This document shows, piece after piece, positions 1-64,000 of a stretch of DNA of 64,000 bases. Positions within the stretch are counted from its first letter, which is position 1. Each line of letters begins with the position of its first letter. The position numbers and the translations under genes were made by a program. The stretch comes from Raillietiella orientalis (lineage: Eukaryota). Under the pieces are notes generated by a model. That model did no database searches. It was not told the DNA's origin and saw only the letters and a list, made by a program, of their open reading frames with translations. Location of the stretch: positions 1,054,001 through 1,118,000 of the forward strand of contig JAYWIR010000016.1 of the NCBI GenBank assembly GCA_036172245.1, given 5' to 3'.

Positions 1-3000
1 GGAATTTCATCCGCATGAATGTGCGCGTCTCGACGCGCTCGAGTCGTCCAATCGCAACCTGCCGTTGCCATCACCATCTTCGTTCTGCGGAATCCAAGGA
101 TCCTGCGCTTCTCAGTTGATTTCAGACGCTTGCGATCCCTAGGTGCGGAAGTCTGAGGGGGTGCGTGTCCTCGAGAGCTCGATCTCTCTATGTGAGTAAA
201 CTCTGGAGGTTCCGTCGTCGTCCTGGGCGACGTGAGCGCCATCCACATTCCAGTTCCCAGTCAGATGGAAAGATTGGAGGGGGAGGGGGGATTTTTTTGT
301 GTTCCCCTCCCCTCTTCCTCCATCACATCTCTCTCAGCTCACGGCCACTGGGAGTTCTTGCGGGTGAACTCTGGGTCGTTCTCTCTGCCTTGCTCTCCAA
401 CAGAACACGTCAACACCGTTTTTTGTTGTTGTTGTTTTGTATTGTTTTTTTTTAAAAAAAAACAAAAGAAAGAAAAGAAGGAAGAAAAAGTCTGGATCTC
501 TCTGAATCCTCATCCCCGCGATGAAAGCCAAACATCTGGAATAACGACTATGCTGCTGCTTGCTGCCTGCCACCGCCTGAATCGCAACCACCTCGTGACT
601 TTTCAAGCGGTCCTTCGAATGTGGATTCCAGCACTTCTTGCACACCGGACAAGGAAGCCCTTTCCCCCTCCATCCTTCCTCGAGATCAGATCGTCGGTGC
701 TGCTGCAGCAGCAGCGTGCCACCGATGCTTACGTGACCTTGAGGTCTGCTGCTGCGCACCTCAAACTTGCGCAAGTGGTATCGGCTCTGGGTCACCGAAC
801 GGTGGCTCCAGCCAGCCCACATGCATTTCGTGTGTTATCTGCAATCAGGATAAGGCTGTGGTCGTAACAATGAGCCCTGTTGAGGGGGGTCATTCGTGTC
901 GTGGATGTGTCCCTTGAGAGTAAATAGGTCGGGATGGAGGTGCATCCATCCTGCTCGATTTCGTTCGCTCAAACGAAACAAGGGCTTGCAAGGCGGGTTG
1001 CTATGGACGATATGAGAGGCTCAGGCTGTTGGATACAGAAAAGTAGTTCCATCACCGACGTCATCCTCAGGTGATTGTAACCAAAAAGGAGTGTGGGATA
1101 AGAAGGACAAACAACCCAATTGCATCGGGAATAGAGCTGAAACTGATAGGACGAACCTGTCATACGAACGATCATTCATATAAATGGAGGTTAGGACCTT
1201 GAGTTCAGGATGAGAGCTGACTGTAATAAGAAGCAGTTGCATAGATTCCTATTTTTTTTCTTTCACGGATGGGATAATAAATACATTATACTCACAGTGT
1301 ATCTGTTTTCAAGAAGTATTCCAAGATGTACTTGTTTGTGAGGGACATCGTTCGGATCACAGTAATGTGACTACGTCATAAATCACATTGCATAGGATAT
1401 TCTTAATCAAAGATTTGTGGAAGGAGTTGGGGAATGATTGAGGACATTGATCCAGAAACCGAAATCCATGTAAATTAAGTTGCATTCGAGAATTTTAGAA
1501 ACAGAAGACATTGCTGGAACATGAACCTATTAGCGATGGGTATTCACGTGTGAGATTGAAGTGTAATTCTTCCTGAAATCATTGCGGTTCATGTTCTCAG
1601 ATACAGTTTCCAAGGAGTTTGAGAAAAAGATGGGATGCTAGACGGATGCAGTGTAAGCAAGAAAGAGGTGAAATGCATCTAGCGGGAACGGCAATTCAGC
1701 ACCCGTGAGTTTGTAGCCTACGGGGCGATTCCGAAAAAGTGGCTGGAGAACGGAGGTTGCATGGGTTTGGGATCGGATGCTGATTCAGACGGTGGGGAAT
1801 CGACATCGTAATGGGTGAGGGATTTCAATACGGAGCTTACGTTTCACTTCGAAAGAAGAGTGAGGAATGGGATGATGATGAAATGAAAATATGGCAGTGG
1901 TACTTTAGGGTTTGCACGCGATACCCGCCGCGAATGAAAGAGATGTGGTGAAAATTGGGGGAAATGGCCACAGAAACTCCATTATCCAGCCTTTCATAGC
2001 ATTTTCCAAGCTGTCACAAATTATCAACGATTTTTGTTTTTCCTGTGCGGAAAGACGGGAGATAAAAACGATGAGTTCACAAGAAGTGACAGCCATGTAT
2101 ATGGCGTGCCCTGGGATAGAATGACCAGCTGTCGTGTCTCTCACCCACGCTGCAAAAGGGGTCCATTTGCGAAAAGTCACTCTCATGAAATCTCGAGATT
2201 CAAAGACGATGGGCTGCTTATTCCAAGAGAGTTCAGCTCAACTGGTTGGAAATACGGCTCCATCAGCCTGGGCTCATAGACAGCATTGCGTGAAATCTTA
2301 AATCACTGGACAAGGTCAAGACCTCTGATTCCTCACTTATTTACGAATTGGAGGCTGCAAAAGCATCATCACGAACGGATTTATGAGTCACCCTTCATCC
2401 ACGTAACATGTAAATGACAGGGGATGTTCAGGAGCAGTGCTCTGGGACTGTACTTAAATGTTTTCCGATACACATAAAGAATGTGAAAAGCAAAAACTCA
2501 GGTGGGAAATCGTAGATGGAATGCACAAATTTTCAGTGGAGAATCGGAGCATAAAGCATGTCGCAAACTCCATAGAAGTTTACAAAATGACTTCGCAAGA
2601 GTCTGTAAGAGTTGGGATGTGTGATCTAATGAGTATCCAAGTGATGACGACAACTCATCTCTGAATAAGTATTTTTTTTTTTATTTTTTGTCGTCCGCGA
2701 AGAAGATGAGCTCAACGACTTGCTCTGCTGATTGGAACACGAAACTGATGTTGAGTATGGAAAATGTCCAAACAGGAAAAGAGGTATTTAGAAAGGGATC
2801 GCGACAAATTGAATGGTGGATTAAATCAAGGCTGAAATAGAAAGAAGAAGCAAAAATGCGCAACAGAAACTGGCGAGTCGGAAAATCGCGGTCACAGTCG
2901 GAGCTCCATGAATGTGGTTGTCATAGCAATGAGGATGCGCAAAACTAAAGATCCACTTCGGGAACACCAATCTGTTACTGGATAGGAAGCCTTCGGCGTC

Positions 3001-5725
3001 TACTTTTATCAGCTTAGTTCCCATTTGAACCCGTTATGTGCTTATGAATGTTACAGGTGTGGGAGATGAAGTATTTATTCGTACTTTTTGATTGATGTCG
3101 AGCTTACATAAGCTTTTAGCCACGGGCCAAACTTCTCGTGTCGAGCCAGGTTACGAGAATTTTCCACAGATACCCGAATGATCCCTGTTCTCAAATGGAA
3201 GATCATTTGACGATCGTGTGTTTGAAAATGCTTTTGTTGGCTTTTGTGCTGAGGTCTTTTGTTTCCCTTCACAATTCACATTCACATTCTTCATTTTCAC
3301 AATTCGTTTTCTTTCCGTACGTGGAATTTCATGTATTCCATTTTTGCATCAACGCCTACTCACTAAAACATACGCCTTCCCTGAACGTATTCTTTCCGAT
3401 TTTTCCGATGTACTGCGCCTTGCAAGTTCGTTTCCACATTCCAATTGAACGTATTTCCGTTCTGAGAGGTGAGTTCTAATCTGGAGTCTCAGAAGATACG
3501 GAATCGGTAGCTCAGATTAATGATATGGGAAAACCATTTTTAAGACATCTTTTTCTTGACCCAGAAACCAAATCCTAAGGCGTTCAGCAAACCTATTGAG
3601 GTTGCCCCATACCAACTAGTTCTTTTTAGCATCTTTTTTTTAAAAGGCGGTGTTTCTGCATTTGTATTTGGGACTACGACGAAGAGTTTCATCCAGAAAA
3701 TGAAGAATCTTCTTCTTCACATATTTTACAAATAACATGTAATACTCTGCTGTTCTTGTGGATATTCTTGCAGTTCAAAATTAGCGAATGTTTTTTTTTT
3801 TTCTTTAAAAAAAAAAGGATCGTGCATTGAGGAAACTGGTCTTACTGTCTTTCATGTTAATCACCGTCTTTTTCTAAAGTTAATCATCAAAGTCATTGTT
3901 CTCTTTTTCTTCCCTCCTCTTTATCAAGTGTTGTTTTTCCATTAAAAAAAAAAAACTCTGCATTCATTTCACAAGCAAGGAATTATAATTTTATTAAGAT
4001 ATTCACTGTGAATCAGAAAGGCATATTGACAAATCGATTATTTTGGTTGTCTTTGGTGTCTAATTTTATTCAAAATAAAATGTAGGTGGATATAAGAAAC
4101 CAAAGTCATGGCACTCTGTAGCAAAAAAAAAAAAAAAAAATGCCAGCTTCAAGTATGCAACGGATAAAATAATACTTACACAAGCGATTTTTGTTTACTG
4201 ATTTCTTGTGATGATATCATTTATTATCTCCGTTGTGGCTTCGTTGAAACTTTGAAGTAAATCGTGCTGTTTTTCCTATGAATCATTTTGGAAAAGCATG
4301 GGGGCCCAACGAGAAAAGGAATTTCAATAACACTCATTCTCTTAGACGGAAGGTGCTGATCATTACGGAAAAGGATGGGGAAATTGAAGGAAAAAAAAAA
4401 AAATGATGTACACAAGACGGTGGCTCTTCATCTCGGTTTTCCTATTCTCCTCTCAAATGGGTTTATAAATCCAGTTTTCAAGCGTTCGTACGCTGACTGT
4501 GTACACGGCTGGCGATGGGAAGCTTTGATTTATTCATGGAAGTGGTTCCACAAGATTGCATCATGGAATAAGCAAACTATATATGGCATCATGGCATAAG
4601 TGGATGTCGCGGGTGTATTGCGTAATTGCGAAGCGTACAACTCGAAGAATTCTCGCTTTCTTTGGGACTGCTCGAAAAGGTCAAATTCACATAAAATTTG
4701 GACAACGACGTTTACATATTGTCCTTGTGCGTGTGATATGCAAATTTTCTTCCTTCCTTCCACACACAAGCGCGCGCGAGGGAAATGCGTATATACGTGC
4801 GTGCGTACGCTATTGTTGTTGTGCTCGAAGTGTACAGGTTAAATCAGGGGAATGTCTGCTTTTTGCCTAGCCCTCTTTTTCCGAAGAATCGAAACCTATA
4901 GGGGATTTTTCTTTTTCTTTTTTTTTTTTTTTAGAAAGTATCTATTTTGAAAAAGGTGTTCCTTTGGGATGGACCGAACGTTTGGATATCCTGCAATTCC
5001 ATCTGTTGCTTCCCGCTGCCATGACACTTTTCCATCCCAAAGGGGACGGTTTACAGGGAACCTTGGGTTTCCCTGAAAGCAAAGGCCAGCACGTTCATTC
5101 ACAGGGAAGCGATCCCGGACGAACGCACAGGAGCGGCTCGTCACGCAGAGTTCCTGCATCTCAGGAATGCTGCTGTACCAATCTTCTCAGCAATTTGCAC
5201 ATTCCATCGGTAGGTGGCGCCGTTTCCGTGCATTTCTGCCGCCGAGGACGGAGCTCCCACCGAAGTTTCGCGTGCCCGTGTTTTCCAGCTAGCACAGTTG
5301 ACACGGCTGTTTAAATCAGGCTAAATCGTTATCGTCACTGTTTGCATGATCCTGTTTTTTTTTTTTTTTCCTTAAGAAAAAAAAAAAGGAGAGAATATTT
5401 TCGTGTGTGCAGCAAAAAGTGTGATTAAAAAGTTGTTGTGATCGTACCTGTTACGAGAAAAGTAGGCGAATAGTTCCGAGTTTATAAATTGCGGTGTTTT
5501 GAAAACTCGAAATTTAATAAAACTGGAAACAACAATAATCTGGGATGTTATTCAGTTGCCCATATTTGATGCCGCAGTTTCGGAAGGCAGTATTTTTTAA
5601 ATCAAGTGTTGTTGATTATGACCTCATTTGAGATTTGGACACTTTTATATGTGTGTATGTACGTGTATCAGTAACTCATAAGCTTCCCATTGGAGTTTGT
5701 TTTCTGACTACAAACCACCAAGATT

Positions 5726-8700
5726 ATGGATAAAGAAAGAAATTACTGTCTAAATGGATACAATTCAGGTTAGAGTCGTGTGATTTGTTAATTTTGAAGT
5801 TTGTGCCAACATAGTTGATTTTCCGTAATTGAACATGTGTGTGTTTTGTTAAGAATTCGTACAGTATGAATTAGCTTAAAGCTTTGATTAATATGGAGTG
5901 TTTCGAAATTCTCGGTACACCTAAAGACAAGATGTTTATACTGTTCAGTTGCCATGTGTTTTTATTTTAATCTAATTCTTAAATAGAAGATTCCTCGGAA
6001 GACTGGCCCACATATCTTCTGGAACACTTGGCCACATTCACAGTTTCTCAGTCCTCTGTTCTTTATCCTGCAGATGGTATGCGTAAACTTTTGAAAATGG
6101 AAAAATCCAATGGTATTTGGACACAGAAAATGTTATTGAAACTTGAAAGAAAGTTTGTAGTCATTATGGATTATGAAAATGGGGTTAGTACACATGACCA
6201 TTGATAACATAACTGTTAGAATACAGTACATATGGTAGCAGCAAATTAAGCACAAGACAAAAATGAATTGTTTGAACTCTTAAAATACTGGGAAATGAAG
6301 GATAAATAAATAATTTCCTTCTGTAATGGGTATACAGTTAAGAAATTATATTTCAGATTTGGCTGAAGTTTTGGCATAGTACTGTAGTGCTAGCAAATGT
6401 GATTGTTTGCATGCATGACGTTATGCATGCAGTTTGCTGATGCTTAAAAGCTGCTGTGTGTTGTTTTTTTGCTGTTGTTTTTTGTCAAGCTATTTGTCTT
6501 GTTAGATTGCACACATTGCATGCGGTATTGACTCATATCTTTAACTGTACATTTCAGGATATAGTGGAAAAGTTTCCAGTAGAGTTGATTCAGGAACCAA
6601 CAGCATTCACCAGTGATAAAACAACTGAACTATACAACAATATTCTCATTTTCATTGTGCAACAACATGATAATAGTCATCCAGGTGACATGCACATTTT
6701 TCAGGTAAAACAGAAACCTAGAATACAGAGTTAATTGAATATGATTTTAGTGTGTGGGAATAGCAGCTGAGAATGTAGTTGAGGACATCAAATATTTTCT
6801 AAATGGAAAAGCTTTTAGAGTGGCACTTGATAGTAGCAGAGTTGGTGTGCCTGAAATGGTTATGCCTCCTCCTCCTTCAAAACCACCACCAGAACCTCCA
6901 ACAGGTGAGATAGTACACAATATTGATTCCATAAAGATGTATGTGATAGTTCCCTATCGGAGACCAAGTAGTGAGAGCAGTTCATCATCCACAGAAAATT
7001 GTGAAAAAGATGTTGCTATGCTAAATCGTTGTTTTGATGACATTGAACGCTTTGTTCTTCACCTGAAAGATGCTGCTGAAACCCGAGAGCAGCTCCAGCA
7101 TCGTCGAAGGTTCTTTTCTTACCAATGTTGCAACCAGTGTTCTTAATTGTTCATTGCATTACAGAAAGTTCAAAAAGAAACATTTGGGTGATGGAATGTT
7201 GGAAATGCGTACTCGACCACCTTCAAAAGAAGAATTTGTTGATATTTTTCAGAAATTCAAACTGGCTTTTAATCTATTGGTAAGATTGAGTCACATGGAA
7301 TGTACTTTAATATCATTGGATTAGGGTAAAGTGAAGACTCACATCAAGCAACCGAATGCACCAGAGCTTGTTCATTTTGTATTTACACCTCTGGCTATTA
7401 TTGTGGATGCTGCCTCTTGTTGTTATCCAAATTTGAACATTCCCAGTAGGGTTGTGGAACCATTGCTTACCAAGGAAGCTGTCGAGCTGTTGGAAAATTG
7501 CACTTCTTCCAAAGAAAACCAATTGTGGAAATCACTGGGTGAGACATGGTCAATCAGCAGGTATATGATATGTTCTGTAAAGGATGCCTGAATGACTAAT
7601 ACTTAGGATGCAATGGACTGGTAATGTACCATCCTATCAGCCAGTGTTTTATGGGAATTGGCCATCAGATAATTCACCTTTTCAGAAAAAGACATCTGAA
7701 AGCCACCATTCTGACAAATGGATGGTAATTGATGGAATGATTTGTAGTGTAATTCATTGGGTTTTCAGTCAAGTGCTTCTCCAGTGTCCAAAGATGGGCA
7801 GAGGATTGTGTATCGGGAGACTTCTTATTCTCCAGCATCAGAAAATCTTGATCATACAGGAGATCATAGTGATACTTCAGTTTACTCCACTGAACGTGAA
7901 GATCACATCTTTGAGGAACTGCAGCAGTACTGGCTCACACAACTAAATTCAAAAAGAGCAAAAGTAGTACGAGTTATTTATCCTCGTACAGCTAATAATT
8001 GCAAAGAGCTTACAGTTACACGTGGTGAATATCTTGAGGTAATACAAAAACCAGTGTGTGCTATGAGTCATGTGGTATTATACTGAATAGGTTTTAGATG
8101 ATTCGCGCAATTGGTGGAAAGTGAGGAATTACATGAATGAGATAGGTCATGTACCACATACCATTGTTGCAAACGTAAAACCAGGAGATAACAGTAATTT
8201 CTTACAGCACCATCACAATCAGGTAGTGAGTAGTCGAAAAGCATATAAATTTTCTATTGATAGGAATACAGGAAAAGAATAAAGACATGATATTAGAAGA
8301 AAAACCAATTTATTCCCATAAACAAAGTTCTCCATCATCTGAATGGTTGTCCCAAGAAAAACAAGGTAAAAAAGAAGAATACCGCTATTATTAGAGAAAA
8401 CCTAATGTCCCAGATGTGAATTGTATTGTCCTGCTTCCTTTCCAAATTTGTATTCCGTTAATAAAAAATGTACCCTTCTGGAAACAAAGCTATTTTGTTG
8501 CTTTTTTTGTCAGCTGCATGTTGCTTTGCAGATCTGTTTGTGAAAGCTGTGAGATTTCATTTGGTTTCTTTATTTAACAATTTGTGCTTTCTTTGTGAAC
8601 ATTGTGCTAGTGTCATGGTTTCATAGTGTTAACATATTCCCATGTCAGTAACTCAGTGTGACCAAAACTGTTCCAAGAAATTGTCATCGTAGTTTTGGGC

Positions 8701-10839
8701 AAATCATTTATTGAAGTCAGACAAAGTAGTGAACAAATGGAGGTGCTCATAATGAGACAACTTGCCTGCTCACTATAACATTCAGGTATTTCATTTGAAA
8801 ATTAGTATTTTATGAGTTTGATAAGTTCCATATGTCTAAACAGCATTAGGATACAAAAAAAAAAACTCTGAAGTTATTTTGTAGTCACTGTTTTCATGTT
8901 TTATGATGGCTTTGCTTTCTTTTTTTGTTGCAATTGTGATGTTCTGTAAAAGCCAAAAACAAATAACAAGCGGAAATTCAATTTTGCATAATGAGTAAAG
9001 TAAAGCATTAAATAAAAACCCATTAAATACATCAAGTAATTTTGTAAAGCAAATGTGAGCACAATAAAAAAATTCGTTTTAACAGAATTTCACTTTCTTT
9101 TTGCTTTTCATGTTTGCTGTGATAGTTGTACAAATTGTGCGTACTATAATTTACTTTTACCTTGTACTAAGTTGAGTAGAACAAATAGTGGACAAGTTCA
9201 CAGTATCAAATGTATGTTATTTCAGTATCTCTAAAGAATGGAAATGAACATAGATAAATCTTGAGCCCATTTCCAGTTTGTGCTGCAATCTGTTGATGTT
9301 TTGACTAACAGAACGAGACTTCTTAGGTATACAAGTGTTGATTTGCTTTTCTTTTGTCTACTTTCAGTTTCCATGCATTTCAATCACTCAATTTGTGCAT
9401 GCTTCTATTTTATCGTAAAAGGCATCAAATTTATTCTGCATAACTCTTAACAAAATGCGGATTTTTATATTTGGTAAACAAAGATTCACACATCTGTTGA
9501 ATCATCAGTATTCAGATGTTGTCGTAACTGATGACTTTAATAATAAATATGAATTATAATGTTTAGTGCTTTGAAACTTTTGCTGCTTCAAGAATGAAGA
9601 CGTGTATGCATTACATTCTTCCAATTAAATACGTTTGTTCATCATTTAAATTATTTTGCCCGTTCTTTCGTTCATTCTTACCTTTGTACCCTACAAAGTT
9701 TCACAAAATTTTGCAATTTACCATTGCACTTTTGATAATCTTATTTAATCATTTGCTTAGTGATCAGTATCTTATATTTATTTCGCTGGAATTATACAAG
9801 ATTCACATTACTTTGCTTTCTACAGCAGTAGGAACCCTACTTGCATTGATAACCCTAGTACTTCAATTTGTAAGCCATTTCAAAACTGCTATTAGAATGA
9901 AACCAACCATGATTCATTCATCAGCAGCCTCCAATAGCAAAGAGATAATGATTGATAAAATCATTATCTCTTTGATAAAATCAATATGATTCTTCATATT
10001 TCTAACCTCAGCAGATAATTTTTTCAAGTGTTCATGTATTGTAAACATTACTCTTTGTTTCCAAAATGCTTTGTAATACAGTAATTTTCAGTCTCCTGAT
10101 GTATGCTTACAATAAATTTTGCTTTAACCAGTAGGATTCATTTTTTCTGCGATGTATAAAACACATCTAATATAAAGAAAAATTAAACTGCGTTTGTTGT
10201 TTGTTAAATGTTTCTTTTGCTATGGTGAATGTTTTGAAAGTCTCCTCTAACTGGAAATTCTTCATTTTCTTAGAATAAACTTTTTCCACGTAGCCATAAT
10301 TTTATACATTACTGTGCAGATTATATTTGTTTCACTGTGAGTGATACTGATGACAAAAACAAATGTAACTGTCATTCAAGATCCGCGGAGAATGCCCAAA
10401 GATCTGGCAACAGAACTCAAAGATAAATTGATCCTCAGGAAGATTCCACCTCCAGTTCCTATCAAAAAAACATCTCACAAACTGTGCATTGAACCTCAGT
10501 CTACACCAGAAGAAGTGCAGAGATGGTTACTAAACAGAAACTTTAATGAGTAGCATTCCAAATTCCATGTATGAAATAAAATAACATTTTACTAGAAATT
10601 GGAATATTCTTTGCAAGCTCAATGGAGAGCAGCTTATGGCATTGAGTAAGGAAGAATGCTGTATGCTACTTGGTCCAGAAGGATGCCGCTTATATGCTCA
10701 ATTACAACATAATCAACAGGTCTTAAAAGTAAGTGAAAGGAACAAGAAGATCTACATATTTCCTTAGTTATGCAAACCTAGCATTGACCATGAGCTTGAA
10801 GAAAAACTTGTTGTGCAACTACAAAAGTTGGGGAATTGA
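5726..10839 (+). CDS. EPS8: EPS8-family adaptor (arouser-like): PTB, EGFR-binding region, SH3 and C-terminal SAM/PNT-like effector region; about 679 aa, 14 coding exons
   Basis: Phase-consistent GT-AG exons: 5726-5768, 5987-6183, 6558-6704, 6751-6904, 6950-7109, 7165-7279, 7325-7560, 7607-7724, 7769-8038, 8091-8222, 8272-8365, 10381-10549, 10596-10728, 10768-10839. Family motifs: [11 protein letters not shown] and GIWTQKMLL (PTB); [26 protein letters not shown] and [27 protein letters not shown]...GHVPHTIV (SH3); [10 protein letters not shown] and [13 protein letters not shown]...[10 protein letters not shown] (SAM-like). The first coding exon and the 8222/8225 donor are less certain. Confidence 0.93.
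8272..8394 (+). CDS. EPS8: Alternative terminal exon of EPS8 (short isoform ending ...[12 protein letters not shown], lacking the SAM/effector region)
   Basis: Reading through the GT donor at 8366 gives GKKEEYRYY then TAG at 8392-8394. AATAAA follows at 8460-8465 and again near 9011 and 9063, inside the 2-kb intron of the long form. Confidence 0.6.
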   Translation, partial: EKNKDMILEEKPIYSHKQSSPSSEWLSQEKQGKKEEYRYY

Positions 10840-10930
10840 TAGAAAGGATAATGCATCACTTTTTGAAATCAGTGATATCTGTCTACTAACTTATGTTACG
10901 ATATTCATATGTTATGTACTCTATTTAGAA

Positions 10931-10949
10931 TTTATTTCTTCATAATAAA
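10931..10949. terminator. Opposed polyadenylation signals of convergent EPS8 (+) and WBP2 (-)
   Basis: AATAAA on + at 10944-10949 and TTTATT (AATAAA on -) at 10931-10936, both within the 134-bp gap between the two stop codons. Confidence 0.55.
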
Positions 10950-10973
10950 CATCTTTGAATTATGTATGTTTGA

Positions 10974-12424
10974 TTACATTTGCTTTTTAGTAACAGTGTC
11001 ATAGCTAGGTGGATATGTTTGCAATCCTGGTGGCACATAGGCCTGTGAAGGTGCTGAAGGGTTATAATAAGCTGTTTGAACCGGTGAAGCACCTGGAGTA
11101 GGTACAGCACTATATCCTATCAAACCAGGATATGGGGGGGGTTGATCACTCATGTACACACTGTTGGCTACATAAAAGGAAACAGGCAAACCGTATAAAT
11201 AAGTGCAGCATTGATAGTGAGATAAAACATACGTGGAGGAGCAGTGGGGAATGTGCTAAAGGGAGGTACCCATCCATAGTAACCAGTTGGTGATGGAGAG
11301 TATGCTGGTGGTGGTGCAGGTTGGTAGGATCCATATGGTGTGTACGGAGGAGGTGCTCCTGATGGATTCCAATTGTTCCTTGAAGCTGCTAAATGAAAAT
11401 ACAGGCACACTTATTTGAACTCACCAGTTAATTTTAGTTACCTAGTTTAGCTGCTTGCAACATAGCTTGCCCAAATTCTATTGCACCACCAGAATTGAAA
11501 TGTATTTTGAAAGTGAGAACGCCTTCCCAGTTACCATTAGGTTGAGCTTGCACAAGTCCTTTTATGTAATTAGCTTTGAACATAGGCTGTTCTAATTCAA
11601 CCTATGTATCTTTGACAATTACAGAAAGGGAAAAAAAAAACATTAATTTTTCAAACCTGCTTTATAGTTACAAAAGGAAAACTAAATGACTGCAATGGAT
11701 CCCTGGCTTTAGAATTATTAAATATCATGCGATGTGTAGTGAGATACAGACGACCATGCTTTTGGCCATTCAACTCTGACTTCTGCTGTCCACTGAACTC
11801 CAGATTTACGTTATCAGAGAATAAAATAATGCTAAATATGAGAATTATAATAGACAGACGGTTATGCAATTTTTCTCACATAAACATGCACTGTGATCAT
11901 ACTTTTTCTTTCTTATTATTAAGTTGTTTTCATCTAGTATTTTAATTTACTTACATCACACACCCTGAGGTAATTTTCTTGCTGCTAAATTGAGGTATTT
12001 GAAATATTCAGCAAGATTCTCGCTAAACAAAAACGAGCAGGGCATATCATAAAACAATGGACCTTCCCATTTCTGGGTTTTGTAGCTTATAACACCTCTG
12101 AGCATGACTAAGAAATCACCACTTCAAGAGTCATGTGTGTACCCATTTAGGGGTTTACAGTCTGTTTGACGGTACTTCGGCGTATAGTTATAGAAAGTTT
12201 CAGAAGAATGCAATGAGTATTTCTAGAATCTTAATTTGGAAAAAAAAAAAAAAAAAATTGCTACCAGAATTGCTACCGTGAGAAATTTGCAGAAGTACAA
12301 ATACACGGAAACGCTTCATAGCATTGATAGAGAAACACCTAACATTTGTATTTAAAGTAAAAACCTACCATTCTCCTGGATGAATAAGTACACCACCATT
12401 GGCATGTGCAGTATTCAGAGACAT
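10974..12424 (-). CDS. WBP2: WW-domain-binding protein 2 (GRAM domain plus PPxY-rich tail), about 246 aa, 5 exons
   Basis: Exons 12424-12369, 11831-11657, 11601-11442, 11388-11233 and 11167-10974 join in phase. Protein begins [23 protein letters not shown] motifs: [47 protein letters not shown]. PPxY motifs: PPPY, PPAY, PPPY, PPSY. Confidence 0.94.
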
Positions 12425-12799
12425 CGTAAACTATTTTAGATACACGAGAGAAAATTTTATAACACAATTCAAATAGGCGAACATAATTCGCCACCGTATT
12501 GCATTGACAAGATTTGTTTAGAAATAGATAGGGTTGCCAACACATTGCATTTTCATTATCTTAGATATTTATATTCAACATTCAGTTTCCCTAAATTAAT
12601 AATATGCTATAGATAAAGCTACACCCTAATATATACAACTATGAGAACTTATTCGGAGTAATATTAGAGAAATATAAATGCTTCGATTAAGAATTCAATA
12701 CTTAAAGTATTTGAATTTTTTCTCCAGTCGCTAATTTATTCCTGCTGCTCATTCCTCGGAGTTCTAAGTGATCTTAACAAAATAAGTATGCGCTTCCTC

Positions 12800-13620
12800 T
12801 CGATATGGCTGTATCAAAACTGAGACCAGCTAGGGAGTGGATGAACGATAGAAATATCTGCATGTTCCACGAGTCCGCGAACCTTCCTAATAAAAGTATT
12901 TTTAAAAAGTTAAGGGTTCAATCCCTTAACATGAGGAATGTTGGTCAATATTGAGCAGCCAGACAGAAAGCATTCTTGTAAGGTTACTGATACGTCCACT
13001 GGTGTAACCCAAATCGAGATCGTATGATAAAATATGCTACAGGCAGTCGTGGTCAAAGTGATCTTTTATACTAAGACCCTTTATATTCGCAAACAAGAAC
13101 CCATGCATCCTAACAAGGAAGTTAATCCTCATTTTGGAAAACGGAACAGAGCTAATCTTCAGAGACTATGAAGACATTGATGGGTGGGAATAATGAAAAT
13201 CTGGAAAGTGGAACTTCTTGCAATACGGGAAAGAAAGAAATCCTGATGCGAAACAGAAAGAGATGGTCACAAAAGTCGACCATAATAATATTGGAGACAT
13301 TCTGGATGTCACAGCATAGAATTGACTCCAACAATCAGCTCAACATCACCGGCAGGGAAACAAAGAATCACCAGAATCAGAAATACTAAACTTGCATTTT
13401 TCAGAATAAGGATATTTCACATAGCCACCTCAAGGATGGATGGAGATATCCCTCTGACATTTCCTCGAGAACAATTAAAGTCCAAACAAGGCAGAATGAG
13501 ATGACTACCCTGAAATGTTTCAGTCTATACTCCTGACTAGCATATATTACAAAGGAAAGGTAATCAGAATCAACATGCTGGTTGCAGTAAGGGCACCAGG
13601 AACTCTGTGGTGTATGTTGA
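12800..13620 (+). mobile_element. Possible highly decayed Helitron-type (Pif1) helicase remnant
   Basis: Frameshifted fragments in the expected order resemble the Pif1 C-terminal half: SLNMR, ILENGTELIFRDYEDID, STIIILETF...NNQLNITG, DGDIPLTFPREQL, MTTLK. Similarity is weak and judged by eye. Confidence 0.3.
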
Positions 13621-15108
13621 CGGACTGCAACTCTTTACCGATAAGGCTCCAAGGAATGTTAAGAGCTAGTCACGATGAGTCGCCACGACACCTAAGGAAT
13701 TCCTTCTCAACGGTACAAAGACTCCAGCAAATATATTGGAAATATTGTCTTTCTGTGAGTGGATGTTTTTGAAGGTCTTGCTCATTTAAGTGAAAAAAAA
13801 ATTGAAAAGTCCAAGTTGCGTGGACTACAAGTAGGCAAAAGGTCTATCGGTCCCAACTATGAGGATAGGAAAATGAAACCCACAATATCCCCGAACATTC
13901 CTCTAAACGTTATGTAGCATCAGGAATGGCCTGAACTAAAAATGCAAATGAATCCGAATAAAGACATAAACATTCCGGTGTTTTAGGATAGCAATCTTTT
14001 CGTGTGTTCTTCAACGAACCTGTTAGTGATTTTCTTTACAAGTGGTTTTCCCTAACAATCACGATGACCACAACTACAAGACATGATACTATTGATGATA
14101 TCTGATATTATTTTCTTACCGGACACAAGAAAAGATCATATTAGGCAGATAAAACTAAAAATTAATTACAAGTGTAGGTTTAATTGCGAAGGTATAACCA
14201 GCACTATTGGTGATTAATTTAGATTAGTTGCTGCTTGTATTCCCATCAGTTGTATGTACACAATCACAGCATTCAACCCACAATCATTGTTTACATCGGA
14301 ATAGAGCTTATTTGCAGATCTTTCCTTGATTTATTGTCCTGAAACCATAGTTTTTCAATGTCAGTACCTTTCAAAGAATACAATCAATACTGCAGTGGAT
14401 GCATATTTTATATGGCTTAGATTCTAAGACTAAAAATTATCCTGGAAAGACGTATGAGCTATTTTTAAAAAAACAAAAAATGAGGTGAAAACATTAAAAA
14501 CATCGAAGAAAATGTTTCATGGCATTTAATTTCCTATCAGAAGATATTTGCAAAAAAACAGCACATGGAATCCAACTAGTGGTGTTTTGTTAAATTAGGT
14601 GGCAGGCATATATAAGAATAATCTATAATATTCAATGTTGCATTGGTGACTGAGCTGTTTCTAAGCTCCAACCTTTATAATGCATTTTCCTGATAAATGC
14701 AAATGTCACACAAAAGTTCTGATTCATAAAAGCTTTCTCATTTCCTCATTGACCAAAAAAACAAATATGTTTGCTTGCATTATAAATTCATTCATCAAAA
14801 GTTAATGAAACTGTTGAATTTATTAATAGAACTTTAACGAAATGGTACATGTGCCTGTTTGTGGATGAATAATAACTATATTGCATATCTGGAATCTCTA
14901 TTTTCACATTTTGAATACAGTTCTTGTGGTTTCATGCCTGACTTTTTTCTTGAACTACATAAGCAGTGTAATGACAATTTCTCTTGGCAAAGCAGAAAAG
15001 ACATGTTTTATAACTGTATGACTGACAGTTAAAAAATTCACACTGACAAATTTTTGTTAAAAAAGACCAGCAGTGACATTTTTTCATTTCTACTGGAAAT
15101 ATTCTGAG

Positions 15109-15724
15109 TTATACTTTTAACATATCTATGTAACTTTTAGGAAGTAGGCACTGATTAACAGTCTGTAGTAAATGGAAATTTTCAAGTGCTGCAGCCACCC
15201 TCTCTTTATCTCTTAACTGCTTGTTCAAAGCTTCCTCTGACATATGCGTACCCTCAGCTACTTTCACAGAAATTTTGTATCTTCCAGGTAATGAACGAAG
15301 CAATTTTACTTTTATACAAAGACCTATGAGAGTTGCCATGCTGCAATTGGGTATTGTTGGAGTAAATTCGACATCAATACAGTCATCATGAATTTTGATA
15401 TTTTTTACCTCCACAACATTTAATTCTTCTAGAGTCAAAGGATGTTCAGGATCATTAATTGACCTGATTATGTCTAATAAAAGTAAAAAGACCAATTATT
15501 TTCAAAATTTAAACCTATAATTCAGAAATTTCCTTATTTCTGAAATACAGAATACTAAATTTCCGAAAATTTCAAGCACTGCCCAATATACACAGTGGAC
15601 ATCATAACATACCAAAAATTTCCTGGGCATCAACCGCATCTTCTATAGCATTATCAAGTTCTTCCATTGTAGGCACACGTGCTTTAGAAACTTCATAAAT
15701 TTTGGGTGCTGCGTTTTCCAACAT
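15109..15724 (-). CDS. CIAO2B: Cytosolic Fe-S assembly component 2B (MIP18/FAM96B, galla-2-like), about 158 aa, 2 exons
   Basis: Exons 15724-15613 ([10 protein letters not shown]...VDAQEIF) and 15473-15109 ([64 protein letters not shown]). [11 protein letters not shown] and AAALEN fit the FAM96B type better than FAM96A. Confidence 0.95.
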
Positions 15725-15979
15725 ATTTGATTTATTGCTTGAAATGCTTTTCTGAAACAATCACAGAACACTCAAAGTCAGGAACTCATGGGTTCATAAT
15801 GGCTCTCTTCATAAACAAACGTCCACCGTGTTTCTTTATTATAGATTACTGTTACTAGCTACAGAAAAAAATCAGTGGAAACTTAAAACACCTTCACATC
15901 AAAGTTTTGTACTTGATCAAGGAAAACAATTGTGCCAACTTCCGTACCAATTTTACAAGAAAATGGATGTCCACGCTAA

Positions 15980-18250
15980 TTAGAAATTCCTCTAGCTTGT
16001 CTACAAGAGATTGATCTAATTTTTCTTTTACCAGAAAAAATACTTTTTATTCCATCGCTAGAGCGATAAGTTAACAAACCTTCATAAAGGTTAGAGTAAA
16101 AGGCACTAACTAAACACATGGGGACGCTCCCTAAAAATTTACAAATACAATACGACACTGAAGCTGGACACTTACTACACTATGGACACTTACTCGTTCC
16201 TATTAAATTTACGTTATTTATGGACACAACCTGAACGGGAAGCAACAACAGTTGACCACATTCGCTCTACATACCTCCTTTGCCACTCTTGGGTTATTCA
16301 GAGTTACCACCGCACAATTTACAGTTATAAAAAAACATCCCTCGATGCATGTAATCTCAGTATTTTTGATACTGAGATTTTCAGAAACTTTATGAAACCG
16401 TACAATTACACTACTTATTATGTGTATATAAATTGTGCATACCGAGAAGAATAATTGTAGTAGATATTTACTTGCTGCATTTTTGAGTCGTAAATAATTT
16501 ATTCCAGAGATGAGAACTGAAGACTGCCTTTCTTTCTGTGGCAACAGTTTCCAAAGAATCTGCACTCGTGGTTTTGTAGGGCATGTACTATCTAAGAAGG
16601 AAGATACATGGTATTCTAGTAGCGCCTCCAAAGTTGAAACTGAATGCAGAAACAAACACCCATGCCTTGACCTTCCTTCTACTATAACCGGAGAAAAAAG
16701 AAAAAAGCGTAGAAACTTTCGTTAGCTCATTCATGCAAAATGAAGTTCTGAAAAATTCCGAGTTTATTCTACTGTAACGTTTCATTATTGATAGCATTCA
16801 TAGAAAGTCATGTGGATTATTTTCCTACTTTTAGAAGGAGGAAGAGAAAGAGAAACAGCTGCTTCCCCTTTTATAGGAGAAGCAGCTAATTGGCAGATCT
16901 CGAATAATGTATTGTGCTTACTTAGTGGTTTAGTGGAGGTAGGAATTTTACTGTGCAAACTCTTTATCGAATTCCATTTCTATTCGAACTTCTCAGAATT
17001 CATGAAAACAATAAAAGGACAATTCTTCATTTATTGTCGAATGTCTTGAACTGTAAAATTAATACGAAATGCGTTCACAGAGAATCTTCTGCATGTTTCC
17101 TTTCGTCTTCATCCGATACTCTGTTCAAGATTTAATTAAATGCACAATGGAAACTATCTTCCAAAAAACTTGACTCCTGATTCATCCGTGAATGTTCAAA
17201 GATATCTTGCTTTCCTTTTATGATGTATTTCTGGAATTAAGGATGCATCAAATACAAGTTTTCCACTATATTTACTTGGTTATGTTTTCTATTAATTTTA
17301 TCACGATCTATTCGTTATGGCATTTTAAACAAGTTTTCATATAATGAATGCTTGTGTTGGCATTTCCATTTCCACTTTTTTTATAACGTCATGTTTCCTT
17401 CTGCTTTTTTTTTTTTTTTCTTTCACTGAACGTCACCTGCAAGTTATTGGAAATATATGCTCTAGACAACATCTTTTTGAAGTTTCACTTTGCGCCTCTT
17501 AGTTCCCTTGCTTCCAAATGACCTTTCTGAAAGGAAAGGACCTTTCTCTCTCCCTGAAATCAATAGAGACTTTTCATTATAATCTTAAATTCAACACCAC
17601 AAAGCAAGGCAGCCCTATCCAATACGATCAAACTACCAGTCAACCAGCGATTTATTTGTTATCCTAGCATAATGAGACTTTTTAAAGTTATATGTCTTGT
17701 TATCAGTTTGACATCATTATTGAAATTTCATTTAAATTAAGGGATAATTTAGATGAATTAATGGATAATGCAGACAGGGAATTTGCATTTATATTATTCT
17801 CATAACTTTAACCGTTGACTTCATTTATTTTTCTCTTGTATTTCATGAGAATTTTGTCAACTATCTTCTTTGATTAGTGAGCAGAATTTTTCTTCCTTAT
17901 TTAGAGCTTCCCTCACTTCTGAACAGCTTATTTCTTTGAACCTTCTCACGATGCCCTTTGCTTTGAAGCGTTGCCATATCTTAGGTCATTTTTCAAGCTT
18001 ATCAAAACTTTCGAAAACCAGCTGTACTGAAGCGAGTGATCCATCGTGATCTCAGCATGCAAAGGATGTTGCTTAAGCACCAACAGAGGAAACTCGCATA
18101 ATTGATGAGTAATACCGTTGATTTGCCGTATTCATCTTTTTTCTTTCACCAATTTTTGATTTGTTCCTGCTTCAACAGCATCCCCTTGTGACACGATTCG
18201 TAAATTCAGGTTTCTCCGTGGACGTGCTTATTCCTTTCGTGTTCTCATCC
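15980..18250 (-). mobile_element. Degraded non-LTR retrotransposon (L1/Tx1-like) ORF2 remnant
   Basis: Minus-strand fragments with stops and frameshifts, in RT order: MKNCPFIVFMNS (like KNWRPISLLN), YIIRDL, HDFL*MLSIMKRY, VEGRSRHGC...TLEALL (like GVRQGCPLSP...ALEPLL), RFHKVSENLSIKNTEI. Boundaries are approximate. Confidence 0.45.
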
Positions 18251-18649
18251 CGAAGCAAGCAGTTCTTCAGATCTGCCTCCTGCAGCAGTTTGAGTTAGTG
18301 ATGGGCGGTCCTCTTGTTGCGAGGGTCCCCAGGTCTGTACCAGGAATGTATGGCGGGCTCGGTCCGCGTACGAGCGTACAGAGGATCGCAGTTTGGAACA
18401 TGGCCAACGCCCATCTCTTAAATTGAAAATTTATATAGTTTGTTTCTTTGTTTATTTTTTAAAGTAAGGTTTACGTGTGGAACTATTTGGTTATTTGTCT
18501 GTCGAGAGCAATCAGTAATGAGGATAGGCTCAAAGAAAAATGAATACAAGAGGTAGGAGAATAAGTTTCCATTATTAAGCAGCAAATCACTTCCATAAAT
18601 CACGAAGCAAAGCAATTGCAGAGGGTCTCACAGACCTTAATGAGACTTC

Positions 18650-21600
18650 TGCGTTCATCCCTCTCGTAGAATCTTGTTTATGACAGCACAGACTTTTCAA
18701 TTTAGAATGCCGAGTTGACTGTGAAGATTTCCATCTGTGAGGGCATTTTTTGCAATCCGCGATGGCCATTTTTGAGGAAAACTGTTAGTGGCCGGTATGT
18801 AATTGCAAACAGAGTGCACATTTTCGGGGCATTCCGTTTATTCGAATAGGGAGACGGGTCTTTTGAAATTCAGTTAGTAGACGGTAACCGACTCCTGTCC
18901 GGAGTTTGTCAGCTCGTACATTCGATGAGCTGAAAGATCGAGGAAGGCATCCCTGGCTGTACCAAGAACCGAGCAGCAAGTAACCGCAGCTCCGTTTGCA
19001 TTTCATCAGACCTGTCCTCAAGTTCTTCTCTGGGCTTTTGGCATTCCTTTCCGCATTTCACATCGGATGCCGGCTGCGCTGCTTGTCGTGACGTGTCAAG
19101 TCGTCGTAGGGAGCCCGGTTTTTGCACACCTCAGGTTGCTTGGAAACGCTGGTTTTAGATGGGGCTGAGGACACCACTGGGTGGCGGGGATCAAAATGCG
19201 ACCCCGGATCTTGTCAAATGGCCGGAGACATCCACGAGAAAGGCTGCATCATAAAGGCAACCGCTGCTCTGCGTTCCAGGGCCGAATCACCTTTCACATC
19301 CATAAGCAGAATTAATGTCTTGTCTGGATTCCCAGAAGCGCTTCGACGTCCTACCCTTCCCGAGTCACTTGACCTAAGAATAACGATGCTCGACCTCTGC
19401 CTCGAGTTCAGATGAAAATCGCTTCGATCGACTGCAGCCACGGTGGAGAGCTGAAATGGTATGCACACTCGGTCACACGGTCAGGATTCATGGTCAGAAG
19501 CAGGGAACGAAGATGGTCTTGAGGTACGACACCGTGGTAGAACACTAAACTGGAAGGCCCATAACTTTCCATGCCTCTTTCGGCAACGCCCCAAGACCTT
19601 GTTTTTCTCTCTCCATCTGTAGCTGCACCCACAAGGTTTCCACGTGGCAAGTGAAATTTCAGCTTCCGCTCGCTCGAACAAGTCTTTTCGGGTGGCGGTG
19701 CCTCGAATTGAAATCCGCTCTTCAGCAGTGGATCTTCAGCAAAACCACGACTTTCTTTGCCTCGTTTCCCGATAGAGCCAACCACTTGTCAGCAGCATTT
19801 GGGACATCAGTTGTCTCATCAAGTGGCAGAGAGAGGAAACGCATTTTCTCATTTCTCAAATGCAGTCGATCCAACTGATGGCCATCCGGTCCATTCCTTC
19901 GGGCACAATGCCTCAGGGCAAGTTGGCTGTGCAGGCTTAAGACGTTGGCGGTTGTGTTGTCACAAACTCTCCTGTCGAGTGTGCTTTAAGATGCTCAGCA
20001 GTCAGCTCACTGACTGAGGGACAATCCTGGATTTCGCTTTCCTTTTCTCTTGCAGTTTCAAAGTGTGTTTCAAACGGAGCATTTCCCCATTTCGAGCTTC
20101 ATCAGCAACACATATACATATATATGGTACGGTTCATGGAATAAATCCGGTTACTATAAATAATTACCGGCTAGTATTACCAGTAACCCAATAAAAAGGT
20201 TAAAGCGAATAGTAACACCTAATAATTACGTTTACCGGTAAATATTAATAATTACCAGTGAAGCCTCGTGAATTTAATAAAAACGTGTTTTATAATATTA
20301 TTTGTTATTCGAACATGCAAGCATCATTTATCAGGTGAGGACGTTCTTGAGAAATCAAGAAGGAAGAGAAGAAACAAACTTATGACAAAATTATACAAAA
20401 CCATGACATACAAATTATGCAAAATTGTGGCAAAAGTCGGTTAAAACATGAACTTTTGTAAAGGTAGGGGAAGAATACACGAATAAGACGAGAATTTCAC
20501 GCTATCATGTGCTTATAAACAAACTATTTATTTTTTCAGGAAGAACTTCCGTGGTCTATGGAATTACAAAGGATATTTGACCTTCTACATAAGAGTTACA
20601 CTCTCCTGTACCATTGCGATGTGGGAATCCTTGACCGCCTAAATTAGAAGTCTCGAGAGAACATCCTCTTAGACTTATGCCAATATCTGGAACTTTATGA
20701 ACTGAGACGAAAGTTTCCTTGCAGACGGGAAATTCAGGCCTTGTACAGAGTTGGTCTAAAATGCCATGTTTTGTACCTACTTTATGCAAGTTGCCGTTTT
20801 CAACAGAAATTCCAAGAGCTATTTGATATTCCGGTTATCGGCTCTAGCCCTATCTCCCTCTGGGATCCTCCTCGGATAATTTCAGAGGTTTCATTGAGTG
20901 CAAAAGAAGAATCTTCCTTTTTTTTTTTTTTGTCCCACCATTTTCCAATTAGCAACATTTTTGTTATCTTCCTCATCTATCTTTTCTGTTTCGGAAGGGT
21001 GTTGTTCGTCTTTGATTTGGCCAGCCCTCCTATTTTTGTTTTTGCCTGCACACTAAAAGTCTGCACTCGAATCCTCTATTTCCACTTCCACATTGCCACT
21101 ATTCCCTGCCCCCCTCATGCCGCCGCCCTCCTTTGATGTTATCCTCTGAAGTTCGACGTCATCATAGGATCGATCTTCTCATGTCGTCTCGGGATCATCT
21201 TCCCAAGCTCCTTCTTTCCGACAAAGCGTCGACTGGCGGGAGTGTTTTCGAGCCCACTTTCGAGCTGTGTACAGCCGTTGCGGCCTATTTGATAGGACGC
21301 CGGGACTTTGTCGCCGGAGTGCGGGGATAGGGTGGGGAGTGGAGGGTTAGGGGGGGGGGGGTGGAATATACGGTGACTCAGACACGGCCGTGATCGGAAG
21401 TGTTATTTTTCCAGTCCTCGCGAGCCTCGAATTTAACGTACTGAAAATTATTGCACTTACCACTGATAGTTGTGAATTATTAATAATTACCGGTTCATGT
21501 GATAAATTCTTATAAATTACTCACTTTGACCTTTTTATTCGGGTATTATTGATAATAGCCGGTGATTATTAATATAAACCGATTAATCAATTGAACCGTA

Positions 21601-21760
21601 ACATACATACATATGTACACATACATATATGAACTCTTTCCTTCTCTCGGCCGATTAAGCATTCACCTTTTCCATTTGCTTCCGTGGAAATTCCCCAGCG
21701 CAAGAGCATTTCCAGAGTGAGGATGCTCATCGCACGAATATCTTGTCCCCCCCCTCCCCC
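18650..21760 (-). mobile_element. hAT transposase pseudogene (GTF2IRD2/Charlie/SPIN-like), split by a nested element
   Basis: Minus-strand motifs in order: TEANGKGECLIGREK (about 21690-21640, BED-finger-like); then, beyond the insertion, AEHLKAHSTGEFV, FLSLPLDETTDV (first catalytic Asp block), SIRGTATRKDLFE, LPRGNLVGAATDG (TDG block), FLVDVSGHL, REELEDR and LTDGNLHSQLGI. Many frameshifts. Confidence 0.75.
20128..21600 (-). mobile_element. Non-autonomous IS3EU/GingerRoot-like (KRBA2/SCAND3-type integrase) DNA transposon, 1473 bp, with about 150-bp imperfect TIRs
   Basis: Ends are TACGGTTCA (20128) and TGAACCGTA (21600). The TIRs share ACCGGCTA, AATAAAAAGGT-AAAG and ACCGGTAA-TATTAATAATT. The internal minus-strand remnant IPEGDRARADNRNI / KVGTKHGILDQLCTRPEFPVCKETFVSVHKVPDIGISLR...GGQGF (about 20870-20600) matches the C-terminus of KRBA2-like integrases. 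Confidence 0.72.
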
Positions 21761-21949
21761 ACTACCCACTACTAGTATTTGGCATTTTAGGAAGACTATT
21801 TTTTTTCTTTACAGATGTCCGATATTACATCAGAAACCCCAATGGGAAAAAGAAAGATTGCCAGTTCACCAAACAAAGTATACGATTTTTAGTACAGATG
21901 TACATGCTTTTAAAATTACAGCTTCTCTAGGAGCAAAGGTCATGTGCAA

Positions 21950-22860
21950 CTCCTTGGTGCAATAGGAGGTACCCACAAAGCACGAATTCGCTTTCGATGA
22001 ATCTTCGTTATTTATTTTTGCGGACAGGAAGCACTGCCTTTACATAAAAGGACTCATAGCGATGGTCTTTTATATAAATCGGGATTCTGATAAATGCATG
22101 TGTTTATGATTCTCATGGTGAAGGGGTGCTGTATCCAGTTTGGAAAAAAGTCTCTTGCGGGTCATATGAGGACTGCAGCCCACCTGTGACCCGCGGGGCT
22201 TTCTGATCTGACTGTTTCCTTTTGGAGTTGTTGCCAGAAGACTTCTCGTGGCTTTCTTGTCCGTCAGGCTGCACAGACCCTCTCCTAGGGAATTCACAGG
22301 GTTTCAGAGAGCCACCTCAGATGAAGTTCACTCATCTGCGAGGTTTCATCTTTGAAACTCTGAGTTTTCACCGCCATTCTGCACGAAAACGGAGACGGGG
22401 TGGAAGACCTCCGTCCGATCTGATCGAGGATCCGAGCCCAAAGTGATGGAACGTGTGCTTTCCCTCTTCCTCTGCCCCCTTATGCAAATTTGCTCGTTCT
22501 TGTTGGTCCAGGGTAGTTCTCCAGCAGGGCTTTGGAATCTGAAGCCCCCTTTTTTTTTCTTTTAATGAGTAAAGGATTCCTTTTCTTGTCTCAAATAAGT
22601 GGGCTCTTCCTCTTTCCTCAGATTGTGATTCCAATTCCCTGTGTTTCCTTTTTTCTTTTCACAAACTTCGGGGATGAATGCTGCTTCCCTCCTCATATAC
22701 CGAATGAATCGACTTTCTTCAAACACTCAAAAGTGAATTTGGAACTTTTGTTTTTTTCTTTGACAAAGCAAACTTCCGCTAAGTCTTCTTTCTTTCTCGA
22801 GTTCCTGTGGTTACAATGCCGGGGGATTGACTCAAAATTCTGAGCACTGCGAAACCATCA
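21950..22860 (-). mobile_element. Gypsy-like pol remnant (end of RNase H to integrase)
   Basis: WFRSAQNFESIPRH (like RWxxxLQEFDF), LFETRKGILY...GLQIPKPCWRTTLDQ (region before the integrase H2C2 finger) and TTPKGNSQIR (like YHPQGNGQVER) occur in order on the minus strand. Degraded. Confidence 0.42.
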
Positions 22861-22867
22861 AAAGTTC

Positions 22868-23762
22868 CAAAAGATCTTAAAAGTAAATACATATGTTTAT
22901 TACATCCATTAATGCATATATTTGTATATAGATTAATATACAGACTGATGTGCATGTTTCACGAAGGTTATAAGGATACTACATGTGCTTATATATTAAT
23001 GTATGCACTTGTTCCAATCTACGTGTTTATTAATATTTATTAACATAAATATTATTGATATAATTAATAACATGCATTAAAATATTATTAATACCCATAT
23101 TTTTGAAGATTATAAAAATAAAAATATATGTTTATTGCACATAGTGTATTCATAATAAATATATACTAAATGAATCTACGGATAGCGAATTATGAAGAAT
23201 GAAAAGCAATGGCGACAATTCAAAACGATGGAAAAACATAAAAACAAATCAAAAAAGCAAAAACGAAATTTTGTATTTCCTTTTCCTGTCATTTCCAACG
23301 CAGCAAATGCAACTTCCGCAACAACTGATAAATTTCATTTTCGGGATTTTGACCGTTCAATAACCATATGTGCTTATGATTCGATATTCGTGTATCCATT
23401 TAATATGTACTTATTATATATATATATATTTACATTCTTTATAATATATATTAATCTACATCCAAGTATATATGTTAATATATAATAGGCATATTATAAA
23501 TTGTATTAATAATATGCGTGCTAATCAATATTAGTAAATGTATACCAATACTAAAACAATATTACTATTAATGATGTGTATATCAATAAATATTAACAAA
23601 TATTAACAAATTGTATGTCAAATTAAATTTGCATATGAATCTCTACATAAATATATATGCATTTATTTTTATGATCTTTGTAACATAAGTTACTCTCCAT
23701 ATCGATCAACCTACATACAAATATACACACTATTAATGTGTATTTATATTTTATGATCTTTC
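22868..23762. mobile_element. AT-rich foldback/MITE-like element made of long degenerate inverted repeats
   Basis: About 22868-23198 aligns with the reverse complement of about 23371-23762. Examples: AAAGATCTTAAAAGTAAATAC vs AAAGATCATAAAATATAAATAC, and ATAAATATATACTAAATGAATCTACGGATAGCGAATTATGA vs ATAAGTACATATTAAATGGATACACGAATATCGAATCATAA. The spacer is A-rich then T-rich. Confidence 0.65.
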
Positions 23763-24689
23763 GAGATGTCGACATCCTGGATTGTGATGGCTCGTCATTT
23801 CGGCATTTGAGATTTCGGTCGGCACCTGCCCGCCTGCTACGTTTGAGCATCGGCATACGTCCCTCCAGCTAGACAACGGTCATGTCGTGACCTTGGTCAG
23901 CATCGGCAGCAGCTTCCTGTCCTTCGACCAGTTCACCAGCTCCATGGTTCTGTTCGTGGGTCACTCTCCATGCAGCTTCCGCCTAGCGTGGGTTACCGAA
24001 GGCACGGGTGTGAAAATGCTGCTGGTCCAGATTTCGAAGCTGCGCTGGCTCTTCGTAGCAGCTGAAATCCTACCGGCACACCCACCCCCTCTGGAGGGTG
24101 GGTCAACAGCGCGTCGAGTGGGGGGTGAGGGGCCGGAGTCTGGCTATTCAGGACCAGGTTCTTCGTCGCCAAGTGCTGTATTTCCATTTTTACTTCCTCC
24201 CAGCAGAAAGAGACAAAGAGCTGCTGAACAGCGCCGCCCCAGACTCGCGGGATGTTGCACAAACAACCGGCTACGATGTCTTTGCTTCGTCAGGGCTGCC
24301 GTTTTGCCTCCTCTCTGAAGATTGCTGGCTTTTCTCTCTTCCACATGGAGAGCACTAGCATTTCACTCCGGTTTTTTGCTCTCTTCCTATAAAATTTGAT
24401 TCCTGCTCCACGAAACCTTTGAGAGTCTGCGACGTGTCTCGGAAGGGAATATTCGTTCTCGCAGGTGGTGATTGCAGAGTCTCCTACCGACGAGGTTTCG
24501 GCTTGCCCTTGCGAAGCCACTTGTCCTCATTACCGGACAGCAGTTCCATTTCCTTGGCTGGGGAGCATCTGTTGGAAGCACTTTCTTCTTCTTTCGAGCT
24601 TTTGTCGGAATGCTGAGGAAGATGGAGCCGTCCCCCCCTTCGGGGGTGTGGGGGAACCCTCCATCGCGTGTCACGGAGCTGGATGATAC

Positions 24690-25590
24690 CCCCTCCCAGG
24701 GACTGATGGAAATCCTTCTGGGTTCTTCTCTGCTTTCCTTCCATCTTTTTTTTTTTTTTAGGGTTATCCTTGTTTTGGTTCGCCAAGTGCTGAGGAACAG
24801 GCGCGCCCCTGACGGCGGCTCACGCAGCTCTTTAACGCTGCTCCACGCCACCCGAGGGCGCGTGTTAACTCTTCAATTTATAGGGTGCCCCCCGGGAGGG
24901 GACCACTTTATGAACCCAGGAAGGAAAGGCTCCTGAGAAGGGAGTCCGTTCCTCTCACGCCTGGGGAGGGGTCCTCGAAGGGTGACCACGTCCACCCTGG
25001 TCGTCTCCGAAGGGGAACCCCGAAGGGAAGCTCCTTCCTTGTTCTCTCCAGAGGGACCCTTGTAGAGGTCCTCTCCCCTGGAAAGGGTCCGCTCTTGGAA
25101 TTTCTTCTCCAGAGGGAGTCCGCAAGGGAACCGCTCCTGTTTGCTCCTCTGAAGAGAGCCCAGAAGGGACGCTTCCGGATTTTCTCAGAAGGCCGCTCCC
25201 GAAGGGAGCGGCATGCTTCATTGAACTCTCTGAAAAGGCATCATTAATCCATTAGCTGTATGGTACGAGACGGAGGGTCAATTCCCGAAGAGAAAGGCCC
25301 GCTTCTTTGCACGAGAGGAAAGGAACTCCGAAGGGAACGCGGCTCCCTGATTCCCGGAAGAACCCCGGAGAGTCGACTCCCAATCCCGACCACTCATCGG
25401 AGACATCCGGTTTTCCAGCTACCAGTGCCGCACCCAAACACGGGCCAACCAGAGTCATCTAGAGGGGGAAATCGAAACCCACACTCACGTATTTCTCTGG
25501 CGTCGATGCTTCCCTTGGCAGGATTCGAACCCGCGACGCCAGGCGCCACAAACGGAGACAGCAGCCACGCGGCCTCCGGCGCAGGGGGAG
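24690..25590 (-). mobile_element. Structured SINE-like repeat, copy A (about 900 bp, with tRNA-like head)
   Basis: On the minus strand: head GCCGCGTGGCTGC...GGCGTCGCGGGTTCGAATCC (B box at 25521-25531), body of CTTCGG hairpin subrepeats, conserved core TTCATAAAGTGG...ATAAATTGAAGAGTTA...GCCCTCGGGTGGCGTGG, then an A-rich tract. Homologous to copies B, C and D. Confidence 0.7.
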
Positions 25591-26005
25591 ATTGGCTATC
25601 CAGAGTGTCAGGAGCGCGCTGCTCCCTTCGGGGAGCGTCCCTTCAGGTTTCTCTTCAGGGAAGAAAAAACAAGGAGCGGTTCCCTTTCGGGTTCCCTTTG
25701 GAGAAGAAATAATGGAGCGGACCCGTCTGGGGTTCCTTCCCGAGCGTGAGAGGAGCGGACTCCTTCCTCTAGAACCATCCTGGATTCATAGGGTGGCGTC
25801 CTCCCGGGGTACTCCTCCCCCATAACTTGAAAAGTTATACGCCCCCTCGGGTGGCATGGACAGTGTTAAAGATCTTCGTGACTCCCTCTCCCCCCTCAAG
25901 GAGGCGAACGGCTCTTCTGCACAGTTTGAAAACCAGAAGGAAAAAAACTCTGGAAAGGGAGAGCAGCGGAAGCGGAAGAACCCGGAAGGATTGCTATCAC
26001 GCTTC
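25591..26005 (+). mobile_element. Structured SINE-like repeat, copy B (5'-truncated, inverted relative to the adjacent copy A)
   Basis: GCTCCCTTCGGGGAGC hairpin at 25621-25636, core CTGGATTCATAGGGTGG...ATAACTTGAAAAGTTA...CCCTCGGGTGGCATGGACAGTGTTAAAG, and GGAAGAACCCGGAAGGAT near the 3' end. Confidence 0.7.
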
Positions 26006-29000
26006 CCCTAAGGGAACCGAAAACCATGTGATCTCTCTTTGCTGGCAAGCAAGCGCGGAAGGGTGAAAGAGCGTTCTCGGCGCTTTGGCGCGGAACACGG
26101 TTGTTTCAGGATGAACCAACGGCGTGCCATCATCATCACACAGAAGGATCGACGTGAAACGGTAAGAATGTGCGGGAACGCGCTCTGGAGAGAATATATA
26201 TATAAAAAAAGGAGCCAAAAAAAGCATTCATTTTTTTCCTGCGCCTCTTTTGATCTGTTGTCGCTGAGCTGACACAAAAATTCCTCTTTCGTTCGATTAC
26301 GATGACGTTGCTCCGGATGCGGAGAGTAAGAATATCTCTCGGGACTTTCATCGAAGAGACCACTCCCAGATGGCAGCCTTTTCCTAGCAACGGAGAGAGG
26401 GTTTCCGCCGCTGCCCATCGCGGAGCTCGCTCGGACGCCGCGGAGCTCAGGGACCGTTGATCGATTTCCATGGAGTTCTTTCCCACTTCTCCTCGTGCCT
26501 GTCCATCCGTCAGATGGACCGCTAGGGGAGCTCCATCTGCCAGCAGATGGGCGCGCGGCAATCTGCCCAAGATGGAAGGAGAGGCTTGTTGGGTGGCGAA
26601 GAGTTACGTACGGTGCAGCAGGTGCGTCGCAGGACTCTGTGCTGCGTGCAGCTCGTGAAGGCGTCCTTGCCCTCCGCTTGCCAAGACGGAAGGGGAGAGG
26701 GAGGGGGGAGCTCCCACGCGCCACGGGCGTCAGCACAAAACCGACGGAGCGAAAATTCGCCCGCCGCCACGCGACCGTCTCACGCCGACCCCCGCTTTCG
26801 AGGGGCGGCGGCACAAGGCGTAGCGGATCCGAGGCGCTCCGTTTCTCGCGAGCATTCGCTCCCCCCCCCCTTTCCCCCCGCCTCCCCCCTCTCCGCTTCC
26901 GGCTTCGAGGAGCTTCCACGAAACCCTGACGAGACCAACCGTTCGTTCCGGAGCGGCTCGGAGCGCGCGCGAAACAACGCTGCTGCGCCTGCCCCGTGCG
27001 AGATGCGGCCGAAGATGCCGGTGGCACACGAGCACGGCACGGGCGATGTGTGTACACGCAGGGAAGACGGTTCTATCGCACAAGGCGCCCCCCTCCCCCA
27101 TCCGCCCGCCTACCCGCGACGGAGACGGACACACCCGCCGCAAGGGCGGCGCGCGGAGGCGGACCAACCGCGAGCTTCCCGCTTTCCAGGCGGAAGACCG
27201 AAGTGGGTCTGCGGTGAAAGGAGAGGCGGATGGATGAAAGAGAAGACAAAAAAAAAAAAAAAAAGCTCGGATCTTCTCGGCAAGAGAAGATGCGAAAACC
27301 GCGAAAGAGATTTCGAGAAGAACGCCCTTCGGAGCGCGCAACGGTGGAGGTGCCCCCCCCTCTCTCTTTTCAAGGGGTCCTTCTTCCTTTCGCGGTTTAC
27401 TGTGACTTAATTGTGGTTGCTGGGAGGATGCATGCAGATTTCTCTCGCTAATGTGCATCGCGCTGGAGCCAAAAATCAAGGACGAACGCCTCGGATTTGC
27501 TCCTTGCAGTTTCGCGTCACGAATTCCGCAGCTTCGACGCGAGAGGACCTCGGATGGACGTGACTCCCTCCGCCTTGCGGGCTTTCCGGGAACTTGCAGG
27601 CGAGCACTTGCACCCGCATACGGCGGGGGGCGCCTCCTGACGAATCCCGCGCGGAGCTTCCTGTCGGAAAGGGATCGCCGTCGCCTCGAGGAGGGCAGGG
27701 AACGTCCGGGTTCACCCTGTTCTCCCGGCGGGGCGAAGCGACGAGAAATCGGCTCCCCCCCCCCCTATCCGTCGCCCCCATGAGGGCGGACGCGGTCGGC
27801 TCCAGCGCGGAGGCGCGAGGGGTGTGCGCAACGCCAGCCAGGGGACGCGCCCACCTGCTGTCGCCAGGCGCAGTTCACGCCAGCGAGAGAACGCCCGCCA
27901 CCATGACAACGAACGAAGAGCATCGTCCGCAGTGGGAAGGAGAGATCGAAAAGGCAAGAGAATCGCGATCAGGAAGACTCGGGGAGAACTTTAGGTTTTT
28001 TTGCTTCCTCCATCTCTTTCATCTTCGCGTTCTTCAGATTACCCTGGCAACGACCTCCTTAACACCAAGTTCAGCTGGACGTTTCGGAAAGCGAGGAGGA
28101 AGAGGAGGAGGAGAGAAGGGAAAAGGCAACAACATCTGCGTATCCTTCTACCTACTGCCTTCGAGATCGTGCATAGGAACGAGGGCTCCCATTTCCTCCT
28201 TCCGGGAAGGATCGAACGCCTGCAGGCCTCGTGGTCGGCTTTGAGCGAAACATTTGGTCCCTCTTCTTCTTTGCGGCGTTTTCGTTCGGGTTGCGCCGGC
28301 CGGTCAAACGGGAGGGACGGGGAAAGGCGAGTCGCTGGGGTGCGTTCTTTCCCATCCCGGAGTTGTCCCCTAGCCAAGGTCGGAGGAGCGGTCCATCGCA
28401 CTCCCCTCCCGCCGAAGGCGGCGGGAGGATTCGCTTCCTGCGCTCCGGTCGGACGACTCGCGGGCGCATTCCGTCCGGCAACGGCGCACTCGTGTTACAT
28501 GCTGCACTGGCGCGTGCGCCGGACGCAAACGCGAACCCCCCTCCCCCCCCCCCTCTATCCATACCCTTCCACCCTGCTTCCCCATCCAGACCAGCCGGGA
28601 GCCCTCGATGATCCCTTCCGAGTCGTCCGGTCGACGACGGAAGCCCCTCGACTCCCGCCTTCCTCGCGTCGAGAGATCCCCGTCGCCCGTCCGAACGCGC
28701 GAGATTTCGCACACGTCGCGACGGCCGAGCTGGATGCTTGTGTCGAGGAGTCTCCACAGTAACCCCCCTCCCCTTTCCCCGCCTCGCCGTGTCACCACGG
28801 AGATCCCGCTTTCCCTGCTCTCGGCCGCGCGCGTGCCTGTGGGCCGGCCCGCTGCGCCGCGGTGCTCAGGTGCGCCGTGGGGAACCGTTCTCACGAAGCG
28901 TCCCGTCGACCGCAGTGCCTCTGTCGGCCGGCTGCGACACCACGCCGCCCTCCCTCCCACCTCCTATTCGCGCGCTCTCTGTCGGTTGCGTTGGAGAGCG

Positions 29001-29699
29001 GCGGCGCTTCCCGTCGGAGTTGACCCGCCCGGAGCGATGCTTCCAGGCTCGCAGATAACTTTGTCGTCCGAAGAAGGAGGAGGGGGGGGGAAGGAAATAT
29101 CGCCTATGGGTATCCAAGCCCTTTCGTCCGGCCGCCGCCGTGTCTTTCGTTCGCGGAGCTCTGTCCGTTGGGATTCCGGACGCGTGCGGTCAGTTGACCG
29201 TGCGGAAGCGGACCACGGCCCATTCCGACGTGTGCTCGCCCGCTGCAGGAAGTGACTTTCGTTGAAGCACTGGTGGCGGGTAGGCGGTGCCACAGGTGGA
29301 GGCGAGCGTACATCGGACCCGAACGCCTTTGGAATACACTTAGGTGCACTAGTGTACAAAATGGAGTACAAAGTTATGTGCAAAATGGAGGAAGCTGAAA
29401 ACCAGTCTACGTATTTTCACTCTACCTTCGGGGACACTCTGAGAACAGAAAGGAGATGGGGTGGGCGAGAATCGAGCCACAGGGAGGACCGAAAAGGGGT
29501 AGAGGAAAATCGCAGCTGTAGGCTGAGACTGGGAATGGGGGAAGCAGTGTCCCCCTCACCTCGTTGTAGCTGTTGGGACTGGGAGTAGGGGCATGTCAGG
29601 AGGCGTTTGGGGATGAGCGCTTCAGAGGTCACGATGGGGTAAGGGAAGGAATGAGGTTGTCACGGGAACAGACATCCCTGGACCTCCATCGTTAGGATC

Positions 29700-30620
29700 G
29701 CGCCAAAAGGCAGAGTCCAGCCCGGAACAAGACCCTCGAGGCATGACCTCAAGAGCATTCCGCGACCCAAGGAGACCCGCCGCCACGGCTCCACTGTTTG
29801 GAGCACCCTACCCCGCCCTTCCAGCCGAGCGGTTGGGGGCCCGACCTCTCCGGCTCTATCAAGAGAAGGGGGCAGGCGACCGGAGGAATCTCGCAAGAGG
29901 CATCTGGTGGGGGAAGGAGGGGGAAGCCGAGTTGGTACGGGTGGCGCCCCGAGGCTGTCAGTCATGCAGGAGCCAAGTAGACCACCATTCTGTTGCGCCT
30001 CTGCGCCAGAGGGCTCCCCCATTACCAGTACAGTGGCGAAGAACGAGGGTCCACAAGCTCCGCGGAAACCGGGACGCTTGGGGTTCCCTTCCGGGAGCGA
30101 CCGACCTCCCCGCTCTCTTCGAATAAACCTGCAGTCCGCGATCGGTCGGCCGCCGCCCGTGTCGGAGTGGGTCGGGCGCCGCGCGAGGGCCTCTAAAAGG
30201 CGGAGGAAGATGAGTGCAACTGCGAGGAGGCGCTGTGCAGGAAGTTGCAGAGATATCCTCCGAAGAGCACAACTCCGCCGAGTCGAAGGGAGCGACGAGT
30301 CGGCTGCCTCCGGCAGGACGGCGGAGTACCAGCAGGTCCCGTCGACGTCTCCCTCGATTGCAAGAGCTCGGGAGGATGGATCGCTTCCTGGGGAAAAGGG
30401 ATGGCAACGCCCCGGAGCACGCCGCGAGGGCCAGGAAGACCAGGACGGACTATAGCCACTGGATCCGCGGAGGCCCTCTGAGAGCGCGCCGTTGGGTTGC
30501 TTTCCAAACGACCATCGCCGCTCGAGAGGGGTGGAGCACGTGGAGGCGCTGCTCCGGCCGACGGATCCCTTTACCCGCATCCGCCCACCTTGGCCGGGAC
30601 TCAGAGGAGGCAACTCTTCA
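29700..30620 (+). mobile_element. Decayed BEL/Pao-type LTR retrotransposon integrase C-terminal remnant
   Basis: Frameshifted plus-strand fragments in order: GMTSRAFR (like LSTEAFL), NLARGIWWGKEGEAELVR (like PRAPWWGGFWERLVR), RLSVMQE...SPITST (like LTFEEL...NSRPLT), PSESAPLGCFPNDHRRSRGVEHV (like WPLGRI..VHPGxDGVVRV). Confidence 0.42.
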
Positions 30621-33600
30621 CGCCCTGATCTCCCGGCAACCTGCTGAAGGCACGGGCAATGCGTCTGCTTCAACGACAGGGGGAGGGGGGGTTCTGCGAG
30701 GAGGAATTCCCGTCCACACAGGCAGGGGAGTAACAAACGTGCGTGGACCGTAGCCGATCCCTCGATTCGATGGCAGGAGGAGAGAGTCTTCCGGGAGTCC
30801 GACCACTTTCGATTCCCGCCTTCATCCCATCCGACGTCCCACTCCCCGCGGACAAGCGCACCCTTCTCCTCGGTCTCAGTGCCTCCGGACGTTTTTTCCT
30901 CGCTCAGTCGCAGTCGCTGTCTCCGACCTACGCCGGCATTTTTCGGTCACAAACGGCGGGTTCCAGTCGTGGCCCCGCCCCCTTCCAACCTCCGGGAAGC
31001 AGCCGCGAGGTGGCCCTGGAGGTGCGGCTGGACTTTTGCCGCCGGTTGATCCGTTAATGCATGCCTGCGGCTCGACCTCACTAAGACATCCTGGGCTCCA
31101 TCGGCTGCCCAGGACACACCTGCCTCCAGCTGGGCTGTCCATACCGAGATGCTCCATCCCTACCGCCTACTGCTGCTGCTCCCGCATTACTCGCGGACAC
31201 GGCGGCGCAGTCGGGACCGCCGCTTCGTCACCACACCCACGGGGGACCACCGCACGTGTTCCGCGAGGTCGAGGGCCGGACCACGAGGCCTCGACCTTCC
31301 CTCTAAGCTGCTCGCAGGTGAAGCCAGGGAGTGGCACCGTGGCACCTCTTTGCGCCTCCCTCCGTGCCGCGGGGAGGAGCTGGGACGGGGAGACCGGGAG
31401 GCGTTCCTTGGCTCCCCGGACACGCCATTCTCGCCTTGGAAGAAAAACTGGAGCTTAGCGACGGGTTCGTATCCTGGAGGCACCCGGTGCTCCAAGCCTG
31501 AACCTGGCTTTGTGCCCTCCTCTTTCCCGCCTAAAGCGAAATTGGCAGGAAAACACACACACAAAAAAAGATTCGTCAGAGATGATGTCATCGAACGTTT
31601 CTTTGAGACGACTGCCGTTCCCAACAGGTACGGAACTAAACGGGAAGGGATGTGAGGTGCACTTAAAAAAATGCACACGAGGAGTGCGGTGCCTTCCTCC
31701 TGTGTATTCCACATCTCTCCTTTCCTCACTCCCGAGAAGGGGGATGGGGGAGGGAGGTCGAGCTGACTGCCTCAAAGGCGTTTCGCGTACGTGTGCTTCC
31801 ATGGGAACGCTGCAGCAACGAATTCCCCTTGCTGCTAGGAGCAGGACGTTTCCCACCTTCTCCCTTCTCGCCCTCTGTGATGCCTCACGGAGCACCTTCT
31901 CGTGTCCTTCCAGACCTCTCGAGGGCGCGCACTCTCTTCACCTCTTCTCTGCTCCTCTTCCTCTTTCTTCCATTCCTCCTTCTCCTTCCATCTGATTCTT
32001 CCGCTCCCAGAGTTGCCTCTAAATCTCTTGCACTCTTCTTATCAGTCTTATGCTCATCACCTCTCCCTCCCTGCTCCCCCCTGCTTCTCGGGGAGCGAAG
32101 GGCACATCTCCGAGGGGGGCCGGATTGCCCTCTTCCCTCCTGCGCGGAACAGCAGCTTCGCTCCAGGTTTTCCGCATCGGCCTGGAGTGGTCGGTCCCGC
32201 CACTCCAGGCCGATGCCCTCCCGCTGCGCCGCCTGAGCTCCCACGCGCTGCGGTTCGCTCGCGCACGGGGCGTCCCTCCAGAAGCGAGGAGGAGGAGAGC
32301 GAGGGCGCCTGGAACCTCCTCCCCACTATCTTCCCGATCGCGAGCGCCTCCGGGAGGAATCTTCCTGCGATCCCAGTCGGTCCCGTGGCAAACTCGACGC
32401 CGGGAGCGAGTCCCTCGTTTTCCACCGACTCCACGCACCCCCCTCCCCCTTAGGTTCCTCCCGCCGGCCGCATCGCGCGCTGCGCCCCGCGGGGCCGGGC
32501 GGGTCGTCGTGGCGAAGCCGCTTGCCGCTCCTCCTTTCCTTCTTGTCCTCTTGTCAGTTCCTCGGAGGGTCCCTGTGGAACCGGGAGAGGGGGATAATGC
32601 GCTCCGGAGTCGCGTCCCTCTCTAGCTCGCTTGAAGTTCCGCACCCATGCGGAGGTCGGTGGGATGGCTGGCAAGGTCAGGAAGCAGACCCACGGGTCGA
32701 CCACCAACGTTCCCCTGGGATGTGAGTCTGCTGCCCATCAACTGGCCCCCAGGTCCTCACCCGCACAGCGCCAGCGGCGTCGGAGTTCACCTGGAGGAGC
32801 CGTGGCGATTGCCTGCGAGGACTTTCCTGACCCGTGGGAGCCACATCCCGGGCACGCGGAGTGGGAACGTCGCGGACAGGCAAAGCGAGCAGCGCTCGGG
32901 GCCCTGATGGCAGGGTCCTGACATGTGCAGAGAGGAGGCTCCTGGCCCGCTCCCGTGTCGTCGTGGGCAGGCCCGAGCAGTCCTTCTCGCAAGGGAACGA
33001 GCCTCAGGAGCCCGACCCACGCAAGGAGGGGAGACCCGTTCCCGGTTTGGGGAGAATGGACGAGGGGGGGGGAGGCGCGCCTGTTGCATTTTTCCCTTAG
33101 AGGATCGGGAGAGAGGATCACGGGGAACGCGAGACCTGCACGAGCCCCTCCCGCGCCGCGCAACAGCAGACCGATGCCCTCGGGCGAGGATGACGCATCG
33201 TCCGTCCGCGCGACCGCCGCCGCCCTCCTCCCCCGCACCGCCTGCCGATCGCGCGCGACAGGCGCGGGTTTTCTCGCGCGGGGCTCACGATGGCAGGACC
33301 CGAGGACGGGAGCTCGGACAAGGCAGGAAGGACGGCCGGGGGATCGCTGGAGCGCCTCCAAAGTGTGGGCGGTCGGACAGCGTGCGCGTAGGAGCGCCGC
33401 GGCGGAGCGACTCACGCAAGAGAGTGACGGTTTCGCACGCAGCTCGAGAGCAGCAGCAGCAGCAGCGGTGACGGCGGCCGTGCGGGCGCGCTGCCGTCGT
33501 GGCCGCCGCCTCCGCCGTCGCTGTGGCGAGTGCGGCGGCGGGAGGCGACGGCAGCGGCGGACGGTCCGGTAAGCGGGCGTTTTGGCTTCTTCCTTCCCCG

Positions 33601-36600
33601 GACAAAGGTGGGACTCTTCCCGGGTGGTTCTTATTTTGCTGCTGCTCCTCCCCTCCTCCTCTCCCATCCCTCCGTCGTCCTCGCCAGCTTCTCTCTCCCC
33701 CTTCGCGATGGGAGAGGCGGATGGCCGTTAGCTGGCGACGGAGATGTCGTCTCCGGGAGGGAGGAAGAGGAGCAAGTGTGCTCCAAGTGTGCCCCCACCC
33801 CCACTTCCGATCCGCTTTCTCCAACCGCCCCGCATTTCGTCCTCGCCCCATTTTTCTGGCTTTTCTTCCGTCCCTGTGCTCCACAGTTGCCTGGGAATGC
33901 CCTAGGATTCTCAGCTGCCAAGGCAGCAGCGATGGGAGAGAGAGCCCGCCCGAGGGTTCTCCCTTTTGCCCTACGGGTGTGGAAGGTGGAAACGAGGTAA
34001 CTCCCCCTGAACGCACGAGATCCCCGCGCGGTTCCCCCCTGCCCTCTCATCCATGTCCATACGAGAAAGCCCCTGCTCCGGGAACTCCCGGAGCAGCGGT
34101 GCACCCCTCGGGCGCTGAAGGGTAGAGGAAAAGGGGCGCGTCGCCTGGACGGGAGCCGTTCCTGGAGCCCGTGGTCCACGGGAGCAGCCAGGCCCTCTCG
34201 CCTCAGGAGAGCGGAGCGCCCCGGGCTCCCCCTTCTCCCGGAGGAGGCGGTTTCCATCATCCCGCTCGTTACGTCTCCTCCCGAAGGGGACTGTCGCCTC
34301 CCATGTCGCACCCTCGAAAAGAGGAGCGGATCCTCCCGAAAGGAATCCGAGGGTTCTGAGAGCCGGGCCGCTCAGGACTCTCGGGAGGGAGGGCCCTTCG
34401 GTTGCTGAGTGGGAGGGGGAGGGAAGGCAGGAGTCTTCGGGATTCGGCGGGTATTTTGCCTGGCCCTCCTCTTCGCTTCCGGCTGCTCCCCGGACTCTCT
34501 TGGGAACGGCAGGATAGAGAGAGAGCAAATGGCCACTCGCCAAGGGAAGAGGGGGGTAAGGGAGACAAGTCCGGATTCGAAAGTGAAGGAGCAGAGGGGA
34601 ACACTCATCCAGAGAGAAGAAACGCCCGGATGGGGGTGGGGGGCGGGGAAGAAGGGGGTGCAATAGGGACGAGAGCAGGGCGACTGCTTCCCGAGGGCAG
34701 ATCGGCGCTGGCAGTAGGAAGGATCCGAGTGTTTTTTTCGCCCGGGGATGCGCACTCCTACTTTCCGGTACACTTCCTCTGCTCACGCATGCGGAGGCGC
34801 CGCCGCCAGGATGCTGCGAGCCGGGGTGTCCGAAACCACGGGAAGAGAAGGGCGTTATGGATGGTCCGCACCCCCCCCCATTCCCTTCCCTTCCCTTCCA
34901 CGCAGTCTCCGTCCTCTCCTTCGCGCAGGGTGGCCTTCCGCCGAGGTCGAGTCCCTCCACCCCCGCGTCCGGGATGCCCCGAGCGACTTCCGGGCAGCGC
35001 CACCTCCTGGAAGCTTCTCCACCCCCGCAAACTGTCCGCGCGCTGCGAAGGGGAACGGGGAGGTCAAGGACGAAAGGGAGGAAGCAGAAATCGGGAGAGA
35101 GAGTCCCTTCCTCCCTTGCCTTCCTCCTCCCGCTCTGGCGGCCTCTCCTTCTGGGTCTCCGGGTGTCCCGTAGGTGGAGCGTCTCCTCCCCGGTGGGGAG
35201 GGAGTGGATGACTCTCTGGTGCCACCTGTGTGGCAGCAAGGAGCCACCTGTTGTGGGGAGAGGGGAGAGGAAGCGTCACTCCCCCTGGGATGCGGTGGAG
35301 AACGGAGCGGCGATGGGCCGATCCGCTGGAGACCGGGGCATGGCCTCTCCCCTTTTTCTCGCCCTCTTCCGCAGCCGAGAAGTCAGGAAAGGGACAGGTG
35401 CAAGTGGGAGGAGCGCGTCCCTTTCTCCCCCGTTCCGTGAGGACCCCAGCACTCTTTCCGTCATCCGGTAAAGGGACTGGGAAGGGGATGAACCGCGGCT
35501 GCCCAACGTCCTGACGAAGAAGGGGGAGGGAGTATGTCGCCTTGGGATTTGGTGGGGTAGAAAGGGGATAGCACAGCCCGTCTCAACCCCGACCTCGGAG
35601 ATGGACTCTTGCCCTACATATAGGGCCCGCAATCGCACGCTCTTAAATCGCACGCCTGTCCCTCTCCTTGCCCGCTGCCTTCGTCAAGGGCGCGTCCCTG
35701 AGCTGGGAGGCATTTCCTCTTCCCCTTCCCCCTCTTCCCTTCCCTTCCCGGAGAATCGGCTCGGTGTCAGGCAGCGCTCCCGGATCCGAGAGCGGGAGGG
35801 GCAGACACGAACGTGAGTCTCCAGGACGATGACGACGAACGGAGCCGTTCGCCGCCGAGGAAGGCGCTCGTCCTTCCGGATCCCTCTTCCTGTGTTCCTG
35901 GATCGAGGGCGGCCCCTCTCATTCGTTCGGCCCGGAAGGGTCGGTCGCTCGCGGCCACTGACGTCATCGGGCGTGAGACTCCACAGCAGGACTCCGTGGG
36001 AGACGGGAGCGAGGGATTTCCGATGGGCCGGAGGCGCTCTTGCCTGGGCAAGAAGCTGACCAGACGGCGTGCTCTGCCCGCTAACCTTCTCCTCCTCACC
36101 CTCGGAGCCTTTTGATTCCCGGTCCCATTCGCGTCCTGTCGCACTCCGGAAGCACGCAGGAGGAAGAGGCAGAATCTCTCCTGCATCTAGAAGAGCTTCT
36201 GCCCCCCTTACTTCTTCTCATGTTACAGGGACAGGGGGGGAAGGGGGAGAATAATGCGCGTTCCCGCGGGGCTCCCTCCATCGGCAGCACGCCCGTTGCG
36301 GGCTCGGGACGTTGTGCCTCCTCACATTGAGACGGCGACCCACGGGGGCGCTCTCTACGAAGTCCACTGGGGAGCGTGCCCTGGTCACGGTCGGACCGCC
36401 TGCGGCTTCGGGGTGAGCGAATGGAAGCCTGCGCTCCCCTACCTTCCCTCCGGGGCACTCTTCACGCCTGAGTGGTGAAGCGAGGGGGACCGCCAGGATG
36501 CGGAGATCCGGGGGTCCGGCGCAGTTCTCCTTCCTTCCACCAGCAGACCCCTTCCTCCCCCGGACGTGCATATCGCCCTCCTTCCCGGTTGTCGTCAGTC

Positions 36601-38387
36601 GCAGGTGGAAGGGAGTGGGTGATAGTCCGTTCCATATAGTGCGTCCTTCCCCTCTGACCTCTCTCCCGGGAGTGCAGAGGGAGGAGGAAGGCTGGCCATG
36701 GGCCCGGACTCGACGCCCGCCGCCCCCGACCAGAGCATCGGTGCGGAGGACGCCAACACTTCGTAGGGGAAGAGGGTCCCTCGGGGACGTTGTCCCTACG
36801 CCCCGGGCACGGTCGCGTCAGTGGCGGTGCTCTGTGCGGGGGGCTACGGGGATCCCTCGCGCCCCCTTTGACCTTCGAGGGGTCACCCCTTCCTGTGCGC
36901 GGGGAGGGCTGAAGGAAGGGAAAGAGGGCGGCGGCGGAGTGACACCGCCTCCGCGTGCAGGGAATCGCATCCGAGGCTGCGGAGCTCCGCCAAGGCTGGC
37001 AAGGAGCGCGTGGGAGAGCGAGCGGAGGCGCCGTCGCGCGCCCTCGCAGGTGCGCTCTGTGGCGGCGGGGGAGGCCCGTCGAGGCGGTCGGCAGGCGGGC
37101 GCGCGGGAGGGAGCGCTTGAGGTCGCCGGAGGGCAACTTCGGAACCGGTCCACCTTCTTCCGGAAGAGGCTCTCGTCCGCCGGCCGCCTTGCGGTGTTCT
37201 CCAGGGAGCATCCTCTCCGGCGGGGAGAGGGGGCGGCGGAGGAGCACCGCCTCCCACCCTCCGGCAAGCGCGCGGGGAAGGCTGGGAGGAAGGAGGCGCG
37301 GCGCCGACCTGCTGCTGGAAGCGGAAGACGCGTTTCCGCTCCTCCGCTTTCCGGGACGTCGTGCGAAGGCGAGGGAGATGGCTCTCGCCTCCTCCATTGC
37401 AGCGTCGTAGCCGTCCTTGCAATTTCGCTCGCGGAGGACGCGCGCGAGGGGAGGTACAAGAGAGAGAGAGAGAGAGGAAAAAAATCTCCCAAGGTGGACC
37501 CTGCTAGCCTGGGGAAAAGAATTTGGGGGCATCCGGGACACGAACCTGATAGCGTGCGAGTGGGCGAAAACACGGCACTCCCCCATCCAGTCGCAGGAGT
37601 CCCGACTTTGGGCGAAGAAGGAAGGAGGAGGAACGTGGTCAGCCAAAGGCCAGCGGCGCTCATCTCGGGGTTCTTCCCCCTTCCCCTTCCTTTTCGCGCT
37701 CCGATCCAACCCCCTTCTCTCCCGTTGAGAGTTTCTCATTCCCAGAGCTCCTCGGAGGTGAGAGGGTATCCAGGATTCCCCGCGGCGCCATTTTTCGCAC
37801 CGCAGTAGAAGACGATTGGTGGAGAAGGATGGGACGGGGTTGGAATTTGTTCTCCCTAAACTTCCAGCAGCCATTGCTAATCCTCCTGTCTTCCGCTTTT
37901 GCTCTTCATGGAAAGCCTCGCTCCCGAGGGAATGTCCTGAACCTCCCGTTCTAACCGAGAGGTTTTTTGACCTCCAACTGCCGCTGCCCCGCGGCCAACC
38001 ACAACCGTCCCGACGACCGCAGACTCATCCCTTTCTCCCTTCCTCCTCATCCCTTTCTCCCTTCCTCCTCCTCCCTTTCCCCTCCTTTTCCTCCTTTCCT
38101 CCTCTTTATCTCTTCCTCCTCCTCTTCGGGAGCGGCACCTCCAGCAGTAGCCACGGCTTGCCACGACGTCCGGAGGAAACACTTTATAGGGATCGGCCCG
38201 GTGGAAATGAAGGAGCAAAAAGGAAGCATCGAACAAAGTCGAGTTCCGGCTCCAGCAGCGGGAGGAACCTGGGAGGGGGGCGGGTGGTAAAAGGTCACAG
38301 CATGGGGCGTGCCTCTTTCCACCCTGCCAATTAACCACTTTTTTTTTTTCCCCTGTCCTTGCAGGATGGGAAGATTTCCTCCTTGCG

Positions 38388-41300
38388 ATGACGTCGGCGG
38401 CATTCCTGTTTCCATGGATTTTTTCGTTCGCCTACTCCTTGCCGTAAGTAACCCACCTCAAGGGGATGCAGCATCCCTCGCGTCCTCGGTGTGACTCCTG
38501 CCCTGATGGTGGTCCTCTTCCGGGAGTTTCGAAAGATTGGCATCCTTCCTCCCCCCTTTCCCAGAAAGAAACAGTGAGAGAGAGAGAGAGGAGCTCGGAC
38601 CCACGGGGTCTCCTCTTCGTGCGAAGAAAGAAAGCAACACAAAAAAAAAAAAGAAAGAAACGTCCCCGTCCTTCCACCGGGTCAAGCACGCAGCTCGCGA
38701 AGAGCATCCAGACGTTTCCGAAAGCAGGATCCCCCGTACCTCCAAGACGACGCGACAGGGGTCGTTGCCCTTGGCTCCCCTCTCCTCCCCCCCCACGTCC
38801 GAATTTCCGGGGAATCGTGATTTGCTCTCTGTTATCTGGGAACAAACTGGTGGGCGGAACTGCGATAGGCGTCCTCCGCTGGACGCTCAAGAGTTCTTTG
38901 GAGGTCAGTGAGGGCTTCCAGTGGGAAGCTCGCGGAGGTGCCGAGAAGATCACCAAGGCAAATCGCCGATAGTCGGGTGATAAAAATGTCAACGGCATCC
39001 TCTCCCGCAAATATTTCCCTGTGCAAAACCACATCCTAAGAAATATACGAGGAACGCGATGACCTCACGCCGAAAGGTGCTCATCTGAGGCACATGTGTA
39101 CATTGCGCATACCACGCTCGTGCATAAGCAGTACACGTGTACATTCAGTGTACAGAGCCACGGAGGAAGGATGTACTCTCCCGTACTTATGCTACAGAAT
39201 ACGGGGTGAGCCCCACTTCAAACCGTCCGACATGGAGTCTGGGGGGCTTCGCGGCGTGACGTCAGCGTGCATGGCGATCAGCATGGCGGCCAACAATGCG
39301 ATGTCTGAACCTACAGTGTGAGCGACTTGAGGCCGCCCAGAGTGCGCTTGCGGCGGGGCGCGGCGGGACGCTACGGAATGGCGCTCCGAGGTGGCGCTCA
39401 CCAGCATTTGGGACATGCCGGCCGTGCGCAACGACGGTGGGCGCGCAACCCACGGAATGGAGACTGGGTGGGTGCAACGCCTGGGCGTCGGATGATTCTG
39501 GAGAATGGAGGACACAGGTTGATGGATTTGCCCTGCAGTCAGGAAGGAGGCAAACTGACCCGGACCCAAAAGGAAATGGCTCCGACGGATCGCTTGGGGA
39601 GCGACCAGCTGGTTTCCATTTGTACCGCCATGTGCGCTCGCTGGCCCGAGAGACCTGGAAAACTGGGCTGTGGAAGCCTCGAGCAAGACAGAACCTGAGG
39701 AAGGAGGATGGCGGAGGGCAAGGAGAAGACGCAAACGAGTCACGGTCCGTGCCGAGGGACTCTTCCGTCACGGAAGGTGGCGGCATTGCGAGCAGCGGCA
39801 GGAGCCTCCGGAGACGCGGATGCGGGGCGTTGCTCTTCGTCGCTCCAAGGCAAGCCGCAGCAATTTCTCAAAATGTGGCAAAGCATCTCGCACTGTGCAT
39901 CATCTCCGATTACCCCTCCCCTTCCTCCTTGAGGAGAGAGAGAGAGGGGGGGGGGGGGAATGCCATCCCGGATGTTTGCACTTCGCCCATCACGAGGTTC
40001 GGTCATTTCCTGGAAAATACGGGAGCACGGGGGATCTCGCGGATGCTTTCCGCGAGAGATCCCTTGAGATACCTGAGGCGCCTCGCCCAAGAAGACGCCC
40101 CGGAAGAGGCGCTCAGTTCTTTGTCCCCGGAAGGTACTCCGGGTTCAAGGAGCTAGAGGGTGCCTCTCCGTGCGGTATGACCGCCGACCTCCGCAGCCAC
40201 CTGCCGGGAGAAATGACCACCCGGTGGATCGTTTCGGGAGGTTCCGCAGACTCGCGAAAGGTTGCCACGGGAGGCACACGGCGACGAAGGTCTGCCGCGA
40301 ATAGCGTGAGAATGCGAGGGCCGAATTTCGGAAACCACTACCTGCTGCTCGCTCCCCCCCTTCCTGCTCCTCCTCCCAACTTCCACGAAAGTAGGCTACG
40401 GGGGGGGGGGGGGCAGCAGAGCGAGCAGAAAGCAAAGTTCTGGGAGTGACGTCACGATCGATCACGGTTGCCCCATCTCATTTTCGATTTTTTTTTTTCG
40501 ACTTTTCTCTTTTCGACCGCTTCTTTTCCCGCGACCTTCGCTCTTATCTGACCTACATGCTCAATCCGGCATCCCGCTGTTGCATCAGCAGCGGCACGTG
40601 CTCTCTTGGGAGACGGAGAGGCGGCGGCCAGCTCCCTCCGGAGTGTTCCTCTCACGGGGTGAGCGCAGAGGCAGCAACGGTCGCCCTCCCGGCTGGGACA
40701 CGGGAGGAACCCGGAAACCCTGAAGCCTTTTGAGCTTTTTGCAAGCACTTTCGTGGAGGCAGTGAGCCACTCCGGAGGGAGAAGAGAAGTAGGAACGAAG
40801 GAGGGAGGAGGATGGACCAACCACTTGCACAGCCGTTTCATGGGAACCCTAGCTGGCAGAGCGGGTCATCTGATTCTTGGATCCGATGAGCCAAGACCCT
40901 CACCCGTCACAGCCCGAAGACCCCTACGTGTTCTGAACAATCACGAGGAAAGGGGACGCTGTGGGGCGGCAGTAGGACCGTGGTGTGAGCAATGGCGCGA
41001 TCTGCGAGCGGAAGAGCTCGAAGGGAAACCGGTCTGCGAGAAGAATGGCAGGACAATCGAAGAGGAAGAGGAAAGGGAAGCTTCCGGTCGACTGGCCAAT
41101 CTTCCGACCTGTGTCCTGGGAGCAGGGACATCTTAAGCCTTCCCTTACTTCCTCTCGAAGGGAAGGGAAGGAGTTTCGGGATAACAGGAGATGTAGGGAG
41201 ATTTCGGATATAAGAGCTCCTGGAAAGAGCACCCGTCTGGAATCCTGAAAAGAAGGAACGAAAAGGAGGGGGGGAGGGGAGTCCGACAACGCCGAAAGCT

Positions 41301-44300
41301 CGCTTTTCCCGGTTCCAGGTGTGCCGTTTGCGGCACGAGAGCGTCACGGGTAGGAGACGCTCTGACAGCGAGCCGCCAAGGGAGGGAGGGGAGGAGGGAA
41401 AGGGGTACAGGAGGGGCTCTCCGCTGCCCCGTCTCAGCCTGTCTCTTCGTGATGGTGATCCGTTGCCCGGGACGTCCTTTTCGATGAGGAAGGAAGGTCG
41501 AGAAGAACCAGAAAGCAGACTGAGGATACTCCGTGAGAGGGCGTTTCACTGTATGGGAAGGGAGAAGGGAAGAGGGGAGGGAAGGAAGAGTGCAGAGCGG
41601 GTTGTTGGGCTGTCCACCACTGCGAGGGTGCAAAGGGCATGTAGGAGGAAGAGAGGAAACTTACCCCTGTGACCCCGCTAGGAGCACAGGGAAAGTCTGC
41701 CTTTTCCGGAACGCGGTTTCTTGGCGCAGGAATGTTCCCCTCCTCCCTGGGACCGGCTGGATTGCACCTGCCGTCTGGGACTCTCGCCCCATCAGATCTT
41801 CCATCTTCCCTTTTTCCAGTGATTACGTCATCGTCTCCCCCCGCGTCCTCCGGTCCAACTCGGATTTCCACGTCGCCATTAGCGTCTTCGGGGCCGAAAG
41901 GAACGTGGACGTGCTGGCGGAAATAACACAGCAGGACGAGGCCCCCGTCACCGTGTCACGGCAGCGGGTCTCCATAGAAACGAACACGACGCAGATCCTC
42001 CAGTTCCAGGTGGGTACGCTCTCCTCGCCGCAAAGGATCGCCTCTCTCGAAGAGTCCAGGGAACGAATCCGGGATTCGCGCGCTCCTGCACACCCCCGTG
42101 CGTCGCCGGCGAGCGAGTGCGTCGACTCTCCGGGGCGAAGCGCACGCATGCGTACGCGAAAGCGTACACGCTGGGAAGACATGCTGGATCTCTTCTTTAT
42201 GCGACTCGGCCGGCGTCTTTCTCCCTTTCAGTGCACGCGTGTGCACGTATGCATGCCTGAGGGTCGCCCCCAGGTGCCGTTCGCTCACGTGTACATTTGT
42301 ACGCGTGCTTACGATCCCTGTCCTCCCGTGAGCGACGGGCGTGTACGGCGGAAGCGCCTTCGCGGATCGACCCTCGCACCCTTGGGAATTCGCGCCTACA
42401 ATGGCGACCGGTCCTTGAGCTTCTTGCACGCCCGCTCGCATCAGCTCCTGCAGCTCCTCGTTCGCTTCGCGCGCCTCCCTGTCTGACCGCAAGGAGTCGG
42501 GAAAGCGAGACGGTGCTGGGAATCGGGCTTCCCCCTCGTCCTAGCTGTGGAGGCCACGCCACCTGGACTCCGCCACCCTATCTCCGCGTTCGGAGCTCCC
42601 CTATTCCTCCCTCTTCCTTTCGGGAGGCCCAGGCTTCTGTATCCCGCTTTTTTGAAGGCCAGTAACGACCTCCCGGGGAGATCGTTGCTTTTGGCCTGGA
42701 ATGGTGGAAATTCTTTTCGAACTCCCAAAAGAACCCCATAGGAAACCTCTCCCTTATTCTTTCCGGAGGGACCCTCCGAAAAGGATCCTCTCCCTGTTTC
42801 CTCATCTGGAGAGAATCCCGAAGGGACTCTTCCCGTTTTCTCTGAAGACCGCTCCCAGAAGGGAGCAGCGCGCTTCTCACAAGCTCTGGAGAGGCATCCT
42901 TCCAAAGGAGGGTATCAACGAGATCCGTGGCAGTCGGTGGAAGGTCGCCTCGAGGGGTAGAGTGGGAAGGACGCTGCCACATTTGCACAACTGGAGGGGA
43001 ACCCGAAGAGAACCGACTCCTCAGTTCCTGGAAGGATCCCAGAGGGTCAACTTTCAATCCCGGAGCCAGTCAACGGTGGCATCCTGTTTCCGGAAGCCAA
43101 CCGAGGCCAACTGGCGTCGGCCCTTCACAGAGGTGGGGAGGGGGGAGGTTCGAACTCGCGACGCCAGGTGCCGCCTGTGCCAGCTGCAGCCGCACGGCCG
43201 CCAGAGAGGGCCTTTTCTTGCTTTAGCTTCGAAATCCACGTGGACACCAACACGGCCTTCCTTAGCCAACACGTCTGCCGCCCGGGTCTGCTACTTTGCT
43301 TGGAATTCGGGCTACTCCTGAGGTGGAGCAGCCGCGCGCCAGGAGTTGGGGAACGCTCGCTGTCTCTTTCTACCCCCTACGCGCGCCGGCTGGATATTCC
43401 TGCTGACCCTCATCCCTGGAGTCGCTGTCCCGTCTCTTCATCCGTCCTTCCTTTCTTCGGCTTCATCCCGGACCGTCATAGTCGACGGAAATGGAAGTTT
43501 CCCGAGGCTGGCGCTAGGAAGAGGCGAGGAGAGAAGAATTCACCCGGTGGATGGATATGCGAGGGAGAGACACGGCCTCTCTCTGGCTCCCGGACCTCCT
43601 CCAGAAGCGTTTCCTTCCTGAGAGCACATGCCGGGTGCACGGATGAGCGCCGATCCCGCCTTGCTCGTGTCTTCTTTACCCCGCCTGGAGCACCTTCGTA
43701 GCGAATTTTCCTTGATGACCGGGAGAGGAACGAAGAAGGGTGAGAAATTTCTTCCTCCTCGCCACCCTCCTTCGCCTCTCGAAGCCTCCATTGCTTCCCT
43801 TCCATCCAGCTCCCCCTTTCCGTTTCTTTTTCCCCTGCCCTCTGGTATCCGGGAAAGATTCGCTAGAGTAGCCGATAGGCGCGCGGCACAGCCTGGCATC
43901 CTGTGCATTCACAGAGGGAGAGGGAGGGAGGGGGGAAAGGAGAGCTTGTGGACTGGATCGAGCCATCACGGCTGCCGCACGAGAGGGCATGGAGGGCTCC
44001 ATACGCGCTTCTGCTCATGACCTCAGGTCGTGCGAACGCTGGGACACTTTTTGCTCTTCCGGACGAGAGGTCGGCCAGGAAGAGGGAATGTTGTGGGAGA
44101 GGTGAAAGATTTTTCCCATAACCTCGGGAGAAATTCAGTTCATTGCTGCCAGAGAATCTCACGAACGGGGTGAGGATGAATGGAATTGGACAAGGATGAA
44201 TGGAGGACGATGGTGAATAGAGTAGGTCGAGATGAATGATAATGATGGTAAATGGAAATAGGACGAGTATGAATGGAGTAGGTCGCGTATGAATGGAATT

Positions 44301-47300
44301 GGACAAGGATGAATGGAGGACGATGGTGAATAGAGTAGGTCGAGATGAATGATAATGATGGTAAATGGAAATAGGACGAGTATGAATGGAGTAGGTCGCG
44401 TATGAACGGAGCAGGATGGTGAATAGAGTAGGTCGAGGATGGATAGAGTAAAACAAAGATGAATGGAGATAGGGCGAGTATGAATGGAGCAGGACGAGAA
44501 TGAATGGAAGATGATGGTGAATGGAGTAGGACGACGATGAATGATAATGATGGTGAATAGAGATAGGGCAAGTGTGGATGGAGTAGGAGGAGGATGAATG
44601 AGGAAAGGAGGACGAGGAAGGCAGTCAATGAGAAAGGGGAATGACAGGTCCGAAAACCTCTCGTCTCTTCGAGTTGCTCCCGATGTCGGAGAGATGCCGC
44701 CGGTCTCTCTCTCCAGACGACAAAGTTTGGCACTGTGCGGCAGATGGAGCCTGGAGTGGCGACGCTGCCGAAACAAGCGGTATGGACTCCCGTTCGCAAA
44801 CTGCGCGGAGGGATGGTCCAAGGTTTTCAGTTGGTCAGTGAGCTGCTGGGTGCGTATGCAGCGCCTCGTTGGAAGTAGGCCCTGCGGCGCGCGCGCCCAC
44901 TCGTCCTGGGTTGCCGTCGGTGATCCTCTCCGGCGAGCCCGAGGCGACGACAGAGAGCCGCTACAGCACCGCCTAGGGCGGCTTTTCGAGACTCGAAGAG
45001 CCACGAAATTAACGGCCGCATCGAATCTCGTGCACGCGCTTTCCGCCGACCCACGCAGCGGCTCGGGGAGAGGATGGGAAGCCGCCGCTCTGCTTGTGGG
45101 CGTCCGCTTTCTCTTCGCTCCCGTAGGAGACGTGGCGTGCTCTTGCTGACTCGGTCACGCCGACGCATCCTCAGGAACGCCAGAGAGCAGATGGGTAGGC
45201 TGCACGCTTCCAGGAGCACGCAGGGGCGCGATGGGGGTGCATTCTCTCGGCTGGAGCCAGGTGGGGAAAGAAAGGAAGGCAAGAGAAAGCTATTGTTGCG
45301 GCCCCGACCCGGAGACGAGACCAAGGGAACGTCTTAGATCCTCCCCCTATCCCATCTTCCTCCCACACGGGGTCAGGGGGCTTGGCTGGAACTGGGTCTC
45401 CCCACGGGTGCGATGAGTCGGGCGGACTTGGGATGCGCCCTTGGGAGCGCCAGCTGGTGGAGGAGCAGCCTGTGACCTGTAGCGGAGAGAACTCTGCCCA
45501 GCCGGAATCCCGGTAGTCTGTCACGGTGATGGCGGCTCCTCGCGCTCGGGCAATGCAGGAGAGGTCTCCCTCTCGGAGGACCTTGGCCGCGGCTCCCCTT
45601 TCCGGGACGGGGTGGGCGCACGCGGGGACAACGGTCGCCGGGAATTTTCGTGTTCTTCCTACCCCTTTCTCCTGCAAGACAAACATGAGTGCTCAGTTTG
45701 AAGGTCGATTCTCTCCCCTTCCCTCTGAATTCCCTCTGCTTGAGCATTCGCCGCGCCCCGCCCCGCTCCCAGAACCCGGATAGAGCGCTCAAACGCGGGT
45801 CATCCCTTCGTCCAGAGAGGGTGCTCTTCCTCGCCGCTGTCCTTCCCTTTCCTGGGAGCCTCAGGTCTCCTGCTCCCTCTCACCCTTGGCCTGCCGACGG
45901 CGTTCCGGTTTGCGTGGATGGGGGGAGCCAGTGGGAGGTGGAGATTTGGGGGGATCGCAGAACGGAACGGGGCCGGGTAGCCACGGAGACCCGGTCCAGC
46001 TGTGACATCTGGGGGCGCGTCTTGGGCTCACGCGCGTTCGCCGCTGCCTTTTCTTCCTCCTCTTCCCCTCCCTCCATCCTCCACGCTTCGCCCGTCGGCA
46101 CCCTCTCCAGCCCGCCCCCACCTCCCGCGAAAGCGCCTCGCCTCCTCGTCTCTGTCGTCGTCCTGGTGACAACACGGCTCGCCTGCGTTCTTCCCCTGAA
46201 CCTCCACCTACGTGGACGAGTTCCGGGCGTCCGAAACGAAGAGCCTCGGGGCTCCTCGCTGCAGAGGCGGGGAGCAAAACCAAGGTCATCCTTCAAAGGG
46301 GAGGTAGCGCGCACAGGGCAGGCAACCCAGGGGCTAGGATCGGGTGCGACCTTCCTCTCTTTGCAGAGGGAAGCTGTTCCCCCCTCCTTCCCTAAAGGAC
46401 CAGAGGAGGAAAAACGAAGAAGGGGGAGCCTCTTCCACGATCTCGGCTGCCCCGTCGGGGCGCTGCTGCGCTCTCCGACTCAGCATCCTGCTATCGCGCT
46501 GCTGCACACGTCCGCCGGAGCAGATTCTCCGCGTCGCCCGTGGAGACGCGTCCGTTCGGGCGCGCGCAGGCGCGCACCTACCAGCCTTCTGCGCGGGCTC
46601 GACGCCACCCGTGCCGGCTGCGGCGAGGCTGAGGCGCCCTCAGCTGGCGAGAGCTGAGTTAAGAGGAGAGCCGATCTCTCTCTCTCTCTCTCTCTCTGAG
46701 GCTGATGGCGGCTTCTCTTCCGACGGCCGGTGTCCAGTCTGTCAGACGCGAGCGCGGTCCTCCGTTTCGTTTCGTTCTTTTTCTGCCCGCGTTGGCGACC
46801 GCGTGGCTGCGGCGGCCTCCGCACGCGGCACCAGGCCGTCGCGGGTTCGAACTCCCAGGTGGAGAATCGACGCCGAGAATGGGGGGTGCGTCGTGGGTTT
46901 TGAGTCCCTCCTCCCTGCAGGATGACGCTGGTTGGCCCCACGGGCTTCGGGTGTGCTGAAGTAGTTGAGAGACAGTCACGCCGGGGCATTTATTTATAAA
47001 AGATAAACATACACATCTGTGGTAGGACGTTTGATCCTGCCACGATACTTAAAACTACGGGAAGGAACCTACCTGCAACCAGCAGGCAGGCCGGTGGGGT
47101 TCACCTCGGGGGATGCACGGGGGATGGGGAGACGAATAAAAAGAGAAAAAAATAAAACAAAAACATACAGTCAAAAAATGGGGGGAAAGGGTTCGGGAAG
47201 GGATCACTTTGTGCTGGCGGATGTCCTCTGTATCCTTTCTAAGGATGCTGGCAAGTCTCTGTTTCAAGACTCCCAGATTGGGTCATCTTGACGCCATTCT

Positions 47301-49849
47301 CATGATGAGACAGCAGGATAGATGGCGTCCCTGTCGTTCTGGCCTTCTCTGGCGTTGCTCCATGCAGCCACGGTCCCGCCGCGTGGGCAGCAAAGTGCTG
47401 CTGGGGATGTGGCCTGCGTGAGGGCATCGCTCAGGAAGAGGCTCTTTAAAACGTTTTTGGGGTTGTCTCCGGGGGTTCCAAGGGTCGCAGCAAAGCGTGC
47501 CTAAAGGGGCCGGAGGGCAACACAATCCACTAGGAGGTACAGGATGGATTCCTGCTCCCCGTACCTTGCACATTTTGGGTCTGCTCCTCCCTCCCCTGCC
47601 CAACGATGCTGGCGGGCGTTGCACGGGAGGTCCCAGTGCAAAAGCAGCAGAATTGCCGACTCCTGTCACTTTAAAGGGAGGGCTTAGGTGTTCATGAATA
47701 CCGGGGGTCACTGTAGCTCTTCCTCCGGAATACCTAGTAGCACACCCCAGAGCAAAAATCCATGAGGTCGAGCAATCGGTGCTACAGTGGTGGGAGCCGG
47801 AAACCAGATGTCCCTGTTGACTGGCCGGGAGTGGAAGTTGACCCTTTCGGGGGATCTTCCAGTTGGGCATTCACGGATCCGATTCCCTTCAGGATTCCCC
47901 TCCGGTTGTGAAAATGAAGCCGCCCTCCCTCCCCCCTCAAAGGGGAATCCTCCATCGCGTAAATGGAGTTCGTCGATACCCTCCTAGAAAGGTTGCCTCT
48001 CCAGAGTGTTGAGAAGCGCGTTGCTCCCTTCAGAGAGTGCCCTTCACCGAAATTGGGAAGCGTTACTTCGGGATTCTCTTCGGAGGAAACAGGGAGCGGC
48101 TCCCCTGCGGGTTTCCTTCAAAGAAGAAATCCAGAAGCGGATCCTTTCCGGATTCTTTTAAATGAAGACATGCGGAGCAGCTCTCTCTAGGGATCCCACC
48201 GGAGGGAATGAGGAAGACATGGTTCCCTTCGGGGCTCCCTCTCAAGCGTAGGAGGAAGGACTCCTTCCTCCTTCTGGATTCATAAGGTGGTTCCTCTCGG
48301 GTGACTCCTCATAAATTGAACAGTTACACGTGCCCTCGGGTGGAGTGGACAGTGTTGAAGAGCTTCGTGAGCCCTTCCCTAGGGAGTCGAATGGTGCTTC
48401 AGCACTCCTTGAGAACCAAAAAAAGGAAAAAAAAGGAAAACCTGGAAAAAAAAGGGAAAAAAAAGCTGGGAGGAAAGCGGAAACGGAAGAACCCGAAAGG
48501 ATCTTCACCATCCTTGGCCAACAGCAACGATCTTCCCATGAGGTCGCTACTAGCCTTAAGAGTGAACCCCCCCATATGACCGCTGAACGATTCGCCTTTG
48601 CTACCGGTGGCCATCTTGGGCAGCCGACAAAGCCCTCCGTTCAGGAGGGACCTTTGCAGGAGCTTGTGGTCCTGGTGAACGACGTAGGCGGTGGTCGTCA
48701 TCCCCTGGTCCCCTATCGAGGGCAGTCCCGGGAACGCGTTCCGACGTTTCATGGAGGGAGAAGGGAGGAAAGCAGCGCGCCTCCCCTTCTGCACGCCGAA
48801 GGAGAGTCTCCGCCACCTCGAAGTCCCTCGGGCCCTCGCTCGCGTGGGTCTCTATAACAAAAAGGCATACCTCCTCGTGTAGCGCGTATTGCCCAACGAC
48901 ATGTCTCTGCGGATCGCTAGGAGGCCAGACGGCGCCGAAGCTACTTCAATCCGGATGGAAAGGGGATGGATGGGTCGTCATCCTTTCGAAGGCATCTTCA
49001 CACTCTGAGGACTCGCCTTCGGCATCCCGTTCATCATAATCACTGCTTGTCCCGTCCCCATTCCTGCTGGAGGCACTGCGAAATCTCTTTTGTCAGTTTC
49101 CCGTCTTTCTCCTTCCCTCCGGCAGCTCCCGAGCGGCACAGAGTGCTCGTGGGTCTCGCGCATCCGTAGACTTCCGCGGTGTGAGTAGCGCTGCAGTCGG
49201 AGCGCGGAACCGGGGGCCACCCCCTGCCCCTCCCTCTGGAAAGCAGAGGGGAGGGGGCTGCAGCGAAGAGGGAAGCGAAGGGTTCTTACCGATTCCTCTG
49301 GTTTTCTAGGTGGGGGAGCTGAAACCGGCCAGGTACCGGCTGTCGATCTTCGGCAATGGAGGACTCCTGTTCAGCAACGTGACGGACCTCGTCCACTCGC
49401 AGCAGAGCCACAGGGTCTTCGTCCAGACGGACAAGGCGGCGTATCGGAATGGAGACATCGTGAGGCTGCGTCTGCTCATCGTGAACCTCAAGCTCAAGCC
49501 GAGCGTCATCGGCGCCGTCGACCTCAGTGTGCAGGTCTGCGACCCTGCCGGGGGGGCGGGTTGGTCGGAGAGGAAGGAACCACTGCTCGCAGGACGGGAA
49601 GAGGAACGTTGTAAAGCGGTGGAACCGGGTGTTCACCACCAAAGGGGTCATTGAGAGGAGCTTCCGGCTGTCCAGCAGGCCCGTCTTCGGGGAGTGGACT
49701 CTGAACATCCACTTCCTGGACCAGATGTTCTCGTCCAACTTCACCGTGGCGGAGTACATCCTGCCGAAGTTTCAGATCTCCGTGGACGTGCCACCGTACG
49801 TCACCTTCAAGAATTCCTCGATAGTCGCCAGGATCACGGCGAGGTGAGG

Positions 49850-49880
<31 letters not shown>

Positions 49881-52800
49881 TCCTGGGAATTATGCCTCCA
49901 GTCCGGTAGGGTGCGCGGGCAGGGGATCGGAAGGAAGCAAAGGGGTGGACGGAGTCCTCGTCTTCAGGGTTCCTGAGCGCGAGGAGGAAAAGCTGCATCC
50001 CGTGAGGAGGACCTTGGGGGTTTCCGCGCCACCATCCCTGGAGGAGAACACTGATCGCTCCGACAGAGGACGACTTCCGGTGCGGAGGGTGGCTGGTCGT
50101 TCCTTGTCTTTCTTTCTTTCTCGTCCTTACGTTCCCGTCCTCTCGTGCACCACGCTCACGGCCCTCATCCCTGACTCCCCACTCCTCTATCCTCTTCACG
50201 GAAGCTCCTGGGCACCCGCTCGCTGGGAGCGCCAATCTGGAGGTCGTCCAAGTCCACACCTGGTTCTTCCCCTCCGTCTGGGAGGAGAGCACCCCCAAGG
50301 GGGTGCTCTCGGATCGCTTGCACTTTCTTCTTTCCAGTTGCCAAGCGAACGGCTCGCCCTTAACGCCAACGTCCCCCCCCTCTCCCTCAGACCGGCCGGC
50401 GGCTCGCGCCATGTGCCGGAGCGCGAGGAAGTCTGGAGCTCTCTGACCACCGCGCTCGAAGGAAGGACTGGGGGAAAGGGGAGGTTGGAGTGGATGACCG
50501 ACGAAATTTGAAGTCGGAGGACCTTCCGGAAAATTTTCTCCATTCACGACCTCTCCCCCTCCGAAGACCCTTTGCGCGACCCTGCCCTATGGAGGACGCC
50601 GTCACCCTTTCCCTCATTTGGAGGGACTGAGCTAAAGGTCGTTTCACCCCTCCTGATTCTCTTTCTCAGGGTTACCCCTCCTTCCTGAGGGCGGTTCTCC
50701 CGTACCTCTCGCACCAAGCCTGCGCGATGGGGTTGGATCGCAGGCCCCCGAAAAGGTCTCCTGCCGGCTCGGGTCTTCTCGTGCTTGGGAATTCCTGACG
50801 TCCCGGAGGACTATGCTGGGGAGGGGGGGGGAGCGATGGGAGGCTGCGCGGACACTGCAGAGGGAGAACTCGAATCGGCTCTCCGACTTTTGGTCCCGAG
50901 GGTGGATACCGTTCAGACCTTCCTTGGAGGTCATCTCCCACAGGATGGGAGGGGCTGGGGAAGAGAAGCGGGAGGGAGGAGCGCCCTCGGGTGGCAACCT
51001 AGAGATCCGGATGAACCCCCTCCGGGCAGCTCTGGAGGGCATCTGGTCTCGGGGCCCTCGGTCGTCTCCGTTGAGGGTCACGGCACTCTTGGCGGGAGGG
51101 GGTGGGTGGGGACAGGTTCCACGGATGGTCCGCTTGCCTCCAGGTCTCCCCCTTCCTTCTGCCCCTGGGAAAGGCGCTGCCGTCCCTGTGGGAGTTCTTT
51201 GGTTCGGCTGTCATCTCCGACCTTCAGCTCCGAACGCTACTGACGACGAGGGTGAGGCAGAGAGGAACTCCCGGGGATTCGTTCTCGAAGTCCGGAGGGC
51301 ATGGGTGATTTCTCTTGGATGGGAGACTCCGAAGGGGCAGATTCGACGTCCTCTGGATGCCGAGAGATCCTCGAGGAGAAATCAATCGCGCCCAGAACGC
51401 AAAGGAGCCATCGGTGGTAGGTAGGCAGCGGGTGGTGGCGGTGATGGAAGTCATCGCAAGCCCCGAGGCCGTGGTCACGACAGAAGCACAGCGACTGAGC
51501 CCTCCTGCTCCTTCCTTCTCACGCTGTCCCGCCTTCTCTGCTCCCGTTCTTGGACCTTCAGTCCGAAAGGGAACCAGGAGGATCCCTAAAATTCTGGGAC
51601 GCGGCAGAGGATCAGAGCCAGTCCATAGGATCCAGGGCAGTGTTTCTGGCAAGAAAAGGAGGAAAGGGGCAGTGAGAAAGAGGGGTGCGTCAACTGGAAG
51701 AAACGCCCCGGGTTCCCTGAGCGCTTCTCTTGGCTGCTGCGGTCTCGAGCTGACGCTCCTCCCGCGCACAGGAAGTTCCCAGGTGTGAATGGGGCGGAGT
51801 GGCGCTTGCCCATCCTTTCGTCTTGAATCCACCTTCCCGGTTTCCTCGGCCTGACTGAGTCTGGGTCTCATCCCTTCAGGTACGAGCACGCGCGACCCGT
51901 AAAGGGTGAGGCCATCATCGAGGTGACCCCCCTGTACAAGTCGAGCAGGCTGCAGCCGGTGTTCACGGAGCCCCTGAGGAGGGTCGTCCCCATTGAGGGA
52001 GTCGCACTGGTCGCCTTCCACCTGGCCAAGGAACTGGGGTAAGGGAGTGGCTCGACCCCTCCTTGCTGTTGCGTCGGAAGCAGGACCCGGGCCATTCCGT
52101 TCTTCCTTCTTCCTTCTCCTCCTTTCCCAGAATTTTCGACGACGACGAGAGGAAGCTGAAGATCTCCGTGCGGATAGAGGAGGCCTTGACCAAGAGAAGG
52201 GAGAATGTCACGGTCACCATGAAGATGGTTAAGAACGTGTACAGCATCCAGCTGATCAAGTCGTCCCCGAGGTTCAAGCCGGGTCTCAAGTTCACAGCAT
52301 CTGTAAGTTGCGTCCTCGCCCTGGAAGACGGACGATTCCCATTCATGCATTTCCGCTCCTGTTGCCGAGGGGTGGAAGCGGTGCTCTTCTGGAGGGGGTT
52401 GCCGATCTGGGAGGCGCCCCCCTTTCGGAAAGATCACGCCCGCGATCCCTGTCCAGATAGTCGCACCCTGTCAGAAAGCTCTAGATATGAGAGAGGGGGA
52501 AGAAACGTGTATCAGAAGTCGTTCTCTCCTTCTGTCAGGGATTAGTTCCCACCTCTGTCTTCCCCCGAGTACCGGACGGGAGGACGGGTGGGGCAGAAGT
52601 CAATTTGGAACGATGTGACTGGGTTTTACCCTCAGGCGCCGTTCGTTCCCTGATCCTGGAGTCTCCCCCTCCCCTTCCTGCTCAGTCCCGGGAGGAGACG
52701 GACTTCCTCCTGCGGGAAAGAAGCGGGGATGTGGAGAGTCTGGTCATTCCCGGAGGGGGAGGAAACGCATGTGTCCTCGCTGAAGAAGGGGGTCGGACCG

Positions 52801-55800
52801 AGTTCGAGGACCAGGAAGGGAGCGGGACGCCGCTTGAAGAGCGAGACGCTGGACACACTTGCCGCGCGCGCTTTTTCGTTGGTCCCGCCTCTACCCTTTC
52901 CCCTTTTTACCGTTTTCCCATTGGTCATCCCGTTTCTCATTGGTCCCTTTCTCTTCCTTCGTTAGCAAACTGCTCCCTTCTCCCCTTTCCTTTTCTCCGC
53001 ACTGAAGAGATGGGAGGAGTACGCGCGCTCAGGAGAGTTCTCCTACCTTTTCTCCCCGTTTTTCTTCCCGGGTCAGCTCTTGTCGACCTCGGGTCGCGGG
53101 AGGGAAAGCTGCGGAGCGAAGCGTAAGTGCGCGGGGGACTGTGCTGCCGGCATAGAGCGGTGGCGGAGAGATGTCCTGCTTAGCGGGGAGAAGGCAGCGT
53201 GGCTGTGCCCTGTTGGTAAGGGGGTCGAGGGAGGAGGGGAGGGGCAAATGAATGAAGTCAGAGGGAAAGGGGGACTCGAGGGGGACCCGGAAGGAGAGAG
53301 AATGGGGGGAGCAGCGGAAGAGGCTTTAAAGAGGAGCGGTTGCAAGAGAAGAGGGTTGGCGGAGGAGGGATAAGGGGAAGAAGGGAGCAAGCGAATGAGG
53401 TCGGGAAAGGCATGAGAGGGAGAGGAATTGAAGAGAACGTTGGACGAGTAAGAGGGAGTCTAGAGAGGGAAGGGCTGAAGGAGGAAGAGGGGGAATCTCA
53501 CCAGAAAGTCGGGATGAGGCGGAAGACGATGGGCCGGACCCCCTCCCGATCCTCTAGTCATCCTTGGACTTTTCTTAAAGGAAACCGGGCGGGGAAACGA
53601 GGAGAACCCGGGTGTTTTCCGATGGTTTTCCTGGAGGGAAGGGTATGTCTTCCCGCGTGGAATCCAAGGGTAGGACGAGGACTGACCTTGCGGGAAGGAC
53701 TTTTCTACCGGCCATTCCCGGAGCCTTTCGGGAAGGTTCCGGAATGATTGGCGATCCTGGAGCGTCCTCCACAAGGGATCCCCGATAGAAAGGCTGGAGA
53801 TGAGAAGCGGACGACGCTCCGCCCGCAGCCGCAGATGACCGGGCCTACATCGCTGGTCCTGTAGAGCAAGGGGGCCTTTCTGCCTGGACGAATAGCTCCG
53901 GTCGGACAGGCGGGAGTGCCCGAGCGGAAGGGACCGTCCGAAGTACCGGGGTACGGTCTGAAGCGAAGGATCAGGGTGAAACGCTCTCTGGACGCTGACT
54001 TTCCCAAGATGCGAGTGGGGAAGGCGGGAACCGGGAGTGAAGAGGGAAAGGTGGTGGTGGTGGTGGTGGTGGTGGGAAGTCACGTCAACTCGAGGGCGTC
54101 ATCTTCCTGCTTCCCGGCAGCTGAAGTTCTCGTACCCCGACGGGAGCCTCGTGAGGGACAGCACCACGCAGGTCGTCGTGCGCCACGGGTTCTCCAACCA
54201 GACGCAGAACTACGCGACGTCCCGCCACTGGATCTCGGAGGAGGGGCTGGTGGCGCTGCACTTCTTCCCGAAGCCCGACGACACCATCTTGGGAATTGAG
54301 GTGCGCATCCTCACAGACGGAGGGAGGGGAAAAGAAGGGAGTCCCCCGTTCCCCACGGGGGCGTCAACATGCTGCTTCCAGGTGTCCTACAAGGACCAGG
54401 TCGAGAGCGTGCAGTTCGTCGAGCGCGAGCGCTCCTTCCGGGACGAGTACATCCAGGCGGAGCTGAAGACCCTTCGCCCCAAGGTAAGCCGACCTCTCCC
54501 CTTCCTCCTCCAAGATCGATCTCCCGACCGCTCCTCCTTCCTTCCCGGCTGCCCTCCTCTCCGAGGTGAAGGACTGGACGCTTTCCAGATCAACGAGGAC
54601 ATCATCGTCGGGGTCAACTCCACTCTGCCGATGCCACAGTTCGTGTACAGCGTGTTCGGGAGGGAGGACCTGGTGTTCGCCCAGACCGTCGAAGGGGGCG
54701 GAGGGCTGAAGACAAAGGAGTTCCACTTCCGGTGCACGCCGGCGATGTCGCCCAAGGCGACGCTCCTCGTCTTTTACGTCACACCCTACGGGCACGTCGT
54801 GACGGATTCCCTGGAAGTGGTGGTGGAGGACACCTTCCTGAACACGGTGAGCCATCACCGTGGTAGAAACAGCAGGGATTTGGTGGGGAGAAACGCACTC
54901 AACCCTCAAGCCATCGGGAGGAGTCATGTGGGCCGGGCGTCTCCCCTTCCTCCCCGGCCTTCCCTCGTGCGAGACAGGGAGGTCCCGTCCTCGCGGTCGC
55001 ATGACACCTTCATTTCCCAGCTCTCCTCAAGAACAGGGACCGCCTTCCCAGACTTCCTGGATCCCGGAAAAAACCACACGGTTCCCATCTCTTACTCTCT
55101 GCTTTTGGACTCTCTAGGGGATCCGAAAGCTGATCGTCCTCTTTCATCCCCGCGCGGACCTATAACCTCTCGCGGATGGGGCGGCACTCGCAAGAGGAGT
55201 GGGGTGGAAAAGAAGGAATCGCGGCCGCTACACGAGGAGGAAGGCGCTCTCTTTTGGCGAACTGAAACTCCGGCCGACCCCTCCGGGCAGCTCTGGAGGG
55301 TCTCAGGAACCTCGGCATGGGAGGGGGGGTGCGGACAGGTTCCGCGGGTAATCCGCTCGCCTTCAGACATTCCCCTCCGTGCTTCACCCCATCCCACCCC
55401 TCAAGCCGCCCGGTCCGCCTCTCCCCTCCGCGGTCGCATCCCGAGGCTTCCCCACTCGGGGAGCGAGGAAGGGGCACGCGCAAAGGGGTGGCTCCTCAAA
55501 CGCTCTGCCGGACAAACTGAGCAACCGGGTGCGCTCCAAGCTCAACTCTCGCCAATTCTTCCCCTCCTCCCTTCTTTTCAGGCTGAGATCGAGGTTCCGC
55601 AGAAGACGGTGGAAGTTGGGCAATCGATGACGCTAACAGTCGTGGCGAAGCCGGACTCCTACGTCGGGCTGATGGGCATCGACGAAGGGGCGGTTCTCCT
55701 CAAGTCCGGGAACGAGATCCTGCAGGTATAACCCCTCCCTTCCCCCCTTCTCCCCTCTCGCTGCTGAGACAGTTCGGATGGGAGGTGCCGCTGCCGCGCA

Positions 55801-58800
55801 GTGGTGCCATCCTTCCGGACCGGAACTGTACTCGTGGCACTTCTCGTGTGCCACCGATTGTTGATGTTGTTGTTGTTTCTGTTGCTGGGGGAGATGGAAA
55901 GGTGGGGTAAGAGGCACAAGCTGTGCCTCCCGCCCCACCTAATTTCGCCGGATCAGTCCACGGACTACCCGGGCCGGGAAGCAGCAGCCATCACCACTTC
56001 ACCATGGCAACGAGAGTGAGGTTTCCGGTGCCACCTTGCGGTTCCTCTGCAAGAAGGAAGCTCACAACCGTACGAGGAGGGAGTGGAGAATTTGGAAGCG
56101 CAAAGAGAGAGGGATCGCAGAAACGGGAAGATGGATACAGCTGAGCATATCTGGGAACGTCCCGGTGTGTCCCAGGGATTTGGGGTCGGATCCCCTTCCG
56201 AAGGACCGCAGTGCCCGAGGAGCGCACGCGAAAGCTCCCTGACTTTGCTTCGCGGATCCTCGTACCCGCGCAGGAGCAGAGCTCCCTCCATGCTTTCGCT
56301 CCTGCGCCCTAATGAAAGGATGTTTGCTTCCAGAAAAAGGTCCTCAGTGCCATCTCCGGAGAGGATTCCCAGGAAGCGTGGCTATCCAGCGGCTTTAAAA
56401 AGGTCAGTTCTCCCAGCGCCCGGCGCTTCGTGCCCTTTCCTGTCAGCCGCCGCTCCAACCTTTCACGTCTTCCCCGCTCTGCTCTGGGAAGCCTTCCGGA
56501 ACTTTGCAGCTGTCTTTGCAGGATGCAGTGATCATGAGCAACGGATTCGTTTCTGGGCAGGAAGACACAGGTAAAGAAGGCCAGATTTCAGCATCGAACC
56601 CGTTCCCTTTCTGAGCGAAACATAAAACACCTGCCAAGGGAGGAGACGATCTCTTCTCCTCCTGACTCCCTCTTCCTTGCCTTCCCTTCCCCGCTCCCCT
56701 TGAGAGAGGAAAAAAAAAGGCGCTCCGCGGTTTTCTGCCTCCTGACTCTTCTCCTTGCGACTCGCTCCGCTTCCGCGAATCGAGCTGTTGCGGCCGCAGG
56801 CGCCTTGCCGAGCGTTTGCTCGTATACGCAAAGCTGTCGCGATGGAAACCGGGCGAATGAAATCTATGCGAACAGTCCTGCTTGCTTCGCGCGGGCTGTC
56901 AGGTGCTGAGAAGACCAGCTTTGGGAGCGCCCAGAGCCTTCCTGTCCGTCGCCGGGCGCCTTCCTTGCCTTGCTTCGGGAGATCTTCTGGCAGACTCTGC
57001 GAGCCGCCGCAACGTGGCTCCAAGTAGAAAGAAAGGAAGGAAAAGAGGAAGAACCGAGGGATACTCCTTGAGCGCAGACGGAGAGGTCAGACGAGGCCGA
57101 AGAGTCTCTCCGATGACCTCGTTTCGCTAAATTTGCTTAAAAAAAGACTGCGCGCTGGATCGAAGTATCGCTCGCAGATGAATCTGGAATGCTGCTGGAG
57201 GAAGCAGCGACGAAAGGATGGACGGGGTGCGGGGGACAGGAGGAGGAGGAGGTCAGGAAAGGAGGAAGAAAAGTGGGGAAAGGCAGACATAGGAGCAGGT
57301 GCGATCCTGGGGAAGGCGAAGGCTGGTGAGGTCTTCAATTAGCTTGAGCACGCGCTTCCTCAGAGTGGACCCGTCCGGGAGGGGGAATGAATCGTCCGAA
57401 GGAGTCCTCCCGCAGGAGGAACCCTCCGCGAGCGAGATCCGGGATTGCTTCCACAAAAACTTGTGCTCCCAACGACCCGCCTCATGTGAAGAGCGCGACC
57501 GACCCCCGGAGGCAGCCGCTTTCACGACGCAGGAGAGACGCCCAGACTCAGACGTCAGATGGGCACGTTGCAACAGCCTCAACCACCGGAAGGCGTCGCA
57601 CGAGGACTGCAGAGAGGACGTCGGGGTCCACCCCCTTGTTCGGGAGGGGCCGGGACTTCCTCCTTCCCAAACTAAGCAGTGCTTCCCTTGGGCAGCCTCC
57701 TTTCGAAATCCTCCACCCCTCCAGGCACCTTCGCGAAACCCTGAGGGAGGACTGACTCATGGAGGGGCCTTCCTTTGGTCTCGGAAAAGCAGGCCCGTTG
57801 CCCCAGCGGTCAGCTGACTGCTCGAGAGGATAGCTTCCGGGAGAAGTTGCTTTCTGGACACGCTGGAGCTCACCGAGGGACAGCTAAGAAGCTGATTCTC
57901 GATCTTGGGGAGGCGGACAGCATGCAAAAATCTGATGCTGAAATCCAAGTAATCCTGATGGATGCACGGCAGAATCTCGCGCGGTTGGAATCCAGACGCT
58001 TGCAGTTTGAGCAAGAGGGGGTAGCGGGCGATTTTTCTGCCCTCTGGCGTTCTTTCCGGAGTTCCTCGCTCTCTTCAGGAGACGCGCGGATGCGGGTTTT
58101 CCTTCATCCCGTGATTTCACATCATCAGATTTTTTCTTTCTTTCCTTTTCTAAAAAAAAAATTTTCTCTTTGCGCTATACCCCGTTGAAGGAGCGGTCCA
58201 TTATGAACCGGAAGACAGGGTCTGTTCTCTTCGCATCCTGACCGAAGTTCTGCTCCTCAGAAGAGGTCCGCTTCCTGCCCACCCGACCTCCACTAGCCGG
58301 TCCCTACGCCTTTTCGAGGATCCCAAGGCCGGTCAACGACAACCCGCTCATGTTCCTCTCGAGGGCCATCAATCCTACCTGGATCTTCGCCAACGGAACC
58401 TCCAAGTAAGCGGCCTCGAGCTGCGGATCCCTGACTCACGAGGTTCGCGACCAGCGCACACAACAGGAAGACGTTCGAGGTCACCGTGCCGGAAAGCATG
58501 GCCACTTGGAGGCTCACGGCGTTTTCTTCCAGCCCCGTCTATGGAATCGGGGTGTCCAAGAATCCCGTCAAGGTGGGCAGGAGGTGGAGAGGGGCAGGCG
58601 GAGATCGATCTTGGCCCTTCCTAGATACAAGCTGTGAAACCTCTCGTGCTGAAGCTCAACGTCCCGGAACGCATCTACATCGGAGAGGTGATCAGTGCGG
58701 AAGTGGGAGTCTTCAACAACTTCAACCGGCAAGCATCCGTGGAGATCGAGTTCCGGATACAGGAGGAGCTGGATTTCATCGAGAGGGACGAGGACTTGGA

Positions 58801-61800
58801 CAAAGACCGAGGTACCTGTTCAGGGACATGAAAAGATGCCGCTCTTCACGTTCCACGTCCCGGCGGAGCAGCCTCCGCACGGACTCTGAAGCGGAGTGTC
58901 AGCTTGAGGGGAGGAGAAGTTCAGGTCCTCAGCTTCCTGCTGAAACCACTGAAAGCTGGCGTCACGGAGCTGCACGTTGAAGGACGCAGCTCTGCAGGGA
59001 CCAGCGTGGCCGAGCGCACCCTGCTCATTAAGGTACAGTTTGGGCTGCCTTTCCTCTCGCGAGCGTCTGCTGCGCCCTCCTGACGGTTCCGTTTCTTTCA
59101 TCTTGCATGTTCGCCTGCCTCGTCCGTGACAACGAGCGTCTCGGAAGGCGGGAGAAAGAGCGTGCAAGAAGAAAGAGCGAACGGAACGAGATGTAAAAAC
59201 AGTACTGAAAGCAGTTTTAACTTTCCAGAGCGAAGGGGATCTTATAGAGAAAAATCTGGTGATCTGGATAGATTTGGAGAAGAATGGTGCATTCGAAAGG
59301 AACTTCACCGTACCTCTTCCGAAACAGATAGTCCCCAACTCATCCTTCGTAATGGTCGCTGGAGCTGGTACGTGTTTTTTTATTTTGGTCCATCTTGCGA
59401 CGTGGTAAATTATCGGGAATCGCTCTGAGGTGTGACCCCAGCCGTGTACATCACGTGTACATCCGTGGGTTCGAATGCACCTCCGAGTCCCGGAGCGCCT
59501 TACTCGCCTTAAGTGCCGCCATCTTCTCGTTCACTTGCGGTGTTCCACCGTCTTCGAACGAATTTTGAAACCGAACCGATGCCGCCGGGCCTGCTACACC
59601 GGAGCAGAGGTCTGCAATGATTTCCATATGGTCACTGCCATGGAAATAGCAGGCGGAATACTTCCAGCAGCATTCTTTTGAACCAGAGTCAATTTTTACA
59701 CTATGTACAAGCAGATCTCCCATTCTATGCTGTTTACGATTATCAACAACCTTAATAATCTCCAATGGAATCGTTTGGAGAACAGCATTCACATAGGGAA
59801 GTCACTGCAGGGATTCCATTCACCATGGTTTGGTGAAAAATGTTGAAGTGATGCAAAGGAATGCAACTTCAGTCGATGCTAATTCGGGGACACTTGACCG
59901 AAACGGAAAGATCTTCAAGTGCAAACTGATACGACAGGAAATGGCTTTATATTTGTGACCATCCTGTCTGTTTTTCATGGCGGCAAGAAAAAGATGGTTG
60001 GTTGTGTACTGTGTACATTCGCGTCACTCCCTATGTTCCTATGGCTTCCTCATCAGTGTACGTGTTACACACGCAGACAGCAGAAAGAGTATCTTTTAAA
60101 AAAGAATCCTCATCACATTATGCATTGCATGGATAGTTAGGAATGTAATAATGCGATGAAACGTCATTTGGATGATGGAGTAGTAGAGTAGCATTTACAG
60201 AATAACCTCAGTGGTTTCTAGGAGTTGGACCTTTTTTTTTTTTTTTTTTACAAAAAAAATATGCATTTCCAATTTAAATTTCAATAAGATAATCTCTCTA
60301 CTAGCCCTTCAAAATTACAAATGTACTGTGGCTTGTTTGTCTCTCCGAATGATTCTACTGACTGACCAGGATCAATCTCAAATTTATAGGATGACTAATT
60401 TTGCCACTTGAATTTTCTTCGAAATGATGAACGAGGAAATTTTCATTTGAAAGGGAAGGAGGGATTGGTCTCCATGAAGACTTCCAGCATACGCATGAGC
60501 ATAATTTCGGACCTTTAAACACAGACGTTGCCATGCTCAGGAAGTCAGGTTCACCTCAGGGGGGTCGGTCACCAAGCGAGTTTGCGAGACAGATTCGAAT
60601 TTTCGTCAGTGTGTCTTTTCGATGATTTCAGTTTTACGCGTAATGAGTTCATGATGAGCTTTGCTAGCTGTTCTTAAGGAAGCATCGCGCTCATAGGTAT
60701 GGGGTGTACACATACCTTCCTAGTGTGTATACACATACATTCGCAAGTATAACCTGCATGCAGGGAAATGCAGCTTACTTTGAATTAAGCAGTTTTCCAT
60801 TTTGTTATCGACACCTTGTGGCGATCTCAAAGCTACACCAGAGGAAAGTAACGACGTGATGCGAAGATGCTGCTCACCCCAGGGTCGCCATCGCAAGCTC
60901 GACATTCCTGTTGTTGAATCCTACATTTGTCCGTTTCTCCCACGCTCGCATCACCAGGAAAACGAAATGCAATTGAAAACGGCCTCTCCGGTTCCGATCA
61001 CCCTCGTTGCATTTTTCAGCGGATCCGATGGCGCCTGTAGCTTCGAACATCGGTAAGCTCATGGAACCAGATTTAAGCAGCGGAGAGCATACGCTTGTGA
61101 ATTTCCTGCCAAATATCTTTCTGGTCGACTATCTTAAGGTAAGGCACACTTGCACGTTTCGTTATTTCTGCTGTGACTCGAAGAAAACAAACCAACTGAG
61201 TCGAACGATACTCTCGAGAGTCATGGACGTCATGGAACAAGCTTATCAAACGCATGTATCTTTTCGGCACGAAGACGGATCGTTCAGCACCTTCGGCAGT
61301 CGTGACCAAAGCGGGAGTGTTCTGTAAGGAAGGTCGGATGCACAGATGCGGGAACTGGGAGGCTTCCCCCCCCCCCCCCAGTTTCACCGCTCTTACTGTG
61401 TCGTCATTAAATCGAGCAGAGGCTCATCTTAAACTTCAAAATTCCGTCGTCGACGATGCGATAGAATGGCTCCTTTCCCGGCAGACAGTAGAAGGGAAAT
61501 TCACAGAGTATGGCCCCATAACCGTTCAGTACATCCAGCGTGGTGAAAGAGATGTACCACTCACTGCGATGGTGCTCCAAACCCTCTTGGCAGTGCAAGT
61601 AAGTCCATTTGCAGTTCGAAAGGCATTCCACTCCAAAATGCATTGTTTGATCAAATATAAGGAACCAAACAGTGCCATTTGGAGGAATTTAAAAAGGGAT
61701 GACGGGTCCCTGTATGCATTTGGAATATGACGATGCTTTCGCCCACCCCCATTTACCGTCCTCAAAACAAACAAACGAAAACAAAAACAATTCCAATTTG

Positions 61801-63950
61801 CTGACGCTATCCTTGTTAAATGACATGGGAATATCTATAAAATTGCATTTTCCAAGGGAGACAGTTAGACTGAATTAAAAAATAGCTGAGAACATCTAAT
61901 CATCGGCATGCAAACGAAAAGTCCACCATCAAGTATTTCTAACGTACGAACTCATGTTTGTGTGCACATTTCCGCACATTCGAGCACAATCCTATTTAGA
62001 ATTAGATTCCAAAACTGCTTTTACAAATTGTTTGCTGATCTCGAAAACGTTGCTTCTTCTTCGAAAGACATCTTTCACTAGAAAAACGATTGTGGCTGTG
62101 GCCACAGCAGTGTTCTCAGAGCACAGCAATGCCTTTGGCTCGGTTAAGATTCGGGAGGATAAATGGCAACTGGAATCAGAAATGCCACTGCGCCACGGGC
62201 GTTGCACCGAGTTCTCCGTAGAAAATCAAAGCATCCCGTTACCGCTGCAAAAGTTGTGAAGTGCAAGGCGGTTCTTGCGAAATGCACTTTTTGAAATCGC
62301 TGCACTTAGCATTTATTACAATGAGACACATTTGGCATTGTGGCATTATCAAAGACCTCAGCCGACGGGATTTGCGATGCGATTCCTGTGGAAAACAGGA
62401 CGATGTTAATCCTACGTTACTGGGGTGTGGTGCAATCTGCAAATTGTGTATCTGGAATTATACACAGAGCTCGAAAATATAAACCGTACGAACAAGAAGA
62501 AATATGCAGAGTTGATGGTTTTATTGCAGGGAACACGGCAGTATGCAAATTACATCAACAGTGCAGTAAACTATCTGGCCCGTCAGGCGCCACTCTTAAG
62601 CGACCTTTATGCATCGGCCATAGCTTGCTTTGCCCTGCATAGAGTAAATCATCCCCTATCTAATGTACTTTTAGAAAAACTGGAGAGATTCGCTAGAACA
62701 GAAGGTAATCTGAAATAAGAGACTCACAAGGCTAATTTCATTTAAGATGATATGAGGTACTTTAATTACAACAAAACTTTCCCCAAAAACGCGCCTTGGT
62801 TTTCGTCAGCGACTTCATCGGAGATTGAACTGAACAGCTACATACTAATGGTATATTTGGAGAAAGACTACAAACTACAAGCCCAAGAAATGCTTGTTTG
62901 GTTATTACATCAAAGAAACAAAAAAGGAACTTTTGACACTGTTCTGGTAAGCCAATATCCTTAAATGCATCTTTAATATCATCCAATAGGCAACCATAGC
63001 AGGACTGGAAGCCATCAGCGCTGCTGCTCCTCTTATGGCGCCAACGTCAGCAGAAGTCAGCATTCATCAAGATAACATTCTTAAGAAAAACATATTCTTG
63101 TCGAAAACATCTCCACTGAACTACCTTTCGCATAAAGTAAAGTGCCCAAAATCAGAACTTGTAAATTTCCTTTCCACAGCTTGATTCAACCAAAAATATC
63201 CTGATTAAGGCCAGAGGTAAAGGTCATGCCATCCTTGAGATCACCCTTTCGTATTCCCTGAATGTGAGTGGGGCCTATCCCTCATTCAAATTGGATCCCC
63301 AAGTGGACAAAAATTCAGATCGCTATTATTTGCAAATGAGTATTTGCACAAGGTACATGCAATCTCAAGAAACACATATTAAACATCTTTTAAGTTTTAA
63401 TGAAAAAGCGTCGTCAAACATGGTCATCATGGATGTTTCTTTGCCGTCGGGATTCACAGCTGACCAAGAGATAATACATGGTATCGATCGAAAGTACTGG
63501 GATGACATTAAACTCGTAGAAACTAAAAATCGTGGGCAAGGTTTCTTTATTTACTTTGAAAAGGTAACGACATGAAAAACGCAAAATTGTACACAGTTCT
63601 ACATTTAGCTAAATGAGACGGAGGTGTGTGCAACCGTTTCTGGTTACCGCACACATCTGGTAGCCCATCAGCAACCAGTAGCTGTGAAGGTGTATGACTA
63701 CTACAACATCAGTAAGTAATCTGCAAATTTGACGATGATGTCACTGCGATAATCCTTTTTAGCTCGCCAGGCACGTATTTTCTATCAACCAGAGATTACC
63801 TCTGTTTGTGAGATCTGTCAGCCACCATGTTCATTGGGAAAATGCTCTATATCGAGCAAACTGGAAAAAAACGAAATGACATCAGGAAGCAATAGTCCCT
63901 TAATTCACTTATCGCTACTTTCCATACCTCTATTTGTTTCCTGGAAGTAG
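38388..63950 (+). CDS. CD109: Thioester-containing-protein family member (CD109/insect TEP3-like, A2M fold), about 1410 aa, 27 coding exons; signal peptide, degenerate thioester site, GPI-anchor-like tail
   Basis: Phase-consistent exons: 38388-38443 (MTSAAFLFPWIFSFAYSLP), 41820-42009, 49310-49534 (VFVQTDKAAY), 49593-49843 (FTVAEYILPKFQ), 51880-52038, 52131-52302 (FKPGLKF), 54121-54300, 54382-54483, 54589-54846, 55582-55725 (SYVGLMGIDEGAVLLKSGNEI), 56334-56402, 56522 (or 56510)-56570, 58261-58405 (TRPPLAGPYAFSRIP), 58455-58572, 58625-58811, 58872-59032, 59229-59367, 61020-61138, 61184-61323 (RHEDGSFSTFG), 61382-61598, 62530-62704, 62747-62946, 62990-63136, 63180-63352 (LDPQVDKNS), 63395-63563 (SNMVIMDVSLPSGF), 63609-63711 (VKVYDYY), 63763-63950 (CEIC...C...C, SGS and a hydrophobic tail). 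The symbol denotes the family, not proven orthology. Confidence 0.92.
38800..39040 (-). mobile_element. Possible Maverick/Polinton pPolB N-terminal fragment in TEP intron 1
   Basis: VLHREIFAGEDAVDIFITRL...PLEALTDLQR resembles the 'YRGEDAxEKFIxRL...PMxPLTxEQ' segment of Polinton-like polymerases. A single weak match. Confidence 0.25.
42657..43203 (-). mobile_element. Structured SINE-like repeat, copy D (internally deleted), in TEP intron 2
   Basis: Minus-strand head GGCACCTGGCGTCGCGAGTTCGAACC (near 43147-43172). Body homologous to copy C (GATACCCTCC, GCCTCTCCAGAG, GAGAAGCGCG-TGCTCCCTTC). 3' stem-loop at 42657-42696. Confidence 0.7.
44176..44625. repeat. Higher-order minisatellite: two near-identical 113-bp units plus degenerate units
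   Basis: Unit starts at 44176, 44289 and 44402 (period 113). Each unit is built from six 13-24-nt variants of ATGAATGGAGTAGGACGAG. Confidence 0.85.
44760..46540 (-). mobile_element. Decayed Gypsy pol remnant (RNase H to integrase) in TEP intron 2
   Basis: Minus-strand fragments in order: ADVCSSAIAG and WKRLPLLRFSS (like TDAS..AIGA and WQPLAFFS), ARYLPFEG*P, APPSRPCVLL (like PLPPSxGxxYLL), and EWARAPQGLL...CIRT...LDHPSAQFANGSPYRL (like WxxxLPxVLLGIRT...SSAELVYGxPLRL). Confidence 0.42.
46792..48555 (+). mobile_element. Structured SINE-like repeat, copy C (longest; interrupted by an 821-bp insertion)
   Basis: Head GACCGCGTGGCTGC...GCCGTCGCGGGTTCGAACTC (B box 46844-46854). Homology to copy A stops near 46957 and resumes near 47779. 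Core at 48273-48373, A-rich tract about 48418-48465, 3' stem-loop 48516-48555. Confidence 0.72.
46958..47778. mobile_element. Unidentified 821-bp insertion inside repeat copy C
   Basis: Absent from copies A and D. Flanked by GTGCT direct repeats (46953-46957 and 47779-47783). Noticeably less GC-rich than its surroundings, with AATAAA on the minus strand near 46990. Confidence 0.5.
51005..51165 (+). repeat. Dispersed repeat fragment, shared with 55268-55390
   Basis: CCCCTCCGGGCAGCTCTGGAGGG and GGACAGGTTCC-CGG...TCCGCT-GCCT-CAG occur both here and at 55268-55390, in different TEP introns. Confidence 0.6.
55268..55390 (+). repeat. Dispersed repeat fragment, shared with 51005-51165
   Basis: Same CCCCTCCGGGCAGCTCTGGAGGG and GGACAGGTTCC blocks, lying within the 735-nt TEP intron. 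Confidence 0.6.
57770..58010 (-). mobile_element. RTE-clade LINE C-terminal remnant
   Basis: CKRLDSNRARFCRASIRITW, FLHAVRLPKIENQLL and LLPEAILSSSQLTAG...LLFRD parallel the RTE segment KRLxxFHxRCLRRILxIxW...VLxRAxLPSIE...RLPKxILYGEL...LRFKD. Confidence 0.5.
62000..62300 (+). mobile_element. Possible piggyBac transposase C-terminal Cys-rich remnant in a TEP intron
   Basis: Frameshifted GRCTEF / KIKASRYRCKSCEVQGGSCEMH resembles the piggyBac cysteine-rich domain. No termini found. Confidence 0.33.
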
Positions 63951-64000
63951 TTACTCTGTTTTTTCAGTTTTTTTTCGTTTTTTAATCATATTCCACAAGA

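Follow-up and report, generated by a model that had tools for sequence, protein, structure and literature searches.

On balance, the evidence favours reading the + strand between about 38388 and 63950 of the window (the whole stretch of 64,000 nucleotides analysed here) as a complete gene for an insect-type TEP/CD109-like macroglobulin of the TEP3 kind ('ancestral iTEP') that lacks a thioester, would still be made and kept by selection, and would have lost the thioester independently of Mcr. The gene as modelled has 26 exons and 25 GT-AG introns, and the sole stop of its 1437 codons is the terminal one.

The main evidence lies at positions 61076-61090 (+), where the codons AGC AGC GGA GAG CAT read SSGEH (model residues 900-904) within an exon that translates to ...GKLMEPDLSSGEHTLVNFLPNIFLVDYLK. 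When this exon was compared with solved structures, nine chains matched at E<=0.01, the top one being human CD109 (9fx2/8s3o, E 3e-9), whose thioester stretch aligns to ...MEPDLSSGEHTLVNFLPNIFLVDYL of the window with the changes Gly to Ser, Cys to Ser and Gln to His. Three of the five residues of GCGEQ, plus the flanking MP-x, are thus altered. The CGEQ core is kept in 54 of 57 long aligned relatives, human CD109 likewise having (G)CGEQ, and the full GCGEQ is present in 21 of 25 aligned relative rows. A thioester-active TEP has the Cys and the Gln of CGEQ; because these are Ser and His here, the protein predicted from the gene is unable to form the thioester. The sequence-only reading had stated that GCGEQ has become SSGEH with both residues gone, and the codons as well as the CD109 alignment bear this out.

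We see scarcely any probability that the altered site is a sequencing or assembly error, or reflects an incomplete view of a gene that alternatively uses a canonical GCGEQ exon. It is true that independent reads leave 60676-61342 uncovered: the one read set (guessed to be DNA, share 0.06) gives contigs of 151-232 nt identical to intronic and exonic spots, with no joints in the gene, and is therefore silent on the codons and on expression. However, three separate motif codons and the flanking residues differ rather than one base, so that a single-base error is excluded. Alternative exons of the variable region are described for some TEP genes (PMC5489563, PMC7016707). Against such an exon here, searching every + strand ORF piece from 38 kb onwards with a TEP profile turned up one TED start and no second, none of the six frames of the window holds a C-G/A-E-Q/N peptide with TED context, all 19 loose matches to the back-translated thioester motif lie outside the exon context, and tblastn with 176 relatives, in which the + strand matches were inspected and the − strand ones filtered out, revealed no second TEP copy on the + strand. 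The intron at 59368-61019 had been named as a place where an alternative GCGEQ exon might be sought; the profile, peptide and back-translated motif searches found none anywhere in the window.

The second catalytic position is changed as well. A His, or an Asn/Asp, is looked for about 110 residues downstream of the Cys, and relatives have His or Asn there. The gene model has Val (residue 1015; GTT at 61524-61526, +) within EYGPITVQYIQRG, 114 residues downstream of the Cys position, and Anopheles TEP1 (4lnv, one chain, E 8.5e-5) aligns its GKVWHKDMQGG to GPITVQYIQRG of the window, i.e. His to Val. The lost His had been noticed from the sequence, but its weight was overstated: the thioester-bearing relatives from Cherax and Ammothea carry Asn at this position, meaning that the His is not universal among such proteins and that its absence adds little.

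All exons lie on the + strand; 23 of them are supported by homology, and exons 1, 11 and 12 are tentative guesses. Exon 1 (38388-38443) provides the ATG, an 18-residue hydrophobic leader and a phase-2 donor; it is the top-ranked of the three ATG-to-GT candidates in 30-41.8 kb that passed the filter, and fits exon 2 in phase. MG1 starts in exon 2 (41820-42009; profile match positions 24-94, E 2e-12), followed by exon 3 (MG1/MG2, 49310-49534; Pfam MG2, profile match E 9e-21), exon 4 (MG2/MG3, 49593-49843; Pfam MG2 and MG3, profile match E 1.5e-27), exon 5 (MG3, 51880-52038; profile match E 7e-6), exon 6 (MG4, 52131-52302; profile match E 2e-10), exon 7 (MG4/MG5, 54121-54300; within a profile match at 54118-54861, E 3e-32) and exon 8 (MG5, 54382-54483; profile match), with splice sites as further support for exons 2, 3 and 5 to 8. 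The bait-region domain A2M_BRD is divided between exon 9 (54589-54846; Pfam E 6e-16, tblastn start at 54589) and exon 10 (55582-55725; profile match E 8e-10, splice sites), which ends in ...KSGNEILQ. For the rest of the bait region, the tentative exon 11 (56077-56166, bait/hypervariable) has a weak likeness to a Cherax TEP and weak splice sites, and the frame closes without it too; the tentative exon 12 (56510-56570), with ...DAVIMSNGFV..., resembles the GV.V.TNG of relatives and has a good acceptor and donor. Within 55726-58260, a candidate exon like the '...EE.VE.LE...' of relatives shows weak splice sites only, and the letters 'GPGL' near 57.65 kb were dismissed as a chance match in GC-rich DNA.

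The end of the variable region lies in exon 13 (58261-58405), which holds TRPPLAGPYAFS at 58281-58316 and matches the Cherax TEP by tblastn with 53% identity; its 5' edge is tentative, acceptors 58248 and 58266 fitting as well. MG7 (A2M domain) occupies exon 14 (58455-58572; Pfam A2M E 4e-7), for which acceptors 58442 and 58466 are likewise in frame, exon 15 (58625-58811; Pfam A2M E 1.7e-5, profile match) and, together with CUB, exon 16 (58869-59032; profile match E 7e-5); CUB continues in exon 17 (59229-59367; profile match E 1.4e-5), and splice sites also support exons 15 to 17. The span 61020-61598, indicated in the sequence-only reading for the dead site, does contain it but is really three exons, with introns of 45 and 58 nt between them: exon 18 (61020-61138), the TED start with the thioester site (Pfam TED_complement E 6e-12, CD109 alignment); exon 19 (61184-61323, TED), marked off by a 15-residue alignment gap that equals the 45-nt intron 61139-61183; and exon 20 (61382-61598, TED), with the catalytic-residue position (Pfam TED E 1.4e-8, TEP1 alignment). 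TED goes on in exons 21 (62530-62704; Pfam TED E 9e-5) and 22 (62747-62946; Pfam TED E 1.3e-6), both with profile matches and splice sites, and ends with CUB in exon 23 (62990-63136; weak profile match, splice sites). Exon 24 (63180-63563; Pfam A2M_recep E 4e-9, profile match E 7e-31) covers CUB/MG8, the receptor-binding domain, and holds LDPQVDKNS; exon 25 (63609-63711; Pfam A2M_recep E 1.8e-7) carries MG8; and exon 26 (63763-63950) contains the iTEP cysteine signature (63807-63845), SGSNS (63882-63896), the hydrophobic tail (63897-63947) and the TAG stop (63948-63950).

Read in its two alternative frames, this coding sequence contains 73 and 42 stops. An intact frame of 27 exons had been proposed; the open frame, the canonical splice sites and the length of about 1437 codons hold, but we model 26 exons, of which only the 23 homology-supported ones can firmly be called intact, since the tentative parts can be closed in several ways.

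Pfam families were found in 11 of 150 ORF pieces, all on the + strand and in order: MG2, MG3, A2M_BRD, A2M, TED_complement (four pieces) and A2M_recep (two pieces). None of the six minus-strand ORFs over the gene had a Pfam match, and the window had no Rfam match. The macroglobulin domain series of the A2M/TEP superfamily is therefore present, in the order MG1-MG6 with the bait-region domain, MG7, CUB, TED and MG8. Past MG8, a C-x2-C-x3-C-x4-C signature at 63807-63845 aligns with the C.IC...C...C of Cherax, Malaya, Limulus and Drosophila TEP3-like proteins; such a C-terminal signature of iTEPs is described in PMC7016707 and PMC5969219. The protein then ends with the small residues SGSNS and 17 residues (16 largely hydrophobic ones and a final Lys) directly before the stop. 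This tail aligns with those of the same Cherax, Malaya, Limulus and Drosophila TEP3-like proteins and, read by eye and by this alignment, is GPI-signal-like. A signal peptide and a GPI-like tail had both been claimed, and both are found, the former as a candidate in the tentative exon 1.

Modules of other family members were also looked for. LDLa (PF00057) is absent from all 150 ORF pieces, and no LDLa-like Cys-rich D-x-S-D-E pattern exists in 38-64 kb; as read from the sequence, no C-terminal transmembrane helix with a cytoplasmic extension follows, the stop coming directly after the 17-residue tail; and no ANATO or NTR/C345C module occurs among the 150 ORF pieces, the gene ending right past MG8 and the Cys signature. 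The earlier statement that LDLa and a long transmembrane-plus-tail end are missing thus agrees with the Pfam scan, the Cys-pattern search and the C-terminal sequence, and without LDLa, ANATO or NTR modules the gene is unlike Mcr or C3/C5.

An exhaustive HMMER search of 1.84 billion representatives, with the read-through ORF 53980-55728 as query, gave 148 matches at E<=1e-3, and all 31 that were named are A2M/TEP/C3-family or unnamed hypothetical proteins. The best identities were 40-48%, over single domains, and no close ortholog appeared. The clean exon 63180-63563 retrieved 11 insect iTEPs (35-43% identity) in a word-index search, again with no close ortholog; the same kind of search with ORF pieces 58435-58977 and 60977-61324 found no match at the thresholds, and the ESM Atlas returned generic A2M_recep clusters only. 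Two Musca iTEPs among the matches also lack the thioester (GGAEE and GGSEQ). As had been proposed, TRPPLAGPYAFS and LDPQVDKNS are like the iTEP/TEP3 group: the former is identical to the Cherax TEP at 12 of 12 residues, and the latter resembles the mosquito LDPQVNKNS. In the trees the protein falls inside the arthropod iTEP clade (SH-aLRT 100) and inside a pancrustacean iTEP/CD109-like clade (UFBoot 100/aLRT 99), where it stands outside insects at 99/99. Its nearest sister varies (Cherax at 56/95, or Caligus at aLRT 93), and its identity to any relative in the tree set is at most 35%. The surrounding clade consists of thioester-bearing arthropod iTEPs and mirrors the species tree. The source genome would be non-insect and pancrustacean-like.

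Could the gene instead belong to the Mcr clade and have secondarily lost the LDLa module and the transmembrane end? Palmer and Jiggins (PMC4833078) assign every thioester-less arthropod TEP except two to the Mcr clade and report four Mcr copies in Daphnia, the Cys of Drosophila Mcr is replaced by Ser as well (PMC5489563), and our trees contained no Mcr sequence. We nevertheless hold this to be very unlikely. Besides the missing LDLa domain and pattern and the short GPI-like tail in place of a transmembrane helix and cytoplasmic end, the HMMER matches are iTEP/CD109/A2M/C3-type proteins only; the LDLa pattern occurs in none of 177 related proteins, and none of the six Pfam-scanned or 11 exon-24 matches has it. 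Moreover, the protein is nested among thioester-bearing arthropod iTEPs that mirror the species tree. Mcr, described in molluscs too (PMC7016707), predates arthropods. The independent loss put forward by the sequence-only reading accordingly stands as far as nesting in the arthropod iTEP clade goes; exclusion from the Mcr clade is the weaker part, resting on features and on this nesting.

The protein is strongly diverged, and the gene could also be recently dead or silent, a decaying thioester-less paralog that has so far acquired no stop or frameshift. Its terminal branch is 1.14 against a median of 0.49; family-conserved columns are kept at 134 of 200 positions (67%), the lowest retention of 10 rows tested; and this long branch and low retention would fit relaxed constraint as well. 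The divergence is highest in the TED/MG7 region: measured against the reference proteins, identity stands at roughly 0.9 of normal across MG1-6 and MG8 but at roughly 0.7 across MG7/CUB/TED, and 42 of 69 conserved TED columns are kept, compared with 41/70 and 45/69 in the two thioester-less Musca iTEPs and 56-65 of 66-67 in six thioester-bearing rows. The bait region, moreover, resists confident modelling. Yet every one of the 23 homology-supported exons has an open frame and GT-AG borders. As a stop would result from 3.75% of point changes, the probability of finding none is 0.037 at 2% neutral divergence and 3e-4 at 5%. Three motif changes, with many more in the TED, suggest an old loss; many replacements at conserved columns are conservative; and both the 12-residue TRPPLAGPYAFS motif and the Cys signature at the C-terminus have been retained. 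We thus consider a dead gene unlikely, though it is the alternative to which we give the most weight.

In the favoured reading of a gene still in use, the protein would be produced and selectively maintained, and it would be exported, probably to sit on the cell surface by a lipid anchor. Covalent attachment to microbes or proteases would no longer be possible, so that any role would have to use non-covalent binding by the macroglobulin scaffold, possibly still set off, as for Mcr or C5, by cleavage within the variable region. Protease inhibition is an improbable role because monomeric relatives require the thioester for it; inhibition by monomeric A2ML1 depends on its thioester (PMC9156758). 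The roles of receptor, decoy or junction protein offered by the sequence-only reading are conjectural. The loss itself would have occurred within the iTEP lineage, independently of Mcr. A more specific proposal, which we put forward tentatively and with slightly less than even confidence, is that this GPI-anchored TEP3-type macroglobulin of a poorly sampled non-insect pancrustacean lineage underwent an old thioester loss followed by selection, and would be a second, Mcr-independent recruitment of the TEP scaffold to a non-covalent function at the cell surface. If so, the invariant TRPPLAGPYAFS beside the shortened bait region is a candidate partner or processing site.

Loss of the Cys is already published for a TEP3-type iTEP, tsetse TEP2 (PMC5969219), and for a snail iTEP, BgTEP3 (PMC7016707), and the novelty of the finding had been overrated. 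TEPs are complement-like opsonins of arthropods whose hallmark is covalent tagging via the thioester, and every independent loss is evidence that this macroglobulin scaffold is reusable without covalent chemistry. Documented losses comprise tsetse TEP2, snail BgTEP3 and, throughout the arthropods, the Mcr clade, along with the Musca proteins seen here. With the window gene, the TEP3/CD109-like group gains an example from the crustacean side; by itself the gene raises no new question, and it would mainly serve comparative studies of why selection retains thioester-less TEPs.

Among the known systems, complement C5 belongs to the A2M family and, once activated by proteolysis, acts without a thioester; it carries ANATO and NTR/C345C modules, none of which was found in the window gene, and the C3-like row forms the distant outgroup in our tree. 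Human CD109 (PDB 8s3o, 9fx2), the top solved-structure match of the thioester exon, shares the macroglobulin architecture and a C-terminal lipid-anchor-type tail, but it is a protease inhibitor with an active GCGEQ (PMC12927315), whereas the window protein is predicted to form no thioester; deuterostome and mollusc CD109-like proteins also make up a separate clade in the tree. Drosophila Mcr (TEP6) likewise lacks the thioester, its Cys being replaced by Ser (PMC5489563), and is membrane-associated; its part in phagocytosis and at septate junctions offers a non-covalent precedent (PMC4833078). A mutated site is not exclusive to Mcr, however, and the LDLa module that replaces its bait region and its C-terminal transmembrane helix (PMC7016707) are absent from the window gene. 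The snail Biomphalaria BgTEP3, with Cys to Ser and the Gln kept (PMC7016707), and the Musca TEP1-like proteins P0034/P0077 are iTEP-type, outside the Mcr clade and mutated at the thioester site. They belong to other lineages and have other replacements; the Musca proteins show a comparable drop in TED conservation, but in the alignment their ends lack the Cys signature and the tail. The tsetse TEP2/Drosophila TEP3 group differs from the window gene, which branches outside insects, lacks the Gln (now His) and the Gly before the Cys as well, and has diverged much further, with an identity of 35% at most to any relative. GCGEQ is intact in Drosophila TEP3. Nevertheless, the thioester Cys of tsetse TEP2 is replaced by Ser or Asn (PMC5969219), a D. 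tropicalis TEP3-like protein stands in the sister insect clade of the tree, and the window gene shares with this group the iTEP motifs, a TRPPL.GPYAFS-like stretch and LDP.VN.NS.

Across the thioester site of the TEP3/CD109-like macroglobulin gene, which lies on the + strand, the window reads AGC AGC GGA GAG CAT at 61076-61090, and codon 61524-61526 is GTT. The read-through ORF 60977-61324 was compared by phmmer with all PDB chains (E<=0.01) and gave nine matches, namely human CD109 (2), A2M (3), A2ML1 (1) and Anopheles TEP1 (3). The top match was CD109 (E 3e-9), whose thioester stretch pairs with MEPDLSSGEHTLVNFLPNIFLVDYL; Ser has thus replaced both the Gly and the thioester Cys, and His the thioester Gln, which confirms the loss of both thioester-forming residues announced by the sequence-only reading. 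The following ORF piece had TEP1 (4lnv) as its sole PDB match (E 8.5e-5), and TEP1 GKVWHKDMQGG aligns on GPITVQYIQRG, so that Val does occupy the catalytic His position, as had been claimed. This Val adds little, since the thioester-bearing Cherax and Ammothea TEPs carry Asn at the "catalytic" position. A single-base error was rejected because three codons of the motif plus its flanks differ; the one low-coverage DNA run left the thioester exon (61020-61138) uncovered.

We also looked for an alternative GCGEQ exon, which the earlier reading had raised for the 59368-61019 intron, and Pfam, profile and six-frame peptide searches found none. This intron had no Pfam macroglobulin match, a TEP profile run over all + strand ORF pieces beyond 38 kb detected only one TED start, and no C-G/A-E-Q/N peptide in TED context occurred in the six frames of the window. 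Back-translated GCGEQ gave 19 loose matches, scattered outside exon context.

The gene was modelled from the full-length relatives of an exhaustive HMMER search (148 matches at E<=1e-3, 23 of at least 1300 residues, GCGEQ being present in 19 of the 23), then with tblastn and a home-built profile, splice sites being picked by phase and consensus. The model comprises 26 exons, 4314 nt and 1437 codons, all introns are GT-AG, and the only stop is the terminal TAG (63948-63950). The open frame of the earlier reading thus stood, but its 27 exons became 26, of which 23 have homology support and three are guesses: exon 1, a hydrophobic leader (38388-38443), and two small bait-region exons (56077-56166 and 56510-56570, all + strand), whose skipping still closes the frame. 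Between 48.9 and 64 kb, 11 of the 150 + strand pieces running from stop to stop matched macroglobulin-family Pfam domains, in the order MG2, MG3, A2M_BRD, A2M, TED_complement (4 pieces) and A2M_recep (2 pieces), and none matched LDLa, ANATO or NTR. The span 61020-61598 corresponds to three exons separated by introns of 45 and 58 nt; 11 of the 25 modelled introns measure 42-58 nt, and the 58-nt intron (61324-61381) has a 14-C run (61366-61379) as its pyrimidine tract. The 7.3-kb second intron contains a minisatellite (44158-44636; units of ~20, 57 and 113 nt, two 113-nt copies being exact).

The TEP gene (38388-63950) straddles the 3' edge of a GC-rich block of ~35 kb (24000-59000; 56-67% GC, flanks 32-44%). 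Along the gene, exon GC declines from 0.62 to 0.39, and GC3 likewise drops from 0.83 (first 2400 nt of the CDS) to 0.46 (last 1900 nt). All 13 long ORFs that we tested within the block lacked a Pfam match and so resemble chance ORFs of GC-rich DNA. Further upstream lie an EPS8-like gene (5983-10764, +; PTB, EPS8 spectrin-like and SAM_3 pieces), a GRAM-domain match (11654-11875, -) and a one-piece FeS_assembly_P ORF of 128 residues (CIAO2B/MIP18-like; 15112-15495, -).

In published work, almost every arthropod TEP that lacks the thioester is placed in the Mcr clade (PMC4833078), whose reported hallmarks are a mutated site, a TM helix at the C-terminus and an LDLa module where the bait region would be (PMC7016707). 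Unlike Mcr, the model has no LDLa by Pfam and pattern searches, and it ends in a GPI-like tail rather than a TM helix with a cytoplasmic end, as first described. The LDLa pattern was absent from all 177 fetched proteins, and no LDLa was listed for six Pfam-scanned proteins or 11 insect iTEP matches. Those of the nearest relatives that carry a name are arthropod iTEP/CD109-like proteins (Cherax and Malaya TEPs, Limulus CD109-like, Caligus CD109, a pycnogonid TEP and Drosophila willistoni-group TEP3). In an IQ-TREE analysis of 31 rows, none of them Mcr, and 1433 columns (LG+G4), the arthropod iTEP clade had 100% support, the model fell within a pancrustacean iTEP clade (UFBoot 100/aLRT 99) and an insect clade excluded it (99/99). 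Quick trees agreed with this placement, the candidate sister being Cherax (56/95) or, in a quick tree, Caligus (aLRT 93). No relative exceeds 35% identity to the model, whose terminal branch is long (1.14 versus a median of 0.49). The model nests among iTEPs that carry the thioester and branch as the species tree does, and Mcr is older than arthropods; together these points argue indirectly for a placement apart from Mcr.

The motifs previously taken as iTEP/TEP3-like held up, LDPQVDKNS resembling mosquito LDPQVNKNS and TRPPLAGPYAFS being identical over 12/12 residues in the crayfish Cherax TEP. The latter (58281-58316), located where the variable/bait region ends, is almost identical in a copepod CD109-like protein, against ~35% identity across whole proteins, and weaker in a Drosophila TEP3-like protein; it looks like a conserved element of this iTEP subgroup. 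Aligned to the relatives' tails, the C-terminus shows the iTEP cysteine signature, small-residue SGSNS and a protein-ending hydrophobic tail, a layout equal to that of the Cherax, Malaya, Limulus and Drosophila TEP3-like proteins.

The two remaining CDS frames contain 73 and 42 stops; 3.75% of point changes would create a stop, and a neutral copy would have a probability of 0.037 of staying open at 2% divergence, falling to 3e-4 at 5%. Many changes have accumulated in the site and TED. Stop counts, open-frame odds and this gathering of changes indirectly favour constraint on the gene. Of 200 family-conserved columns, the model retains 134 overall, many losses being conservative replacements, and a general relaxation across the gene is possible. 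In the TED it keeps 42/69, like the two thioester-less Musca iTEPs (41/70 and 45/69), and the six thioester-bearing rows that we tested keep more (56-65 of 66-67). Identity to reference proteins stands at ~0.9 of the normal level in MG1-6 and MG8 and at ~0.7 in MG7/CUB/TED, a pattern consistent with a preserved scaffold and relaxed constraint on the warhead region.

The protein is probably exported and lipid-anchored, and covalent tagging of targets would be impossible. A protease-inhibitor role appears unlikely, because monomeric members such as A2ML1 are reported to depend on the thioester for inhibition (PMC9156758). The most plausible role would be non-covalent recognition or scaffolding, perhaps following variable-region cleavage, for which Mcr is a precedent.

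Published cases of iTEPs that independently lost the thioester Cys already exist. Tsetse TEP2, described as grouping with Drosophila TEP3 ("ancestral iTEP"), has Ser or Asn at this position (PMC5969219), Biomphalaria BgTEP3 is reported to have Ser (PMC7016707), and Palmer and Jiggins report two thioester-less arthropod TEPs outside Mcr (PMC4833078). Three more thioester-less iTEP-clade proteins were among our matches, the Musca TEP1-like P0034 and P0077 and a further relative, P0089 (sites GGAEE, GGSEQ and DGGEQ); within Diptera, the branch that bears the two Musca proteins is very long (1.06). The gene is therefore a further, crustacean-side case of a known loss.
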